Below are positions 1 to 64,000 of a stretch of 64,000 nucleotides of DNA, in pieces; position 1 is the first letter of the stretch; every line of letters starts with the position of its first letter. The DNA is from a virus (lineage: Duplodnaviria; Caudoviricetes). The notes beneath the pieces were generated by a model that was not told the origin of the DNA, searched no databases, and saw nothing but the letters and a program-made list of their open reading frames with translations. A program made the position numbers and the translations under genes. The stretch is taken from positions 2,176 through 66,175 of IMG/VR virus record IMGVR_UViG_3300044454_000039, one strand, 5' to 3'.

Positions 1-89
1 TGCGCATCAATGGGTTACGCGCAATCCAACAAGTCCTATTCGATCAACAGTCCGACGCTCACAGATCTCCCTATCAAGTGAGATAGTGC

Positions 90-118
90 TTGACATAGGG
101 TAGGGGTTGCGGTACAAT
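90..118 (+). promoter_or_regulatory. sigma70-type early promoter
   Basis: TTGACA (90-95), 17 bp spacer, TACAAT (113-118), at the head of the + strand arm. Confidence 0.85.
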
Positions 119-124
119 GGAGTC

Positions 125-735
125 TGTTGTAGATGTATTGTAGTTTGGCAGTGCGGCAGGGGCGTGTCAGCCCGAGCCGATGAGCACGGCGCAGGGGAAG
201 AGCACGGGAAGGGAGACAGACAGGTCGAGTCTCCCCAAACAGCGGACTGATTATCCGAGTGCTTCAAAGCAGGTTGGTGCCTTAGTAGTTTCCACCAACG
301 TGTGAGTGATCCCGAACCCGTACGCATGACCGGCAGTGAAGCGTGCTACGAACAAGTAGTGGACAGCATGGGTTCCGGCCCTAGTCCCGAACGTCACGAG
401 CCAGCGGTCAGGCGACGATGTAGCCGAGCGGCATCGACTGGCATGTCCCTTCGTCGCAACTAGCTCTCACCCCCACGTCCGACAACGGCCGGTGGCCACG
501 CTCCCATGCGTGCGCTGCCGGTTGGCGTTTGTCCAAGCCGTGCCCGGCCCATCAGCGGCCGGATGGTATGCCCCTTGCAAGGCTAACCCATGGGGAGTGT
601 GGCCACGCTGGCAACGCGGCCACGGAGAGCGCTTTATACTGCCCGCCCGGCGTCAGGATTCCGATGCGATTGGATTTCTGACAGAGTTGTGCACGAGTCG
701 AAGCGAGTGCACCCGTGCGGGCAGTTCAAGCGCTT
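125..735 (+). ncRNA. candidate large structured RNA / 5' leader
   Basis: No credible ORF between the promoter and ATG 771. Dense inverted repeats, e.g. 211-217/229-235, 273-279/293-299, 314-319/370-375, 412-418/451-457, 492-508/589-606, 638-646/717-725. Confidence 0.5.
652..682. repeat. 31-bp dyad motif, copy 1 (putative operator)
   Basis: GTCA-GGAT-TCCGAT-GCG-ATTGGA-TTTC-TGAC. Confidence 0.75.
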
Positions 736-770
736 TTGATGCAGCGGTTCCAACCAACTAGGAGAACAGC

Positions 771-1550
771 ATGACGGACATCAGGAAGGACTACCCCGAG
801 CACGCCGCGATAGGCGAGCGCACACCCACCCCGCAGGAGATCGAGACGGCCCGTGCGATGCAGGCGATGATCGCGGCCGTGGTCAAGCCGCTGATGGAGA
901 AGTACAACGAACTGCACAGCGACGTGAAGCGGCTGCACGACCGCGTGACCAACGTCAACCAGATGATCGAAACCAATTCGGACGAGATCGCGGATCTGGA
1001 CGACGCGCTGCGCACGCTCACCAAGAACCAGATGGCCACGGACAAGGGACTCACGGCCACGGACACGCGCGCCGACAACATCATCAACGAGGCGATGAAG
1101 CTGGGCATTCGCGTCCACGCGCTCGAACTCAAGGCGATTGCGCAGGGCGAACTGCGCGTGCCGCCCGGCGTGGTGTTCGTTGCGGATGGCAACAAGCCCG
1201 AGGATGCGAGCGGTGTGAAGAGCGACATGAGCGGGCGGCCGAAGTGGAACGAGATCATGCGCAACGCGCAGGACTTGGTGTTGAACGACGCGAGCAACCC
1301 GCTGGTGATCGTGCGCTTCGACTGCGGATGCGTGGGCACCAAGCCGGACGCCAAGGGCAACAGCGCGATCATCATGGCATGCGACAACACCGACGGCCGC
1401 AACGTCGGCGGGCGCGAGCGGCCGATGTTCGACAAGAAGTACGAGCCGGTCGATGCGGACTACGCCGGGGTGATCTGGCGCGCGTTCGCGGATCAGGACG
1501 AGTACCGGCAGGTGCAGTCGGCGCTGCGCATGGTGGTGCGCGACGAGTAG
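771..1550 (+). CDS. hypothetical early protein, N-terminal coiled coil
   Basis: AGGAG RBS, GC3-rich codons, heptad pattern in the N-terminal half. Confidence 0.85.
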   Translation: MTDIRKDYPEHAAIGERTPTPQEIETARAMQAMIAAVVKPLMEKYNELHSDVKRLHDRVTNVNQMIETNSDEIADLDDALRTLTKNQMATDKGLTATDTRADNIINEAMKLGIRVHALELKAIAQGELRVPPGVVFVADGNKPEDASGVKSDMSGRPKWNEIMRNAQDLVLNDASNPLVIVRFDCGCVGTKPDAKGNSAIIMACDNTDGRNVGGRERPMFDKKYEPVDADYAGVIWRAFADQDEYRQVQSALRMVVRDE

Positions 1551-1553
1551 GGC

Positions 1554-1584
1554 GTCAACATTCCAATCGAATCGGAGAATTGAC
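1554..1584. repeat. 31-bp dyad motif, copy 2
   Basis: GTCA-ACAT-TCCAAT-CGA-ATCGGA-GAAT-TGAC; fills the intergenic gap and contains the GGAG RBS of the next gene. Confidence 0.8.
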
Positions 1585-1977
1585 ATGAGCGACAAGAGTT
1601 ACGTGACGATGGAACAGAAGGTGTGCCCGATCTGTGGCAAGACCGAAGATAGCGGCGCACTGTTGCTGGACACACGTTTGCGCAATCGCTTCGAGCGCAA
1701 CACGACGACGGGCATGGGCCTGTGCAAAGAGCACAAGCAACTGCACGAGGATGGCTACATCGCGCTGGTGGAAGTGGACCCGAGCAAGAGCGACGGCGTG
1801 CCCGGTGGTGCGCTCAAGCCCGAGCAGGCGTGGCGCACGGGGCGCGTGGCACACGTGAGGCGCAGCGCGTGGGACAAGATCTTCAACGTGCCGCTGGACC
1901 CGAAGCTGCCGATGGTCTATCTGGACATCGAGGGCTTCGACAAGATCGCGGCGATGCATGCCAACATGGAGAACTGA
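1585..1977 (+). CDS. hypothetical protein with CxxC...CxxH zinc-binding motif
   Basis: CPICG and LCKEH motifs; GGAG RBS. Confidence 0.85.
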   Translation: MSDKSYVTMEQKVCPICGKTEDSGALLLDTRLRNRFERNTTTGMGLCKEHKQLHEDGYIALVEVDPSKSDGVPGGALKPEQAWRTGRVAHVRRSAWDKIFNVPLDPKLPMVYLDIEGFDKIAAMHANMEN

Positions 1978-1978
1978 C

Positions 1979-2419
1979 ATGAGCGAGCATCTGTTCGATG
2001 TGTCCAAAGCAAAGCTGGATGAAGCCCGGCGCGAAGTGCGCGAGCAGTTGATCGCCGCGCAGATGCACGAGTGGCCCAACTCGCGCATCATGACCGCAGG
2101 CGAAGTGCTCAACGAATGGCTGGAGCCCGACGACTTCCCGGCGTTCGTCGAGTGGAAGGCGGACAAGTTCAACGCGCTGTGGGTGCAGGGCGAGAGCGAG
2201 CCGCAGCAGCGCATCTGGTACGACCGCGACATGCAGCAGCGCCGGTCGAACTACTACCGGCAACTGCTGGGGGCGCTGGGCTGCATCCTCGCGAACGATG
2301 AGGAAGTGGTGTTCTACGAGTGCGGTGTGCCCGACGAGAAGGGCAAGCGGTTCAGGGGCGCGCGGTTCGGCGTCGAGGGCAGCGAGTACGCGTCGGGATT
2401 TCCGGGGGGCAAGCTATGA
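1979..2419 (+). CDS. hypothetical protein
   Basis: GGAG RBS before ATG 1979; tight operon packing. Confidence 0.8.
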   Translation: MSEHLFDVSKAKLDEARREVREQLIAAQMHEWPNSRIMTAGEVLNEWLEPDDFPAFVEWKADKFNALWVQGESEPQQRIWYDRDMQQRRSNYYRQLLGALGCILANDEEVVFYECGVPDEKGKRFRGARFGVEGSEYASGFPGGKL

Positions 2420-2790
2420 GACAAGTCGAGAAGCGCATGGTGCGCGGCTGGGGCGAGCGCTGTTCCGAGTACGACCCCGGCTGCGCGGCGTGCGTAGCGT
2501 GGGAGTTGTTCGACAAGCTGGGCGTGTACACCGAAGGCACCACGGTGGATAGCATTCTCGCCGCGCGGTACGAGCAGGATCTTCTGGACGAGTGCTTGTG
2601 GATACACGCGTGGATCGTCACGCTGCGCGAGTCGGACATGACCAGCACGTGCCCGTGCTGCGGGCAGCGGCGCAACGACTCGAAGGCACTGACCGACGAC
2701 CCCGACTACAAGGCGTGGATGACATCGGGTGCGGTAATGCACACGCTGCTGGACGGCAACAAGTTCCGCATCGCATTGACGGGAGAGTGA
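2416..2790 (+). CDS. hypothetical Cys-rich protein
   Basis: ATGA overlap with the previous gene; CAAC and CPCC motifs. Confidence 0.7.
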   Translation: MRQVEKRMVRGWGERCSEYDPGCAACVAWELFDKLGVYTEGTTVDSILAARYEQDLLDECLWIHAWIVTLRESDMTSTCPCCGQRRNDSKALTDDPDYKAWMTSGAVMHTLLDGNKFRIALTGE

Positions 2791-2793
2791 AGC

Positions 2794-3402
2794 ATGAAAT
2801 CCAAGGCGGGACAGACTGCACTCGATGAGATCCACGCAATGTGGTTCGATCACGTGAGTCTGCTGGGTGGTGCGCTCACGCCCACGTGGGGCTGCGGCGA
2901 GATGACCCAGCGCGAACTGCACACACATGTGCAGGGCATCATGGACAAGCTGGCACGTGCGTGTGGACAAGGCAGCACAGGCAAGATGCGGGCGGGCTGC
3001 GTGAAGTTCGTCACGGGCAGGGCGAGATCCTACCGTGACGGGCCGTGGGCGCGCATCAACCTTGAGCACACGTGGCGCGACATCATCTACGGCTACACGT
3101 GGCAGTGGACAGGCGGGCGCACCGGGAGCAAACAGTACGAGATGCAGTGGATGCGCATGTACAAGAAGGCGAGCGTGGCATTCCTCACGCGCAGTCTGTA
3201 CCTGCCACCCGCCAAGGCCGAGCCGGTGCCCGCACCTAGCAAGGATGATGAGAGAAGGGGTAAAATCCAGCGACTCGTGGACCGCCGAGCCGCATGGGTG
3301 AAGAAGCAGGAGCGGGCCGAGATGTGGATCAAGAAGATTGACCGATCACTCAAAGCATACAGGAGAGCATATGAACGGGAGCAAAGCAAAGACGTTGCGT
3401 AG
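2794..3402 (+). CDS. hypothetical protein
   Basis: GGAG RBS, operon packing, basic coiled-coil C-terminus. Confidence 0.75.
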   Translation: MKSKAGQTALDEIHAMWFDHVSLLGGALTPTWGCGEMTQRELHTHVQGIMDKLARACGQGSTGKMRAGCVKFVTGRARSYRDGPWARINLEHTWRDIIYGYTWQWTGGRTGSKQYEMQWMRMYKKASVAFLTRSLYLPPAKAEPVPAPSKDDERRGKIQRLVDRRAAWVKKQERAEMWIKKIDRSLKAYRRAYEREQSKDVA

Positions 3403-3607
3403 GATGGCCGAGCAGTTGTCCATCGGGCAGCCGCACGCCGAACTGGTGCAGGTGGCACAGCGCACCCGCGACGGCAAGGAACGCATCGCGGCGGGCAACA
3501 ACCCGCACACCACGCGTGCCGTGTACCGCAAGCTGAAGCGCGTGTACCGGGGCGGCGGCATGCGCGCCGTGATGGGCGCCATCGTCGAAGCGGCGAAGGC
3601 GCAGTAA
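3371..3607 (+). CDS. small basic hypothetical protein
   Basis: AGGAG RBS before ATG 3371; TAATG coupling to the next gene. Confidence 0.7.
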   Translation: MNGSKAKTLRRMAEQLSIGQPHAELVQVAQRTRDGKERIAAGNNPHTTRAVYRKLKRVYRGGGMRAVMGAIVEAAKAQ

Positions 3608-3981
3608 TGAGCGATGTCGAGATGGTGGTGACTGATGGTCAAGATCAACCGGGCTTCGCGTCGGTGACGCGGATCGGGCAGATCTTGGCGCACATGCTAG
3701 GCGCGCTGGGCGTTGCGGGTGAGTTCTCCATATCCAACATGGGAGATTCCGCAATCGCATTCATCGTGACGACGCCGTGGGGTCAGTTCGCCATCTTCGA
3801 CAACGAGCACGATGACCACTGGAGCGCAGGCATGATGGTGGGCGATCAGATCCGCCGCGTGCCTGCGTGCGGTGCGTTGCACGATGTCATCCGGTTGCAT
3901 CTGTTGCTGGTACTGGACACGACGATCATGAAGGCAACGGCGTATCTGGATGGTTTGCCCCCGCCGCGCGAGATGCACTAG
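3607..3981 (+). CDS. hypothetical protein
   Basis: TAATG translational coupling. Confidence 0.7.
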   Translation: MSDVEMVVTDGQDQPGFASVTRIGQILAHMLGALGVAGEFSISNMGDSAIAFIVTTPWGQFAIFDNEHDDHWSAGMMVGDQIRRVPACGALHDVIRLHLLLVLDTTIMKATAYLDGLPPPREMH

Positions 3982-4035
3982 CGTGCGCAGGAGATAGTAG
4001 TCGCAGCAGTTGTAGCAGCACCCGTAGCACAACCC

Positions 4036-4066
4036 GTCAACATTCCAACTCGATTGGAAACTTGAC
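4036..4066. repeat. 31-bp dyad motif, copy 3
   Basis: GTCA-ACAT-TCCAAC-TCG-ATTGGA-AACT-TGAC, directly upstream of the AAA gene. Confidence 0.8.
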
Positions 4067-4085
4067 ACACTTGGAGACGCATATC

Positions 4086-5192
4086 ATGGCAACCATGCAC
4101 GACATGGACGTTATCGTCCGCCGCGCGTTGCGGTGCAAGTACAACGTGATGTTCAGGAGCCAGCCCGCGCTGGGCAAGACGTTCAAGGTGAACGAGATCG
4201 TGTCGGCGTTGCAGGCCGAAGATCCCGAGTTCTACTACGCGTATCTGGACGGCGGCACGCTGACCCCGCCCGACGTGGTGATGTCGGTGCCGGACATGCA
4301 GGAGTTCATGATCCGCAAGCTGGTGGACGGCACGTTCCCCAACTACTACAAGACGCCCGACGCGCACGGCATCATCTACGTGGGCGAGTGGATGTTGCAG
4401 GGCTTCGAAGTCAACAAGGGCACGCAGAAGTTGATCAACCACGAGGATGTGGGCGGCGGCTTCCGCTTGGCGCCCGGCATCATCATCGTGGCGGACGGCA
4501 ATCGCTTGAAGGACAAGTCCGGCGCGCAGGTGCAGTCGCGTGCGGTCATGAGTCGGTTCGAAACGTGGGAACTGGAATACGACACCGACTATGCGCTGGG
4601 AGTGATGCAGAACTTCCACGAGCGCGTGGGTGCGTTCGCGCTGCGCAACCCGATGGAGATCGACAACTACCGGGATGTGTTCGAGAACGAAGAGCGCAAC
4701 GAGAACGACGTGACGTATCAGGAAGGCAAGCAGGGCATTTGGGCCAGCCTGCGCTCGTGGGATCGCGTGAGCCTCAAGATGCGCGACGCCGATGCGACGG
4801 GTGTGCCGCTGATCCCCGGCGAAGTCTCGCGCAACGTCGGCACGGAAACTGCAAACAAGTTCACGGCATTCAACCAGATGCTCGACAACTTGGCCACGCT
4901 GGAGCAGATCATCCGCGAGCCGGTCAAGACGCCGGTCCCGCAGCGCATGGACGAGAAGTACGCACTGTCCACGATGCTCGCGCTGCTGGTCAAGCGTGAC
5001 AATTGGGAGCCCATCGCCAAGTACATGCAGCGCTACCCCGACGAGCAGCAGGCGTGCTACTTCAAGCTGATGAACGACCGGCTGGGCAAGGCGAAGGATG
5101 CCAACGACAGCTTCATCAAGTCCAGCAAGACGTACCAGTTGTGGATCACGGCGCCCCACATCCAGCGGTTGCTCAACGGCGCCACCGCGTAG
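4086..5192 (+). CDS. MoxR-like AAA+ ATPase
   Basis: Walker A-like SQPALGKT, Walker B-like IIYVGE, sensor-1 ADGN, Arg-finger SRF; GGAG RBS; linked to a vWA gene. Confidence 0.8.
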   Translation: MATMHDMDVIVRRALRCKYNVMFRSQPALGKTFKVNEIVSALQAEDPEFYYAYLDGGTLTPPDVVMSVPDMQEFMIRKLVDGTFPNYYKTPDAHGIIYVGEWMLQGFEVNKGTQKLINHEDVGGGFRLAPGIIIVADGNRLKDKSGAQVQSRAVMSRFETWELEYDTDYALGVMQNFHERVGAFALRNPMEIDNYRDVFENEERNENDVTYQEGKQGIWASLRSWDRVSLKMRDADATGVPLIPGEVSRNVGTETANKFTAFNQMLDNLATLEQIIREPVKTPVPQRMDEKYALSTMLALLVKRDNWEPIAKYMQRYPDEQQACYFKLMNDRLGKAKDANDSFIKSSKTYQLWITAPHIQRLLNGATA

Positions 5193-5226
5193 TCCCATCG
5201 CAACGCAAATCGACTAGGAGAGACAG

Positions 5227-6114
5227 ATGAACACGACCCAACAATCCATGCATTCGCTGTTGCTGTACTCGCTCTACGCCCCGGCGTGGACGGCCCGCAA
5301 GCTGGACAAGAAGATCACGGCCGAGATCAAGGAACAGCACAACGTCGATTCCGACGTGGACGCTGGCAACTTCAACAAGTTCCTGCTGCCCGACTTCAAG
5401 GAACTGGCGGCGTGCAAGAGCTTCATCGGCAAGACCCGGCAGGAGTTCTACCTGCGCACGGCGCCGTGGGGCGAGCAGCGCGGGGCGCGCGTCGGCAAGG
5501 CCGAAGAGCACATGGAGATGCTGTCGTGGTTCGGTGATCGCGTCGAGGACTTCAAGCCCCTGAAGCGCGAGATGCTGGCCACGTACGCCGAGCACGTGGC
5601 GCTCGCCGAGTTCAAGCTGAACGAGATGTACGACCCGATGGACTACCCGTCCGTGGAGAAGGTGGACGCGAAGTTCCAGTTGCGCATGTCGGCGGTGCCG
5701 CTGCCCAACATCAACGACGTGCGGCTGTTGCAGGAGATCCCGCCGCACATCAGGGCGGACATCGAGGCGTCGATCACGGCGGACATCCAGAACAGCATCA
5801 CGGCCACGCTCACGCACGGGTTCCAGTCGCTCTACAAGCCCATCGCCCACATGGCCGACGTGCTGCACAAGTACAAGGAAGGCGAAGTGAAGCGGCTGTT
5901 CGACAGCGTGGTCGAGAACGTGCGCACGATGTCGGAGATGGCGCACAAGCTGAACATCAGCCGCGACCCGACGCTCGAAGCGTTCGCCATCGACGCGGGT
6001 AATCTGGTGGATCAACTCACGGCGAAGGATCTGCGCGACAGCGAAGGGATGCAGGCCATCGTCGGGCAGAAGGCGCGCGAACTGGCGGATCGGATCGCGC
6101 AATTCATGCCATGA
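5227..6114 (+). CDS. conserved helical phage protein (DUF3150-like) of AAA-vWA modules
   Basis: AGGAG RBS; WTARKLDK N-terminal motif; position between the AAA and vWA genes. Family name is from recall. Confidence 0.65.
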   Translation: MNTTQQSMHSLLLYSLYAPAWTARKLDKKITAEIKEQHNVDSDVDAGNFNKFLLPDFKELAACKSFIGKTRQEFYLRTAPWGEQRGARVGKAEEHMEMLSWFGDRVEDFKPLKREMLATYAEHVALAEFKLNEMYDPMDYPSVEKVDAKFQLRMSAVPLPNINDVRLLQEIPPHIRADIEASITADIQNSITATLTHGFQSLYKPIAHMADVLHKYKEGEVKRLFDSVVENVRTMSEMAHKLNISRDPTLEAFAIDAGNLVDQLTAKDLRDSEGMQAIVGQKARELADRIAQFMP

Positions 6115-6377
6115 GCACGCGTCGCAAGATGCGTCGCAAGCTGGCGAAGAAGCAGCTACTCGCGAAGGTACGGGAGATGGAGCGCAAGCTGTCTCCCGTC
6201 TACGCGATCCAGAAGAAGGACGGGTGGACTGCTGACCCGGCCCTCGACGGCATCTACGTGCCGCTGCGCTGGTCGAATCACTACGGCTGGGTGCATCAAG
6301 GCTTCACCAAGTTCACCAGTGCGGAGATGCACGAGTTGCGCCTGCCCGGCCGCGACTGCGAGTGGGTGATGCTATGA
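6111..6377 (+). CDS. small basic protein, LLxxVRxME family member 1
   Basis: ATGA overlap; KKQLLAKVREMERKLSP. Confidence 0.75.
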   Translation: MSTRRKMRRKLAKKQLLAKVREMERKLSPVYAIQKKDGWTADPALDGIYVPLRWSNHYGWVHQGFTKFTSAEMHELRLPGRDCEWVML

Positions 6378-6646
6378 GAATCCGCGAGACGGATCGCAGG
6401 ACGTACGTGGTGTTGACTGCGCGAGAGGCCAAAGAGATCGGCATCACGATCAAGAAGCAGCTTATCGTGCGAGGGATGGAAGTCCGCGTGTATCAGCCAC
6501 CCCCCGACGCGCAACCTGCACGCACGGTGTACACCATCGAAGAGGCGGTGCGGCTGTCGGAATTGATATTGGCTGGGGCACGGTGGTGCGAGTATGGACG
6601 CATGCACTTCCTTGCCGTGCTGCCGTGGAAGGTGCCGCCACTATGA
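6374..6646 (+). CDS. small protein, divergent LLxxVRxME family member 2
   Basis: ATGA overlaps at both ends; KKQLIVRGME. Confidence 0.7.
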   Translation: MRIRETDRRTYVVLTAREAKEIGITIKKQLIVRGMEVRVYQPPPDAQPARTVYTIEEAVRLSELILAGARWCEYGRMHFLAVLPWKVPPL

Positions 6647-6924
6647 AGCTGAGCCGCAAGCAGCGGAAGCAGCGGCGGTTGCTGCGCTTGGTGCGGCAGA
6701 TGGAAGCCAAGCTGCAAACCCCAAAGGTGCGAAAAGATCCGCGCGGCTGGGTGCCGTGGAAGTGGTACGTGGAGAGCAAGCAGTTGAACGAAGAGATGTT
6801 GCGGCGTGTTCAGCCTAGCAAGTTCATCACGTTGTTCGCAGGAGAATTGGGCACAGTAGAACGTGTCCGTATCATCAACTCAATCGGAGATGCAGATGAC
6901 AAGCGTAGCAAGAGTGAAGAGTAA
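6643..6924 (+). CDS. small basic protein, LLxxVRxME family member 3, with capsid-like segments
   Basis: ATGA overlap; RRLLRLVRQMEAKLQTP; segments RGWVPWK and GELGTVERVR resemble the MCP. Confidence 0.75.
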   Translation: MKLSRKQRKQRRLLRLVRQMEAKLQTPKVRKDPRGWVPWKWYVESKQLNEEMLRRVQPSKFITLFAGELGTVERVRIINSIGDADDKRSKSEE

Positions 6925-8482
6925 CCCGGCGATGCCGGACCCGAAGGCGGCAGGGGCAATCCTTGGCCACCAGAAGTTCGAGGGCATGAGCGAGACGGCC
7001 GTGCGTCTGATGTTGCGCGTGCCGTACATCATGGTGCTGTACTACAGCTTGACGTTCTATGTCACCAAGCTGATACGAACGCTGGCGGTCAACGGCGTGG
7101 CGTGCTGGATCAACCAACAGTTCTGGTCACAACTCACGCGCGATCAGCGGCTCACTGCTGTCGGGCACGAGATTGGCCACAAGATGTTGCTGCATCCGAC
7201 GCGTCGTGGGTCACGTGATCCGTACATCTGGAATGCGGCAGGGGATTACGTCATTAATCTGATGCTGGTGGAGTCGGGGTTCGTGCCGCTCACAAACTTG
7301 GTCATCGACGGGCAGCCGTGGTCATGGCTCTACGATGTCAAGTACAAGGGCATGACAACGGAGCAAGTCTACGAGGCACTGATCAAGGAGTATGACGATG
7401 CAGCAAGCAAGAAACCGAAAGAACCGCAACCGGGACAAGCTGCTGGCCCGCAAGGTGCGGGAGATGGAGACGATTCTGAATCCGCCGACGATGCCGACGA
7501 TGGCGAGGGAGAGGACGGTTCAGGAGATGGTGGATCTGCTGGCGAAGCAGATGATGGAGACGATGGAGCAGGAGAGGTACAAGATGCTGACGCAGGGAGC
7601 AACGCTGCGGGTGGATCTGTACCGGGCACAGGTGCAGGCGTACGCGGCCCAAGCACAGGCACAAGCGCAGGCAATGCCGCCGAAGTGGATGGCGAAGATG
7701 GTGATCCCGCCGACGATGGCCGCTCAGATGGCAGCCGTGATGCAGAAGCCAAGCTCGGACCCATGCGTGATCTGCTCGACTTCGGAACCGACCCCGAAGG
7801 GAACACGTACGAAGATCCTGAACGTGATGCGGAGAGTCCTGCACAGTTTGAAGAAAGGATGAAGCAGGAACTCGCGGCGGCCGAGCAGGTGGCGAAGATG
7901 AACGGCAAGACACCGGGCTGGATGAAGCGCGTGATGGCGAACGCGCAACACCAGAAGGTGCCATGGCCCGAGATCGTCGAGCAATACCTGAAGGGGCTGG
8001 TGCAGGCCGACTACTCGTGGCGTCGCTTCAGCAAGCGCGATCTGATCCGCATCGGCAGCATCTCGCCGGACATGTACGAGCCCGCCATGGGTGGCTTGCT
8101 GCTGCTGGTCGATTGTTCCGGCTCGATCACGGGCAAGATCCTCACGATGTTCGGCAGGCACTTCCGCGACGTGCTGGAGCAGGTGAAGCCGAAGTGGGTG
8201 GAAGTGGTGTACTTCGACACGCAACCGTACCCGCCGTACGAGCGCTTCGAGCGCGCGGAGTTCGACGAGGACACGGCGCGGCTCAAGCCTGCCGGTGGCG
8301 GCGGCACGGACTTCCGTTGGTTCGCCCAATACGAAGAGAACATGGACGAGGCGCCGGAAGTGGTGATGTGCCTGACTGATCTGGAAGGACCGGTCGGACG
8401 CGAGACGACGGCGCCGATGCTGTGGCTGTGCACGAGCAGCATCGAGGAAGCGCGGTACGGTGAAGTGATCAGCATCTCATAG
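6896..8482 (+). CDS. zincin metallopeptidase-like + vWA domain protein (DUF2201-like)
   Basis: HEIGH (HExxH), WNAAGDYVIN, acidic Gly/Asp linker, MIDAS DCSGS, GGGGTDF, LTD; GGAG RBS before ATG 6896. Confidence 0.88.
   Translation: MTSVARVKSNPAMPDPKAAGAILGHQKFEGMSETAVRLMLRVPYIMVLYYSLTFYVTKLIRTLAVNGVACWINQQFWSQLTRDQRLTAVGHEIGHKMLLHPTRRGSRDPYIWNAAGDYVINLMLVESGFVPLTNLVIDGQPWSWLYDVKYKGMTTEQVYEALIKEYDDAASKKPKEPQPGQAAGPQGAGDGDDSESADDADDGEGEDGSGDGGSAGEADDGDDGAGEVQDADAGSNAAGGSVPGTGAGVRGPSTGTSAGNAAEVDGEDGDPADDGRSDGSRDAEAKLGPMRDLLDFGTDPEGNTYEDPERDAESPAQFEERMKQELAAAEQVAKMNGKTPGWMKRVMANAQHQKVPWPEIVEQYLKGLVQADYSWRRFSKRDLIRIGSISPDMYEPAMGGLLLLVDCSGSITGKILTMFGRHFRDVLEQVKPKWVEVVYFDTQPYPPYERFERAEFDEDTARLKPAGGGGTDFRWFAQYEENMDEAPEVVMCLTDLEGPVGRETTAPMLWLCTSSIEEARYGEVISIS
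7398..7862 (+). CDS. overprinted gene inside the vWA linker, LLxxVRxME family member 4
   Basis: AAGGAG 7 nt before ATG 7398; DKLLARKVREMETILNP matches the family motif; G/C-ending codons in this frame; stop overlaps an in-frame vWA ATG at 7859. Confidence 0.7.
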   Translation: MQQARNRKNRNRDKLLARKVREMETILNPPTMPTMARERTVQEMVDLLAKQMMETMEQERYKMLTQGATLRVDLYRAQVQAYAAQAQAQAQAMPPKWMAKMVIPPTMAAQMAAVMQKPSSDPCVICSTSEPTPKGTRTKILNVMRRVLHSLKKG

Positions 8483-8491
8483 GAGACGACG

Positions 8492-8752
8492 ATGAATGCG
8501 ATGGCGAAGGCGTTGGTGGCGGCGCTCACGCAGGCCGACATCAAGTGGCGGGACTACAGCGGGCGGGGCATGTTCGGCGCGTACTGCGTCGGCGTGTCCT
8601 GTGGCCGCAATCACAGCGAAGGCGAAGTGCTGGAAGCGGTACGGAACGTGAAGGGTGGGTTGCGCCCGTCGCGTGACGCAATGGGCATGGGGACGATTGT
8701 GTACTGGCCCCAAGCCACTCTCGGAGAGAACGACACAGGAGACGACGCATGA
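8492..8752 (+). CDS. hypothetical protein
   Basis: AGGAG RBS; YSGRGMFG..C and DAMG...YWP motifs. Confidence 0.8.
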   Translation: MNAMAKALVAALTQADIKWRDYSGRGMFGAYCVGVSCGRNHSEGEVLEAVRNVKGGLRPSRDAMGMGTIVYWPQATLGENDTGDDA

Positions 8753-8985
8753 CCAAGAAACCCGTAGTGCAGACGAGGGAAGCGCGCTATGGCCAAGTGA
8801 AGCTCACGACGACGAAGTATCTGGTGGTGTCGTCCGTTGGGCTCACGGCCATCAGCAAGGTGCAGAACATGGTGGGCAATACGCTGGTCGAGGGCGTGGC
8901 CACCGAGATCATCATCCGCGACGACCGGGGTGGATCGGGCTGCATCGAAGTGTTCATCACCAAACCGGCCGGGGTGAAGGCATGA
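8749..8985 (+). CDS. hypothetical protein
   Basis: AGGAG RBS, ATGA overlap. Confidence 0.7.
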   Translation: MTKKPVVQTREARYGQVKLTTTKYLVVSSVGLTAISKVQNMVGNTLVEGVATEIIIRDDRGGSGCIEVFITKPAGVKA

Positions 8986-9365
8986 ATCAAGAGACGGCAC
9001 TGTGCAAGCGGCTGCGCGAGGGCGGATTCCCCGACGCAGCGGAGATAGTAGTCCTGCTCACCAAGGCACTGCGCGGGCTCTACGACGGCCCCGGTGACGG
9101 CTGGGGCCACCGGAGCGCGGACGAACTGCGGCAAGCCTACAAGGCGTTGATTGCGGTCGGCGAACAGGTCCGGCCGCGCGTGATCGAGAGCAGTTCCGAG
9201 TTCGGTCCCGAGGAAGAGCCCGCAGTTGTCCACACTACGTGCAGGTATTGCGAACTGGACATCGAGGGCTTCGCGCCGTTCAGCGAGGGTGAGTGGCGGG
9301 ATCGGGGCAACAACACGCACTGCCCCAACTTCGACTCGAAGTGGCACGAGCCGGTCGTGAGGTAA
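8982..9365 (+). CDS. hypothetical protein with C-terminal CxxC...C...H motif
   Basis: ATGA overlap; CRYC, HCP, WH. Confidence 0.7.
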   Translation: MNQETALCKRLREGGFPDAAEIVVLLTKALRGLYDGPGDGWGHRSADELRQAYKALIAVGEQVRPRVIESSSEFGPEEEPAVVHTTCRYCELDIEGFAPFSEGEWRDRGNNTHCPNFDSKWHEPVVR

Positions 9366-9532
9366 TGCGTTACCAACCCGGCGAATTCGTGGTGAGTCTG
9401 GACGTACCATGTCCACACTGCTGCGCTCGCCGGGGTAAAAGATGTAGACAGCCGAATGGAACTGTGATTAGATTTCCACACGCCGCAAGGGTGCAGGCGA
9501 TGCGGAGAAAACAGAGACGCACCCACACTTGA
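9365..9532 (+). CDS. small zinc-finger protein
   Basis: TAATG coupling; CPHC-x-A-xx-G-xx-C...H-xx-R pattern. Confidence 0.65.
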   Translation: MRYQPGEFVVSLDVPCPHCCARRGKRCRQPNGTVIRFPHAARVQAMRRKQRRTHT

Positions 9533-9545
9533 ATGGAGACGCAGC

Positions 9546-10166
9546 ATGGCAACCAAAGAGAAGAAGGCGAAGCCGGTACGCTTCAAGCCGTTGGACGGTA
9601 CCGTCGAGAGTTTCATCAGCGACGGGTTCAGCGAGATCACCAGCATTGGTGAAGAGTTCAGGGAGATCTACGACAACGCTCCCGACAACCTGAAGGAAAC
9701 CGATGTCAATTCGCGGCGCAGCGAAGCGGCGGATACCATCGAAGGGTTGAGCGAGCCGAGCGTCGAGAGCAGCATTCTCGGCGAACTCTCGTGCACGGCC
9801 AACATCGACATGGGCAAGACGTACCGGGGGCGGCAGTCGCAGTCGCGTGCCTGCCGGTTGTCCAACGGCGCGGGGCAGTTGCGCGCGGCGGCCGACGCGA
9901 TCAACGAGTGGCTGGGCGAGCATGAGGAAGTGGTGGTCGAGGAAGATTCGGATCAGCCGGGCAAGTGGCTGTTCAAGATCGGCGACGAAGGGTCCGACAT
10001 CAGCTACGACTCCGAAGAGGATGCCAAGGAAGCGCTCGAAGAGAAGCTGGGCTACAACGTGGACGACTACAACGAGGCGCGCACCGAAGGGGAGACGTTG
10101 GCGCAGGAACTCGAAGAGATCGCCGACGAGGCCGAGGGTGTGGATTGTCCCGGCATGTTTGGGTGA
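9546..10166 (+). CDS. highly acidic hypothetical protein
   Basis: GGAG RBS; about 50 of 206 residues are D/E by hand count. Confidence 0.85.
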   Translation: MATKEKKAKPVRFKPLDGTVESFISDGFSEITSIGEEFREIYDNAPDNLKETDVNSRRSEAADTIEGLSEPSVESSILGELSCTANIDMGKTYRGRQSQSRACRLSNGAGQLRAAADAINEWLGEHEEVVVEEDSDQPGKWLFKIGDEGSDISYDSEEDAKEALEEKLGYNVDDYNEARTEGETLAQELEEIADEAEGVDCPGMFG

Positions 10167-10170
10167 TGCG

Positions 10171-10407
10171 ATGAAATATCCCACACAACCGAAGACCATC
10201 CGGCCGTACCGTCTGTGGAATGCGCAGGAGAAAAAGCCGGTCTTGTATCGCTACTACAAGCACCGGACCAATGCGCACCACGGTGCATTGATCGACGCCC
10301 GCTGGGCGAAGGTCGGTACGACCATCGAAGTGTACAACGCGCAGACCGGCAATCTGGTCGGGCAATACACCCGGCGCGTCCACACGATCACATTCTCAGG
10401 AGCATGA
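10171..10407 (+). CDS. hypothetical protein
   Basis: Operon packing; start at ATG 10171. Confidence 0.65.
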   Translation: MKYPTQPKTIRPYRLWNAQEKKPVLYRYYKHRTNAHHGALIDARWAKVGTTIEVYNAQTGNLVGQYTRRVHTITFSGA

Positions 10408-10715
10408 GCATGCCCACCAAAGGCTACAAGATGACAGCGGAACAGATCGCCGCCCGGCAAGCGGCGCGTGCACGGAATGCCGAATTGGGAATCACCAAGA
10501 ACGGCAAGAAGATCGGCAGGCCGAAGAAGGCGTCGAAGAAAAAGACTGTGCGTGACGAGAAGCCGCGCGAGCACAGCATCCCCCTGTCGGCGATCCCCGG
10601 CAAGAAGGTGACGGCGAAGAAGGTGAAGAAGGCGCCGGGGGCCGTGGCCCGTTCCGACATCGGGACGCTGGCCGAGGCGTTGCTGCTGTTGATCCGCGCG
10701 CTGCCGAAGGGGTAG
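10404..10715 (+). CDS. Lys-rich putative DNA-binding protein
   Basis: AGGAG RBS; AT-hook-like KIGRPKK; start may be 10410. Confidence 0.7.
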   Translation: MSMPTKGYKMTAEQIAARQAARARNAELGITKNGKKIGRPKKASKKKTVRDEKPREHSIPLSAIPGKKVTAKKVKKAPGAVARSDIGTLAEALLLLIRALPKG

Positions 10716-10723
10716 ACTAGCGC

Positions 10724-10912
10724 ATGTCTACCAGAGATCCCTACGACGAGCCGACCACAGTCAGTCGTGAGTCGGATGAGGGAATCAACCTGCGCCTGCC
10801 ACGGAGATCACCGGGGACCGATTCACGTCCGGCCCAAGGTATCGCCGTGGCAGTTATAGTCGGCGTAGGTGTGCTGCTGGTGGTGCTGATGCTACTTCGG
10901 CTTTTTACCTAG
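10724..10912 (+). CDS. small membrane protein
   Basis: C-terminal hydrophobic helix IAVAVIVGVGVLLVVLMLL. Confidence 0.6.
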   Translation: MSTRDPYDEPTTVSRESDEGINLRLPRRSPGTDSRPAQGIAVAVIVGVGVLLVVLMLLRLFT

Positions 10913-11329
10913 CCCGCGCTTCGCGTTGGCGTCGTCGAATCCGTCGAACAGCGCGGAGTCGTGGCCGTTGAGCAGCTTGGCCAGTCGGGTCACGTTGTGC
11001 CACGACAAGTCGGCGAACTCCAGCGGCTTGTCCTTGCCCGGCACGAGTGGGCATGTGCCCGTCTGCGTCAGAATCATCGTGTAGTCGGCGCCCGGTCCCT
11101 TGCCCTTCATCTTGGCCGCAGCCTTCTCCGCTTCGTCCCCGGCCTTGTTCATGGCGGTGCTGATGCGCGTGTAGGCTTCGGGCGAGATCGCCTTGTAGCT
11201 GCGGACGTTTACCACGTCGGTGTCCGCTTGTTTGTCGTAGGTGACTTGGACGCTGTAATCGACATCGCAGGCAGCGAAGGCGAACGATGCGAACAACGAT
11301 GCAGCAAGTGCGAGTAGCAGGCGCTTCAT
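10892..11329 (-). CDS. secreted/periplasmic hypothetical protein
   Basis: Sec signal MKRLLLALAASLFASFAFA; GGAGAC RBS; two Cys. Confidence 0.8.
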   Translation of the reverse strand: MKRLLLALAASLFASFAFAACDVDYSVQVTYDKQADTDVVNVRSYKAISPEAYTRISTAMNKAGDEAEKAAAKMKGKGPGADYTMILTQTGTCPLVPGKDKPLEFADLSWHNVTRLAKLLNGHDSALFDGFDDANAKRGLGKKPK

Positions 11330-11358
11330 GGGTGTCTCCGAAAAGAGTGGTGAGGGGC

Positions 11359-11389
11359 GTCAGAACTCCAATCGAATTGGAATCCTGAC
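11359..11389. repeat. 31-bp dyad motif, copy 4
   Basis: GTCA-GAAC-TCCAAT-CGA-ATTGGA-ATCC-TGAC, between the two antisense genes. Confidence 0.8.
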
Positions 11390-11442
11390 GCTTACCGCAG
11401 CCAACTGAGGAACCAGTTGTACAGTCTGGACAGCAGGGTAGT

Positions 11443-11931
11443 TCAGAGCGGGGTGATGCCGCCCGCGCTGATGTCGCCGAGAGCAACCGCATCGCCCGCG
11501 ACGATGTTGACGACCGCTTGCGACTGAAGCGTCACGACGCCTTCGCCGAGATCGGCGTCGGCTGAGACGGTCAGTTGCGTTGCGCTGGGGTTGTCGGACA
11601 GTTGCACGACGCACGACAGGCCATCGGCCGACTGGCTGACGATCTGCGCATTCGTTTCATCGTCGAGCGCCCACACGGGTACGCCGTCGAGCTTGGCAGG
11701 TTTGCCTTTGGCGTCCACGGGGCCGCCGACCGAGAACGTCACGGTACCGGGTAGATCGGTGTCTTTGAAGTCCATGCTGATGTCTCCGTATGCAGTGAAT
11801 GAGATGCCCTTGAATCGGGCGGTGATGCGCAGTTGCGGATCGTCGCTGCAATCCATCAGGGCGCGCAGGACTTCCTTGAATGCACGGCACGAGATGGGCG
11901 CACGACGACAAGCTGTTCGGTGGTGTGTCAT
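11443..11931 (-). CDS. beta-rich (Ig-like?) acidic protein; second in-frame start at 11775
   Basis: GGAG RBS before both ATG 11931 and ATG 11775; beta-strand pattern in the C-terminal 110 aa. Confidence 0.7.
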   Translation of the reverse strand: MTHHRTACRRAPISCRAFKEVLRALMDCSDDPQLRITARFKGISFTAYGDISMDFKDTDLPGTVTFSVGGPVDAKGKPAKLDGVPVWALDDETNAQIVSQSADGLSCVVQLSDNPSATQLTVSADADLGEGVVTLQSQAVVNIVAGDAVALGDISAGGITPL

Positions 11932-11991
11932 TTCATCTCCAGTTCCTCCAACCAGTTGAAAGGGGGCTAGGGCGCCGCTGGGGCGTTAAGC

Positions 11992-12019
11992 AGTATCGCA
12001 GAACCGTAAAGTGTGTCAA
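11992..12019 (-). promoter_or_regulatory. sigma70-type promoter for the antisense two-gene cassette
   Basis: Minus strand TTGACA, 16 bp spacer, GATACT preceded by TGn. Confidence 0.55.
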
Positions 12020-12057
12020 GCATGACAAGAGCATTTCTAACCTACTAGGAGCGAATC

Positions 12058-12927
12058 ATGGGTTCAGGCTGGGGATCACATCCGACTTTCCGTATCAGTG
12101 GCAAGCTGACGTTCGAACGGTGCGAGCGCGAGTTCGTCCCGAACAAGTACAACGAGAACGAGTGGAACATCAGCAACCAACGTGAGGACCGCAGTAACTA
12201 CAACGTGCGCCGTGGCACCATCGACGGCAAGCGCTACTACGCGCTGCGCATGTACCGGACTGACATCATCACGTGGCACGAGAATGGCGACATCGACTTG
12301 GAGAACTTCGACAGCGGCATCACCCGCGATGTGCTGAGCCACTTCGGCCCGCTGCGCGTGTGGAAGGCGCCCCGGCAGTGGCCGCACAACCCGACGCGGT
12401 GGGGGCGGCAATACTGGTGGGGGGAAGGCCCGGTCGTGGACTACCCGTTCTGCCCCAAGTACGACCGCATGACGCTGCACGCGGACGGCTACGTGTGCGG
12501 GCTGTTCGACGAGCGCTCGCGCATCAAGCCCGAGCTTCGGCCCGAGCGGCGCCGTCTCCTGAAGAACTACCGAGCATCTGCCTTGCCGCGCATTCTGCTG
12601 GGCGAGTTCGGCGATGTGTTCTGCGTCAAGGGCACGCATCGGTTGAGCTTCGGCCGCAGTCACACGGGCTGGTGGTCGAGACTGCCGAGCACTTACGTCC
12701 AGCGGGATCTGTTCGAGTTGTTCGGCGTCAGCGCTGGCCACGAGCAGATCGTCGAGAAGATCAAATCATCCGTAAACTGGCACCCGACCAACATGGCCGA
12801 CAGCCGGGACGAAGCGCTGATCAAGGCGGTGAACCAGATGGGGCGCAACGCACTGGACTATCACACGCAGTACGAGACGGTGCGCACGGATTACGGACTG
12901 GTCAACTGGCGGGAGTTGGAGCGATGA
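12058..12927 (+). CDS. hypothetical protein
   Basis: AGGAG RBS; YRTDIITW motif. Confidence 0.8.
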   Translation: MGSGWGSHPTFRISGKLTFERCEREFVPNKYNENEWNISNQREDRSNYNVRRGTIDGKRYYALRMYRTDIITWHENGDIDLENFDSGITRDVLSHFGPLRVWKAPRQWPHNPTRWGRQYWWGEGPVVDYPFCPKYDRMTLHADGYVCGLFDERSRIKPELRPERRRLLKNYRASALPRILLGEFGDVFCVKGTHRLSFGRSHTGWWSRLPSTYVQRDLFELFGVSAGHEQIVEKIKSSVNWHPTNMADSRDEALIKAVNQMGRNALDYHTQYETVRTDYGLVNWRELER

Positions 12928-13583
12928 GCAGACGAAAGAAGGCACAAGACCAGCCTATCGACTGGAACACCCGGCTACAAGAAGTGTGCCTAGCGAACAG
13001 TATCGAAGCTCGCTACTACGACGGAAGCTGGCGCCCGTACTGCTGGAACGTGAAGTTGCACGCGAGCCCTAGCTTCGACGCAGTGTTCACCAAGATGGGG
13101 GAATCATTCTTCATCTGCAAGGCGGACGCCGTGGTGTCCACGCCCAACATGCAACGGTTGAAAGACCAGTGGCAAGAAGAGTATGACGGTTTGTACACCT
13201 TGGCCGTGGAGGACATGTGCGGATTCTTCACCGGCAGAGAAGCGGAGACGAGAGGGCACACATCGAGGATGATTCGGCCCAAGATAGCGGACAAGTACAA
13301 GCTATCGAGCGACGTGGTGTTCAGCGCGGTGTTCAACTTTTACGGACGCAGCGGCGGGTGGCTATCGCTGGAACGGTTTGAGGGGGTGACGTTGCGCACT
13401 GTGGTCAGCAGTCCCGATCACGGGTTCATCGACATCGACGACGTGGACTGGATGCGCAGCACATGCGCCTACTTGGAGGAAGTATCGCTGATGACCGCAG
13501 CAAAGGTGCGCGACGACGAGCTAATCTATCAGCTTGCGTTTCACATGAATCGAATGGTGGAAGAACAGCGCGAAGCGTTGTGA
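12924..13583 (+). CDS. hypothetical protein
   Basis: GGAG RBS, ATGA overlap; YGRSGGWL motif. Confidence 0.75.
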   Translation: MSRRKKAQDQPIDWNTRLQEVCLANSIEARYYDGSWRPYCWNVKLHASPSFDAVFTKMGESFFICKADAVVSTPNMQRLKDQWQEEYDGLYTLAVEDMCGFFTGREAETRGHTSRMIRPKIADKYKLSSDVVFSAVFNFYGRSGGWLSLERFEGVTLRTVVSSPDHGFIDIDDVDWMRSTCAYLEEVSLMTAAKVRDDELIYQLAFHMNRMVEEQREAL

Positions 13584-13603
13584 CAATAACTAGGAGCATG
13601 GCT

Positions 13604-13912
13604 ATGAACTATGAAGATGTCCAGACGGAAATCCTGCAACGTGTGCGGCGCATCGAAACCCGGCAAATGGTAATCGCGAAGGGGATGGGGCTCGACCCCA
13701 AAGGAACAGTGCGTGTTACGCTTTCGTCCACCGGGCTCAACGTCACAGGGCTGGATGTATCGTTGGGTGACTTGCTTGACTTCTGCCGTAAAAGCGGTAT
13801 AAAGGAACCGATACGGCTTTGGTACCGCAAGATGCACATAGGTGATCTAGCACCGGGGAGACTCAGTGAACCTGAAGGCACTACGAAAGAGAGCGAAGCA
13901 ACTGTTCCCTGA
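13604..13912 (+). CDS. hypothetical protein
   Basis: AGGAG RBS. Confidence 0.7.
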   Translation: MNYEDVQTEILQRVRRIETRQMVIAKGMGLDPKGTVRVTLSSTGLNVTGLDVSLGDLLDFCRKSGIKEPIRLWYRKMHIGDLAPGRLSEPEGTTKESEATVP

Positions 13913-14078
13913 CAGTGCGGAGCACGACCCGTTGGGGGCGGTTGATCGAGAGCATCTGCGGCGGCAGTGGATCGCGGCCGTGGTAGCGGTGCGCAAAACC
14001 AGAACCGGTTGGATCGCTGACCGGAAGGTGCTGCGCGTGGAAGTGGTACAACTACACAAACTGGAGAAGCAAGCATGA
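13866..14078 (+). CDS. small basic hypothetical protein
   Basis: GGGGAG RBS before GTG; ATGA overlap with the next gene. Confidence 0.65.
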   Translation: MNLKALRKRAKQLFPDSAEHDPLGAVDREHLRRQWIAAVVAVRKTRTGWIADRKVLRVEVVQLHKLEKQA

Positions 14079-14539
14079 GCACGCAATCGCAGTACGAGTT
14101 CGACAAGGGGATCGCAATCCCGACGACCACGGCGCGGCAGGGTGTCAACATGGACATGCTGCGCGCGATGCCCGTGGGCACGAGCAAGTGGTTCAGCCCG
14201 AAGGAACAGAAGCGGGCGACCCGGTTCTACCGGGTGGCGAAGAAGCTGGGCATCACCATCGTGATCCGCAAGGTGGACAAGACCGACCCGCGCGGGGCCG
14301 GTGTGCGGATGTGGCGCGTGGATGCCAAGCCCGCGCTCGACCCCATCGCGGCGGCCGAGAAGGCGGCGCGCAGCAAGAAGAAGGCCGCCCCCAAGAAGGC
14401 GGCGAAGAAGCCCGCCCCCAAGAAGGCGGCGAAGAAGCCCGCCCCGAAGAAGGCGGCGCCGAAGAAGAAGGCCGCCCCCAAGAAGGCGCCGGGGCCGCTG
14501 GTCGCCACGGAAGCCGCGTCGGCGGCGATTGCGGCGTAG
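14075..14539 (+). CDS. putative DNA-binding protein with histone H1-like PAPKKAAKK tail
   Basis: Small globular N-domain ending GVRMWRV, then Lys/Ala/Pro repeats. Confidence 0.8.
   Translation: MSTQSQYEFDKGIAIPTTTARQGVNMDMLRAMPVGTSKWFSPKEQKRATRFYRVAKKLGITIVIRKVDKTDPRGAGVRMWRVDAKPALDPIAAAEKAARSKKKAAPKKAAKKPAPKKAAKKPAPKKAAPKKKAAPKKAPGPLVATEAASAAIAA
14375..14491 (+). repeat. 27-bp-unit coding tandem repeat
   Basis: Repeated aagaagcccgcccccaagaaggcggcg units. Confidence 0.8.
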
Positions 14540-14554
14540 GGCCAAGGGGCGATC

Positions 14555-14884
14555 ATGCGATCCATTCTGGACGACGCGAAAGAGATCATCTACGGCGACC
14601 GGGAACGGACGTATGGTCGCCCCGAGTTCAACCTGACTAGCATCGCCGAGTTCTGGCGACTGTATCTCGAACGGAAGCACAATGTGTTGGTAGCGTTAAT
14701 GCCCGCCGACGTTGCCTACATGATGGTGTTGTTGAAACTGGCACGGCTGATGAACCAAGACGACCATCGCGATTCGCAGGTGGATGCCGTTGGTTATATG
14801 GCGCTGATCGACCGGATACAACGGGAGCAGACAGCGCAACTCATGGAGACGCAAAATGCAAGCAGCACAGAAGGTGGGAGTTAG
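14555..14884 (+). CDS. DUF6378-like phage protein
   Basis: ILDDA..II.GDR..TYG.P....IA.FW, MVLLKLAR, DS.VD.VGY motifs. Confidence 0.75.
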   Translation: MRSILDDAKEIIYGDRERTYGRPEFNLTSIAEFWRLYLERKHNVLVALMPADVAYMMVLLKLARLMNQDDHRDSQVDAVGYMALIDRIQREQTAQLMETQNASSTEGGS

Positions 14885-15143
14885 CTGGGCACAAGAGGAA
14901 GTCGATCACAACGACCGGCTCATCCTCAACGGCGAGGGCGATTACGTCAAGTCGCATTGGGTGCACAACAGCCCCAAGACTTCGCCAAACTACAAGCCGA
15001 TGCTGATCACGCGCAACGAACTGCTGAACCGGGTGATGACGGCGCAGCATCATCTGGAGCGCGTGCGGGAATCCATTACGTCGATGGAAGAACTGCTCAA
15101 CGGGCCGAAGTTCGAGCCCGCCAAGGAAGAGCCGAAGGCGTGA
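14856..15143 (+). CDS. hypothetical protein
   Basis: GGAGAC RBS. Confidence 0.7.
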   Translation: MQAAQKVGVSWAQEEVDHNDRLILNGEGDYVKSHWVHNSPKTSPNYKPMLITRNELLNRVMTAQHHLERVRESITSMEELLNGPKFEPAKEEPKA

Positions 15144-15149
15144 GGCCAC

Positions 15150-15542
15150 ATGCCCCAGCGGTTCGGTGGCGGGATCGAGAAGTACGTGTCACGCACGATG
15201 AAGCTGCGCGTCATGGTGGGCGACTATCCGCCGTGGATGGCGAAGCATCGGCGTCGTCTCTACATCGTCACCGCGATCCTGTCCGCGCCCCTGTGGATGC
15301 GCCGCCGCGATCTCAGGCATCTGCGCGAGCAAGCAATCCGCGAGACGGAGCGCACCGGGGTGCCGCATGTCCTAGACCACATCATACCGCTGCGCCACCC
15401 CTACGTCTGTGGGTTGACGGTGCCGTGGAATCTGCGCGTGGTGCCGCACAAGGTGAACGTGGCGAAGAACGGCAGTTGGCATCCAGATCAACTCAGCATG
15501 GATCTGCCCCATGAAGCGAAGCAACATGTGCTCCCGCTGTAA
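15150..15542 (+). CDS. HNH-family endonuclease-like protein
   Basis: HVLDHIIPL...VCGLTVPWNL...N motif. Confidence 0.75.
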   Translation: MPQRFGGGIEKYVSRTMKLRVMVGDYPPWMAKHRRRLYIVTAILSAPLWMRRRDLRHLREQAIRETERTGVPHVLDHIIPLRHPYVCGLTVPWNLRVVPHKVNVAKNGSWHPDQLSMDLPHEAKQHVLPL

Positions 15543-15933
15543 TGGACGCAACGATACCAAATACTCGTACTGCCGTTCGTGCCACGCCGAACAGATGCGT
15601 GAGTGGCGCGCGGGCGGGAACGAGAACGACCGGCGTCGCAACCATCGTACCGGATCGGGAGACAGTAGGTGCACGTGTTCCGCGTATCGGCATCCCCACC
15701 GTATGTTCAGTGGACGATGTTCGTTGCGGCGCTGGGTGCAACTCTTTTACGACCCGGCGCGCAGGGAATGCCACGACTGCGTGAGCCACGTGGATTACGA
15801 ATGTCAATGCATCAACGGAATTGAACAGCCCGCGCACTGCCCCGAACTGCGTGAGTACATACGCTTCGAGGGGATCAGGCTATACGGCACCGCAAAGGAA
15901 GCAATGCAACGCGCACAAGGGGGTCACTGGTGA
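15511..15933 (+). CDS. Cys-rich multi-zinc-finger hypothetical protein
   Basis: CSRC, CRSC, CTC, CHDC, CQC. Confidence 0.65.
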   Translation: MKRSNMCSRCNGRNDTKYSYCRSCHAEQMREWRAGGNENDRRRNHRTGSGDSRCTCSAYRHPHRMFSGRCSLRRWVQLFYDPARRECHDCVSHVDYECQCINGIEQPAHCPELREYIRFEGIRLYGTAKEAMQRAQGGHW

Positions 15934-16102
15934 AACGTAAAGGTATTCGGCGCACAATCATCAGCCATTATAAAGAGCAGCACTGGCATGCCCTATGGCA
16001 TGTCGAATTCGATTGCAAGCATTGGGGGCTGGCGTACAGTGTTAAAGGTGGCCACTGCCCGAAGACAGCGCTATGTGACACGTGCACAAAGGAACAGGCC
16101 AA

Positions 16103-17935
16103 GTGAATCTAATCACCCTCGACTTCGAAACATACTACGCAGCCGACTATGGGCTGTCGAAGCTGACCACAGAAGAGTACATACGCGACCCCCGCTTCGA
16201 GTCTCTGATACTTGGCTGGAAGATCAATGACGGCGACCCGCAGTGGGTGTCCGGCGAGAGCGACATCGGGACGGTGCTCGACTCGATGGATCTGGAGAAC
16301 AACGCAGTGCTGGCGCACCACGCGCACTTCGACGGGTTCATTCTGAGCCACCACTTCGGCAAGCGGCCGAAGGCATGGTTCGATACCCTGTCCATGGCAC
16401 GCGCGCTGCACGGCTCCGAAGTCGGCGGATCGTTAGGCAAGCTGATGATCCACTATGCGGTGGGCGAGAAGGGCACTGAAGTTGTCCAAGCGCTAGGCAA
16501 ACATCTACACAACTTCACACCGGCAGAACTGACTGCCTATGCCGGGTACTGCTGCAACGACGTGCAGGGTACTTACGACATCTTCCAGCGCATGCGGCCA
16601 CACATCCCGGTACCCGAGATGAAGATCATCGACATGGTGATCCGCATGTTCACCGAACCAGAACTGCTGCTTGATCAGGAGCAGTTGGAAGATTACCACT
16701 TGAGAATCCGCGCCGAGAAGGCCACGCTGCTAATAGCGGCAGGGGTACAACTCGACGAAGTGATGAGCAACGACAAGTTCGCTGCCGCGCTGCTCCGCGC
16801 CGGGGTGACGCCCCCCACCAAGATCAGCATGACCACGGGCAAGCAGACCTACGCCTTCGCCAAGACCGACAAGGGGCTGCTGGCGTTGCAGGAGCACCCG
16901 AGCGATCAGGTGCAGGCGTTGGTGTCGGCCCGTCTTGGCAACAAGTCCACACTGAACGAGACACGGGCGCTGAAGCTCGCCGACATGGCGAAGCGCGGCC
17001 CGGCCACGGTGTACCTGAAGTTCAGCGGGGCGCAGCAGACGCACCGGCTGTCCGGCGCGGACGGCATCAACTGGCAGAACAACACACGCGGCGGGGTGAT
17101 CCGCAACTGCATCCACGCGCCGGACGGCTACCTGCTGCTGGTGGCGGACTCACGCAACATCGAGAGCCGCGTGGTGGACACGCTGGCGCAGCAGGAAGAT
17201 GCCGTCGAAGCCTACCGGGCGTTCGATGCAGGCCACGGGCCGGACATCTACTGCGTCATGGCCAGCAAGATCTATCGCCGCATGATCACCCCGAAGGACA
17301 AGCCCGAGCGCCAGTTCGGCAAGGTGGTGAAGCTCGCCTGCGGTTTCCAGATGGGCGCCGAGCGCTTCAAGGAAACGGCGCGGATCATGGCCGGGATGGA
17401 TCTCGACATGGGAACGTGTGCAACAGCCGTCAACATCTACCGGCAGTCGCACGCCATGGTGGGGGTGCTGTGGAACCGGGGCCAGAGCGCCATATCCGCG
17501 CTCAAAGGCGGGCCGGACGGCGACAAGTACCTTGACCCCAAAGGGCTGCTGATAATCGAGCAGGGCGCGATCCTGCTGCCCAACGGACTGCGCATCCGGT
17601 ACCCCGACCTGTCCTTCGGCGGCGACCGGGAGTGGACGTTCCGTTCGGGGCGCGGCGAACGCACCAAGATATATGGTGGAAAGATAGTTGAGAATGTCGT
17701 GCAGGCTCTTGCGCGAAACATCGTGCTGGAGCAGACTTTGAAGATCAGCCGCGAGGCTGGTGTGCCGTGCAAGCTGTCGGTCCATGACGAGGGGGTGTTT
17801 CTGGTCCCCGAGGATCGGGCCTTCGAAGTGGCTGCTATTGCCGGTGAAGTGATGAGTGAATCGCCGAAGTGGTGGCCAGAGTTACCAGTCGCAGTAGAAG
17901 TTCAAATAGCGAGGGTATATGGCGAAGCGAAGTAG
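16103..17935 (+). CDS. family A DNA polymerase with 3'-5' exonuclease
   Basis: ExoI DFETYY, ExoII HAHFD, ExoIII YCCND; motif A DSRNIE, motif B RQFGKVVKL, motif C VHDE. Confidence 0.93.
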   Translation: MNLITLDFETYYAADYGLSKLTTEEYIRDPRFESLILGWKINDGDPQWVSGESDIGTVLDSMDLENNAVLAHHAHFDGFILSHHFGKRPKAWFDTLSMARALHGSEVGGSLGKLMIHYAVGEKGTEVVQALGKHLHNFTPAELTAYAGYCCNDVQGTYDIFQRMRPHIPVPEMKIIDMVIRMFTEPELLLDQEQLEDYHLRIRAEKATLLIAAGVQLDEVMSNDKFAAALLRAGVTPPTKISMTTGKQTYAFAKTDKGLLALQEHPSDQVQALVSARLGNKSTLNETRALKLADMAKRGPATVYLKFSGAQQTHRLSGADGINWQNNTRGGVIRNCIHAPDGYLLLVADSRNIESRVVDTLAQQEDAVEAYRAFDAGHGPDIYCVMASKIYRRMITPKDKPERQFGKVVKLACGFQMGAERFKETARIMAGMDLDMGTCATAVNIYRQSHAMVGVLWNRGQSAISALKGGPDGDKYLDPKGLLIIEQGAILLPNGLRIRYPDLSFGGDREWTFRSGRGERTKIYGGKIVENVVQALARNIVLEQTLKISREAGVPCKLSVHDEGVFLVPEDRAFEVAAIAGEVMSESPKWWPELPVAVEVQIARVYGEAK

Positions 17936-18098
17936 GAAGAGTCCAGCACCATTGGCCACAGGCAAGACCGCGCGCACGCAGATGCGCTACTTGATGATGG
18001 TAGGCCGTGGTGCGTACATGGAGAAGGTACGCAAGGGGCAAGTGAAATACGACCCCAAGATACTAGATCGTTTTACTATGGAAGGAGATGCGAAATGA
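17919..18098 (+). CDS. small basic hypothetical protein (59 aa)
   Basis: Hand-translated MAKRSRKSPA...; GAGG RBS; ATGA overlap with the next gene. Confidence 0.5.
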   Translation: MAKRSRKSPAPLATGKTARTQMRYLMMVGRGAYMEKVRKGQVKYDPKILDRFTMEGDAK

Positions 18099-18295
18099 AC
18101 CAAGCAGCACAACAAACCCCGACGCCGAAGAAAGTGTTTCTGGTCAGTAAGGCTGGGAAGAAGTACGAAGTGATGTCGTTCGACAAGGCCAACAACGTGA
18201 TCAAGCTGCGGGCGCCGAACAACACCGTGTTCGATTTCCACGACGCCACCAAGGCGAACATCACCAAGGCGGGGTACACACTGGTGTCGCAATGA
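18095..18295 (+). CDS. small hypothetical protein (paralog of the next gene)
   Basis: AAGGAG RBS; YEVMSFDKANN. Confidence 0.75.
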   Translation: MNQAAQQTPTPKKVFLVSKAGKKYEVMSFDKANNVIKLRAPNNTVFDFHDATKANITKAGYTLVSQ

Positions 18296-18477
18296 CGATC
18301 CGTGCATACTTCCAAAACCCGAACGCACCGGACCGGTCCTACGAGATCCTGTCGTTCGACAAAGAGAACCACACGGTAACGGTGAAGGAAGACCATCTGC
18401 CGCACTCGTTCAAGCTGGACACCAACTTGCTCAAGCTGCTGCACTGGACAATCGTCAAGAAAGACACAGGAGAATAG
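18292..18477 (+). CDS. small hypothetical protein (paralog of the previous gene)
   Basis: ATGA overlap; YEILSFDKENH. Confidence 0.7.
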   Translation: MTIRAYFQNPNAPDRSYEILSFDKENHTVTVKEDHLPHSFKLDTNLLKLLHWTIVKKDTGE

Positions 18478-18479
18478 CC

Positions 18480-18785
18480 ATGCCGAGCGCACCGGGGTAC
18501 GTCAGGGACTACACGCAGGAACGCAAGACGGAACTCGCCCGTGGCGGGCGCAAGAAGCACACCCTGCGCCTGCGGGCGCGGCGGCTGGCGATGAAGATGG
18601 GGCTGGTCAAACCCCACGACGGCAAGGATCTCGATCACAAGACGCCGCTGTCGAAGGGCGGGGCCAACGCGCCGTCGAACTTCCGCGTCGAGAGCCAGCA
18701 CGCCAACCGGAGCTTCCCGCGCAGCAAGACGGGGGCGCTGGTGGCCAACCACGAAGAGACGACACCGGGGCACAACAAGAAGTGA
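18480..18785 (+). CDS. HNH endonuclease
   Basis: DLDHKTPLSKGG-N--SN-RV-----NR. Confidence 0.8.
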   Translation: MPSAPGYVRDYTQERKTELARGGRKKHTLRLRARRLAMKMGLVKPHDGKDLDHKTPLSKGGANAPSNFRVESQHANRSFPRSKTGALVANHEETTPGHNKK

Positions 18786-19465
18786 AGCCTATCCCAATTG
18801 CCTTCTCCATCTTGGAGCGGTTCAAGAACTGCCCGAAGCAGTTCCACGATGTCAAGGTATCGCACGAGTTCGAGGATGCCCCCAACGAAGCTAACAAGTG
18901 GGGCAACTATGTCCACGAGCAGTGTGAAGCGTATCTGAAGGCGGGCGGTACAGTGCCGCTGCCAGAGAATATGGCCAGCTATCAGGGCTATCTCGATGGC
19001 ATCCTGCGCGTACCGGGGCAGATGTACGTCGAGCACATGGCAGCCGTGGACACCAAGCTCGAAGCGTGCGACTTTTGGGATCGCAAGAACTGCTTCATGC
19101 GCGGCAAGATCGACGTGATGCACATCCACGGCAACCGAGCGTCCCTGCTCGACCACAAGACCGGCAAGCGCAAGCCGAACAGCGGGCAGATGCGCATGAT
19201 GGCGCTGCTGGTGTTCCTGCTGTTCAAAGAAGTCCAGCGCATACGCGTGGCGTTTGCGTGGTTGAAGACCAACGAGTTCGACGCGGAGAACTTCACACGG
19301 GCCGACATCCCGATGCTGTGGAGCACCTTCGTGCCGGACATCAAGCAGTACCAACAGGCATTCGCGCAGGACATCTGGCAGCCACGGCAGTCGGGGCTTT
19401 GCCACGGCTGGTGCCCGGTGACATCGTGCGAGTATTGGAAACCGAAATCCATCAAGAGGAAATGA
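18782..19465 (+). CDS. PD-(D/E)XK / Cas4-like exonuclease
   Basis: N-terminal CP, GNYVH, RGKID, DHKTGK, C-terminal CxxC....C. Confidence 0.85.
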   Translation: MKPIPIAFSILERFKNCPKQFHDVKVSHEFEDAPNEANKWGNYVHEQCEAYLKAGGTVPLPENMASYQGYLDGILRVPGQMYVEHMAAVDTKLEACDFWDRKNCFMRGKIDVMHIHGNRASLLDHKTGKRKPNSGQMRMMALLVFLLFKEVQRIRVAFAWLKTNEFDAENFTRADIPMLWSTFVPDIKQYQQAFAQDIWQPRQSGLCHGWCPVTSCEYWKPKSIKRK

Positions 19466-19791
19466 CCATGGCCGACGAGATCGCCCCCACCTACGGCAAG
19501 TCGATGAGGGGCCGCACCAGCAAGCTCGAAGCAGCAGAGAGCGCGGCAGTGACCGGGGTGAGCAGCACGGGCGGGGTAGGCTCAATGGGCGTGGGCGCTC
19601 CGTCGCCACGCGCGGCGGCCGAGCCGGACGACCCCAAGCTGGCCAGCATCAAGCCCGGCCTCGCCGACGAGATGGCGGCCCGGTCGGCGGCGCGCAAGGT
19701 GGCGGCGGCCAAGGAAGCGGCAGCCGCAGCGGGCATGCCCAAGCCCAAGGGGCTGCTGGAGAAGTTGAAGGGCGCCGTCGGGTTGGACTGA
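19462..19791 (+). CDS. Ala-rich hypothetical protein
   Basis: GAGG RBS; start at 19462 or 19468. Confidence 0.65.
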   Translation: MTMADEIAPTYGKSMRGRTSKLEAAESAAVTGVSSTGGVGSMGVGAPSPRAAAEPDDPKLASIKPGLADEMAARSAARKVAAAKEAAAAAGMPKPKGLLEKLKGAVGLD

Positions 19792-19818
19792 TAACAATAC
19801 AAGTCATGGAGACGAAAC

Positions 19819-20061
19819 GTGAATACATCGGATGCGAAACAGAAGTGGTGCCCACTAGCGCGCACCATCGGTAGCTTCAGCAGCGGGCTAACGGTAGGTT
19901 CGCAGGCAGTGAACCTGCCCGCTGCCATCAATCGGAACGGCGGCGGTGTGCCGTGGGACTGCAAGTGTCTCGCGGAAGAGTGCATGTTCTGGCGCAGGCA
20001 CGCGCTGGACTCCACGGACGGCTTCTGCGGCGCGGCCGGGAACAACGTCTGGAGCACGTAG
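19819..20061 (+). CDS. small Cys-motif hypothetical protein
   Basis: GGAGAC RBS; WCP...C....CM.W...G.CG pattern. Confidence 0.75.
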   Translation: MNTSDAKQKWCPLARTIGSFSSGLTVGSQAVNLPAAINRNGGGVPWDCKCLAEECMFWRRHALDSTDGFCGAAGNNVWST

Positions 20062-20259
20062 ATGGCCCGCACTCCGAGCGAGCAGGACGAGGAACATCTG
20101 CTGCTCGTCCACGACTGCCAGTCCCGCGAGCATCATCTGTCCGAATGGGAGCGGGAGTTCGTCGAGTCGCTGGTGCAGCGGCTCAAGACTCGCGCGCTGA
20201 CCAAAGGCGAGATCGACAAGCTCAACGAAGTTTGGGAGAAGGCTACGGCCAAGGGGTAG
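20062..20259 (+). CDS. small hypothetical protein
   Basis: GGAG RBS; LSEWEREFVES...LT motif. Confidence 0.75.
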   Translation: MARTPSEQDEEHLLLVHDCQSREHHLSEWEREFVESLVQRLKTRALTKGEIDKLNEVWEKATAKG

Positions 20260-20261
20260 AC

Positions 20262-20465
20262 ATGCGCATCGCCATCGTCATCGACAACTGGAAGCTCAGC
20301 ATCTTCAAACATCGACTGCGGGACGCTGGCTATGTCTACGAGGCCAGCACGGGGCTCACGCCCGACACGCGGAACCTGTACGTGGAGACAGACGACGTTG
20401 AGGCGCTGGGGGTTGTGGTAAAAGCAGCAAATGAAGAAGCGCGGTTGTGGAAGGAATACGGGTGA
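20262..20465 (+). CDS. small hypothetical protein
   Basis: AAGGGG RBS before ATG 20262. Confidence 0.65.
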   Translation: MRIAIVIDNWKLSIFKHRLRDAGYVYEASTGLTPDTRNLYVETDDVEALGVVVKAANEEARLWKEYG

Positions 20466-20767
20466 GTAAGACACCTGAAGGTGCAGTCAAGAAAGAGATC
20501 AACAAGGTACTCGACAAGTACACGCCGGATCTGTGGTACCACATGCCAGTGCAGAATGGCATGGGCAAGCCCTGCCTCGACTACCACATGTGCCACAGAG
20601 GTTGGTACGTGGCTATCGAAGCCAAAGCGCCGGGCAAAAAGCTAACGGATCGGCAGTACATAACCATGCAAGAGATCGAACGTGCCGGGGGCACGGTGTT
20701 CATTATTGACGGCACTGAGAACACCACGACGTACCAACAACTTGATGGCTGGCTGGCTACACGATGA
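20462..20767 (+). CDS. VRR-NUC domain nuclease (resolvase-like)
   Basis: TPEG.VK, G.P.LD, IEAKAPG, T.RQ, GG; lies directly upstream of the SNF2 helicase. Confidence 0.85.
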   Translation: MSKTPEGAVKKEINKVLDKYTPDLWYHMPVQNGMGKPCLDYHMCHRGWYVAIEAKAPGKKLTDRQYITMQEIERAGGTVFIIDGTENTTTYQQLDGWLATR

Positions 20768-22317
20768 TCATTCACACACCTACGAAATCGCTGTTGATCA
20801 AGACAGCAAATGTGCAGGCGATCAAGAACCTGCTTCCGCAGTACAAAGACATAGACTACGACGGGCACACACTGGCAGTGCCGCACCGCATGGACGAAGT
20901 GCGGGTGCTGCGCAATCTCGGCATCCACGCCCCGCCGCCGATCCTGTACTACTACGACTGGCCGGGCAAGCACACGCCGCTGTACCACCAGAAGGAAACG
21001 GCGGCCTTCCTGACGCTGTACCCGCGCGGCTTCTGCTTCAACGAGATGGGCACGATGAAGACGGCCAGCGCGCTGTGGGCGGCCGACTACCTGATGCGTA
21101 TCGGGCAGGTGCGCAAGGTGCTGATCGTGGCGCCGCTGTCCACGCTGGACGTGGTGTGGATGGACGAGATCTTCAACTGCCTGATGCACCGCACTGCCTG
21201 CGTGCTGCACGGGGATGCGGCCCGGCGCCGCAAGCTGCTGGCCACCAACAGCGACTTCTACATCATCAACCACCACGGGCTCGGTGTGCTGGCGCCGGAA
21301 CTCGCCAGCCGTACGGACATCGACTTGGTGATAGGCGACGAGTGCGACATCTACAGGAACTCTGGAACTGATTTGTACGATTGGTTCGCCGCGCTGACGA
21401 TGAAGCGGCGGCTGTGGCTCATGTCGGGCACGCCTTTCCCCAATGCGCCGACCGACGCGTGGGCGCTGGCCCGGCTGGTGGACAAGACGCGGGTGCCGCA
21501 ATACTTCGGCCAGTGGCGCAGGCAGACGATGCTCCAGATCTCGCAGTACAAGTGGGTGCCGCGCGTGGACAGCTACGAGATGGCGTTCAAGGCGTGCCAG
21601 CCTGCCGTCCGCTTCCTGAAGAAAGACTGTCTGGATCTACCACCTATGGTGATCGAGCGGCGGCAGGTGGATCTGTCCACGGAACAGAAGGCGCACTACA
21701 TGCACATGAAGCAGCAGGCGGTGATGGAAGCGAAGCGGATCAAGATCACCGCAGTCAATGCTGCCGACAAGATCAACAAGCTGCGGCAGATTTGTTGTGG
21801 GGTAATCAAAGATCCAGCTACGAACGACTACGTGGAGATCGACCACAAGCCACGACTGAAGCTACTGCTGGAAGAGATCGGTCACGCATCCACCAAGGTG
21901 ATTGTGATCGTGCCTTTCAAGGGCATCATCAAGACACTAGCCGCAGAGATCGCAGGCGCAGGCCACACGGTCGAAGTTCTCAACGGCGATGTTTCTCGCA
22001 ACCAGAGACGGGAAATCATCGGGCGGTTCAAGCAGCAGGTGGACCCGCATGTATTGCTGTGCCACCCGCAGGTAATGTCGCACGGGCTGAACTTGGCCGA
22101 AGCCGCCACGTTAATCTATTACGGCCCGATCTACAGCGCGAGCCAGAACCAGCAGGTGCAGGACCGCATCGCGCGGCCGGGGCAGACGCACAACATGACC
22201 ATCCTACGCCTTGGCAGCGGCGCGCTGGAGTGGGGAATCTATCGGGTACTCGACGAAAGGAAGGTGACGCAAGAGAACATTCTAAGCCTGTATCAGAACG
22301 AAGTTTTGGGGGTCTAG
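20764..22317 (+). CDS. SNF2-like superfamily 2 helicase
   Basis: Q-motif YHQ, EMGTMKT, DECD, SGTP, HGLNL, QVQDRIARPGQ. Confidence 0.9.
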   Translation: MIIHTPTKSLLIKTANVQAIKNLLPQYKDIDYDGHTLAVPHRMDEVRVLRNLGIHAPPPILYYYDWPGKHTPLYHQKETAAFLTLYPRGFCFNEMGTMKTASALWAADYLMRIGQVRKVLIVAPLSTLDVVWMDEIFNCLMHRTACVLHGDAARRRKLLATNSDFYIINHHGLGVLAPELASRTDIDLVIGDECDIYRNSGTDLYDWFAALTMKRRLWLMSGTPFPNAPTDAWALARLVDKTRVPQYFGQWRRQTMLQISQYKWVPRVDSYEMAFKACQPAVRFLKKDCLDLPPMVIERRQVDLSTEQKAHYMHMKQQAVMEAKRIKITAVNAADKINKLRQICCGVIKDPATNDYVEIDHKPRLKLLLEEIGHASTKVIVIVPFKGIIKTLAAEIAGAGHTVEVLNGDVSRNQRREIIGRFKQQVDPHVLLCHPQVMSHGLNLAEAATLIYYGPIYSASQNQQVQDRIARPGQTHNMTILRLGSGALEWGIYRVLDERKVTQENILSLYQNEVLGV

Positions 22318-22322
22318 CACCC

Positions 22323-22350
22323 TTGACTTTAGGGGTAGAAGTAGTAGACT
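22323..22350 (+). promoter_or_regulatory. sigma70-type promoter
   Basis: TTGACT, 16 bp spacer, TAGACT in an intergenic gap. Confidence 0.6.
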
Positions 22351-22378
22351 AATCTCACATGCTCAATCGGAGACGCGC

Positions 22379-22861
22379 ATGGATAACCAAGTGACGGACG
22401 ACCGGATCGTAGCGGTCTATCTCAAGATCCGCACGAAGATCGCAGAAGTGACGCAGGAGTACGACGACAGGCTGGCGGTACTGAAGAGCCAGCAACAGCA
22501 GTTGAAAGCCGAGATCCTGAAGCGGCTGCACGAGCGGGGCGCGACACAGACCAAGACAGATGTGGGCACGGCCTTCATCGTCGAGAACGTGTCGATCACC
22601 ATTGCCGATGAAATCGCGTACGGCAACTTCGTGCTGGAGCAGCAGGACTATGGGTTCTACCAGAAGCGGGCCAAGGTGGAGCACGTGCGTGAGTACATGA
22701 AGGCGCACGGAGAGCAACTGCCACCGGGGCTCAGCATCTTCCGCGAACTCGACGTTAATGTACGCAAGCCAAGGCCGAAGAAAGGGGCAGCGAATGGAGC
22801 AGGAGACGGCGACACCACCGGAGACGGAGAACCCGACACCGGAGCAACTGAAGCTGCGTGA
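22379..22861 (+). CDS. conserved phage replication-module protein (coiled coil)
   Basis: GGAGAC RBS; Y..IR, KT..GT, PPGL motifs. Confidence 0.8.
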   Translation: MDNQVTDDRIVAVYLKIRTKIAEVTQEYDDRLAVLKSQQQQLKAEILKRLHERGATQTKTDVGTAFIVENVSITIADEIAYGNFVLEQQDYGFYQKRAKVEHVREYMKAHGEQLPPGLSIFRELDVNVRKPRPKKGAANGAGDGDTTGDGEPDTGATEAA

Positions 22862-23066
22862 GCTTCAGGGAGCAACAATGCAGTTGCAGCAAGCGTTGTA
22901 TGACTACGCAGTGTCCACGGGTACGTTCTCGCAGTACGTGAACTCCCTGCTGTTCACCGTGGCAGTGATCATGGCGAACTCGTCAGACGACGCGAAGATG
23001 TTGGGGTATATCACCAGCAAGGCGCAGGAGATTCGCGCCTCGAAGAAATCAACTCAGGAGACGTAA
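22794..23066 (+). CDS. hypothetical protein
   Basis: Fills the gap; start at 22794 or 22878. Confidence 0.55.
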   Translation: MEQETATPPETENPTPEQLKLRELQGATMQLQQALYDYAVSTGTFSQYVNSLLFTVAVIMANSSDDAKMLGYITSKAQEIRASKKSTQET

Positions 23067-23071
23067 GCATC

Positions 23072-24208
23072 ATGACAACCGAAATCACACTGTTCGACAA
23101 CAGGCAACTCCCGGCGCACCTGACCGATCTCAACGAGACGACGAACATCGTCCCGCGCGAGACGATCCCGATGCTGTCGTTCCGTGGCAAGGTGTTCCGC
23201 GTGGTGATGGGCGGCGAAGAGCAAGTCGTCTACCGCACCGTGGGCAACGTGCCCACCGATGAACCGGCGACGATGGTGGCCATCGTGCTGCTGGACTACA
23301 ACAAGGCGCGCAGCCGCGCGTACTTCGAAGCGTACGAAGAGGGCAAGTCGTCGGCACCGATCTGCTGGTCGCACGACGGTGTTGTTCCGCATGAGTCCGT
23401 ACCGGCAACGGGAAAGCAGTGCGAGACATGCGCAGCGTGCCCGCAGGCGGCGAAGGGTTCGAAGATCACCGACGCGGGTAAGGAAGTGACGGCGTGCTCG
23501 CAGTTCAAGCGCGTGGCCGTGCTTCCGGCGCAGAACACCAAGCACCCGTCGTTGCTGCTGCGTCTGCCGCAGACTTCGATTTGGGACAAGGATGCGGAAG
23601 AGTTCGCGCAAAAGGGATGGTACGCATTCGACCAGTACCTTGACATGCTGAAGCGGCGTGGTGTGAACCACACTGCGGCAGTCGTGACCAAGGTTCGGTT
23701 CGACCCGCGCACCGCATACCCGAAGCTGCTGTTCGGCCCGCTCGACTTCACCCCGGCCGACATCGTGGGCGACGTGAAGGAACATCTGGCGGATACGGAC
23801 ACCATCGCCAAGATCCTGAACGCCGACCCGGCCGGGATCGAGACGGATGCCGTAGCCAAGGCCGAAGCCGCAGCCGCAGTCGCAACGGCCAAGGCAGCCG
23901 CGCCAGCCGCGCCAGCCGCCGCGAAGCCTGCTGCACCCAAGGCGGCGGCGAAACCCGCTCCAAAGCCCGCCCCGGCCCCCGCACCGGCCCCTGCGGCTGC
24001 TGCACCGGACGAGGAAGCGGAACTGATGGGCGCTGTCACCCATACGGCTCCCGCCCCGGCCGCAGCGGCGAAGCCTGCCGCACCCCGCAAGGCGGCCACA
24101 GCACCGGCCGCCGCAGCCCCGGCGCAGCAGGAGCCCGAACCTGTCACCGTGGACAACGGCGGCGGCAAGGGCATCGGCGATCTGCTGTCGGAGTGGGAAA
24201 ACAGCTAA
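23072..24208 (+). CDS. putative ssDNA-binding protein with zinc motif and Pro/Ala tail
   Basis: PICWS, CETCAACP, C; Ala/Pro linker; acidic C-terminus ending in W; replication context. Confidence 0.7.
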   Translation: MTTEITLFDNRQLPAHLTDLNETTNIVPRETIPMLSFRGKVFRVVMGGEEQVVYRTVGNVPTDEPATMVAIVLLDYNKARSRAYFEAYEEGKSSAPICWSHDGVVPHESVPATGKQCETCAACPQAAKGSKITDAGKEVTACSQFKRVAVLPAQNTKHPSLLLRLPQTSIWDKDAEEFAQKGWYAFDQYLDMLKRRGVNHTAAVVTKVRFDPRTAYPKLLFGPLDFTPADIVGDVKEHLADTDTIAKILNADPAGIETDAVAKAEAAAAVATAKAAAPAAPAAAKPAAPKAAAKPAPKPAPAPAPAPAAAAPDEEAELMGAVTHTAPAPAAAAKPAAPRKAATAPAAAAPAQQEPEPVTVDNGGGKGIGDLLSEWENS

Positions 24209-24309
24209 ACCGAACAGGGGTGTCGCTGAGACTTAATGCGCCGTGCAGCGTGCGCGCCCCGATGGAATAGACACAAGGCGTCCGTCGCGTCTGATTGCCT
24301 TCACCAGTA

Positions 24310-24346
24310 CCACGCGCCGAAAGACGGCACTGGCGCGTGGCTTTTT
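24310..24346 (+). terminator. intrinsic terminator
   Basis: CCACGCGCC / GGCGCGTGG stem followed by CTTTTT. Confidence 0.65.
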
Positions 24347-24396
24347 CCGAGGGGTCGCACAGTGCGGCCCCTTCGCACTCATGGAGACTCAACAAC

Positions 24397-24732
24397 ATGT
24401 CACGAGGAATCAGAACTCACACCCGCGAGATCGTGCGGCTGGTGCACGAGCAGAAGCCCTTCGCCATCGGTCCGATGCTGGGCGTGCTCGCCATGCGCTT
24501 CAACATGTCGGCAGGCATGATGGGGCAACTGCTGGGCGTCCACGAGCAGACCGTGCTGCGCTGGTACATGGCCGACTCCGAGCCGAGCGCCAGTGCGTAC
24601 CGCAAGATCGCGCCAATCATCACCTTCCTGATGTGGCTCACGCAGGAAGAAATCGCGCCGTTCACAGGCGGGGCCAAGAAGCGTAAGTCCGCGTTTGCAA
24701 AGGCGATGCGAGAGTACCTTGCACTCGAATAG
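24397..24732 (+). CDS. helix-turn-helix protein
   Basis: SAGMMGQLLGVHEQTVLRW HTH signature; GGAGAC RBS. Confidence 0.75.
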   Translation: MSRGIRTHTREIVRLVHEQKPFAIGPMLGVLAMRFNMSAGMMGQLLGVHEQTVLRWYMADSEPSASAYRKIAPIITFLMWLTQEEIAPFTGGAKKRKSAFAKAMREYLALE

Positions 24733-24785
24733 CCTTTTCGTTATTGTGGACGACGCGCGGTGTTCGGCTAAAGGGGGGAAAACAA

Positions 24786-25397
24786 GTGGAAGAGGTACGC
24801 GAGTTTTTGGCGCACGTGTGGCCTGCTGCCGGGCCATACTGCATTGCCGAGGGGATCAGGCAAGGGCCGAAGTTCTTCATGCGACAGATCTGCGTAGAAG
24901 ATCAAGACGAGGCAGTGTCCGTCTCGTTGGCCATCGACAAGCGCAAGCATGATGTGTTCTTCGCGGTGGGCGCCTTGCTCAGCAGCGCACCCCTCATCGA
25001 CGCTAAAGGCCGCAGCCGCGTCAACCGCACCGCCGAGAACATCCGCGCACTCCGCACCTACTTCCTAGATCTCGACGTAAAGCCCGGCGCCTACGAATCG
25101 CAGAAGGATGCGCTCGTCGCGCTGCGCGAATTCTGCACGGTGATGGCAGCCCCCCGGCCCACCATCGTGTCCAGTGGCGGCGGCATTCATGTCTACTGGA
25201 CGCTGACCGAAGATGTACCGCGCGACACGTGGATCGTCACAGCAAGTTCCCTCAAGCGCAGCACGATCCGCTACAAGCTGCTCAACGACACCAAGCTCGT
25301 CGCCAATTCGGCGTGCGTGCTGCGAGTTGCGGGCACGCACAACTGGAAGTTCCCCGACAACCCCCGACCAGTAAAGGTGCTGTCCCATGGCGAGTAG
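24786..25397 (+). CDS. RepB-like / AEP primase catalytic domain
   Basis: FLDLD, SSGGGIHVYW, VLRVAGTHN; probable GTG start after GGGGGG. Confidence 0.8.
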   Translation: MEEVREFLAHVWPAAGPYCIAEGIRQGPKFFMRQICVEDQDEAVSVSLAIDKRKHDVFFAVGALLSSAPLIDAKGRSRVNRTAENIRALRTYFLDLDVKPGAYESQKDALVALREFCTVMAAPRPTIVSSGGGIHVYWTLTEDVPRDTWIVTASSLKRSTIRYKLLNDTKLVANSACVLRVAGTHNWKFPDNPRPVKVLSHGE

Positions 25398-27726
25398 CCA
25401 AGCTCGCATCGACGCATCTTTCGGCGCACACGACCCCGACCCCACCCAACGAACAGCAATCACACTGCACGGCGCGCAGCAGACGCAATTCGGTCCGAGC
25501 AACACGAATCGCCACGCTGATGATCCGATCAATGTGCAGGCGCTATGCGATGGTTGTCAGGTAGTCCGGTACGTTGCAGATCCGATCAACCAGATGCAAG
25601 GTGCTACTGCAATACCCGAGCCCGCATGGAGCGCGGTGATCACACTGGCCGCAAGCATGACCCCCGACGACGGGCGGATGTTTGGCCACCTGATCTCGAA
25701 GCACGATCCACGCTACGACGCTGCGGTAGTTGATGCGCGTCTCGCGCGGGATCGCGACAAGGGCATGGGTCCGACGACCTGTGCCAAGATGCCGGAAGCA
25801 TTCGACCAGCACTACAACGCCGGGTGCTGCGACGGTTGCCCATCGAAGGGGTTGATCAAGAGCCCCGCCGTGATTGCGCATCGGCTGCCACCGGCCGAGC
25901 CGATCATCATCGAGCCGGAAGACGATACACAAGAAGAAGCGCACTTCGTTGCCGATCCGCCGTACCCCTACCTGCGCACACCGAAGGGCATCGCCTACGA
26001 ATTCCTGAATCCCAAAACGAATGCCAAGGATCAGATGGTGATATGCCCCTACGACATGTACCCCAAGCGCGAATGCTTCAACGACAAGACGCGCCTAGCC
26101 GAAGGGGTCACGTGGTGCATCAAGATGCCGAAGCAGGGATGGATCGAGCACGAGATTCCGCACGTGACAGCGAATCAACAACTGCTCGTGCTCAACAAGC
26201 TGGGCCTGCACATCAAGGCCAGCGAACTGCCGAAGGTACAGGACTTCATGACTGCCTACACACGTCAACTGCAACAAGCTGTCGGACGCGAACCGTCCAT
26301 GGCACGCCTTGGCTTTTTCAAACCGAAGAACAACTTTGTGCTGGGCGACCGGAACTACATGCCGGACGGCACGTGGCTGCCGCACACGATGCCACAGTCA
26401 TTGGTCAACGCCACGGACGAGGGCATCCACTACGCAGGCGACTACGACGCATGGAAGCGCGCTGTGGGCACATACCGGCGCGGCACCGCGATGCAGCCGT
26501 ACCGGGTGTATCTCTACACCAGCTTCGCGTCCGTGCTGTACCACATGACTTCGTTCATCGCCACGGCCGTGTGCGCAGTCGGTGTCACGGGCCGGGGTAA
26601 AAGCACGCTGCTCGACGTGTGCGCATCCGTGTGGGGCGACCCTGCTGCGCTGTGTGGATCGGGCGGACCGAAGGGGTTCACTCGCGCCGGGGCAGAAGCG
26701 AAGTCGCACGCGCTGTACCACTTGCCGATGTTCCTCGATGACATCACCGAACAGGAAGCGAAGGAAGTGGCGTCGTTCATCTTCGCCTACTCCAGCGGGC
26801 GGGGGAAGATCCGGTCGCAGTCGTCCGGTGGCGTGCGGGCCGATACGCCACGGTGGGAGAACATACTGCTGCTCACCGGCAACGAGAACGAATACGAACG
26901 CATGGCGGGCACTCGCTTCGACAGTCGGCAGCACACCATGCGGCTGATCCAGATCGAGTTCGAGGAAGGCACGCTGGATAAGGCGGAAGGGGACGCGCTG
27001 CGCGCAGACGTGCGTGCCAACTTCGGATGGGCCGGGCATGCGTTCATCGAGTACGTGACGACCCACTACGCGGAAGTGAAGCGGCTCATTCAGCAGGGCA
27101 TCAAAGACACCGACATCCGCCTGCGTGCGAAATCCGAAGAGCGTTACTGGACTGCGTGGAAGGTGTGCTGTGAAGTAGCTGCGGAGATCTGCGTGCGGCT
27201 CGACATCCTGCCGGGCTACCCGGTGTCGGTCGATGTCGAATGGATGGAACGGCAGATCGTGCACATGCGCAGCGCAGTGTCGGACCACGCGCTCACGCCC
27301 AGCGAAGCGATGGCCACGTTCCTCGACGCGTCGATCCCGAACACGCTGACCATCAGCACAAGCGCATCGAACATCGACAACGTGGCGCGCGAGCCGCGCG
27401 GCGAACTGTTAGTGCGGCACGAAGTGGACACGCATCAGACGATCATCGCTCGACACGCGTTCCAGAAGTATTGCCTCGAACAGCACATCAACATGGACGC
27501 TGTGCTGGTGGCGCTGTTGCAGAGCGGGGCGCTGCTGCAACGGAACACCAAGCGCACGCTCGGCGCGGACACGACCTTCAGCAGCGCGCAGGTACGCTGC
27601 ATCGTCGTGGATCTCGACAAGCTGGAGAGCAAGCCCCAACTGGTCGTCAACAACCCGGCACCGGCCGCGCAGCCCACGGCACTGAGCAAAGCTGCGGCAG
27701 CGTGGGCGGCAGCGGGCAAGCCATAA
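25387..27726 (+). CDS. primase accessory region + DUF927-type P-loop helicase
   Basis: EPAW, GPTTC, CDGC; Walker A GVTGRGKS, Walker B FLDD. Confidence 0.8.
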   Translation: MASSQARIDASFGAHDPDPTQRTAITLHGAQQTQFGPSNTNRHADDPINVQALCDGCQVVRYVADPINQMQGATAIPEPAWSAVITLAASMTPDDGRMFGHLISKHDPRYDAAVVDARLARDRDKGMGPTTCAKMPEAFDQHYNAGCCDGCPSKGLIKSPAVIAHRLPPAEPIIIEPEDDTQEEAHFVADPPYPYLRTPKGIAYEFLNPKTNAKDQMVICPYDMYPKRECFNDKTRLAEGVTWCIKMPKQGWIEHEIPHVTANQQLLVLNKLGLHIKASELPKVQDFMTAYTRQLQQAVGREPSMARLGFFKPKNNFVLGDRNYMPDGTWLPHTMPQSLVNATDEGIHYAGDYDAWKRAVGTYRRGTAMQPYRVYLYTSFASVLYHMTSFIATAVCAVGVTGRGKSTLLDVCASVWGDPAALCGSGGPKGFTRAGAEAKSHALYHLPMFLDDITEQEAKEVASFIFAYSSGRGKIRSQSSGGVRADTPRWENILLLTGNENEYERMAGTRFDSRQHTMRLIQIEFEEGTLDKAEGDALRADVRANFGWAGHAFIEYVTTHYAEVKRLIQQGIKDTDIRLRAKSEERYWTAWKVCCEVAAEICVRLDILPGYPVSVDVEWMERQIVHMRSAVSDHALTPSEAMATFLDASIPNTLTISTSASNIDNVAREPRGELLVRHEVDTHQTIIARHAFQKYCLEQHINMDAVLVALLQSGALLQRNTKRTLGADTTFSSAQVRCIVVDLDKLESKPQLVVNNPAPAAQPTALSKAAAAWAAAGKP

Positions 27727-27762
27727 AAAAAGCCCCCGACAGCGGGGGGCCGCTGCGGGGGT
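27725..27762 (-). terminator. intrinsic terminator where the two arms converge
   Basis: GC hairpin CCCCCG(A)CAGCGG/CCGCTGCGGGGG with a T7 run on the minus strand. Confidence 0.8.
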
Positions 27763-27808
27763 GGTAGGAAGAAGCATGCATGGAGACGCACGCAAACCCA
27801 TCCTAGCA

Positions 27809-29725
27809 TCAGGCGGTGGCGGTTGCAAGCTCCCCGGCAAATGCCGTCAATCCGTTGAGCGCTGACGACGCTACGCTGTTGGCCACATTGGCGACATCGG
27901 TCACACCCTTGGCGGCGGCCAGCGTGGACTCCACCTGCGCCTTCCACTCGGCAAGATGCTGGTGCGCCTTCTCGATGTCGATCTGCGTTTCCACGGAGTA
28001 CATGCGCGCCATGAAGTCGCCCATGATCTGCGTGGCGCTGGCGTAGCCGCGAAGCTGCTCGGCGACCGCAGACCATTCCTTGCCGAAGGCTTCGATGCCG
28101 GTCGAGTACGCGCGCAACTGCCCATCGAGTTGAACCTGCCACGCCTTCAACGACTGCTCGTTCTGTCGGCCCACGGCGTCGATGTTCACCGCGATGGCCT
28201 TCACCTTCTCGCTCTCGGCTTCGATGCTGGCGCGATAGGCATTCACCGAGGCCGTGTACCCCGACACCTGCGCTTCGTACGCCTTGGCCCGCGCCATCTG
28301 GCCTTCGTTCGCCGCAGCGTACCCCTGCCACCGCGCCTTGTACGCCTCGATCTTCGCAGCGTAGGCACGCACCGCCGCCTCGTAGCCCATGATCGCGATG
28401 CGATCCGCTTCGAGCTTGGCCGTCTCGGCATCCACACCAACCTTGTACATCTCCACCAGTGCCTTGTTGGCGTTGACCATCGTCGCCAGCATTTCCACGT
28501 ACGCCTTATCGACTTCAGTCTTCGCCATCTCCGCGCGGATCTCGGCTTCGTACACGCGCACCTGCATCTCCAGCGCTTGCCACCGGGCCTTGTAGATTTC
28601 CACTGCGGCCTTATACCCCTCCCACTTGGCAAGATAGATCTGGATGTTCGCCTTGTTGATTTCCAGCATGCCGTTGAGCACGAGCTTGGTCATCTCGATG
28701 GCTTGACCGTTGGCTTCGGTGACGACCTTTGCGATGTCCACGGCGAACACCAGCAGCGTCGATTCCAACTTCACGCCTAGATCGAGCATGAACTTCATGT
28801 GGTCATGTTCGAGTTCCAGATTCTTGATCGCCGTATCCGTGGCCACCTTGCTGACGGCTTCCGCTGCCGTCTGCCGGGCTTCCCTCATTCCCGCGAGCAG
28901 TGAACCGGACGGCAGCAGCAATCCGCGCCGCGCCGCGCCTTCGAACACTTGCGCACCTGCGCGGCGTTGTTCCGCTGCCACGCGATCCGTGGCGCGCGTG
29001 ACGATGGCTTCCTCGATGGGCACCGGGATACCTGCGCCGCCCGTGTCGAAGTACGACGAGAGCACCGACTGGATCTTCGCGATCAGCGGGTTCTCCCCAA
29101 GCATCGCACGGTACCAGTCGAACCAGTGGCTCTTCACCAGTCGAGGGATCTCATCGGCGTAGTTCGCGTACGAGTCGCTGAGCGCGGCCAGATATTCCTC
29201 CAGCGACAACCACTGCAACTCCTGCGGCACCACGCCATCGAACACCGGGTTGGTGAGCACCGGGGCGTTCGGGATCGAGATCGTCTGGTACGGCAGCGTC
29301 GCGCTCGGCAGCGGCAGCAGCGCGGGCTGGCTGGGGAAGCTGGGTGTGTGCCGCTGTGGCATGCTGCCTGTGCCGTCCGAAGGCTCGCCACCCGGTGCGC
29401 CGGGGAAAGTGAGCACGGGCGCGGTCGGTATGTTCCCCGGCTTGCCGTCGAACTTCGGCTGGTACTGTGCGGGGTACTTCTCCATCACCGGCTCTTTCGG
29501 CGCGGCGCCTAGTGCCGGTTTGGACGGCGTGGCGAAGCTCGGATTGAAACCGATGATCGGCGCGCTCGGCGTCTGCCAATCGTACGGCTGGTACTCGAAC
29601 GACGAGGCGTTCGCGAACGATGCATACGCAGTCGCCAAGGCAGACTGCGCTTCGTTCTTCATCGTGTTGGCAGCGTTAAGGTGCTCGGTGAAGATGGCGT
29701 TGATAAGTTGCGACTCGGCGCTCAT
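27809..29725 (-). CDS. putative virion (ejection/tail) protein, Pro-rich then long coiled coil
   Basis: AGGAG RBS; repeated (V/I)xxY(K/R)A units; last gene of the late arm. Confidence 0.7.
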   Translation of the reverse strand: MSAESQLINAIFTEHLNAANTMKNEAQSALATAYASFANASSFEYQPYDWQTPSAPIIGFNPSFATPSKPALGAAPKEPVMEKYPAQYQPKFDGKPGNIPTAPVLTFPGAPGGEPSDGTGSMPQRHTPSFPSQPALLPLPSATLPYQTISIPNAPVLTNPVFDGVVPQELQWLSLEEYLAALSDSYANYADEIPRLVKSHWFDWYRAMLGENPLIAKIQSVLSSYFDTGGAGIPVPIEEAIVTRATDRVAAEQRRAGAQVFEGAARRGLLLPSGSLLAGMREARQTAAEAVSKVATDTAIKNLELEHDHMKFMLDLGVKLESTLLVFAVDIAKVVTEANGQAIEMTKLVLNGMLEINKANIQIYLAKWEGYKAAVEIYKARWQALEMQVRVYEAEIRAEMAKTEVDKAYVEMLATMVNANKALVEMYKVGVDAETAKLEADRIAIMGYEAAVRAYAAKIEAYKARWQGYAAANEGQMARAKAYEAQVSGYTASVNAYRASIEAESEKVKAIAVNIDAVGRQNEQSLKAWQVQLDGQLRAYSTGIEAFGKEWSAVAEQLRGYASATQIMGDFMARMYSVETQIDIEKAHQHLAEWKAQVESTLAAAKGVTDVANVANSVASSALNGLTAFAGELATATA

Positions 29726-29734
29726 GAACGACTC

Positions 29735-31762
29735 CTACAAGTTGCGTGGTGTGACGACGTATTCGGGAGTGATCTTGTCGAGTTCGAGATACCCACCCGA
29801 CTCGTCGGCCATGCCGATGCCGACATTGCGCGTGCGCACACCCTTGCCCAGCGGCACACGGTGCGGCTCGTGATTGAACGGATCGCCACGGGCCTTGTGC
29901 CCGTACGTGCGCCGGGTCCGGTCGGCCACGACAGTGAACACGGCGTCGTTCTCGAACAGGCCATCGACATAGAGCGCGAGCAAGCCCTTCTGGCCGTTCA
30001 CCCCGAAGTCGGTGATGCCCGACTCCCATGCCCACGAGATCGGGTTGCCGTCGTCATCGTCGCCGCCGAAGCTGAAGAGGTTGCCGTCGAGCCCGATCCC
30101 GAAGTAGGTGTTGAATGCGCGGCCCATGGCACGGAACTCGAAATTCGAGAACTCCGTAACTGCGCCGGTAACAAGGTTCATGACCCACGCCCGCCGCTCG
30201 GGGGTGCTTCCTTCCAGCAGGGCAGGGGACAGCCGCATGGACAGGCGCAGCGCGGGCAGCCGCAGGGCGCCAGTGAGGCTGCGCGCCATCGCGAGTGCCG
30301 GGAGCAGGATCGCGAACCGATAGCCCCCCACAGGGGCCGAGAATTCGATGTTGGTCTTGAGCTTCGGCAGCCGGTACGCAATGCTCCAAGACAAGTTCTG
30401 GACAAAGACCGCCGTCTCCACGAGAGCCGGGAGTCGCAGATCGAAGTCCCACCCCTTGTTGCCCGCCACCTGAAGCTGCGGCAGCACGATCCCGAACTGG
30501 AACATCGTGCCGATGTGGCCCGTGGCTTCGGCGGACAGCGCTGGTAGCTGGATGTCGAACGTGATGTTGTTGGCGATGTTCAGCGTGATCGCCAGCGTAG
30601 GCTTGGGCAGTACGACATCGACACGCCAGCCGACAACGAACTTGCTGAACTGCGGCTTGGGCAGCACGACGCCGAACTGCATCGTGAGTCCGCCGATGCG
30701 GTGCATGGACACCTTCAGCGGATGCGGCAGCGTGATGTTGGCCGTGATGAAGTTCGGCCCGTGGTTGGCGTCCTGATAGGTCTTGTCGTACCCGTGGCCG
30801 ATGAGCGGACGCATGCGTCCACCAATCGCCTCATCGTCTTGAGCGTCAGGATCGTCCAACGGCATCGTGCCCGCATGCGCCATCGCCGCGTCGGTGCCGA
30901 AGCCGTACAGGCGGCCCACGATCAGCGGTCTTGGAATCGGCGAGTCCGCGCTGAACCCGTCGTCGTAATTCCACGGCAGCGTGAAGCCTTCCATGTGCGG
31001 CGTCGTCGAACTGCCTAGCGCTCCGACCGAGCCCACCGCTAGGTACGTGACCTTGATCTGGCTGTAGGGTCCAAGCCCGATTTTGCCGGTGTACGGCGGG
31101 CCTTTCGTGTCGCTAGTCGGCTGGATGACGAAGTAGACTTCGCCCGCCGCTACCGTTGTGCCGAGGTTGGTACCGCTGGCTGTCTGACTGGCGCCAACCT
31201 GTACCCCGTTGACGTATCCCTTCACAGTCAACGTGCTGATCTGCGCGACGATCTTGATCACTTGCGTGGTGTTGCTCAGTGCAACCGTGCCGAGCAACAC
31301 GGAGTTCGAGATGCCGTCGCCATCCGATTCAAGAAACTCCAGCGTGATCGAGCCGCCAGTGATCGTGTACTTGACCCCGGCGAACGCAACGTCGTAGCCC
31401 GTGAACCTTTCACCACGCAGCGCGATCACACCTTCGGCGACCATGGTGTGCGGGTTCATGCGGATGCGCATCTCCGCTTCGTACGCCGTGCCCGTCATCG
31501 GCCGATTGCAGAGAATCGCGTAGTTCTTCTGCGTGAGGATGTTCCCCACGTTATCGGACAGATCGAAGGTCAGTGCCCCGACTTCGAGATCGGTGCGGTA
31601 GGACGAGTCACTGCTGGGATCGCCGGACAGCAACCACGTGTCGGCGAAGTCGTAGTTCTTGTGCTCGAACTCGCTGTACCCCGTGTCCGCGACGTGCGGG
31701 TAGTCAATCCCGGTGTCTTCGGGTACAGGAACGAGGAAGGAGTCGCTGACGTAAACGCCCAT
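29735..31762 (-). CDS. putative tail/virion protein with LPxL repeats
   Basis: 675 aa ORF, beta-rich, ~9 internal repeats. Confidence 0.7.
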   Translation of the reverse strand: MGVYVSDSFLVPVPEDTGIDYPHVADTGYSEFEHKNYDFADTWLLSGDPSSDSSYRTDLEVGALTFDLSDNVGNILTQKNYAILCNRPMTGTAYEAEMRIRMNPHTMVAEGVIALRGERFTGYDVAFAGVKYTITGGSITLEFLESDGDGISNSVLLGTVALSNTTQVIKIVAQISTLTVKGYVNGVQVGASQTASGTNLGTTVAAGEVYFVIQPTSDTKGPPYTGKIGLGPYSQIKVTYLAVGSVGALGSSTTPHMEGFTLPWNYDDGFSADSPIPRPLIVGRLYGFGTDAAMAHAGTMPLDDPDAQDDEAIGGRMRPLIGHGYDKTYQDANHGPNFITANITLPHPLKVSMHRIGGLTMQFGVVLPKPQFSKFVVGWRVDVVLPKPTLAITLNIANNITFDIQLPALSAEATGHIGTMFQFGIVLPQLQVAGNKGWDFDLRLPALVETAVFVQNLSWSIAYRLPKLKTNIEFSAPVGGYRFAILLPALAMARSLTGALRLPALRLSMRLSPALLEGSTPERRAWVMNLVTGAVTEFSNFEFRAMGRAFNTYFGIGLDGNLFSFGGDDDDGNPISWAWESGITDFGVNGQKGLLALYVDGLFENDAVFTVVADRTRRTYGHKARGDPFNHEPHRVPLGKGVRTRNVGIGMADESGGYLELDKITPEYVVTPRNL

Positions 31763-31764
31763 GG

Positions 31765-34467
31765 CTATGCCCCAATCAGCAGCGGATTAGCGAATCGTAC
31801 ATGCTTCTGGCTGGCAGCGGGTATCACCGTGTCCGAATAGCCGGACCCATCGACGCGCCAACTCCAGTTGAAATCAAGACCCAGCAGACCGTGCACAACC
31901 GGCGTGGTGGGAAGATAGTAGTCGGTGATGCCGGGTTCAGGGAAGTAGTAGTTCGTGCCGTCCCACGTCGCCCGCAAATCGAGCAGGAAGGCCGTGGATG
32001 GAGTGCCGGTGCTATTCGTGATCACCCCGGTAGCGAACGTCGCCCGCAGACTCTCTGGCGTCATCACTTCGATACCAGCGGCGAGCGTGCCCGCGTCAAT
32101 CCCCGACTGCACCGCCTGATTATACAGAGCGAAGAAAGTGGTGTAGCCAGTGACCAGCGTGCCCGTCTTGCTAGGGACCACCATCTTGATGCGGTCGAAG
32201 ATGACGTGCTTCACCTTCGTGGAATCGAAGGATGCCAGATCACGATTGAAGCCGTTACCATTCCACAGTGAAGCATTGTCCCAAAACGCGTAGCTACCGT
32301 TTGGGTGCACGTAGAAGGTAGTTCCGGCACAGGTGTAGAGAACATCCGCGATGTAGCTTTGATACTTGTTCCACGTGAACTTAGGATCAGTGCAAAACAG
32401 CAAGTGCGTGACCCCGGTAGCGATCTGCGGGTAAGTAGCCCACCGCCCCAACATATCTTCTTCGACACCATTGATGTCGGTGTTTACGTCCGGCCAATTG
32501 GGCACGCCAACACCGTCAAGCGTGATCAGCTTGTAGCAGTCGTTCGTGACCAGCCCGGTGTGCCAGAAGCGGGCATCGCCCGACACCCCTTGGTAGAAGC
32601 CGTACTTGTTCCGTCGCCGGGCGAAGTGCTCACGGTACGCCGTCATGTCCGTGACCGAGAAACCGTCCGGCGATATGTTGAGCGGCACCCGTTCCCACGT
32701 CGCGTCGGCGGCGATGTAGCTGTCGATTCGTGCCCGGTAGTCCACGGTGGCGTCCGCCACGATGCCCGCCTTCGACGCGTCGGTGAACGGGATCTCGGTC
32801 GGGAACAGTGCTTCCTTGTACACGCCGCCGATGTAGATCACCATGGCGAACATATCGGCCAGATGCCCGTCGATGCCTGCGTCGATCAGAGGGAAGGCGC
32901 GGAAGACGAAGGACAGCGTGGGCATGTCGAACGCCACCAACGGCCAGTACCCGTTGAAGGTCTTGATCTCGGTATCGGTGTCGAGATTGCGCAGGCTGGT
33001 CATGTGCATGTTGTTGCCATGGCCCCCGGTCGAACCGGCACTCCACGCGCTTAACGAACCTTTCCTGATCGACCACGCCTCGATGTCGAGCGCCACCATG
33101 TCGCCCTTCGTCGCAACGCCGGGGCAGTCGTACCACGCGAAGCCGACGAGTATCGGGCAGCGCGTGTGCGATGTCGGATCGCGCACCGTGGTCGTGGTGA
33201 TGTTCACCGAGAAGTCGGCGGCGCCCGCCCCGGTCAGCGTGATCTCGATGGCCAGCTTGAGGATGCCCGGCGCGCACATGTAGCGGGTGTCGCTGTGCCC
33301 GGTATCGAACGTAAGATCCATGCGCGAGCCGACGCCGCAGTGATCGCGGAATTCGTCGAAGATAGTGCTGGTCATCGGCTCGCTGGGGTTCGCGTCGGCG
33401 TCTTCCCAAAAGCCAGAGTCGTAGGTGTACGCGCTGCGGGTGTACACGATGGCGACCGCCTTAGTGCCGTCGTGATTGCACTTCCAGTCGATCTCGGGCA
33501 GATCGACCGTGGCGTGCGCCGCTGTCGGTGCGTCGATACCCCCGCCGAAGTAATCCTTGAACTTGCTGGAAGGGGTATAAGCCCAGCCGGGGAACGTGGG
33601 AGACGCCACCTGCACATCGGTGCCGGGGACGTTCTGGTTGATGCCGCTTTGCGCCGCGATGGACCCGGTGGGGAAGATGTAGAACTGGCTGTAGGCATCG
33701 ACGTAGATCGCGAACTCGCGCGTGCCGTACGTGTTGTGCGTCACCACCTGCACCCCGCAGGCGCGCGGCCAATCGGCATCCCCGCCGTCCCTGATGTACG
33801 CCCGCTTGGTGGCCGCCCGATTCTTCGACAACTCGAACGGCACGTCGAACATCACGTCGCGCTGCGCCCACTGCGCAGACGGCCCGCTGTAGTACCGCTC
33901 GGGAATCCCGGCCGCCAGTTCGGTGCTGCGCAACAGCACCCCGGTGTGCGGGTGTTGCGGCGCCCACGATTCGAACAACGCGTTCGGGTACGTCCAGCGC
34001 GGCGCAAGCTCGGTGCCGACGTTGACTGCCTGCGGATACGCCACCGGCTCGTTCAGCAGATCGACTTGAAACTGCCGCCCGATCATCGACTCCGTGGCGC
34101 CGTCGTTCGCAGAGCGAGCCTGTCCACGGACCGTCGCCGCGAAGTTGAGAGAGCCGCCGATGATCTTCGCCCTGACCCCGACGATCATCCCGAAGTACCC
34201 GGTGTGCGTGAATCCTTCTTGCGTGTTGTCGTGCGTGGCCAGCGGCCAGCCCGACGTGGCGAACTCGAAGAATCCTTCCCCGGTCGGCAACAACTTCACA
34301 TGCAGATGATCGCCGTCGATCCGCAACAGGGCCGTGCAATACCCGGTCGTGCGCGTGGTGTTGTACCAGCGCACTCCCGACCGGTGCAGAGCGCGCAGGT
34401 ACGAGACGTACCGCGCCCCGTACGGTGCTAGGCTGGGATCAAGGTACTCCCGATGCACATGCTGCAT
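31765..34467 (-). CDS. putative tail/virion protein (900 aa)
   Basis: Long ORF in the structural operon, aromatic/Gly/Thr rich. Confidence 0.7.
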   Translation of the reverse strand: MQHVHREYLDPSLAPYGARYVSYLRALHRSGVRWYNTTRTTGYCTALLRIDGDHLHVKLLPTGEGFFEFATSGWPLATHDNTQEGFTHTGYFGMIVGVRAKIIGGSLNFAATVRGQARSANDGATESMIGRQFQVDLLNEPVAYPQAVNVGTELAPRWTYPNALFESWAPQHPHTGVLLRSTELAAGIPERYYSGPSAQWAQRDVMFDVPFELSKNRAATKRAYIRDGGDADWPRACGVQVVTHNTYGTREFAIYVDAYSQFYIFPTGSIAAQSGINQNVPGTDVQVASPTFPGWAYTPSSKFKDYFGGGIDAPTAAHATVDLPEIDWKCNHDGTKAVAIVYTRSAYTYDSGFWEDADANPSEPMTSTIFDEFRDHCGVGSRMDLTFDTGHSDTRYMCAPGILKLAIEITLTGAGAADFSVNITTTTVRDPTSHTRCPILVGFAWYDCPGVATKGDMVALDIEAWSIRKGSLSAWSAGSTGGHGNNMHMTSLRNLDTDTEIKTFNGYWPLVAFDMPTLSFVFRAFPLIDAGIDGHLADMFAMVIYIGGVYKEALFPTEIPFTDASKAGIVADATVDYRARIDSYIAADATWERVPLNISPDGFSVTDMTAYREHFARRRNKYGFYQGVSGDARFWHTGLVTNDCYKLITLDGVGVPNWPDVNTDINGVEEDMLGRWATYPQIATGVTHLLFCTDPKFTWNKYQSYIADVLYTCAGTTFYVHPNGSYAFWDNASLWNGNGFNRDLASFDSTKVKHVIFDRIKMVVPSKTGTLVTGYTTFFALYNQAVQSGIDAGTLAAGIEVMTPESLRATFATGVITNSTGTPSTAFLLDLRATWDGTNYYFPEPGITDYYLPTTPVVHGLLGLDFNWSWRVDGSGYSDTVIPAASQKHVRFANPLLIGA

Positions 34468-34474
34468 CGAATCG

Positions 34475-34927
34475 TCATGCGCCCGGCATCGTCACGGTGT
34501 AGGCATCGACCGTGCTCACGGCGCCGGTAACGACGTTGGTGTTCGCGATGTTGGCATCCGCGCCCGCCGTGCCGATGGACCCGTCGATGCGCTTGGCCGT
34601 GCTCGACGAATTGCCCGGCGTGTCACCCGCCTCGCAGTGCCGGAACCAGCCCGCCGAACCATCCGCGAGGCCCGTGAACTTCCACGTCTCGGCCGGATTC
34701 TTCGGGATCACCCCCGCCGCCGACGTGCCGAGCGTGAGCCCGGTGGCACCGTCGCCGTCCTTCGTGACCTTGCCCAGCAGCGTGCCGGTGGCTGCTGAAT
34801 CCGCGCTGGTCGGCTGCGAGCCGCTGTAGATGTAGATGAAGCCCGCCGCCAGCGCGCCCTTCACGCCGCCGCTCGCGCCCCCGGTGTTGATCGCATCGCG
34901 CATCCCCGTGCTCAGTCGAATCGTCAT
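34475..34927 (-). CDS. virion structural protein (paralog of 36210-36647)
   Basis: IYSGSQP.SAD....GTLL, G.AGWFR, RIDGSIG. Confidence 0.75.
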   Translation of the reverse strand: MTIRLSTGMRDAINTGGASGGVKGALAAGFIYIYSGSQPTSADSAATGTLLGKVTKDGDGATGLTLGTSAAGVIPKNPAETWKFTGLADGSAGWFRHCEAGDTPGNSSSTAKRIDGSIGTAGADANIANTNVVTGAVSTVDAYTVTMPGA

Positions 34928-36210
34928 GTCCGTTCCGTCCATTTGTTAAAGGTGGGTGCACCCGCGACCGTCGAAGCGACGAGCTTCGCGTAGCCCCGTT
35001 CGTAAAAAATCCGAGCGTGGTTGAACACGCCGGGATCGCCGTAAAACCTATGCTCTGTCACCAACTCGTACGGCATGGCTTTGGCCACGCCGCGCAGCGT
35101 CCAGAAGTACGCCGTTCCATCCATTGCCACATCGCCACACACGCCGGGCGGCACCCCGTACTCGGCAAGCTGGGTGAGCCCGATGTCCTTCTGGTTCTCT
35201 TCATCCGGTTCGCGGTAGTTGTAGATGTTGCTGTCGGTGCCGATGATGAGGCCGTTCTTATGGGGTAGAAGAAGTAACGGCGACCCCGACACCTGAAACA
35301 TGTTCTTCACGAAATCGAACAGGTGATACTGAAGCGGCAGGCTGCTGTACACCGCCCCCAGCTTCGACGTGTCGTCGGTAGTTGCAGCGAAGAGGCGGCC
35401 CGCGTAGAAGGCGAGCAGCGAAGCCGATGTCGGGAAGCTGGACAGGTACGGGGTAAAAGGGTAATCGGGTCCGGTGTAACTCTGCGTGAGGAAGTACACC
35501 GGAAACGTGAACACGGGCGTGCTGGCAGCAGCGACCAGAAAGTACGTCGAGCCGCCCGGCGTCGTTGCGTAGACTTGCGTGAAGCACCCAGCCTGCAACG
35601 GCACTTGCATGCGTAGCAGCTTCACTTCGGGGGCCACCTGCACCGTCACGCAATCGCTGGGCGCGCTCTCGCGGCCGTCAGAGTACAGGTATGTCGCAAA
35701 CAACTGCACCACGTTCGCGTCGTACGTCTTTCCGAGATTGAACGGCGTCACTGCCCACGGCGCGGTATCGACCACCGCCACTTCCAGAATCTCGGGCGAC
35801 ATGAGGGACAGCGGCAGCCATTCGGATGTAGCCAGCACGATGCCGTTGTCACCTGCGTTGCTCGTGTAATAGATGTTGTTGGCAGGATCTTCGTCCCACG
35901 AGAACGCGTCGCCTAGCATCCCTGTCTGGAGCAACGCGTTGGTACCATCAGGCTGTCGAGCCAAAAGCTGTCCTTCTTTTACCCCGATCAACTGGCGCTG
36001 CGTCTGCGACCCGTAGAGGCCGACGTACCCGCCCTCTTCTTCCAGCGCGTACCCGTTGCGGCGCACGAGCTTCTTGGTGTCGGTCACTTCGACATTCCGT
36101 CCGACCGATAGCGCCCCGTAGCCAAAGTCCTTCCGACGACGGGCGTTGATGATCCCCTCGAAATCGGCCAGCGAAGGGGCTGGGTCAGGAAGCGGCTGTG
36201 GGCGGCGCAT
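34924..36210 (-). CDS. putative tail nozzle/stabilisation protein
   Basis: F.GI.N, NVEV, RRNGY N-terminus, GRES.PS, YAGRL; TAATG coupling. Confidence 0.65.
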   Translation of the reverse strand: MRRPQPLPDPAPSLADFEGIINARRRKDFGYGALSVGRNVEVTDTKKLVRRNGYALEEEGGYVGLYGSQTQRQLIGVKEGQLLARQPDGTNALLQTGMLGDAFSWDEDPANNIYYTSNAGDNGIVLATSEWLPLSLMSPEILEVAVVDTAPWAVTPFNLGKTYDANVVQLFATYLYSDGRESAPSDCVTVQVAPEVKLLRMQVPLQAGCFTQVYATTPGGSTYFLVAAASTPVFTFPVYFLTQSYTGPDYPFTPYLSSFPTSASLLAFYAGRLFAATTDDTSKLGAVYSSLPLQYHLFDFVKNMFQVSGSPLLLLPHKNGLIIGTDSNIYNYREPDEENQKDIGLTQLAEYGVPPGVCGDVAMDGTAYFWTLRGVAKAMPYELVTEHRFYGDPGVFNHARIFYERGYAKLVASTVAGAPTFNKWTERT

Positions 36211-36647
36211 TATTTCGGCTGGAACGCTTGGTAGAAGTTCACCAGTTCGAAGACGACGGATGTCACGAAGTTCGTGTCGGCAACGAGAATGTCGGTACCT
36301 GCAAGACCGATGGTGCCTTGCAGTCGTGCTTCGGTCGTGCTCGACGCGGCTGTGTCTCCTACCGCACAGAGCCGCCAGCTTCTCGCGGTGCCATCGGCCA
36401 GAATGACGCCCTGCCACGCTTCGGCGGTCGCCTTCTGAAGCACGCCCGCTGCCGCTGTAGGATCGAACGTCAGTCCCGTAACCCCATCGTGATCCACGGT
36501 GAGTTCGCACAGCAGGGTGCCGGACTCCGCGTCATCTGCGTGCGCGGCCACGGCATCGAAGATGCGCAAGCGGCAAAGATTGAAGATCGCCGCCAGTGAA
36601 TCAGTGTCGAGCAGCTTGTTGCACAACCCCGTACTCATTCGTTCCAT
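36210..36647 (-). CDS. virion structural protein (paralog of 34475-34927)
   Basis: GAGG RBS; AD....GTLL, GTARSWR, RLQGTIG. Confidence 0.75.
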   Translation of the reverse strand: MERMSTGLCNKLLDTDSLAAIFNLCRLRIFDAVAAHADDAESGTLLCELTVDHDGVTGLTFDPTAAAGVLQKATAEAWQGVILADGTARSWRLCAVGDTAASSTTEARLQGTIGLAGTDILVADTNFVTSVVFELVNFYQAFQPK

Positions 36648-36654
36648 AGTGTCC

Positions 36655-39600
36655 TCACTGTGGCACAACCGTAAGTGTATCCGATTCCCCCGTAGCGACG
36701 GGCTCCACAAGCTCACGCACCGCGAAGAGTGTATAGGATTCAGCCGCAACAAAAAACTCCCCAGCCTCACGCCGCGCAAAAAGCTCCGTAGCATCGGCCG
36801 TTGGACTGAAGAACATCTGTTCGACTTGCATCTGCGCCCACAGCAACTCTTCGTCGGTGTAGTTCAATTCTGGCGCGATCAACGCGTACAGATCGTGGAC
36901 ATGCCCTGTCGCCTGTACACCGGTAATCGCCCACTGCCTCTCGACACCCAGCCTGCCTGCTAGACCCGTGGCTATCGTGCTCAGCAAGCGCACCACCGTG
37001 TCGTGTGCCATCGCGCCCACATCGCCGGTCGCTTCGCCGCCCGTGATCGCCTGCTCGTGCGTGACACCGAGAGTACCTACGACACCGGTCGCTCCCACAC
37101 CCGTTATGGAGAGGGTGAGATCCTTGCCCGCGCCCACGGTGCCCACCCGGCCCGTCGCGCCGACCCCGGTCAGGGCGACAGTGACATCGACGCCGGGGGT
37201 GCCTGCGCTGCCCGTCGCCTCGACGCCGGTAGCCGCTTCCGACGCATCGTTCCCGCTGAGCACGGTGCCTGCGGCGCCCAGCCCGGCTACCCCGATCAGG
37301 GGGATGACCAGATCCACCCCTACAGAGCCCACATCGGCCGTTCCGGCTACCCCGGTAGTCGCGAGGGTGAGAACGGCGCGTACGGAGCCCGCTGCGCCTG
37401 TTGCCGTGTTGCCTGTGATCGCTTTGTCGCGGTCCTTGCCGACGCTGCCCACCGCACCCGTTGCCGGGGCGCCAGTGAGCCCCTGCCTGTGATCGACACC
37501 GAGCGTACCTGCCACGCCCGTCGCCTCGTTGCCCGTGATCGCCAGTGTCAGATCGGCGCCGGGGGACACGACGCCCGTCTCGCCCGTTCCTTGCACCCCG
37601 GTGAGAGGGATTTCGCTATGGGCGCCGACATTGCCGACCGTGCCGGTCCCCTGCGCCCCGGTGATAGCGACGACGACATCGGAGCCCCCGACCACATCGC
37701 CTACCGCGCCCATCCCGAAGACCCCGGTGATGGGGATGACCAGATCGACGCCGACGTTGCCCGCCGTGCTGGTCCCAACTACTCCCGTGATCGCTTGCTC
37801 GTGATCGACGCCGACGTTGCCCGCCGCGCCTGTCCCTGCGACGTTTGTGAGATCCTGCGCGTGCTCGACACCGACGTTACCCGCCGCGCCTGTTGCCGAG
37901 ACGCCAGTGCCCGCAGCCGACTGATCGCCCGCCGTCCCCACGTAGCCTGCGGCGCCAGCCCCCGCTACTCCGGTGATGGGAACTTCGATACTGACGCCGA
38001 CGTTGCCTGCGGCGCCAGTTCCTACGACGTTCGTGAGTGCCTGTTCGTGATCGACGCCGACGTTGCCCGCCGCACCTGTGCCCACGGTATTCGTGAGCGC
38101 CTGCGCATGATCGACACCTGTGGTGCCTGCTGCGCCGGTCCCGACGACGTTCGTGAGCGCCTGCGTATGATCGACGCCGACGTTGCCCGCCGCGCCGGTC
38201 GCCAGAACCGTCGTGAGTCCCTGTTCGTGATCGACACCGACGTTGCCCGCTGCACCCGTTGCCCCACTGCCCGTGATCGGGGTGGGTCCGCCAGAAATGA
38301 CAGCCGTTACGTCGCCTACCGCACCGGTCCCTGTTACCCCGGTCAGTGCTACGAAAGTCGAATCCAGCAGTTCATCTTCGAACCACGCCGTGATCCGGTT
38401 GTGCCGATCCAGCCATTCGGCCGGGTACAGCAGACGATCAAACCACCCGCGTATCGCGTTGACCGCAAGGGTCACTTGCATCGTGCGGGTTGGCCCCCAC
38501 TCCGACGTGACCGATGGTGTGTACGCCCGCGCTCTCCAGTAGTACGGGGTGAGGCTTCTGCCTAGATAGTCTGCTGGCTGAACGGTGAAACGGATGTTCT
38601 CGCCGCTGATGAACGGGTGTGTGTCGCCGGACGTGGTATCGACGAAGCCCGCATCGCTGACACTTAGCCTGTCTACATCGTTGTCAAAGGTGCGTCCATA
38701 AATCTCGTAATACAGATCGCTCTTGGTGTACGGTGCCCATGCGCCACTCGCGAGCTTGGCGACGCTGCCGGTCGCCACATCGCTACCGAGATTGATGACG
38801 ATGCGATTGGTGGCGTTGTGCGCGAACTCGACGGACAGCGCGTAATACTTACCCGGCGTGGGGTAAAACTTGGTGGGGAAAGTGAACGTCTCTTTTCGCG
38901 CCACCGTAGAGAACGTGGACGGATCGAGTGGGTCGCTCGTGACCAGCGCCGTGCCGGTAGGTTTAGCCCCTAGTGGATCGCTGGCTACGCCGTACGTGCC
39001 AGTTATTTCGTACAGCACGGCGGTCACATTGGTAGTCGGACTGCCCACCTTGGCCAGCTTGAACACCGCAGATGCGAGATACGCCGCATCCATCGACCAC
39101 GTGAAGACCTGCGCGAAGGCGTCGGTAGCCGCGTAGCTCTGATTGGAGCCCGCCGACTCGTAGGTGTACGAGTCGATCAGGAACGGCTGATCGAAATACT
39201 TGTCGGGGCGAATCTGGATCTCATACTCAAGATCGTTCGCTACCGTGTCTGTGCCGATGAAATCGAAGGTGGCGTTGGTAAACGCCTGCGGCGCCCCCGG
39301 CGTTGCTGTGTCGGTAAGCTGATCAACGCCGTACACTTCGAAGCCAGCGATGTCATCGGCAGCAGCCGTCCACGTCGCGCCATTCCACGTTGCGCGATTG
39401 CCGCTATGACTGTTCGGTTGACTAAGCGGAAGATGGACTACTGCGCTCCCCGACGACAGACTTGCGACTACGAGGAAGTATTTCGTGCCGTTCTCCAGCA
39501 ACACCTGCTGGTCGGATCTGAACGAGAAGGGGAAGAAGTGGGCGGTGGTGCCAATAGCTGCGGGGTCCACTTCCTGCGAAGTGGCCAGCAGTTGATCCGG

Positions 39601-40464
39601 CACACCGGTACTGCCGTACGTCCCGGTGTGTGAATACAGGTAGCAGACGAGCGGGTAGTTGGCCCCCACCCCCTTCATGAACACCGCGATGTGTCGCAGG
39701 TAGGTACCGTTGCCGGTGAACGACTGTCCTACCCAGTTCGAGCTATCGACGGTGAAGTCTGCCCAACTCTGGTTGGTGAAGTACGTGTCTACAACCGAAT
39801 GCGACTTCTCGGTGAAGGTTGCTTCGACCGGGCACGTGTAGACTTCGAACAGCACATCCCGCGACGAATCGGCTGCCCAAGCCGAGCCGCTGGAACCGCT
39901 TTGCGTAGCGGCGTTACCGGCGTGCGATCCGCTGAATGAGTGAGATACGCTGGTCGTTGAGTTCGCCGCGCGCAGCACGATAAAATACTTCGTGGCGTTG
40001 ACCAGTTGTACCTGATTTACCCCCTTGAACTCGAACGAACGCCACGCCTGCCCGGTCGAGGCCGTGGTCTGTTCAACAACTTCCGATACTGCGAGCAGCG
40101 TTGACGGCGTGCCCGTACTGCCGAACGTGCCGGTGTGCGACCACAGTTCGGCGTAGCAGAAGCCCCGCAGAGTGGACGCAGCGTTGATGGAGCAGTAGAA
40201 CGAGGCCCGACGTAGGTACCCGCCGTTGCCTGTGAACGATTGGCCGGACGCGCCGCGCCGTATGTCGCTGTACGTCGAGAAGACGGTGCCGCGCCACGAA
40301 TCGACAAGGGTTAGCGGCTGCCCGTCGATGGTGACGAGTTCACTGGCCACCGTACCGGTGACGAGTGCATCATCGAACCACGAGAGAATGTTCTCCCCCG
40401 CTCGGCTGTCGTACCAGCCGAGGGGTTCGAACTCAGGATCGTAGAAGCCGAGGGGAGCGGCCAT
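36655..40464 (-). CDS. tail fibre-like protein with three repeated beta domains and a long 20-aa-repeat shaft
   Basis: GQSFTGNG.YL domain x3; (I/L)TGV.(A/G)TGAAGNVGV repeats. Confidence 0.75.
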   Translation of the reverse strand: MAAPLGFYDPEFEPLGWYDSRAGENILSWFDDALVTGTVASELVTIDGQPLTLVDSWRGTVFSTYSDIRRGASGQSFTGNGGYLRRASFYCSINAASTLRGFCYAELWSHTGTFGSTGTPSTLLAVSEVVEQTTASTGQAWRSFEFKGVNQVQLVNATKYFIVLRAANSTTSVSHSFSGSHAGNAATQSGSSGSAWAADSSRDVLFEVYTCPVEATFTEKSHSVVDTYFTNQSWADFTVDSSNWVGQSFTGNGTYLRHIAVFMKGVGANYPLVCYLYSHTGTYGSTGVPDQLLATSQEVDPAAIGTTAHFFPFSFRSDQQVLLENGTKYFLVVASLSSGSAVVHLPLSQPNSHSGNRATWNGATWTAAADDIAGFEVYGVDQLTDTATPGAPQAFTNATFDFIGTDTVANDLEYEIQIRPDKYFDQPFLIDSYTYESAGSNQSYAATDAFAQVFTWSMDAAYLASAVFKLAKVGSPTTNVTAVLYEITGTYGVASDPLGAKPTGTALVTSDPLDPSTFSTVARKETFTFPTKFYPTPGKYYALSVEFAHNATNRIVINLGSDVATGSVAKLASGAWAPYTKSDLYYEIYGRTFDNDVDRLSVSDAGFVDTTSGDTHPFISGENIRFTVQPADYLGRSLTPYYWRARAYTPSVTSEWGPTRTMQVTLAVNAIRGWFDRLLYPAEWLDRHNRITAWFEDELLDSTFVALTGVTGTGAVGDVTAVISGGPTPITGSGATGAAGNVGVDHEQGLTTVLATGAAGNVGVDHTQALTNVVGTGAAGTTGVDHAQALTNTVGTGAAGNVGVDHEQALTNVVGTGAAGNVGVSIEVPITGVAGAGAAGYVGTAGDQSAAGTGVSATGAAGNVGVEHAQDLTNVAGTGAAGNVGVDHEQAITGVVGTSTAGNVGVDLVIPITGVFGMGAVGDVVGGSDVVVAITGAQGTGTVGNVGAHSEIPLTGVQGTGETGVVSPGADLTLAITGNEATGVAGTLGVDHRQGLTGAPATGAVGSVGKDRDKAITGNTATGAAGSVRAVLTLATTGVAGTADVGSVGVDLVIPLIGVAGLGAAGTVLSGNDASEAATGVEATGSAGTPGVDVTVALTGVGATGRVGTVGAGKDLTLSITGVGATGVVGTLGVTHEQAITGGEATGDVGAMAHDTVVRLLSTIATGLAGRLGVERQWAITGVQATGHVHDLYALIAPELNYTDEELLWAQMQVEQMFFSPTADATELFARREAGEFFVAAESYTLFAVRELVEPVATGESDTLTVVPQ
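36900..38350 (-). repeat. ~60-bp-period coding tandem repeat
   Basis: gatcgacgccgacgttgcccgccgc recurs at 60-bp spacing (e.g. 37741/37801/37861 and 38041-38240). Confidence 0.85.
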
Positions 40465-40475
40465 GGACCCCCCGG

Positions 40476-41498
40476 TTACGGGATCAGTTCAGCTTCAACA
40501 AGGTTGACTGTGCCGCTGAAGCTCGCGCCGCCGTTGAAGCTCGCGCCGATAATCAGGTTCGCCGTCGTGGAGTCGAAGCCCGCGCTCGTCACGTTGATGG
40601 TCTGCCACCCCGCAGGGTTCACGGTGCCCAAGCCGGTGACAGCCAAGTTGTGCCGCAACTGGTACAAGCCCTGCAACACCGCGTTGGTGCCAGTGCCGAC
40701 CGTACGGAAGGACGCGAGCACTTCGATCACGCCACTGTCGGCCGCCGCCGTCTGAATGTTGCCGGTGAACGTCAGGATCGCCGCGTCGGCCGTGGACCCG
40801 GTGGTACCGATGCGAATGATCGTAACCGGGGCCGCAACGCCCGCCGCCGTCTTGGTCACATCGAACTTCAGCCGGTACTTGGTTTTGACCAGCGGCAGAC
40901 CGGAAGGAATCGTGATGTTCGAACCGGCGAGATACGTGTCCGTCGCGAAACCCGCAGACACCGCCGACACCGACGCATTCTTCAGCGGCGCCACCCAGCG
41001 CAGCCCCGCCGCATCGGCGGCGACCGGATACAGCAGGGACCAGTCCGAACCCGCAGGGAAGCGCGCGGGCGCGTTGCTGATCTCCGTCATCAGATCGCCC
41101 GGCGTGGTGACGTACAACACCTGCGTCTGTTTGGGGATGCCGAGCGCGTCGAAGACCGTGACGATGCCGCGATCATCCAAGATGATCTGTTCTTGCGCGG
41201 CCAGCGTGCCTTCCCAAATCGACTCGATGTTCGTTCCGTCCGTGTGCTGGAGAACGATGCCGTTGGACGTGGTGGCGTGGTCGTTACGCACCACGAGGAA
41301 CTTCACGTTGCGCTGCGTCGAAGCTGCCGGGGCGGCCACCACATCGGTCGTGGCAGCACCGCTGATCGTGGCTGTGTTGGTCCGCCCCGGCGTGATCGTG
41401 CCACTCAGGTTATCCACCCACGACGCATGTACCTTGACGGTACCGGACGCGCTGGTGATGACCTGTAGCTTGTCGCTCGTGCTGGTAAGCAGCAGCAT
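40476..41498 (-). CDS. putative tail/virion protein
   Basis: 340 aa, Thr/Ala/Gly beta-rich, structural operon. Confidence 0.7.
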   Translation of the reverse strand: MLLLTSTSDKLQVITSASGTVKVHASWVDNLSGTITPGRTNTATISGAATTDVVAAPAASTQRNVKFLVVRNDHATTSNGIVLQHTDGTNIESIWEGTLAAQEQIILDDRGIVTVFDALGIPKQTQVLYVTTPGDLMTEISNAPARFPAGSDWSLLYPVAADAAGLRWVAPLKNASVSAVSAGFATDTYLAGSNITIPSGLPLVKTKYRLKFDVTKTAAGVAAPVTIIRIGTTGSTADAAILTFTGNIQTAAADSGVIEVLASFRTVGTGTNAVLQGLYQLRHNLAVTGLGTVNPAGWQTINVTSAGFDSTTANLIIGASFNGGASFSGTVNLVEAELIP

Positions 41499-41508
41499 GG
41501 GGAACCCC

Positions 41509-42036
41509 TTACGCGATACGGACGAGCGCGTTGGATGCGTCGTTGGTCGGCATCGTGAGCGTGAAGTTGCCCGCCGTCACGGTTTGCGAACCGAAGGTGT
41601 GGGACGAGATCGCCTTATCCCCCTGCGAACTGTTGTACAGCAGCACCGCGTCGAACGCCGTAGAGAGCGTCACGTTGGTGTACACGATGTTCGCGCTGGG
41701 TGTCCAGATGCCGGTGGTGCCCGATGTCGTGGGCGCGTTGGCATTGGTGACGGTCACGCCGCCCGCAGAGTAGTTGGTGCCTGTGACTTCGCCCGTCGCA
41801 CTGTACGTCGCGGTAGCTGCGCCGATGGATGCCGACGCCAGAAACAGCGCCGCCTTGATCGTGTCCGCCCCGGTGCCGCCGCGCGTGACCGTGGTGCCCA
41901 ACGCGTGAATGCCCTTCATGACTTCGCTCTTGAACGACGAGCACATCGCCTGCGAATTGGCCCACGCCACCAGATTGCGTTGAGCCCACACGTGGACCGG
42001 CGTCAGCAGATAGGCAGCAAGCAGTTTCATTTTCAT
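41509..42036 (-). CDS. virion structural protein
   Basis: AMC.SFK, KAALF, GEV.GTNY.AGG, FG, GNFTL motifs. Confidence 0.75.
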   Translation of the reverse strand: MKMKLLAAYLLTPVHVWAQRNLVAWANSQAMCSSFKSEVMKGIHALGTTVTRGGTGADTIKAALFLASASIGAATATYSATGEVTGTNYSAGGVTVTNANAPTTSGTTGIWTPSANIVYTNVTLSTAFDAVLLYNSSQGDKAISSHTFGSQTVTAGNFTLTMPTNDASNALVRIA

Positions 42037-42069
42037 GAGTATCTCCCGAGGGAAGAAGTGGTAGAAAGA

Positions 42070-42294
42070 TTAGCGCACGTCGGCTGCGACACCCTTCGCT
42101 TCCACGAAAGGTTTCTTCAGCTTGATGTGCACCGAACGGTGAACCAGTTCTCCATGCAGCCGGTATTCGAGCACCAACGTCTTTTCCACGTCGTTGTCGA
42201 TAACCTGCCAATCGAATACCAGCCCCGGTGTCGTTTCGTCCAGCAACCCCGTGGGGTTATCGGGAGAAGTCTTTGTGCTTGTGATGAGGCCCAT
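42070..42294 (-). CDS. hypothetical protein
   Basis: AGGAG RBS; EY...GELVHRSVH. Confidence 0.7.
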   Translation of the reverse strand: MGLITSTKTSPDNPTGLLDETTPGLVFDWQVIDNDVEKTLVLEYRLHGELVHRSVHIKLKKPFVEAKGVAADVR

Positions 42295-42305
42295 CGCGAG
42301 TGCTC

Positions 42306-42911
42306 CTAGACTGGACGTTCGATGTCCGTTGTCACGAGGAAACTGCCGGTGTAGATTGTCTCATGAATCCCGAGAGGGCTGATCATTTCCAGATCGTACA
42401 CCCCTCTCAGCCAACTGAACGCCTGCACATCCGCTGCCGCGATCAGTAGCGTGATGGTGTTCTCCACGGCGTCGATGTCGATGCCACCATCTTCCGTCGT
42501 CATTTCGAACAGCAGTTCGTCGGTCGCCGGATCGCGAATCTGCATCCGCGCTGTGTAGCCGGTAAGATCGACCGGTGTGTAGAACTGGAGATACCCCCCG
42601 CTCTTGTACGCGGAGAACCCCGCAGCGTTGATGACGTTGAGATCGACGTTATCGGGATCGACCTTCGTCACCTGCACCATCTCGGAGTCGTACGGTGGCG
42701 AGTGCTGCGCGTTGATCTCGTCCATGCCCACCACGCTCACCACCGCCGCGCGCCAGCCGGAAACAAGACCGTGCGACGGAGATGTCACCCGCGCCGGGGC
42801 CGAGCGTGCGATGGCCGTGATGGGCTTGTAGATGTACGGCGCCTGCTCCCACCGCACTACTCGGCGGAAGGTATCGCCCTGCCGTACGCTCATGTTCTGT
42901 CGTTGCATCAT
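42306..42911 (-). CDS. tail-associated protein (BppU N-terminal-like)
   Basis: QGDTF, PVDLTGYTARMQIR, GVYDLE motifs. Confidence 0.7.
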   Translation of the reverse strand: MMQRQNMSVRQGDTFRRVVRWEQAPYIYKPITAIARSAPARVTSPSHGLVSGWRAAVVSVVGMDEINAQHSPPYDSEMVQVTKVDPDNVDLNVINAAGFSAYKSGGYLQFYTPVDLTGYTARMQIRDPATDELLFEMTTEDGGIDIDAVENTITLLIAAADVQAFSWLRGVYDLEMISPLGIHETIYTGSFLVTTDIERPV

Positions 42912-44212
42912 GCCCTCTTATCGGTGTCCTTCAACGCCTGCTGTACCACCGCCCCCGCCATAGCCTGCGCGTTGGTCTGTGGGGTACCGTCAGTGAGGAA
43001 CGCGCTAATCGCCTTACGCTCGCCGAGCAGTTGCCCAATGAACCCTGCCAGCACAGGCAGTATCATAGGCACCCAATCGGGCATGTCAACTTTGAAGTAC
43101 GCGCCCACCGGCTTTGCGATCATCGACAGCAGCATCGCTACCCCGAGAATGATCCCGATGTTCAGTGTGAGCGACTGCACGTTGCGGAAGTAAGCCCGCA
43201 GCAGCTTGCCCCCGTTGGCCAGCGAGTTGATCCGCCCCACGGCTGCGTCCATGTTCACTTGTTGCTGCTTCGATGTCTCCATATCCATCGTGTGCACATC
43301 GCGGATGATGGGAGCAATCTTGTCCAGATAGTCGAGCGCGTGTTGCTGCAATTGGGCCACGAGTGCCGTGTTGTCTGCCTTGGCTTTCGCCAGCGCCGCG
43401 TACGCCTGCGCCGCAGCGGCCGGTTCGTTGGCGGCTGCGTTCTTGTTCGGATCGGGGCTCGCATCAACACCGGTCAGTTGCCCCAGCTTGGTGAACAGAT
43501 CCTTGGTGAACGCATCCGACACCGCAGGGGGCTGCTTGAGCACCCGCCCCAACTTCTCGGCCGCCAGCGGCTCGAACATGGAGAGGATGGTGGGTAGAAG
43601 TGCGGCGAGAAATCCCATGGATGCGTCTCCTGATGTCGTTATGTCTACCGGCCCAACTGGCGGGGGAAGCGGATCGGCCGGGGCGGGGACGGGTGCTGGT
43701 GGCTGATCGGGTGCAGGAGCGTCCGTAGCTGCCCCTCCGAAACGCGCGAATACTTCGCGGGCCTTCGCGACCGACCAACTGCGGAACGCGATCCATGTGT
43801 TGCTACACTTCTGGACTGCGCTCCATATATCGCCGTTCTCAATATCCCCAGCAGCATGATCTTCGATAGCCAGTTGGATGATGCCCAAATCCTGATTCAA
43901 TGGCGTGAATGAATTGTCGCCATCTCCGAAACCTAGCTGCTCCGCGATTCCCGCCCACGTAGTTCCTAAGAACTGCCCGGCGCCGCACGCGGTTGCGTGT
44001 CCGATCTTGGTCGTCGAGATACCGTGGAACGGATGACGCCACGGGGGCGGGGTGAAGTTGTGCCCGAAGCGCGCCCACAGTTCGCTGTTGTACAGCGTGT
44101 ACGCCGCGTCGTCGTGGCGGCCGGGCTCCGCTTCCTTGACGCACTCGATGAACGCTTTCCAGTTCGGATTCGCGTAGCATGCGGTTACACGGTCGAGGGC
44201 GAAGGTGCTCAC
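42908..44212 (-). CDS. lambda R-like lytic transglycosylase endolysin fused to a holin-like membrane domain
   Basis: KAF......E, TACGAGQFL..TW, FTP.NQD, CSNTW; Pro linker; C-terminal part with 2-3 hydrophobic helices. Confidence 0.75.
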   Translation of the reverse strand: MSTFALDRVTACYANPNWKAFIECVKEAEPGRHDDAAYTLYNSELWARFGHNFTPPPWRHPFHGISTTKIGHATACGAGQFLGTTWAGIAEQLGFGDGDNSFTPLNQDLGIIQLAIEDHAAGDIENGDIWSAVQKCSNTWIAFRSWSVAKAREVFARFGGAATDAPAPDQPPAPVPAPADPLPPPVGPVDITTSGDASMGFLAALLPTILSMFEPLAAEKLGRVLKQPPAVSDAFTKDLFTKLGQLTGVDASPDPNKNAAANEPAAAAQAYAALAKAKADNTALVAQLQQHALDYLDKIAPIIRDVHTMDMETSKQQQVNMDAAVGRINSLANGGKLLRAYFRNVQSLTLNIGIILGVAMLLSMIAKPVGAYFKVDMPDWVPMILPVLAGFIGQLLGERKAISAFLTDGTPQTNAQAMAGAVVQQALKDTDKRA

Positions 44213-44216
44213 GATT

Positions 44217-44681
44217 TCACTGCCCGAACAGCTTGCGTTCGATACGTTCTATGCGGGTGGCGAGCGCGTGATCCGTAACGTCCATTTCTCGCTCTTTGGC
44301 CTGAGCCTGAATGATCGCTGTGTTGAGATTCTTCAATTCCATAGTCGTTTCGCCCTGCTGTCGAACGTACCACGTAGCCAGCGCGAACCCCGCAACTTGG
44401 GCGATGCTTAGAACAACCGCTGTGACCTTCCACGCACCTTTCCCTTGGTTCATAAGCGCCGCCTCGTCTATGACGTGCTGTCGAAACTCCACACGGTGCT
44501 GCTCGAAATCGTCCCGATGCGTCTGAATGTCCGTACTGATGTCCTGTGTCGCTGCCGTGTTTGCTTCCAAGCTCGCGTTGATACGCAGCAGAAGAAGCAA
44601 ATAAGCCCTGTCCTTGGCATCGTCCGCCTGCTTGGCAAGAGCAAGGATTTCTTCTTCCGTCCCATCCGTTCTTTCCGCCAT
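44217..44681 (-). CDS. single-TM coiled-coil protein (lysis-associated?)
   Basis: Central hydrophobic helix; adjacent to the endolysin. Confidence 0.7.
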   Translation of the reverse strand: MAERTDGTEEEILALAKQADDAKDRAYLLLLLRINASLEANTAATQDISTDIQTHRDDFEQHRVEFRQHVIDEAALMNQGKGAWKVTAVVLSIAQVAGFALATWYVRQQGETTMELKNLNTAIIQAQAKEREMDVTDHALATRIERIERKLFGQ

Positions 44682-44682
44682 G

Positions 44683-47600
44683 TCATTGTCCGAAGTTGTA
44701 GTTCTGAAGTATGGGGTACATGCGAGGCGATGTTAGCACGCCTGTTCCACTCACTTGCGCTGTGGCCCGTTGCGCTGCCCGCTCACGCATACCACCTGCC
44801 GGATTGATGGCCAATTGCGGATGCCGCATCGAGAAATCAGCCGACTGCTGCATTAGCTCGTCCAGATCCGCATACTGCTGGTGATCGTGCGCGAGATAAA
44901 TCTGGTTGCGAATTCGCCCCTGCTGTGTCTGCATCAACTCCACGTTGGTCTTGTACTGGAACGTGCGCTCCTGCTGCTCGGCGCGTGCCCCGCTCTCCAA
45001 CCCCAGCGCTTGCGTGAACACGTTCCACGCCGTCGCCGGTCCTTCCGGCAGGGGAATCTGATTGTTGCCGGGCGACGTGCTCTCGTAGCCGTACTTGTTG
45101 AGCCGGTACGCCTTCGCCAGATTGCGCACTTCCGCAGGCAGCGCGTCGTTGATGAACTTGGGGTAGTTGTGATCGTAGAGCGCGCGGAGCCCTGTCCACA
45201 GCCCGGCGCCCACACCCACGGCCGGACCCATCAGTGCCAGCGAGCCGTCCTTGATCTTGTCGTCGATCCGGCGCCGACTCGCGATGAACTCGCTGAACGG
45301 CAACAGATCTTGGAAGCCCGACCGGGACGACATGTCGATGTCGATGGCGCGCGGCAACCCCCGCGACGCGATCTCTCCACCCTTCGCACCGAAGATGTCG
45401 GCCATGGTTTGCCGGAACGCGTGCTGCACATCGGGCGGCGTTTCGTTATCGTCCTGCGTCCACGACAACACCTGATTCGCAATCGCCGTCGCCAGCGACA
45501 CGAAGGGCAGCCCCAACGTACCCGCGATGGCTGCCGTCGTCGCACCCATGCCCACGAGCCCCGCTATCGCTTCCTTGCGTTCGGCAGGCGTGCTGTGCTT
45601 CGAAATTATTTTCATCGCTTCGCGAATCGTGAGTTCGCTCTGCTGGATGTCGAACTGGCCGAAGCCCACCACCAGCGGTGTGAATCCGCCGAGAACCCCG
45701 CGCCGCCCCAGCTTGCGCGCGATGTTCGCTTGCGAGTGATCGCCATCGGTGTCGCGCACGATTTGCAGCGCGTACTGCCGCGCCGAATCCAGCGTCGCCC
45801 CCGTAGTCTTCTTCATGTGCATCTCGTGCGCCGTCAGCGCCGCCACCATTCGGTTGATGATCTCGATGTAGTGCGGCGCAATGGTGGAGAGATTGACGAG
45901 CTTGCGCCCCATTGCCTGATCTTCTGGCGCGAAACGGGCGAACTGGTTAGTCTGTCCGAAGTTGAAGAGCCCGGCCCAATTTACCCCTTCCAGCGCGTTG
46001 AGATCGTTGCGGTTGAGCAGCGGTTGCCCCCGCCCGTCTTGCAGCTTCGAAAACTCGAATTGCAGCGACGCCAAGCTGGCGAGCTTGTCGAACGTCGAAA
46101 GTCCGCGCACGCCGGGGTCGGCCCATCCCATCTTCAACAACTGGTTCAGGACACCCGCCGCCTTCGAGTAGTTGCTGATCATCGAGCGGAACGAATCGGC
46201 GTAGCCGTAACGCTTGCCCACCATGGGCAGCGTAATCTGCGTCGCTTGGTAGCCGATCATCATCATGTACGCAGGCGAGAGCATCAGCCGCCACGCTGCC
46301 GGAATCACGCGAATGCGGTCGAGCACCGGGGTGTGCACCGGAGTCATGGAGTCGTTCACACGCCCGCGCAACTCGTTGGTGTAGACAGCCACGTCGGCCG
46401 CGAACTTCGCCATGCCCGGCGTCGGGTCGCGATCCAACCCCTGCTTCGCCTTCATCAGATCGAGCATCGCCTGCGTGAGTTCCGGCCCGGCATACGAGTT
46501 CACCAGCCCGCCCTTTGCCGAAGTCAGTCGATCCGCGTAGGTGTTGATGAAGTCCTTGCTGTAACCAACGTCGCCGTCACGGAACATCTTCGCCTTTAGT
46601 GGCGATGTCTCAGGCAACGACAACAGGTAGGCATCCTGCAACTCGCGCACCATGTTGCGCTTTGTTTCCGCATCGTAGGCATCGTTATTGTTGATCTTGT
46701 TTTCCATGATGCGTACGAACTTGGGCGATGTCTGCTCCAGCTTACGGAACGCCTCGTCCGCCTTCCCGGCCGCCCACGTCGGCTTGCCCGTCTCTGCCTC
46801 ACGGAACAACGTGCTCTCAAACGGCAGCAGCGCATCCACAGCCTGCTTGAACTTCATCGGATCGTCGAACCGCATGTACACTTTACGGTTGTCACGATAC
46901 GGCGACCCCCAGCCCCGGTTCAACTGCTGGTCAACGATACGCCCGATCTGGTCCCACTCGGCCTGCCCGCCGCCGACAGTGAACTTGACCACATATTCGC
47001 CGGAACGACCAAGGTGGAAGTAAGGCACTGACATGTGGTACTTGTACGTGCCCCACAGGCTATTCAACGCATCTTTCACTTCCATATGGTCGATGAGATG
47101 CGGCGCCGCCTTTCTGGCCGCTGCATCCCACGCCTTCGTGATGTTGCCCTTGGTAGTACCGAGCGACTGCGCCAAGAATGCATCGTGCGCATCCATCACT
47201 TCGTAGATGGCTTTGTCCAGCAACAACTGCGCTTCGTTGAACGGCTTGTTGCGATAGACTTCCGAACGAGCATCCAGTCGGTCGTACGGTAGACCGTTAG
47301 GCAGCGTGCCTTTGCGCACCTGCGCGAGCGCCGGATGATCCGCCAGCTTGTATTCATCCAGCAAGTGCTTCACACCTGCTGCCAGATCGCGGGTGTAATC
47401 GAGCGAGTGCTTATCGAGCATGTCGCGGTACAGCTTGACCGGCGTGTCCGCCGTGCGATCTCTCGCCAGCATCGCCCGCGACTCGCGCTCCAGATCGGAG
47501 TACATCGCCCGTAGCTTCTGCCCGTCCGCCGAATCCCACTGCTCGCGCGTGAAGTTCGGGTCACGCTTCTTCGCATCCTCGAACGTCTTCATCGCCGGGT

Positions 47601-50600
47601 CGAAGCCGAGACGCGTCGCCTCGCTGCCCATGCGGAAGAGCTTGTCGGCAGTGTTAGGGGCGAGCTTCGCGAAGCGCGCCATACGTGTCGTAAGACGGTT
47701 GCCCTCTTGCGTCAGATAGCCACCCCACGCCGTCTTGCCGCCGATGATCTCGCGGATCTTGCGGTAGTTGTCCACGAGCGACTGAATCTTCGCCGCAGCC
47801 GCGCCGGGCATCGCCCGCATGGCCTGCTGCGCCCGGCGATCCAGCATATGCGTGACATGGTTGTTCGTCGCCCACGTGAGCGCAGTCGCGAGTATCTTGT
47901 GCGGCCAGTCGCCCTCGTACATCTTGTCCTTGAACGCGAGCTTGGGAGAGATGCTGGCCAGCGAATTGAACCACTCGCTCATGTGCCCGGCCGGGCCACG
48001 GTTGTAGACTTCCTTCGAGGCGTGGTCGGGGTCGCCGAAGAGCGTGGACGCCGCCTTCATCAGCTTCTCCACATCCGGCGCATGCGTGGGCTCGAAGCCG
48101 AACCACGCTGTGATCTTGCTGTAGAGTTTGCTGAGCCACCCCCGGTTGTCGAGCGCTTCCTGTACGTGCGGGTTGTTGATCGCTTCCGCCAAGAACTCGT
48201 GCTCGCTTTCCATCGCAAGCCGATGCGCCGGGTCGTCGAAGTCGGCTACCTTGCCGAACGAATCCATCAGCCCGCGCACGGTGCGCAGCGCGGACACGCC
48301 TGCCTTCTCCTGCTTGCTGAGCGATTCGAACGGCTTGCTGACGTTCGCCATCGCTTCGGTCAGCATCTTGTGCGTCAACGCGTGCACCGACTCGTGCATC
48401 AGCGTCAGGTTGTTCATCCCCCCTTGGCCGATCTCGATGGTGTCTGTCGCCGGGACATACCGGCCGCCCTTGAAGTCGGCATTCTCGACTTCGACGATGT
48501 TCGCCGTAAGACGAGAATCGGCGAGCAGTCGCGCGATGGCGCGCACGACCGGGTTGCGATGGCGCCGGGCAATGTCCGCCATGGCCGCCATTGCGCTTGG
48601 GTTGGCCCGCACCCGCTCGGCTATCGCCGGATCGCTGATTCCCTCGATGCCGCGTCTGTGCTTGATCAGCGCTTCCCGCGCGGCCTTCGCCTGCTGCACC
48701 GCCGCCTCGTCCATCTGCGGGGCGTACAGCTTGTCCACCATGTCGTGCAACTTCAGTTCGTCGTCCTTCGTGAGTCCTTTGTGCGGCTCTCCCGTCACCG
48801 GCTTCATCGCGGCTTCGGTGCGCTTCGCAAGTTCACGATCACTGATCTCGCCACGCTCGCGCTGCTGCGCAAGTTTCGTCAGTCGCAGCTTGAACACTTC
48901 GTCCCGCAGCCGTTCCTTCTCCACGGCCGCGCGCTGCGCTGCTTCTTCGGCCGCAGCCTCGTCGCGTTCCGCCATGCGCTGCTCCCGCATGCGATCCGCT
49001 TTCTCCCGCGCACTGGAAAACAGCCCCAGCCGGTCCGAGATCTCGTGCGCTTCGAACCAGCGCTCGGCCATGTAGTCGAGCCGTTTGTCCTGCCCGCTGG
49101 CCACAGTGTCCGCATGCGCTGCCTGAATCTCTTCCATCGCCTGCGTGGTCGGTCGGGCACGTTTGCCCATACCGGCCTTTTCCATCTGCTTCAGGATCGC
49201 CTGCTGCCGCTCCGTGGCTTTACCGAGATGCACCAGCGACGACAGCCACGCGTGGATGATGTCACCCTGCGCGTCAATGCCCCGCACCGCACTCACCGGC
49301 TTACGCCAGTACGCCGGTGTTTCCATCGGCTCTTCGCCGCCCTTTAGATAGGGCTCGGTCTTGGCGTGCGCTCTTTCCGCACGGCCTACAGCGTCAGAGT
49401 GCGCGGCAAACTCAGCAAGCGTGTCACGCTCCATCGTAAGCGCATCAATACGTGCATGCACATCGTTAAGCGCTTGTACTTGCTCTTTCGTTGGCCGTCT
49501 GCCGGGGTTCTCAAATATGTCAGCATTGAGCTTCGATAGCTCGCGTCGAGCCACAAGCAGATCGCTCTGCTTGGCATCCAGCGCTGCCTTCGCTTCAGCT
49601 ACTTGCCTTTCGGCTTTGGCGACGGCATCCCCACGCCCTTGCCCTTGGATCGTCCCGTCCGGCGCGCGTTGTTCAACGCTATCGCGACCACCTGCTTCCG
49701 TGGGCGCCCGGTTTTCGACAGCTCCCTGACGTTCGCCGATATTGCCATCGGATTGTTCCCCGGCTGTAGTGGCATCTTCTTTCCCCTTCGCTATACGTTC
49801 CAGTTCCGCACGCGCCTGCGGGTTGTCCCCCGGCGCAGCATTCAAACGCTCCAGATGCGCTTGGGCGTCTTCCGGTGTTATTTCCACTACAACCTTCTTG
49901 TCACCACCCATTAGCCGCTGCCACTGCGATTCAAGACGCAGGCCAGCTTCAATCTTGTTTTGCTGTTGCACCCGCGCAGTAGCGCCGCTCAGTTCGTTGG
50001 TACCCTCGGGTGCCGCAAGCGATGCTGCTACCGACGCCGCGTCGGCTGGTGCTGCGGTTTCTCTTGCGCCTGCGGCGACAGGGGCGCTTTCGGGGGCACC
50101 ATTCCGTGCATCTTCATGTACTTGACCACCAGTGACGGCAGCTTCGGCATCCGTACGGGCGGCTGCGACGGGCTCGGTCCCCGTTTTGACTGCGGCGGCA
50201 TTTGCATTGTCGGCTTCCTCTTTCGCCTTACGTTCAGCTTCCACAACGTCGGACAGCTTCTTACCCGTCAGCTTCTCGTAGAACGTATCCAGATGCTCCA
50301 GATACTTCGGCTTCTTGTTGTCAGGACCGACGTTCTTCTCTTCCCACACCGCGCGGATTTCCGCCGCCAGATCCTCACCCTGCTTGTCCACCATCCGACC
50401 AAGAACTTCGCCCGGCGCGCGGGGTAGATCCTTGCGCAAGGCGCGGATCTTTTCTTCCTTGGTTGGCGGGGCGACGTAATCCGTGCTCGGCCCGACGTTC
50501 CGGTCGCGCACCCAATTCTCGCCGCGCGGCTCCCCGGCCCATGGCGGGCCGCCCAAGCGCAGCCGTTCGGCGAGCGCAGCAGCGGGCGCCCCTTCCCCGC

Positions 50601-51975
50601 CGTACCAATCGACCGGCCCGCGCGGCGCGGGCAGTCGCGGCAGCGGCTCGACCGCATCCGGTGCGCCCATGCGTGGGTCCATGACCCCAAGCTGCCGATC
50701 CCGCCCCAACGGCCCACGCGGCGCCTCGTAGGGCACCGGGGGCGCCCATTCCGTGCTCGGGGCGCCGTTGTCGCCGAAGACCCAGCCTTCCCCACGATTG
50801 GCCGTGCCCGGCTGCCATTCGCCTTCCAGCGTAGGACCGGTCGGGGGCACCGGCACCGGGAACCCCCCGGTCGGGCGTGGCAAGCCGGGGTACTTCCAAT
50901 TCACGTCGAACGATACCGGCTGATGATCGTTGATCGCCTGCATGGCTTCCATCCGCCACGCCATCGCTTCTTCTTCGCCGTGCGTGCGAATGTCTTGGTA
51001 GATCGCGGCGAGCCCCTTGCTCCGCGTCTTCTGCGCCTGAAGCAGTTCGCCGGGGGACAGCGCGGCAACGTCGGGGGGCGACGCCACGGTCTGCGCAAGC
51101 TGTTGCCGCTTGCGGTTCGACATCAGCGTACCGGCGCCCGCAAACGGCGCCATGAGCACGTTCATCATCAGGGTGGGGCCGATGGACTCCCGCGCCGCTT
51201 CCCACGCTGTAGGCTCGTTTTTGGCCCCGTACGCCGTCTCTATTCCAGTGACCGACGCCATGGCCGCCGCCTGCGTCGGAAGCTGCACTGCCGTCTGGAT
51301 GCCGAGCCCCTTGGCGAGTTGCTTGCCGAACGCAGGCGTCATCCACGAATCGAGCCCGCTCTGCGCGCCGCCCGTACCTACGCGCCCCAGCGCGCCCGTC
51401 AGCAACTTGCCGCCAACATGCGCCAGCAAGCCTTGGCCAATCCCCTGCACCGCTGCCGTACCCAACGCGGCCGAACGCGCGTCTTCGATGGGCACGCCCT
51501 CGCCCTGTAGCTTTTCCTTGGTCTGCGTGTACTGCGAACCGCCGAACAACGCAGCAGCCCCCACCGGGGCGGCGACTTGTCCTACGCCGGGGATGAACGC
51601 CAGCGCCGCCGTGCTGAGCGCCGGTACCACGTTGGACGCCGCTTCACCCCAACCACCCGGTTCGACGTACTGGCTGGGATCTGGCGCCTGTGTTGCAGAG
51701 TATTCACGAAGACGCTGCCCGGCCCGATCCGCCCCGAACGCCTGTAGCATCTGCCCGGCCATCTCGGGCGTCTGTGTGAAGACGCCACGCTTGAAGCCGT
51801 GGATGATGTCGGTGAGCGTCCCCTGCGGCGGCGGCGGGGGCGGCGGGGCATCCTGCGGAAACCGCAGATCCGGTCGAGGGTACGCGTTGGCCGAAACCTG
51901 CCGCGCAAGCTCTAGGTACTTCGGGTCAATCGGGTACGGACTCGGCAGTGTTTGAAACGCGTCGTCGAGAGGCAT
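44683..51975 (-). CDS. giant internal virion / DNA ejection protein (2430 aa)
   Basis: Gly/Ala hydrophobic N-terminus, zincin-like HESVH...EFLAE, PYFHLGRSG motif, TLGLPF C-terminal region. Confidence 0.75.
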   Translation of the reverse strand: MPLDDAFQTLPSPYPIDPKYLELARQVSANAYPRPDLRFPQDAPPPPPPPQGTLTDIIHGFKRGVFTQTPEMAGQMLQAFGADRAGQRLREYSATQAPDPSQYVEPGGWGEAASNVVPALSTAALAFIPGVGQVAAPVGAAALFGGSQYTQTKEKLQGEGVPIEDARSAALGTAAVQGIGQGLLAHVGGKLLTGALGRVGTGGAQSGLDSWMTPAFGKQLAKGLGIQTAVQLPTQAAAMASVTGIETAYGAKNEPTAWEAARESIGPTLMMNVLMAPFAGAGTLMSNRKRQQLAQTVASPPDVAALSPGELLQAQKTRSKGLAAIYQDIRTHGEEEAMAWRMEAMQAINDHQPVSFDVNWKYPGLPRPTGGFPVPVPPTGPTLEGEWQPGTANRGEGWVFGDNGAPSTEWAPPVPYEAPRGPLGRDRQLGVMDPRMGAPDAVEPLPRLPAPRGPVDWYGGEGAPAAALAERLRLGGPPWAGEPRGENWVRDRNVGPSTDYVAPPTKEEKIRALRKDLPRAPGEVLGRMVDKQGEDLAAEIRAVWEEKNVGPDNKKPKYLEHLDTFYEKLTGKKLSDVVEAERKAKEEADNANAAAVKTGTEPVAAARTDAEAAVTGGQVHEDARNGAPESAPVAAGARETAAPADAASVAASLAAPEGTNELSGATARVQQQNKIEAGLRLESQWQRLMGGDKKVVVEITPEDAQAHLERLNAAPGDNPQARAELERIAKGKEDATTAGEQSDGNIGERQGAVENRAPTEAGGRDSVEQRAPDGTIQGQGRGDAVAKAERQVAEAKAALDAKQSDLLVARRELSKLNADIFENPGRRPTKEQVQALNDVHARIDALTMERDTLAEFAAHSDAVGRAERAHAKTEPYLKGGEEPMETPAYWRKPVSAVRGIDAQGDIIHAWLSSLVHLGKATERQQAILKQMEKAGMGKRARPTTQAMEEIQAAHADTVASGQDKRLDYMAERWFEAHEISDRLGLFSSAREKADRMREQRMAERDEAAAEEAAQRAAVEKERLRDEVFKLRLTKLAQQRERGEISDRELAKRTEAAMKPVTGEPHKGLTKDDELKLHDMVDKLYAPQMDEAAVQQAKAAREALIKHRRGIEGISDPAIAERVRANPSAMAAMADIARRHRNPVVRAIARLLADSRLTANIVEVENADFKGGRYVPATDTIEIGQGGMNNLTLMHESVHALTHKMLTEAMANVSKPFESLSKQEKAGVSALRTVRGLMDSFGKVADFDDPAHRLAMESEHEFLAEAINNPHVQEALDNRGWLSKLYSKITAWFGFEPTHAPDVEKLMKAASTLFGDPDHASKEVYNRGPAGHMSEWFNSLASISPKLAFKDKMYEGDWPHKILATALTWATNNHVTHMLDRRAQQAMRAMPGAAAAKIQSLVDNYRKIREIIGGKTAWGGYLTQEGNRLTTRMARFAKLAPNTADKLFRMGSEATRLGFDPAMKTFEDAKKRDPNFTREQWDSADGQKLRAMYSDLERESRAMLARDRTADTPVKLYRDMLDKHSLDYTRDLAAGVKHLLDEYKLADHPALAQVRKGTLPNGLPYDRLDARSEVYRNKPFNEAQLLLDKAIYEVMDAHDAFLAQSLGTTKGNITKAWDAAARKAAPHLIDHMEVKDALNSLWGTYKYHMSVPYFHLGRSGEYVVKFTVGGGQAEWDQIGRIVDQQLNRGWGSPYRDNRKVYMRFDDPMKFKQAVDALLPFESTLFREAETGKPTWAAGKADEAFRKLEQTSPKFVRIMENKINNNDAYDAETKRNMVRELQDAYLLSLPETSPLKAKMFRDGDVGYSKDFINTYADRLTSAKGGLVNSYAGPELTQAMLDLMKAKQGLDRDPTPGMAKFAADVAVYTNELRGRVNDSMTPVHTPVLDRIRVIPAAWRLMLSPAYMMMIGYQATQITLPMVGKRYGYADSFRSMISNYSKAAGVLNQLLKMGWADPGVRGLSTFDKLASLASLQFEFSKLQDGRGQPLLNRNDLNALEGVNWAGLFNFGQTNQFARFAPEDQAMGRKLVNLSTIAPHYIEIINRMVAALTAHEMHMKKTTGATLDSARQYALQIVRDTDGDHSQANIARKLGRRGVLGGFTPLVVGFGQFDIQQSELTIREAMKIISKHSTPAERKEAIAGLVGMGATTAAIAGTLGLPFVSLATAIANQVLSWTQDDNETPPDVQHAFRQTMADIFGAKGGEIASRGLPRAIDIDMSSRSGFQDLLPFSEFIASRRRIDDKIKDGSLALMGPAVGVGAGLWTGLRALYDHNYPKFINDALPAEVRNLAKAYRLNKYGYESTSPGNNQIPLPEGPATAWNVFTQALGLESGARAEQQERTFQYKTNVELMQTQQGRIRNQIYLAHDHQQYADLDELMQQSADFSMRHPQLAINPAGGMRERAAQRATAQVSGTGVLTSPRMYPILQNYNFGQ

Positions 51976-51981
51976 CGGGGG

Positions 51982-52908
51982 TCATCGCAGGTTCGAAGTC
52001 ACTGACGGCTGGAAGTACGGATTGTTCGGCATCGTGGGTTGCGGCATCGCTCCGGTAGGAGCGGTCATCGACGGCAGGTACCGCACACCCTGCGCAAAGG
52101 CTTCGGTCGGCCCCACGGTCGTGCCCATCATCCCACTCACCGCGTGTACGTCGTACGCCGATCCACCACGCATGATGCGGCTCATCCGCGCGGCGCCTTC
52201 CACATCACCTTTGGCCAACAGCGCGTTCCGCGTGTTCATCAGGCTGATGTCGGGCGCATGCTGTTGCTGCTCCAGCCCAAGGCGCGCTTGCGCCATCGGC
52301 AGTTCGCCCCCGAAGTACCGCTGCGCCTCGAAGCCCAATCTCCCCTGCTCCACTCCGAGATGCCCCGCCCTGATCCCCACTTCCTGCTGCTGGATTCCCA
52401 AGTTGCGTAGCGCCAGCAGTTGCCGCTGCGCCGCCCCTGATTGCAAAAGTCCAAGCCATCCGCCGCCCCCTCCGCGTAGGTACGCCAGCCGTTGCGCTTG
52501 TGCACTGATGGCGTCACCAATGCCGCTATCACCGCCGCGCGCTGCGTTGGTCATGTTCACCGAATTAACTTCGGCACCGGGGTACTGCGGCGATTGCGCA
52601 CGCGACGCTGCAAGCTGCGCCTGCTGCGTTTCTTTCCACCGTTGGTATCCGGCCGCTGCACTGTCGGGGTACTCCGTCTGCGCACGTGCGTTACGCCGGT
52701 TCTCCCCGGCGATGTAGAAGTCCGGCATCGCCGCAGGCCCGGCAGCGGGCGCACGCGTGGGCGCGGGCGCGGGGGCTGCTGCGGGGGCTGCCGTGGGCGC
52801 GCTTGTGACCAGATCCGCGCGCTGCTTCTGGTACTGCTCCATGGGGGTGCCCGGCCCCATGTAGTCGGGGGCCATCGTCCACGGATACCGCCACGAGTCT
52901 TCAGCCAT
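51982..52908 (-). CDS. putative internal virion protein, low complexity
   Basis: GAGG RBS; Q/A/G/P rich; upstream of the giant protein. Confidence 0.65.
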   Translation of the reverse strand: MAEDSWRYPWTMAPDYMGPGTPMEQYQKQRADLVTSAPTAAPAAAPAPAPTRAPAAGPAAMPDFYIAGENRRNARAQTEYPDSAAAGYQRWKETQQAQLAASRAQSPQYPGAEVNSVNMTNAARGGDSGIGDAISAQAQRLAYLRGGGGGWLGLLQSGAAQRQLLALRNLGIQQQEVGIRAGHLGVEQGRLGFEAQRYFGGELPMAQARLGLEQQQHAPDISLMNTRNALLAKGDVEGAARMSRIMRGGSAYDVHAVSGMMGTTVGPTEAFAQGVRYLPSMTAPTGAMPQPTMPNNPYFQPSVTSNLR

Positions 52909-52911
52909 GAC

Positions 52912-53667
52912 CTACCTCACGTAAGAGAAACCGCCCTGACCGAATCCCCAAGTCGGGGGTTGGAACATCTTTCGCTGCTCGATTTCGTGGCGGCATTCCT
53001 TCACCGCCGCGTCGAAGCGATCCTTGTGCTGGTCCGCCTTCTTGCGATCTTCCGCGTCGAGATCCCAATTGCGCAGCGCCCGCCATGCCGCCCACTCGAT
53101 CATGTCAAGCTGCCAGTCTTCCGGCACTTCCGCCTGCGCCTTCATGTTCTTCGTCGTCAACTTCTCCAGCGGCAGCCGCGTCACCCGCAGCGCCACCGTC
53201 TTGTTGGACTGCCCGTTCGCGGGCACCGGGTCGAACGCCATGCGGATCTGGTGTTCGTCGGCGAGTTCCATCCCCTCATCCGTCGTGAAGCGCAGCGGCA
53301 TCGACCCCATGCTCCCGGCCGAATAGTCGGTCGTGTCCGTGAACGGATTTCCCAACGCCCAATTGATCGTGTGCGTGACACGAATCATGTCGGACGGCGC
53401 GTCCTGATGCCGCGCGCTGATCACGAACAGGATCGCCGGATGCAGCGTGTAGATGCGCTGCGTGTCCTTGAGCACCACCTGCACAACTTCGGGAGTCGTG
53501 TCGTCCTTCAGGCACAACGTCTGCCGCACGAACTTGCGCTGCGCCTCGTTGATGTAGCGCACCAGCGTCTCGTCCGACCAGTAGTGGTCGGGCGGACCGT
53601 CCTTCAGCGTGCTCGCATCACGGAGCAGATTCCCGCGAAGCTCATCCAGCAGTTCGGCGAGCGTCAT
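52912..53667 (-). CDS. putative head-tail adaptor protein
   Basis: MTL.EL, LRD, WSDETLVRYINEAQ, WAA.RAL. Confidence 0.7.
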   Translation of the reverse strand: MTLAELLDELRGNLLRDASTLKDGPPDHYWSDETLVRYINEAQRKFVRQTLCLKDDTTPEVVQVVLKDTQRIYTLHPAILFVISARHQDAPSDMIRVTHTINWALGNPFTDTTDYSAGSMGSMPLRFTTDEGMELADEHQIRMAFDPVPANGQSNKTVALRVTRLPLEKLTTKNMKAQAEVPEDWQLDMIEWAAWRALRNWDLDAEDRKKADQHKDRFDAAVKECRHEIEQRKMFQPPTWGFGQGGFSYVR

Positions 53668-53668
53668 G

Positions 53669-54076
53669 TCAGGCGGCTTGCTGGCGTGCCTTCGGATTAT
53701 TCACGACGCGGTACGGAAACCGCAGTCGCGGCGTGTAGCCGATGATCTGCTTGGTAGCAGTATCGACTATCGGTGCGTCGTACACAGCGTTGTTCAGGAT
53801 GTCCAGCAGTTCCAGCGGCACTTCCGCTTCCACGCCCGCCTTCAGCATGAAGCCCGTGCCATTGTGCCCGATGAACAGCCCGGTCGGTGGTATCTGATCG
53901 TTGTCTTGCAACTCGATCCAGAGACGCTTCTTGTACCTGTTGAGCACGTTGGGCGTTGCCTTCGGCCCTTCCGGTGGCATGGACACGACACCGCCATGCA
54001 GTGCCGATTCCGGCAGAAGCGCCTCACCTTCTTCTTGCAGATTGCTGCCAAAACCGATGTCGGGAGCAGGATTCAT
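53669..54076 (-). CDS. hypothetical virion-morphogenesis protein
   Basis: AAGGA RBS; G.NG....G.E.EVP...IL.NA, RFPY. Confidence 0.7.
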   Translation of the reverse strand: MNPAPDIGFGSNLQEEGEALLPESALHGGVVSMPPEGPKATPNVLNRYKKRLWIELQDNDQIPPTGLFIGHNGTGFMLKAGVEAEVPLELLDILNNAVYDAPIVDTATKQIIGYTPRLRFPYRVVNNPKARQQAA

Positions 54077-54080
54077 TACG

Positions 54081-54341
54081 TTAGTCCTTTTCGCTGGTTG
54101 CTTGATTCCACGCTGCTGTGAACGAAGAACTGTCATCTTCGTCCGGCATCGGCGCCAGCGTGTCCGCGTTTTCTTTGATCCACTTCAGCGCTTTGTCCAG
54201 CGTCGGAAAGACGTACTCACGCTCGGGATCTTGATAGCGTGTGTTCGGCTTGCCGTTCGCCTTACGAATCGCCGGATCTTCGACGCAGACGGTGAAGCCG
54301 TTCGCCGCCCGCTCGATCTCTGCTATGACGCCTGTGCGCAT
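54081..54341 (-). CDS. hypothetical protein
   Basis: IERAANGF, EYVF motifs; operon position. Confidence 0.7.
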   Translation of the reverse strand: MRTGVIAEIERAANGFTVCVEDPAIRKANGKPNTRYQDPEREYVFPTLDKALKWIKENADTLAPMPDEDDSSSFTAAWNQATSEKD

Positions 54342-54346
54342 GTATG

Positions 54347-54377
54347 AGAAGGGCGACGGGTTATTAGCCCGCCGCCC
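54347..54377 (-). terminator. possible terminator after the capsid genes
   Basis: Minus strand GGGCGGCGGG/CCCGTCGCCC stem with a weak TTCT tail. Confidence 0.45.
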
Positions 54378-54401
54378 CCAAGGCCGTCAGGTGCGACGGG
54401 A

Positions 54402-54740
54402 TCAGCCCATGGCGATCCAGTACCCGGTCTTGCTGGCGGGCACCAGATCGGCATGCACGGTGAACTGGCCGGTCGCGACGGTGATGCCGCCGCTCGTCTC
54501 CAGCGTTGTCGTCCCGTTGGCCGCGCTCTCGATTGCGCTGTCGTCGGCCATGCCGTCGTACCACTCATCGACGATCCTGTCCGTCGCGTTGACGAACCGA
54601 ACGAAACGGGGCGTGAACCCCATGGTGAACGTCATTGCGACGCCCGTAACCCCGGCATCGGCAACGAACTTGCCGGTGGCGACGTTGGTCACACCGTACG
54701 CGTTCTTCTGCGTGTTGGTGGTCAGTGTACGATTTGCCAT
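54402..54740 (-). CDS. putative capsid decoration protein
   Basis: GAGG RBS; GFTPRFV, EWYDGM; immediately after the MCP. Confidence 0.65.
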   Translation of the reverse strand: MANRTLTTNTQKNAYGVTNVATGKFVADAGVTGVAMTFTMGFTPRFVRFVNATDRIVDEWYDGMADDSAIESAANGTTTLETSGGITVATGQFTVHADLVPASKTGYWIAMG

Positions 54741-54778
54741 GTGATTATCCTCTCAGGCTCGAATGGGTTGAGGGAGCG

Positions 54779-55816
54779 TTACGCCGTGCACGCGACTTCG
54801 GCACGGACCATGAACGCATCCTGAAGGATGATCGCCGACTGCCACGCCTTCCAGCCGACCGTGCCCCGCTGACCGAGCGGGTCGCCCGCCGCAGGCTTCG
54901 GGTTGACGACCATCGGGACGATGGAATCCTTGCCCCGCAGCGGCACGATGCCGTACGCGTCGCGGGCAATGTACAGGATCGGGTACACGTCGGCATTGGT
55001 GCCCGTCGTGGACCGCATCGCGCCCTTGGCGCCGCCACCATCCGCGAACGGCGAGAACACCGTGGACGTGAGATAGCGCACACGCTCGACGGCGCCGATC
55101 TCGTTCTCGTACGGCGTCACCGTGCCGTACTGCTTGGTCGAGATGAACCCGGCCATGGAACGGATGTCGGTTTCGCCATCGGGGTGCACCAACCCGATGT
55201 ACGCGGCTTCGACCGGTTCCGTGCGGAAGTCCGGCGTGCTCTTGAGCGCCTGCGTGATGAACTTGGCGTTCTGCCGGTTGAGCGCGGTAGTGATCTGCCG
55301 TTGCAGCCCCAGCGTGATCGGCGTGTTCACGTCGGTCCGCAATGAGCCGTTGGCGAGGAACACGTTCGTGCCCGCCTTCAGGATGTTGTAGCGCACCGTC
55401 TCCAGCGTGAGCGCTGCCTGCTCGCTCATGATCTGCGTGGCTTCGCGCAGCACCGGGTCTTCGTGGGTGTCTTCCACCACGTCGGTGATGCCGACGAAAT
55501 CACCGTACTGGTGAAGCTGGACGGTGTAGTCCGCGTACGTCAGGCGCGAGCCGGTGGGCGTCACACCTTCGACCAGCGGCGTCGTCGCGAGCGGCACGTA
55601 GAACGGCTGCCCTTGCGTACCGGCACCGGCCGCACCCGTCGCTCCCACGAGGAAGTAACGACGGAACTTCGCGGTCTGCGTGTTGTTTTGCGGGATCGGG
55701 TATTGCTGCCCGAACTTTTCGATCACCATGTACGGCATCGCGCGGGTCAAGAGATCCTTGACCACGTACGCTGCGGTACGGGGGGTGATGTCCCCATAGA
55801 GCACGGTATTCGACAT
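54779..55816 (-). CDS. major capsid protein, N4-gp56 family
   Basis: KFRRY, LVEGVTP, QYG, HPD, EIG....VR, DPLGQRGTVGWK. Confidence 0.92.
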   Translation of the reverse strand: MSNTVLYGDITPRTAAYVVKDLLTRAMPYMVIEKFGQQYPIPQNNTQTAKFRRYFLVGATGAAGAGTQGQPFYVPLATTPLVEGVTPTGSRLTYADYTVQLHQYGDFVGITDVVEDTHEDPVLREATQIMSEQAALTLETVRYNILKAGTNVFLANGSLRTDVNTPITLGLQRQITTALNRQNAKFITQALKSTPDFRTEPVEAAYIGLVHPDGETDIRSMAGFISTKQYGTVTPYENEIGAVERVRYLTSTVFSPFADGGGAKGAMRSTTGTNADVYPILYIARDAYGIVPLRGKDSIVPMVVNPKPAAGDPLGQRGTVGWKAWQSAIILQDAFMVRAEVACTA

Positions 55817-55851
55817 GTTACTGTCCTTTCAACGGATGAGAAGAAGTGGTA

Positions 55852-56136
55852 TCAGACCGTGGTGAGCGCCGCAGGCGATGACGTGGCAGCGTTGTTCGTC
55901 GCGTTGTTGGTCACGTAGTTCACATCCGTGACTCCAGCATCCGCGTTGAGCTTCGTGGCCAGTGCGTTGACGGCTGTTGCCAGCGTGTCAACTGCGGTCA
56001 GCGCAGCGATCACCGCAGTCCTGATGGCAGCGAGATCGGCCTTCGCAGTCGTCTTGACGCCGGTCGCAGAGTTCGCTTCCAGCACCTTCTTGACTTCGGG
56101 GTCGATCAACGAGCCTTGGATGGCTTCGGTGGTCAT
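55852..56136 (-). CDS. small head-associated protein
   Basis: GGAG RBS; KLNADAGVTD.NY; between scaffold and MCP. Confidence 0.7.
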   Translation of the reverse strand: MTTEAIQGSLIDPEVKKVLEANSATGVKTTAKADLAAIRTAVIAALTAVDTLATAVNALATKLNADAGVTDVNYVTNNATNNAATSSPAALTTV

Positions 56137-56155
56137 GAGTTACGCTCCGTGTGCC

Positions 56156-57199
56156 CTAGCCGCTACGCAACGCTTCTGCCCACGCACCATCAAAATCGCT
56201 GGCATCCGCTGCTGTGACCGGGGTAGTACGTTTCGATCCGACAACTTGCAGCTTGCCCGCCGCTTTCTTGGCTGCCGCTGATAGGACTGTCGAGTTTGGT
56301 GCCGGGGAGTTACCAGCAGGAGCGCCCGCACCCGCGCGTCCTGCGACTGCTGCACCAGTGGCCGCTTGATTGGTCCCTGTTGCTCCAGTCGATTGCTTGT
56401 ACGTGTTGATCAATTCAGACACTTCCTGCGGCGTGCCCGACTTCATTACTTCCTGCGCGCCGCGCCGGAACGCTGCGGGCAGTGTCTCTACCCATGCGAC
56501 GACGTTATCGTACACGTCGTCGTAGTCGTTGTGCTCACCCCGAATGGCCGAGAGGGCAAGCTGTTCCTGAATGGTGTGCGACAGTTCCGCGAACTGCTCC
56601 AGCGTCGGATTGTAGACGCGGGCTAGTTGCGCGAACACATACTCGGCGACGTTGTACGCGGCTTGCTTGGTGACAACCTGCGTCGCCTCGAAGATGTCCG
56701 GCCAATCCTTCTTGAACGCGTCAAGCCGGGCGACTTCATCTTCGTTGGGTTGGTACCACTTCGGCTCGGGGGGAGCCGCAGGAGCACCGGCTGACACCGT
56801 ACCCTTGTCGGCTCCCCCGGCCTCACCCCCGACAGGAGTCTTCTCGGCAAGCGCCTTGAACGCCGCATTCTCGGCCCGTAGCCGGGTTAGCTCCGCGTCT
56901 TCGGTCGCCGCTGGTGCTGCCGCAGGCGCGGGGGCTGCCGTATCCGTGGCGGACGCAGCAGCGGCTTCAACAGCAGCAGCGGCGGCTTCCCCTTCGCCAG
57001 CGGGAGCACCTGCGCCAGCCGCACCATCACTCGTGGCACCCACGTCGCCAGCAGCATCGGCAGCGTCAGCCGTCTTGTCCCCTTTGATCGGGTCTTGAGC
57101 GGTAGCGCCAGTGGTGTCTGTCGGCGTCGGTTTCGCATCAGCAGCCAGAGCTTCAGCGAACGCATCGTCGAAGGTTTGTGGGGTCTGCTCGGTTGCCAT
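56156..57199 (-). CDS. capsid scaffolding protein
   Basis: Acidic, Ala-rich, FDDAF/FDGAW termini, between portal and MCP. Confidence 0.75.
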   Translation of the reverse strand: MATEQTPQTFDDAFAEALAADAKPTPTDTTGATAQDPIKGDKTADAADAAGDVGATSDGAAGAGAPAGEGEAAAAAVEAAAASATDTAAPAPAAAPAATEDAELTRLRAENAAFKALAEKTPVGGEAGGADKGTVSAGAPAAPPEPKWYQPNEDEVARLDAFKKDWPDIFEATQVVTKQAAYNVAEYVFAQLARVYNPTLEQFAELSHTIQEQLALSAIRGEHNDYDDVYDNVVAWVETLPAAFRRGAQEVMKSGTPQEVSELINTYKQSTGATGTNQAATGAAVAGRAGAGAPAGNSPAPNSTVLSAAAKKAAGKLQVVGSKRTTPVTAADASDFDGAWAEALRSG

Positions 57200-57206
57200 A
57201 GTGTGC

Positions 57207-57236
57207 CTTATACGGTTTTTGGATAGTGGTTGTCAA
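57207..57236 (-). promoter_or_regulatory. sigma70-type late promoter
   Basis: Minus strand TTGACA, 18 bp spacer, TATAAG; 7 nt before the scaffold ATG. Confidence 0.55.
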
Positions 57237-57243
57237 CAAGTCG

Positions 57244-57528
57244 TCACGGTGAACACTTGCAGTACACGTTCGCCCGCCCCGGTGTCGGCCGTCTGACGGT
57301 AATGTTCGTGCACTTCACCGTGAACCAGATTACCGGTGTCGCCTGCCCTTGCTGCGGGCAGCGGATACGCACTTCACTGTCCCCGAACTTGGACAGCGAA
57401 TTACCCGCGCATAGCTCGGTCAGCACGATAGGCTGTGGTGCGCCTTCGAAGTAGAAACCGATGGTCTTGTCCGCTGCGAACGTCGCACTCGTCCACAGTG
57501 CCGCGATGCAGAACAGCAGCACTTTCAT
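57244..57528 (-). CDS. small secreted Cys-rich protein
   Basis: Signal peptide MKVLLFCIAALWTSATFA; GAGGGG RBS; ATGA overlap. Confidence 0.65.
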   Translation of the reverse strand: MKVLLFCIAALWTSATFAADKTIGFYFEGAPQPIVLTELCAGNSLSKFGDSEVRIRCPQQGQATPVIWFTVKCTNITVRRPTPGRANVYCKCSP

Positions 57529-57779
57529 CTCGGCCCCTCGTTCACCACCGGATCGTTCTCGATGTACTGCTCCAGCATTTCCCACATCTGGCCCTCGCCT
57601 TGCAGCTTCCGCACGTCATCACCTTCGGCGCGCAGCAGCTTAGCCTTCACCACCGCCAGATTGATCTGCGCGAGCTTGAGCAGAGATTGCACTGCTCTCT
57701 CGTTGTAGTTTGTCCGTAATATGCGGCGGCACTCCACCACCTGCGCGTGCTGAATGGATGTCTGTGGGCGAGACGCCAC
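57525..57779 (-). CDS. small conserved post-portal protein
   Basis: AGGAGG RBS; RKLQGE motif. Confidence 0.65.
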   Translation of the reverse strand: MASRPQTSIQHAQVVECRRILRTNYNERAVQSLLKLAQINLAVVKAKLLRAEGDDVRKLQGEGQMWEMLEQYIENDPVVNEGPR

Positions 57780-59934
57780 TTTCGAGCCCTCCTAGAATGG
57801 CATTGAACGTCTGCACTTCGCTTGCCGCAGAGTTCTTATCCGATTGCGTTAGCGACTTCGTTGCGTCGGCGAGCAGCTTGCGCACTTCCGCCTTCATCAA
57901 CTCTTCCATGTCGGCCTTCTGCTTGGCCGCCGCTTCCTGCTGCGCCGCGTCGATCTGCTTGGCTTCGATGTCGGTGCAGATGACCCGTGTCACATCCATG
58001 TCGCGCACCGCCATGCGCTCGCGCAACAGTTGGTGCCACTTCACGTACGGGCGCTCTTCCGGCTGCAACGAGTTCGCCAAATTGTCGTAGGCGATTCCGC
58101 GCACTTCCTTGGCGATGAGCGACGACGATCCACGCGCGAGCGGCTGGAAATCCCCGCTCAGACTTGGCTTCGGATTGAAGTGCTTGTTGAAGAGCAGCAG
58201 CGAATGGATTACCGACATGGTAAAGCTGTCGAAGTTGCGCACCACGTCTTTGAACGGCAACGCGGCCAGCCCTTGCAGCATGGACGCCCCGGCCGCCGTG
58301 CGGAAGGGTTCGCTTGGCCCCTTCTGCATGTCGCCCCCGGTCGCGGGGCTGATGAACGTCTCGGCGTCGGCGAACTCCATGAACATCTTGACGATGGCCG
58401 ACAAATCCCCGATGTGCGAGTCGATCTGGACGTTCTTCACCGCAGGCCACTGCGCTTCTTGCCCGGTGCCGTTGCGCAGCCAGATCTTGTAGGGCTGGAT
58501 CGACTTCATGTCCTGCCCCGGTTCCAGCAAGTCCAGATTCACTTCGAGATTCGGGCCGCACACCACGCTCGCGTTGTCGAGCAGCATCCGCGTGGATGCG
58601 CTGATCGACATCTGCGAATCGCGGATGATGTTGGGGAGCCCGTTGCCCAGCAACGACGAGTCGTCTTCTTCGAAGATGAAGTGGTGGTACGACCGCACAC
58701 GCTCGTTGGGCTCAAGCTCGACCCACGGCGAGAGATCGCAGCGAATGATCTCCGCGTTGATCTGCCACACGCACGCCTCGACGAGATCGCCGGACAAGCC
58801 CTGCGGCAACTCGATGCCCGCCGCCTCGATGTAATCGCGGTTGACGAAGCCGTCCCAAATGATGATCTCGAACTTGTTGCCGGTGTGTGGGTTGACGTTC
58901 GACTGTACCCCGATTACCCGCAACTCCGTCTCGAACGTCTTTTCCTTGTAGTTGCCATGCGGCATGTTGCGCAGAATTTCCTTGATCGTATCGCCGAAGA
59001 ATTCGGGCTTGTCGGCGAACTCGCGCAACTGCGACTTCGATACCACCATGCGATGAAACTGGCCGTCCATCTGGTGCCAGTACCGCGCCGACATGTCGGG
59101 GTAGTAATCCCAAATCGGCACGAACTCGAATTGCGGCCGCAACGCTTCACTCTCCACCGCCGTCCACTGCGCCGGGACCATCTGCGGCTGCCCCATCTGG
59201 TCGAACGACATGCGCGGCGGCTGTTGCTGCCACGTGCGCTGCTTCTGCGTGCGCACGAACGGGCCTTTGAGAATGCCCACGCCGTACAGGATGCCCGACA
59301 GCAGCACCTTGCGACACAACGCCACGTAGTCGAGATGCCGCGTGCCGCCGACTTCCGCCAGTTGATCCTCGATTTCCTTTTCGAGATTGCTCGCGCGACC
59401 CACGGCGAAGTCGTAGACTTCCTGCTCGATCATCTCGCTGGTCAGCGGTGTCCCTGCCTGCTGCGCTTTGGCCTGCGCCTGCTGAATGACGACGTTGAGA
59501 TCTATCGTCTCCAGATTCGGCACCGTGGATGCGGTGACGCCCCAATTCTTCTCGCTCGTGGGGAACAGCAGATTCATCAGCCGCGCGAGCATCGACATGC
59601 ACTTGACGCGCGTGATGCGGGGGTAGGCGAAGCTGCGTGCAGTGTCGAGCTTCTGCTTTACGTCGGGGTCGTACTCGCCGAGAAACTGCCGCAGATTGCG
59701 CGCCCAGCGCATTTCTGCGTTGCGTCGGAAGCTCTCGTAATTGCGGAAGTCCGACGACAGCTTCGAGCCCAGCGACCGCATCTTGTCGCGATCCACCGGG
59801 GGTGGCATCAGGCGCAGCGCGTTCTCCTGTTCGCTGCTGACCATCGCTGGCACGTTCGGCGGTATCTGGCTTATCGACGGGTTGGTCTGCGGGATTGCGG
59901 GCATTGCCGCCATTCCTGTAACCGGGGATGCCAT
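57640..59934 (-). CDS. portal protein
   Basis: 764 aa after TerL; YGVGILKGP, WDYYPD, GNGLP, RMLLDNA, TAAGASML. Confidence 0.88.
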   Translation of the reverse strand: MASPVTGMAAMPAIPQTNPSISQIPPNVPAMVSSEQENALRLMPPPVDRDKMRSLGSKLSSDFRNYESFRRNAEMRWARNLRQFLGEYDPDVKQKLDTARSFAYPRITRVKCMSMLARLMNLLFPTSEKNWGVTASTVPNLETIDLNVVIQQAQAKAQQAGTPLTSEMIEQEVYDFAVGRASNLEKEIEDQLAEVGGTRHLDYVALCRKVLLSGILYGVGILKGPFVRTQKQRTWQQQPPRMSFDQMGQPQMVPAQWTAVESEALRPQFEFVPIWDYYPDMSARYWHQMDGQFHRMVVSKSQLREFADKPEFFGDTIKEILRNMPHGNYKEKTFETELRVIGVQSNVNPHTGNKFEIIIWDGFVNRDYIEAAGIELPQGLSGDLVEACVWQINAEIIRCDLSPWVELEPNERVRSYHHFIFEEDDSSLLGNGLPNIIRDSQMSISASTRMLLDNASVVCGPNLEVNLDLLEPGQDMKSIQPYKIWLRNGTGQEAQWPAVKNVQIDSHIGDLSAIVKMFMEFADAETFISPATGGDMQKGPSEPFRTAAGASMLQGLAALPFKDVVRNFDSFTMSVIHSLLLFNKHFNPKPSLSGDFQPLARGSSSLIAKEVRGIAYDNLANSLQPEERPYVKWHQLLRERMAVRDMDVTRVICTDIEAKQIDAAQQEAAAKQKADMEELMKAEVRKLLADATKSLTQSDKNSAASEVQTFNAILGGLESGVSPTDIHSARAGGGVPPHITDKLQRESSAISAQARADQSGGGEG

Positions 59935-59943
59935 GGCGAACTC

Positions 59944-61437
59944 CTAACGCATGTGGTAGGGGTTGGTGAAGGTTGGCAGTGTACCAATTTCCCGCCGCCG
60001 CATCTCTCCACGTAGTCCTTTGGCGAAGTATTTGCAGAGATACCCAAAGGCATCACCGGGGTGACTATAGTCGTTTTTCAGCGGTTCCGCAGCAGTGTCC
60101 CCCTTCAGCGACTTGCCGTAGCGCCACCCGCTGCGCAGCGCTCGTATAAGCGACTTGCATCGCGGATCTATCAGCAGCGCTGGTCCCATAGGGGTAAGTC
60201 GTGTGGTGTATTGCTCGATGGCATCGACGCGCCCCGGCAGCCGATTGTTCATGTCGGGAATCTTCACCGGGTAATACTTGCGCACCACCTGCAACACTGT
60301 CTGCTCGTTCGTCTGCCCCCGCTGCGTGGACGCCGGGTCAGGCGAGATGGTCAGTTGCGCCTGCGGGAAGCGAATGCGCATCAACGGCTGCACACACGTG
60401 GTGATGAAGCGCTGCGCGCCCATATCCCGCTTGACCAGTTCATCGAGCACCAGCAACCGGCCGTGCATGTCCAGTTGCCCGAAGATCATCGCGCAATTCA
60501 TGCCGGGGTCGTACCCTGCTACAAGGGGTAAACCGGACTGGTACAGCAGCGGCTTCTTCGCCACGTGCAAGTCGTGGTTGAACGTGTTGATGACCGGCGT
60601 GCCGGAAATCGAGTAGCCCCATTCGACGCCGATGTACTGCCGCACCCACGCATCGCCGTGATCCTTCGCGAGCGCGGTGTAGTACGCCGGGCCGCCCGGC
60701 AAGTTGTTCAGATTCTCCGCATCGGGGCCGTTGCCCGGTGGCTGCTGGAAGTACGTCCAGTTGGTCGCCTTCGGCGGCGCTCCAGTGGCCAGTCGGATCT
60801 CGGAGTCGCGCACCTGTGCAGCGAGCGTCTGTTCCGGCGTGAGCGGTGCCATGCTGAACTGCTCGGCATTCTGCAACGCTTCGTACCACCAGTCGTCTTC
60901 GTTGCCGGGGTTGGATGAGCCCCACATGCCCCAATTCGTCGCGCCGCCATCCTTCTGCGACGGGAAGCGCCCGCAGCGCGCGGCGAGCGCGTCTACGATT
61001 TCCTTCGGGATCTGGACGAACTCGTCGATGATCGCGAACGTGGTTTCGAGCGAGAGCACACGTGCCACGTCGTCTGGAGTATCGAGTGCTCGAAAGAGAA
61101 CTTCACACTCAACGTCGGCGAACTTGAGCACGAAGCGTTTGTCCGTCGCGTGCCACGAGCCTGCTTCGCCATTCTTGAACCAGATGTTCCACGAGACGAT
61201 GGTGGTGTCGGTCAACTGCGGCGCCGTGTTACGCACGACCACCGCCCGCACGCGTCGCTTGCCGTCCACGGGCGACGGTATCTGCTTCGACGCGAGATAG
61301 ACGAGCTTGAAGAAAATGCCGGTGGTCTTGCCGGACCCGACCGGGCCGATGATCCAATCCGCGAAGAACTGGCGCGGCTTGTGGTGCTTGATGAATTCCT
61401 TGACCGTTGGCGCCGGGTTGTAGTCGATGATCGCCAT
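59944..61437 (-). CDS. terL: terminase large subunit
   Basis: GPVGSGKT, VVRNT, IIDE, SNP, nuclease GYDPG, DPA, HPGDA. Confidence 0.93.
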   Translation of the reverse strand: MAIIDYNPAPTVKEFIKHHKPRQFFADWIIGPVGSGKTTGIFFKLVYLASKQIPSPVDGKRRVRAVVVRNTAPQLTDTTIVSWNIWFKNGEAGSWHATDKRFVLKFADVECEVLFRALDTPDDVARVLSLETTFAIIDEFVQIPKEIVDALAARCGRFPSQKDGGATNWGMWGSSNPGNEDDWWYEALQNAEQFSMAPLTPEQTLAAQVRDSEIRLATGAPPKATNWTYFQQPPGNGPDAENLNNLPGGPAYYTALAKDHGDAWVRQYIGVEWGYSISGTPVINTFNHDLHVAKKPLLYQSGLPLVAGYDPGMNCAMIFGQLDMHGRLLVLDELVKRDMGAQRFITTCVQPLMRIRFPQAQLTISPDPASTQRGQTNEQTVLQVVRKYYPVKIPDMNNRLPGRVDAIEQYTTRLTPMGPALLIDPRCKSLIRALRSGWRYGKSLKGDTAAEPLKNDYSHPGDAFGYLCKYFAKGLRGEMRRREIGTLPTFTNPYHMR

Positions 61438-61670
61438 CAGAGGAACACACCGCACGGGGGCACGTTCAGCGACGCGATGCGCGCCCGCAAATAGCCAACC
61501 AGCCGATCCGCCTGCACCGACGCGAAGCCGATGTGGACCGACGCATCTTCCCACTGTTCGGCGTCGAACGCCGCCCGCGCGTGCGTCATGCAGCGCTCGA
61601 TGTCGCGCAGCAGTAGCTCGTCGGTGTCCGGCGCTTCTTGCGGCGATGCCGGGACGTTCTCGATGTCCAT
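61437..61670 (-). CDS. hypothetical protein
   Basis: TGATG coupling at both ends; MDIENVPAS... Confidence 0.6.
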   Translation of the reverse strand: MDIENVPASPQEAPDTDELLLRDIERCMTHARAAFDAEQWEDASVHIGFASVQADRLVGYLRARIASLNVPPCGVFL

Positions 61671-62071
61671 CAGCGCAGCGGCCTTCCGCGTCTGATCCAC
61701 AGATCGACCATCTCGGCCCGGTCGCGCTGGAGCTTCTGGTACAGCGCGCGGTCCTGCGGCTTGAGCTTGTCCGGTGGTATCTGCTCCAACTCGAACAGCT
61801 TGTTGTCGATCTGCCGCTTCGCGTTCTGGTCCGCGCTGTATTCGATCTGCGTGTTGGTGCTGTCCAGCTTGTTCGCCACGCTCGCGTTCAGCGCCGCGAT
61901 CTGCGCGGTGTAGTCCGCCTTCATGTCCGCAGCTTCGACGCGCCGCAGGAAGAAGTTTTCGAGGAACAGCCAGCCGGTCACGGACGCGATGACGATGGCC
62001 AGCACCCACGCCCAAAACTTCGCCTGCGGCGATTCCGGCATCGTCACATCCGCGCCCATGATCCTCATCAC
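61670..62071 (-). CDS. single-TM coiled-coil protein
   Basis: FWAWVLAIVIASVTGWLFL helix followed by a coiled coil. Confidence 0.7.
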   Translation of the reverse strand: MMRIMGADVTMPESPQAKFWAWVLAIVIASVTGWLFLENFFLRRVEAADMKADYTAQIAALNASVANKLDSTNTQIEYSADQNAKRQIDNKLFELEQIPPDKLKPQDRALYQKLQRDRAEMVDLWIRRGRPLR

Positions 62072-62077
62072 AGCCCC

Positions 62078-62356
62078 CTACGGAACAATCGTCCAGTCGT
62101 CCGCCAACAGATCCGTCTGCGAGCACAGCCACGGCACGATCTCGCCCGTGGCGGTGCGCATATCGACGTGCGCGTGGTACTTGATCTCGGTACCCTCGGG
62201 GTAGATGCCGAGCAGTGGCGGCCGGTTGACGACGAACGTCGAGCCGGGCACGAGAAAGATGAACATGTTCTTGCCGTTCCATCCGGCCCGTGCCACCTTG
62301 TAGCCGAGACGTACTGCGGACAGCGCGTCGGAGAAGTCCATGTGGCCCTCGATCAT
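62078..62356 (-). CDS. tad2: DUF2829 / Tad2-family anti-defence nucleotide sponge
   Basis: MDFSDAL...G.KVARAGWNGK.MF...VPW..SQTDLLADDW signature; AGGAG RBS. Confidence 0.85.
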   Translation of the reverse strand: MIEGHMDFSDALSAVRLGYKVARAGWNGKNMFIFLVPGSTFVVNRPPLLGIYPEGTEIKYHAHVDMRTATGEIVPWLCSQTDLLADDWTIVP

Positions 62357-63015
62357 AGCGGTGTTTCTCCTGTGGGTACATCGGGCTGCGGTCTGTCGTG
62401 CTCGGCCTTGTACGCGGCGGCGTCGGCCTTCTGCTTCGCCGCCGCCTCTTCGGCCTGCTGCTTGAACTTCACGTCCCACGCGTCCCATCCGGCCTTCGCC
62501 GCGTCGTCCTTGGCCTTCTCTTCGGCGGACATGTAGGCGCGTTGATTGTAGAAGCAATCGGCAGCGGCGGGCCAGTCCTTGCCGTCCGCAGAGTACGTGC
62601 CACCGGACAGCGTGAAGTACCCGTCGCAGCCAAGGAACAGCGCGCCCACGGTGCCGACGAACTGGTCGCCCTTGCCGTTGGTCGCTTGGTCGCACACGCG
62701 CGTGCAGTAGCCGATGAACATCTCGCCGAGATCCGGCCGGGGTATCGACAGCGTGTGCCCGGTCTTGGGCAGCGTGACGGTGTTCGGGCAGTCCGCACCT
62801 ACCACCGGATCGACGCGGGCGTTGCCCACCTGCCGCACGTGCACGAGCAGCTTGTTGGCGTCCATTTCGTAGAGCGGATTGGGCGGCGCTTCGGACGGCA
62901 GCTTGATGGCCCCGCCGCCCGCGTTGGCCTGCGCGTAGGCGATGACCGCCTGCTTAACGGTGGAGAGATCGGATTCGATGCGGGTGATCTGTGACGCAAT
63001 GGTTTGGATGTCCAT
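62353..63015 (-). CDS. hypothetical protein
   Basis: 220 aa from ATG 63015; ATGA overlap with tad2. Confidence 0.7.
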   Translation of the reverse strand: MDIQTIASQITRIESDLSTVKQAVIAYAQANAGGGAIKLPSEAPPNPLYEMDANKLLVHVRQVGNARVDPVVGADCPNTVTLPKTGHTLSIPRPDLGEMFIGYCTRVCDQATNGKGDQFVGTVGALFLGCDGYFTLSGGTYSADGKDWPAAADCFYNQRAYMSAEEKAKDDAAKAGWDAWDVKFKQQAEEAAAKQKADAAAYKAEHDRPQPDVPTGETPL

Positions 63016-63025
63016 GGGGCTTTCG

Positions 63026-63517
63026 TTACAGGTTGATGTTGATTTGCAGGTTGGTACCACCACCGCCCGCAGCGTCGCCCTTCGGTTCGAGCCCGGCGAC
63101 ACGGTGCGTGTGCTTGATGAGATCGGCCTTCACCGCGCTCGGCGTGTGCGCGCTGTGGATCAGGTTCCACGACGTTTCCAGCAGCGCCTCACTCTGCATG
63201 CGCGCTTTGATACGAAAGCTCATGCCGTCTTTTTGCAGTAGCTCGACGGCATCGCGCAGCGCCTTCTGGAACACCGGGTTCTTGCGCAGCACGTCCCATG
63301 TCTCGGGCGTGAGCTTGTACGCTTCTAGGATCTGGTTACGCGGGATCTCCCCCAGCGCGAGTTCCAGCGGCAGGGTCGGCGGGAAGCCCAGCGTCGCCGG
63401 ATCGTCGAGATCCACCCGGCGCGGCCGTGGCCGTACCAGTGCAGGCAGCAGCACTTGCATCCCCGCATCGGCCACCGCTTGCGCCACCACTGCGTCCACG
63501 GCCTGCTCCGTCGTCAT
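63026..63517 (-). CDS. terS: terminase small subunit (probable)
   Basis: Helical protein upstream of TerL ending in GGTNLQININL beta tail. Confidence 0.65.
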   Translation of the reverse strand: MTTEQAVDAVVAQAVADAGMQVLLPALVRPRPRRVDLDDPATLGFPPTLPLELALGEIPRNQILEAYKLTPETWDVLRKNPVFQKALRDAVELLQKDGMSFRIKARMQSEALLETSWNLIHSAHTPSAVKADLIKHTHRVAGLEPKGDAAGGGGTNLQININL

Positions 63518-63527
63518 TGCACCCCCA

Positions 63528-63767
63528 CTACGCCCGTGCCCCTTCCTGACGGCTCCGGTTGGCTGCCTTTATACGCCGGATGTAGCGCTTGCGCCAGAGC
63601 GTCACCTTTTCGGGGTTCTTCTTTTTCCACTGCCGCTGCTTCTTGGCACTGCATTCCTTGCAGTACGTCGAGAGGCCGTCAGGGTTGCAGACGTTGCGCC
63701 CGAACATGGGCGACGTACGGGTGCGCTGGCACGCCGGGCAGCGCTTGCGGGAGGGCCGAGTGGTCAT
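63528..63767 (-). CDS. small zinc-finger protein
   Basis: CPAC...F......DGL..YCKEC, basic tail. Confidence 0.7.
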   Translation of the reverse strand: MTTRPSRKRCPACQRTRTSPMFGRNVCNPDGLSTYCKECSAKKQRQWKKKNPEKVTLWRKRYIRRIKAANRSRQEGARA

Positions 63768-63801
63768 AGGAGCAAAGCCGTAGGTGGGGTAAATGGTCGC
63801 C

Positions 63802-63830
63802 AGTGTGGGCACTAGGTAGGGAGTTGTCAA
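63802..63830 (-). promoter_or_regulatory. sigma70-type promoter heading the late arm
   Basis: Minus strand TTGACA, 17 bp spacer, CACACT; AT-rich sequence upstream. Confidence 0.5.
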
Positions 63831-64000
63831 CATCTAATTTCTGCACAAATCTCATGATTTTATGAGAAATTTGGGGGTAAAAGTGGTATAAATAGCGGAA
63901 AAAGTAGTTTCCGAGAGTGGTCACTAACATTTGTAAAATCGTGACAATTTACGTGTGGCATGGGCAAACCTGCGCGCGGCCCTTCGCCCCGCCGCCCCCC

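Follow-up and report, generated by a model that had tools for sequence, protein, structure and literature searches.

Two rearranged capsid-like motifs in a mini-protein from a variable gene array at a phage ATPase-DUF2201 module

Described systems and the locus

Small proteins that act on the shell assembly of another phage are known from satellites, e.g., P4 Sid, PICI Cpm, and PLE TcaP. These are satellite-encoded and scaffold-like; they are not mosaics of capsid motifs, in contrast to the 93-aa phage mini-protein described here (ORF 6643). Mimicry of a virion protein is represented by DSAD1, which competes with the tail tube for DSR2. On the host side, several defence systems read the capsid. 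According to the available parts of the sources, capsids act as immune triggers for Lit-Gol of T4, CapRel-SJ46, and PifA (PMC10286901) as well as for Avs7 and Dsr1 (PMC13581612), which would give a phage a reason to encode a capsid mimic. In those systems, as far as these texts describe them, the trigger lies inside the real capsid and the sensor in the host, whereas here the capsid-like pieces lie in separate phage mini-genes. Ocr, Gam, and Dmd are small accessory ligand-mimics of phages, as ORF 6643 would be, but none is described in the accessible portion of the source as pieces of capsid sequence or as a tagged array (PMC10286901). Decoys on the host side are the subject of a further study, also available in part (10.1101/2023.04.06.535777). 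Searches of Pfam, PHROGs, and NCBIfam gave no sequence likeness between ORF 6643 and Ocr, Gam, Dmd, or DSAD1.

The N4-gp56 capsids (TIGR04387, phrog_1357; N4 capsid 9e99/9lbz) share two of their most conserved motifs with ORF 6643. The mini-protein differs from them in length (93 versus about 345 aa), in the reversed motif order, in its location in a non-structural operon, in an additional leader and tag, and in giving no family-level match. By comparison with these systems, ORF 6643 stands outside the capsid family and would act like the mimic inhibitors of phages. The genes around it recall CbbQ/CbbO and RavA/ViaA, where an ATPase gene likewise neighbours a vWA gene that has metal-site residues; judging from the available part of the source, the present module differs in the fusion of its vWA domain to a peptidase-like DUF2201 domain and in a third gene lying between (PMC4660213). 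No description of capsid-fragment mini-genes was found in the literature, within a coverage of mostly non-subscription papers; of four papers found to mention DUF2201 together with phage, none is devoted to it, judging by title or abstract.

The window is the whole stretch of DNA that was analysed (64,000 nucleotides), taken from a complete phage record of 66,175 bases with terminal repeats. Near-identical DNA is present in sediment metagenomes. The features of the mini-protein and of the capsid are as follows.

6643-6924, plus strand: 93-aa mini-protein (ORF 6643), basic leader, tag, and two capsid motifs in the reverse of the capsid order
6682-6723, plus strand: helical tag, ORF residues 14-27 including E21, common to the array genes
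6742-6813, plus strand: motif 1, ORF residues 34-57, resembling capsid C-terminal residues 317-340
6826-6882, plus strand: motif 2, ORF residues 62-80, resembling the capsid hairpin, residues 233-251
54779-55816, minus strand: major capsid protein of the N4-gp56 family, with the motif counterparts at 55064-55120 and 54797-54868

The start of ORF 6643 overlaps the stop of ORF 6374-6646 (ATGA) and its end overlaps the start region of the DUF2201 gene. ATGA overlaps couple it to ORFs 6374 and 6111, and to gene 5227. Its codon use is gene-like (GC3 72%). Contigs from two other runs (X5 and X7) span the ORF with zero differences, so it is not an assembly artefact, and no variants were found across four runs. 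A strong sigma-70-like site lies at 90-118 (11/12 positions), and the capsid gene is on the opposite strand. Judged solely by gene position, ORF 6643 would be expressed early, before the late genes. The leader is basic and amphipathic and lacks a hydrophobic run such as would follow a twin-arginine motif, and no Tat family matched at E<=1 in Pfam or NCBIfam. The predicted fold is poor (Atlas pLDDT 0.50, pTM 0.22), and a query with it returned nothing at TM>=0.5.

Likeness to the N4-gp56 capsid

The protein encoded at 54779-55816(-) scores 305.6 bits against TIGR04387, where the cut-off is 60, and is an N4-gp56 capsid. It is the only match of this model in the genome; the whole-protein cut-off is not reached by ORF 6643, which also remained without a capsid-family match in Pfam, PHROGs, and NCBIfam at E<=1. 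With 93 residues and reversed motifs, the mini-protein does not have the colinear full HK97 fold.

The initial annotation had described ORF 6643 as built from permuted fragments of the phage's own capsid protein. The two stretches and their reversal were recovered. An HMM of 58 diverse capsids (HMMER) found both motifs as two domains, in reverse order relative to the capsid, with an E of 2.7e-6 among 1,446 six-frame genome pieces, while the next-best match in the genome had an E of 0.66. With the same 58 capsids, each motif scored 31-32 bits, and the best local score was equalled in 0/33,063 shuffles. Some of these capsids had been chosen by patterns designed on ORF 6643, so the test was redone. 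In the profile search with shuffled controls that had been proposed along with the annotation, a 52-sequence family profile, lacking the six capsids selected by the motif-1 pattern, gave 27.6 bits for motif 1 and 30.2 bits for motif 2, each with 0/21,905 shuffles. Motif 2 was also found with capsids that had not been selected in this way: a close profile of 16 sequences gave 0/23,893 shuffles, and a further test with the unselected close profile 0/100,000. Motif 1 was not significant with the same 16 sequences (2,641/23,893) or with 22 N4-like capsids alone. With a matrix of 67 close capsids, ORF 6643 was the best non-capsid match for both motifs among the 1,446 genome pieces, and it outscored every non-capsid piece among 25,639 from related loci. 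No motif match above 13.5 bits was found outside capsids among 19,467 pieces of related genomes.

The residues concerned are those that characterize the family, as the annotation had stated. ORF 6643 contains the hairpin motif E-x-G-x-V-x-x-V-R and, with the 52-sequence profile, the C-terminal RG..WK..L motif. Capsid residues E239, G241, R247, S251, R317, W322, K323, and L331 are invariant in 67/67 capsids, and the identities between the mini-protein and the capsid fall on such invariant positions. At the nucleotide level, identity with the own capsid gene is 31/57 and 32/69 (46-54%). The shared residues had been said to use mostly different codons; this applies to 9 of the 16 identical residues. 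In the AlphaFold model of the capsid (pLDDT 75.7, best structural match phage N4), strands are predicted at 239-243, 246-250, 319-330, and 336-342. The motif-2 region is modelled as a two-strand hairpin, and the motif-1 region as a long strand that is followed by a turn and by the final strand of the protein. By HK97 topology, this final strand and the hairpin would both lie in the A-domain sheet without pairing with each other.

The own capsid as such is a less certain model. Against it, motif 2 remains significant (ORF 62-80 vs capsid 233-251; 9/19 identical, BLASTP E 8e-4, 2/15,895 shuffles). The first stretch is not significant in this comparison: motif 1 (ORF 34-56 vs capsid 317-339) is 7/23 identical, and its BLOSUM score of 30 over 24 residues was equalled by 2,095/15,895 shuffles. 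The PK..DP reported ahead of this stretch is present in both proteins, though its alignment needs a three-residue gap. When 206 distinct motif pairs were ranked, the own capsid came 7th for motif 2, 74th for motif 1, and 28th for the sum. Moreover, ORF 6643 and its two homologs (see below) all have L and G where the own capsid clade has P (62/67) and N (51/67). The attribution to the phage's own capsid is thus not supported. As far as the sequences tell, ORF 6643 is modelled on the N4-gp56 family consensus. Such adherence to the consensus is what one would predict for a target that recognizes a feature common to the whole family. The capsid likeness of ORF 6643, as a capsid-motif mimic and not a chance match, is confirmed at the level of sequence comparison.

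Homologs, the tagged array and the nested gene

Direct searches found no homologs of ORF 6643 in 5.8 billion proteins, in 1.84 billion representatives (where two other matches were repeat proteins), or in named phages, IMG/VR, metagenomes, five relatives, and the Atlas. A profile of ORF 6643 and capsid pieces returned two capsid fragments only. DNA patterns for the reversed motif arrangement in IMG/VR, one of them run over 61/64 parts, gave at least 160 loci, six in frame, and zero mini-proteins. The motif-2 pattern (6/64 parts) gave at least 120 loci; among the matches listed, the frames were capsid-like or long, and the single closed short frame was unconvincing. Of the DNA around DUF2201 relatives, 80 of 91 confirmed metagenome stretches were kept, and 83 loci were scanned. 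Two homologs were found, a set too small to gauge selection.

L411:1874-2128: homolog between the 5227 homolog and DUF2201, 1/20,000 shuffles vs ORF 6643
L410:255-443: homolog upstream of DUF2201, 37/20,000 shuffles vs ORF 6643

Both retain T, L, G, E, G, and V at ORF positions 63, 64, 67, 68, 70, and 75, so that motif 2 is kept while the remaining parts diverge. Both matched the capsid hairpin with 0/1,500 shuffles when the broad profile, which is biased for motif 2, was used; with the close profile the counts were 39/1,500 (L411) and 4/1,500 (L410). The sole PHROG match of the L410 protein is a major head family (E 0.053), and neither protein has a real match in named phages or the Atlas. 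Motif 1 is eroded in L411 (W39, L48, V56, and Q57 kept; R34, G35, K40, N49, and R55 lost) and absent from L410. Conservation of the capsid-matching positions in homologs thus applies to motif 2 and fails for motif 1.

The genes surrounding ORF 6643 are listed below.

4086-5192, plus strand: ATPase of the module, phrog_1297 (E 4e-29)
5227-6114, plus strand: conserved gene of the module, without a family match at E<0.01 (Pfam, PHROGs, NCBIfam)
6111-6377, plus strand: array gene, leader in common with ORF 6643 (13/20,000 shuffles)
6374-6646, plus strand: array gene with an internal tag (0/3,000 shuffles), homologs in L412 and L415
6890-8482, plus strand: DUF2201 protein, putative metallopeptidase and vWA-like domain with a DxSxS motif (PF13203, PF09967)
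7398-7862, plus strand: 154-aa nested ORF, likely overprinted, +1 frame of the DUF2201 linker, leader and tag
27812-29734, minus strand: late-module protein of 638 aa in phrog_10969, a family of unknown function, to which the nested gene and two further array genes show matches

By sequence comparison, ORF 6643 is part of a variable array inserted in an operon of ATPase, unknown gene, and DUF2201 (peptidase-vWA). In G001, G003, and L421, the 5227 homolog abuts DUF2201 with nothing between, which makes 6111-6924 an insert. Other relatives carry one to seven differing small genes at the same site, and all loci in which the array was found have it at the ATPase-DUF2201 module. By eye, L416:2451-3041 and L418:4408-4977 are HNH-like ORFs at this insertion site before DUF2201. 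In the module itself, the vWA metal-site residues D, S, S, T, and D are invariant in nine DUF2201 homologs. The ATPase matched no Pfam AAA family at E<=1; its P-loop lacks the usual first Gly, and it has G-E in place of the Walker B D-E, as does that of G001.

Ten array genes have in common a basic leader, which closes with a helical tag that contains a Glu (left-one-out profiles, 0-7/2,000 shuffles; ORF 6643, 0/2,000). A looser tag, [NHSAM]-E-x-[LIKM]-[LI]-x(1,2)-[GP], written after viewing the ORFs, occurs in 22/31 hand-picked array-region ORFs (shuffle mean 0.25) and in 1/23 other early ORFs. A tag matrix built without the window genes gave the four highest ranks in the genome to 6374, the nested ORF, 14856, and 6643, in this order; ORF 6643 reached 7/3,000 shuffles and 6111 was weaker (37/3,000). 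The third of these, the small ORF 14856-15143, does not belong to the array and carries the tag close to the C-terminus. The 6374-6646 gene matched its L412 homolog with an E of 3e-13.

A sequence resembling the tag also occurs in terminase. In related genomes, the best untrained match of the tag matrix was an optional terminase insert of G001 (22.6 bits; next 14.2). A tag-like insert is clear in 4/24 terminase segments (L005, L030, L031, and L032) and degenerate in the terminase of the window, 59944-61437(-). The tag may have come from terminase or may have entered it. A terminase profile matched no array ORF at E<=0.05, and two matches at E 0.02-0.04 in an array-ORF profile search were at chance level.

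A capsid-profile match at p<0.01 was found in 4/31 array ORFs. The 6111-6377 gene had none (1,326 and 1,419 of 1,500 shuffles with two capsid profiles). Weak likenesses of L413:929-1195 to the capsid E-loop (22/1,500 shuffles) and of L414:3007-3342 to E-loop/N-arm motifs were not counted.

The nested ORF is likely an overprinted gene, given the coding signature of the second frame and the conserved start. AAGGAG lies 7 nt ahead of its ATG (7398). GC3 of the DUF2201 linker is 0.43 against an expected 0.83+-0.03, and the nested +1 frame has a GC3 of 81% and normal gene composition; the dip also occurs in other DUF2201 linkers. The stop-free +1 frame itself is uninformative, as 4,396/5,000 recodings of the linker were also stop-free. 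G001 has a 106-aa nested ORF at the same start place with the same spacing. Likely overprinted linker genes with the same start are thus seen in two phages (window 7398-7862; L085:13539-13859(-)). The +1 frames of the L412 and L409 linkers are also open, with basic starts.

Residues 57-91 of the nested ORF match the late-module protein (phrog_10969 E 6.7e-4; genome-wide E 6e-4, 0/1,500 shuffles). The same coiled coil of this protein is matched by L414:2844 and an L412 ORF, three array ORFs in total with 0/1,500 shuffles each. A weaker match joins nested-ORF residues 42-67 to the capsid spine helix (6/14,803 shuffles with the close profile, 101/13,848 with the broad one). Both cargos are helical, and shuffles are a lenient control for helices. 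A likeness of the G001/L085 nested ORF to the capsid N-arm (332/17,304 shuffles) was not counted.

Further observations concern the early region. A 33-nt self-complementary-looking motif occurs in four copies, mostly before genes (651-683, 1553-1585, 4035-4067, and 11358-11390), and resembles an operator or a promoter element of the early region. The early ORFs 14075-14539 and 10407-10715 contain Lys/Ala/Pro-rich histone-like repeats.

Possible roles of the array

Because several defence systems sense capsids, the best reading of ORF 6643 is a non-structural decoy that would occupy host proteins recognizing phage capsid. This reading is tentative and is held at somewhat below even confidence. 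ORF 6643 would be a modular mini-gene in which the common helical tag is joined to two conserved N4-gp56 motifs. The hairpin would be the working part, as it is the only piece kept by all three homologs. The tag may dock the array proteins onto one common partner, the target would be a host sensor of virions, and expression would precede that of the late genes. The retention of family-invariant capsid residues alone in a small optional gene is in keeping with mimicry, as is the place of this gene in an array that changes fast and exchanges virion-like cargo. Nevertheless, some points weigh against a decoy. Motif 1 is not conserved, homologs are limited to two in the 83 loci scanned, and most tagged genes have no recognizable cargo. 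In the parts of the sources available, a capsid peptide (Gol) can trigger defence instead of blocking it (PMC10286901), and Avs sensors are described as recognizing folds; a hairpin of 19 residues, in a protein whose model is poor, may not reproduce one.

Two alternatives are unlikely, and to the same degree. The motifs could poison assembly by entering the shells of co-infecting N4-gp56-family phages and replacing the true strands, in superinfection exclusion or competition. It speaks for this idea that the pieces are core capsid strands in the model, that the motifs match foreign family members equally well or better than the own capsid, and that sister genes bear a coiled-coil piece of another late protein. 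Motif 2, however, still fits the own capsid (rank 7/206), hence self-harm would be expected, and neither the common tag nor the fixed position in the ATPase-DUF2201 operon is explained. Alternatively, a recombination hotspot could capture late-gene pieces behind a reusable leader, leaving neutral or decaying debris with no selected mimic function. The rapid turnover of the array, the erosion of motif 1, the rarity of homologs, and the lack of motif matches outside capsids in related genomes would agree with debris, but the identities fall on invariant capsid positions despite the low DNA identity, motif 2 persists across three divergent genes, and the ORF has gene-like GC3 and coupled reading frames.

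That the mini-proteins serve the ATPase-vWA module of the phage itself, as adaptors or regulators, is slightly less probable still. In this case, binding to the module would be the task of the tag, while the cargo would either direct the module to virion proteins of the same phage or compete for these proteins. The constant position at this module, the tag-like insert in terminase segments, and the constant tag Glu together with the kept vWA metal-site residues point that way, since in CbbQO an acidic side chain is bound at sites of this kind, according to the available part of the source (PMC4660213). Yet G001 and G003 have the complete module with none of the inserted genes, the motifs depart from the own capsid clade, and MoxR-type membership of the ATPase is unsupported by any Pfam AAA family. 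The same position, constant Glu, metal-site residues, and CbbQO precedent underlie an extension of the decoy reading that we consider doubtful: the array may be a swappable bait library in which virion pieces catch a host sensor and the Glu tag docks on the ATPase-peptidase-vWA machine, which would disable the catch, one bait being overprinted in the machine's own gene. Chance resemblance is highly improbable, because the lack of capsid-family matches in three libraries and the partial design of the broad profile on ORF 6643 are outweighed by the shuffle counts for motif 2 with the unselected close profile and for motif 1 without the motif-1-selected capsids, and by the repetition of motif 2 in homologs.

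The capsid likeness of ORF 6643 is real and rare, and the ORF belongs to a larger tagged array. The tagged array offers a first handle on this phage ATPase-DUF2201 module, and a likely overprinted gene has been hidden within what would pass for a 'low-complexity linker'. The major triggers of bacterial immunity include capsid and other virion proteins, and these are difficult to mutate away. If the decoy reading is true, this immunity would be countered directly by separate mini-genes in which nothing but the family-invariant capsid residues is kept, and such genes would indicate the residues that the sensors read.

Follow-up and report, generated by a model that had tools for sequence, protein, structure and literature searches.

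We found that a 154-aa open reading frame (ORF), lying in the +1 frame inside a phage gene for a DUF2201 metallopeptidase-vWA protein, is very probably a real gene, and our data indicate that it is a member of an undescribed small-gene family located beside a MoxR ATPase/vWA pair. The DNA analysed here, referred to as the window, is a stretch of 64,000 nucleotides, numbered 2176-66175 in a virus record of 66,175 bp (genome G000) that occurs in sediment metagenomes. Domain and profile searches place genes for an ATPase, the DUF2201 metallopeptidase-vWA protein, a polymerase, a helicase and a primase on the plus strand, and genes for the terminase, the portal, an N4-gp56-family capsid protein and further virion proteins on the minus strand. 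The closest capsid protein from a cultured phage is that of Pseudomonas phage Rollin (49%). Coordinates of the features discussed are collected in Table 1.

Table 1. Features of the window that bear on the nested ORF and its family (MCP, major capsid protein; TerL, terminase large subunit).
Feature	Position	Strand	Remarks
ATPase ORF upstream of the vWA gene	3867..5192	+	phrog_1297 ATPase, E 3.7e-29
Conserved gene downstream of the ATPase and upstream of the mini genes	5227..6114	+	homologues in 4/6 related genomes
Stand-alone mini gene with family leader	6111..6377	+	88 aa
Mini gene without basic leader, with terminase-insertion-like helix	6374..6646	+	ATGA overlaps with both neighbours
Stand-alone mini gene with leader and MCP-like segments	6643..6924	+	93 aa
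Host gene of the nested ORF: DUF2201_N metallopeptidase (HExxH), acidic linker, DUF2201 vWA	6896..8482	+	linker about 7391-7753
Shine-Dalgarno-like AAGGAG	7385..7390	+	7-nt gap to the nested ATG, as in L002 and L165
Nested ORF in the linker, +1 frame	7398..7862	+	154 aa
Family leader: Arg/Lys-rich start and VxxME..L.P-type helix	7398..7487	+	nested residues 1-30
MCP-like segment	7509..7607	+	nested residues 38-70; resembles MCP residues 120-152
Segment with Tyr heptads (YxA), similar to the coiled coil of the 638-aa protein	7572..7682	+	phrog_10969; common with stand-alone homologues
638-aa coiled-coil structural protein with Tyr heptads	27809..29725	-	phrog_10969, E 5.6e-43; best model segment 28514-28600
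MCP, N4-gp56 family	54779..55816	-	TIGR04387, E 4e-91
MCP model segments	55370-55453, 55064-55120 and N-terminus	-	
Helix in clade-specific TerL insertion	60784..60825	-	leader-like

The host gene of the nested ORF is assigned to the DUF2201 metallopeptidase-vWA proteins by PF13203 (E 5e-35) and PF09967 (E 1e-14), with a HExxH motif that is invariant in the alignment, and it may start at 6890, 6896 or 6932. Together with the upstream ATPase gene, whose true start is probably near 4086, it belongs to a MoxR ATPase/metallopeptidase-vWA module (phrog_1297 and phrog_1314). We call the ATPase MoxR-like by its context with the vWA-peptidase, a label taken from the available text of PMC7824862. Homologues of the vWA-peptidase in N4-like phages (phrog_1314) are widely labelled 'HNH endonuclease', which is likely a misannotation. 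A long gene-poor stretch (positions 1-2175 of G000 followed by 1-770 of the window) precedes the first early genes, and a CAATCGGATTGGAG-like motif, possibly representing phage promoters, recurs between early genes. A promoter and terminator scan was not clearly above shuffles (2 against a mean of 1.2, and 4 against 4.5).

A preliminary description of this locus had proposed an open +1 frame with its own ribosome-binding site, a stop codon overlapping a vWA-frame start codon, a codon usage opposed to that of the surrounding linker and an N-terminus shared with the mini-proteins 6111 and 6643 encoded upstream, and our analysis agrees with it on each of these points. The nested ORF, which is open throughout and preceded by an initiation signal of its own, has a second in-frame ATG upstream of its start, at 7392, and its TGA (7860-7862) overlaps the in-frame vWA ATG at 7859. 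Because the linker is hydrophilic and built of G-first codons, chance alone would keep the +1 frame open at P=0.74 when codons are recoded synonymously, and the AAGGAG reads Lys-Glu in the vWA frame. Openness and ribosome-binding site alone therefore prove little, and the case for a gene is carried by the codon skew, by homologous loci and by stand-alone homologues. The further suggestion that the overlap at 7859 couples translation of a stand-alone vWA fragment is unsupported, as this ATG has no spaced Shine-Dalgarno (SD) sequence, the corresponding Met is Leu in the homologue P0003, and the nested stop in the related locus L002 has no overlapping ATG. A conserved ATGA-type internal start giving a C-terminal vWA product was also rejected, since the overlap in locus L165 sits at a different Met.

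Within the overlap, the vWA frame has a GC3 of 0.43, against 0.78 and 0.87 in its flanks, whereas the +1 frame reaches 0.81, and 16 of the 23 Asp codons in the linker are GAT, compared with 38% genome-wide. Relative to the flanks of the vWA gene itself, the linker has a GC3 of 0.40 where 0.73 is expected (z -8.3), and sliding-window analysis of 24 genes ranks it lowest (z -8.7; next gene -6.8). The +1 frame of the linker encodes hydrophobic residues above expectation (z 5.1). We found that this constraint on the synonymous positions of the vWA frame extends to the other loci with a homologous nested ORF (z -3.8 in L002 and -3.6 in L165), whereas four linkers without such an ORF range from -0.2 to -1.7. 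L099 is a counter-example, since its linker GC3 is low (z -5.7) yet it contains no SD-led +1 ORF of at least 60 aa, and L167 reaches z -4.1 without a nested ORF. Other low-GC3 zones of the window lie on the minus strand at 44683-51975 (codons about 580-700, z -6.7), 56156-57199 (z -5.8) and 42908-44212 (z -6.3); the shifted frames of these three contain stops or Pro/Arg-rich runs and no convincing nested gene. From its start, the scaffold gene has about 100 codons without a stop in the +1 frame. For a frame-specific dN/dS, the two homologous nested ORFs have diverged too far to be aligned by codon. Contigs from 4 of the 24 runs listed for the virus record hold no variants, cluster members are identical across the linker, and no RNA dataset is among the 24 runs.

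Homologous loci were drawn from 92 non-redundant DUF2201 genes that had an HMM match, both motifs and a linker zone of at least 30 codons. An SD-led +1 ORF of at least 60 aa occurs in the linker zone of four of them. In three (the window, L002 and L165) it starts 77-79 codons past the HExxH and has a leader score of 19.6-24.0, while the fourth scores 0.8; start and protein motif are thus kept in 3/92 loci, all from one clade. That clade (100/99) comprises 18 long-linker proteins in a tree of 41 rows, and the vWA proteins of the three phages share only about 45-50% identity. In P0002-P0005, available as protein sequence only, the start of the linker is compatible with the same SD-ATG. Tyr (TAC) codons in the +1 frame require that a linker Val be followed by P, Q, R or H, and this is the case for 11/13 Val in P0001-P0005, which are relatives rather than independent samples, compared with 5/39 in the other 29 homologues scored (P0017 lacks the anchor motif). 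The Val footprint in the P0003 linker has a 7-residue spacing. Among distant DUF2201 genes, L061, L041 and L169 contain +1 ORFs of 113-155 aa that begin with ATG and do not pass the SD and leader filter. We consider that the SD-ATG-leader arrangement conserved in two relatives, together with the stand-alone homologues, supports the nested gene proposed in the preliminary description.

The stand-alone homologues define the family. In the window, positions 6111-6924 carry three mini genes joined by ATGA stop/start overlaps, the last of which overlaps the vWA start. Stand-alone genes with the leader of the nested ORF lie upstream of the vWA gene in the window (6111 and 6643), L166 and L167, and downstream of it in L165; all 10 family members are inside, directly upstream or directly downstream of the vWA gene. 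A leader profile built from five stand-alone genes of other phages only placed mini 6643 first (25.2) and the nested ORF second (23.2) among 132,202 six-frame windows of G000, the next match scoring 18.2, and its top match among 122,042 windows of G001 was the L002 nested ORF. None of 1000 shuffles equalled the nested leader. Furthermore, L167:2844-3041, which was retrieved by its leader alone, also matches the nested payload (41% over 41 aa, E 3e-7). In G002-G006 (G003-G006 being distant members of the clade) the vWA gene is present and the leader gene was not detected. Since stand-alone homologues share both leader and payload, we rejected a de novo overprinted gene; it is more likely that a family module nested in, or grew within, the linker. 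Payloads vary between members, and at least three of the 10 (L165 nested, mini 6111 and L166:1176) have no virion match.

Two other groups of short ORFs were seen. An ELLLAG-type helix resembling the TerL insertion, without a basic start, occurs at 6374-6646 of the window, L165:189-515, L166:1358-1534 and L167:3394-3597, all of which adjoin the vWA gene. In the early arm of G002, L160:4425-7200 is a run of short ORFs that start with MIL or MIP.. and contain much Ser-Arg-Ser-Gly-Trp; they seem to form a repeated small-gene family with no relation to the leader and mini-gene family.

Databases hold little that resembles the nested protein. It is absent in exact form from a 15-billion-protein collection that contains two of its neighbours, a word-index search returned nothing usable, the ESM Atlas search was blank, and tblastn against cultured phages gave only E=9. 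An HMM search of 1.84 billion proteins with a six-member alignment returned only 3 proteins, all from the input family.

The nested protein had also been described as carrying segments that look like virion proteins, namely a YxA stretch and a capsid-like helix; we found the YxA likeness to be supported, while the helix is borderline on its own. Nested residues 49-92 match phrog_10969 (E 6.7e-4), the family of the 638-aa protein, whose Pseudomonas phage homologues are annotated 'structural protein'. When 10 family members and 45 control ORFs (some of them mis-framed, including three of 6-40 aa, and one family-related) were compared with 32 core-protein profiles from 7 genomes, 4/10 members and 0/45 controls fell below a Bonferroni value of 0.02, all on the MCP or the 638-aa protein; two of the 45 controls fell below 0.05. 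In this comparison the nested Tyr-heptad segment has a Bonferroni value of 0.001. The Tyr-heptad match recurs in three of the 10 members, all among the four below 0.02, at residues about 373-404 of the 638-aa protein. The family profile has no significant match to the structural-protein profile (E 0.1), and a search of solved structures with the 638-aa protein gave only E 0.27-0.45. Relatives' versions of the 638-aa protein match the YxA segment better than the phage's own, which ranks 5-6 of 6.

For the capsid-like helix, the 28-residue alignment between nested protein and MCP holds, with 8/28 identities and only 51% DNA identity. We take MCP residues 120-152, from the HK97 fold, to be a long helix. 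With a 77-sequence MCP profile, nested residues 38-70 obtain a score of 41.3, which none of 200 shuffles reached (HMM E 1.8e-6 as a single comparison), and share up to 11/33 identities with relatives' MCPs. Against this, the pairwise E is 0.017 and the Bonferroni value 0.053, and a junk frame scores 42.2 in the genome-wide six-frame comparison. Library MCP profiles (TIGR04387 and phrog_1357) do not match the nested protein. The match nevertheless gains support because other members match other MCP segments. Residues 62-80 of mini 6643 resemble MCP residues 233-251 (Bonferroni 0.002), a specific non-repeat motif, and its residues 50-66 resemble the MCP N-terminal region. For this N-terminal region, which was picked after the first match was seen, shuffles did as well in 0/500 cases for the L002 nested protein, 5/500 for L167:3007 and 8/500 for mini 6643. 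Among the 77 MCPs, the phage's own ranks 26 for the helix segment, where relatives' MCPs match better, 5 for the mini 6643 beta segment and 3 for the L002 N-terminal segment. No solved-structure match was found for the MCP. The nested protein is not itself an HK97-fold capsid protein: only a 33-residue segment matches, and AlphaFold2 predicts long helices and no globular fold (mean pLDDT 83.7, pTM 0.36).

The family leader shows a suggestive resemblance to a clade-specific terminase insertion. This TerL insertion of 20-30 residues is found in G000, G001, G002 and some close relatives, and the 58 distinct segments listed mostly lack it. A profile of five TerL insertions aligned in register on the leader helix of 8/10 members (1 to 127 of 2000 shuffles), the nested protein and mini 6643 being the two not in register, and its top six-frame match in G000 was mini 6374..6646. 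With each phage's own insertion as a single query, mini 6111 came first in G000, but at 26 against noise of 25, and in G001 the nested ORF was not retrieved. The leader is closer to the insertion of the close relatives L298/L303 than to its own. A recent DNA copy of virion genes was rejected, since family segments share 51-59% DNA identity with their model segments and no long blastn match was found within the genome; any copying must therefore be old or selected at the protein level. On balance, the payloads probably derive from virion genes rather than from convergence.

We hypothesized, tentatively, that the small-gene products are made early and act as decoys for host sensors that recognise phage structural proteins, a reading drawn from sequence comparison to which we give somewhat less than an even chance. 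The nested ORF is very likely translated from its internal SD on the early-arm mRNA. The family module would have entered, or grown inside, the linker in one vWA subclade, where its G-ending codons would give an acidic linker of G/D/E/A when read in the vWA frame, so that both frames stay open. Its helical products would bind to defence proteins that sense peptides but leave them inactive, and would do so ahead of the accumulation of the real virion proteins. According to the available portions of the cited papers, MCP and terminase are known defence triggers (PMC13728456; PMC11564622), DSAD1 blocks DSR2 by competing with its tail-tube trigger (PMC11263360), and a phage MoxR ATPase is required against the defence DS-28 (PMC13716836). 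Compared with a trigger competitor of the DSAD1 type, the family shows segment-level likeness to the MCP, the structural coiled coil and the terminase insertion, with a profile-profile E of 0.1. In the available text of PMC13581612, Avs sensors are described as contacting core folds, whereas variable extensions are not bound. This speaks against decoys made of short segments where sensors of this class are concerned, so that the targets of decoys would have to be peptide-reading sensors. In its fullest form, in which mosaics of the phage's own terminase, MCP and structural epitopes, one of them frame-nested in a peptidase, would saturate bacterial pattern-recognition sensors as early multi-target decoys, the proposal is rather doubtful.

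Alternatively, the ATPase/vWA-metallopeptidase pair might process virion proteins or act as their chaperone, and the small proteins might serve this pair as pseudo-substrates or adaptors, with nesting keeping regulator and enzyme together. All ten members lie in or directly beside the vWA gene, in keeping with this reading, and a role in virion assembly or processing has been proposed for the MoxR and peptidase-fused vWA proteins of jumbo phages (available text of PMC7824862). We nevertheless consider it unlikely: G002 and the distant G003-G006 have the vWA gene and no detected leader gene, the pair sits on the arm opposite the virion genes, and the sole experimental role of a phage MoxR that we found, in the accessible part of PMC13716836, is anti-defence.

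It is similarly improbable that the family is real but shares only an N-terminal targeting or nucleic-acid-binding leader, acting like the T4 internal-protein signal, with helical payloads that are virion-like by amphipathic convergence. The payloads are indeed heterogeneous, their matches are short and mostly helical, the profile-profile comparison is weak, and diverse anti-defence proteins with common N-terminal packaging signals exist (PMC13716836, available text). Convergence, however, does not readily account for the specific non-repeat motif that links mini 6643 to the MCP, nor for three members landing on the same stretch of the structural protein and three on the MCP N-terminus.

Dominant-negative fragments that jam assembly or packaging in co-infecting related phages, in the manner of satellite interference proteins, are quite unlikely. 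It is true that relatives' proteins give the nested MCP-like and YxA segments higher scores than the phage's own proteins do, and the leader is nearer to the L298/L303 insertion; older capture followed by drift, however, would yield the same ranks, the mini 6643 beta and L002 N-terminal segments rank their own MCP high, and self-poisoning would require control. Least probable, and very unlikely, is that there is no second gene, the ORF being a by-product of an acidic, G-rich linker in which codon selection is relaxed: chance openness, low-GC3 linkers or zones without a nested ORF (L099, the giant virion gene and the scaffold gene) and the lack of a database homologue of the nested protein itself fit this, but the same-position SD-ATG and leader in three phages with vWA proteins this divergent, the homology to stand-alone genes and the Tyr-heptad footprint in homologous linkers do not.

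Overprinted viral genes in disordered regions are known, for example phiX174 E in D (PMC8227390, available text). The nested ORF resembles such overprints in encoding a second protein in a shifted frame within a low-constraint, disorder-prone region of an older gene, and differs from the classical de novo cases covered in the accessible part of that source in having stand-alone homologues beside the same gene in relatives. Like DSAD1, as described in the available portion of PMC11263360, the decoys would be small phage proteins competing with the virion-protein trigger of a sensor; unlike DSAD1, the mini-proteins show sequence-level pieces of several virion proteins, and competition is here a proposal. 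Pfam, PHROGs and NCBIfam searches gave no family match to DSAD1. The mini-proteins further recall T4 IPI-III and Bas37_0260, diverse small proteins sharing only an N-terminal motif and tied to anti-defence, whereas virion-like payloads are not mentioned for the T4 internal proteins (both points from the available text of PMC13716836). Compared with the MoxR/vWA pair of jumbo and N4-like phages, the pair described here has a long acidic linker that holds a second gene, and flanking mini genes. In the main text of open-licence literature we found neither a nested gene in DUF2201 linkers nor a family of virion-segment mosaics, and the anti-defence principle suggested for the nested gene and mini family is possibly new.

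Taken as sequence evidence, our data give good support to a long gene of a dsDNA phage that lies nested within another and is overlooked by gene callers, and suggest that some 'acidic linkers' may be the shadow of a second protein. The family offers short, defined segments of capsid, terminase and structural proteins that were apparently selected as copies. If these are decoys, the segments would indicate which epitopes are read by host sensors, and the anti-defence strategy that they represent could be mined by self-similarity searches in phage genomes.
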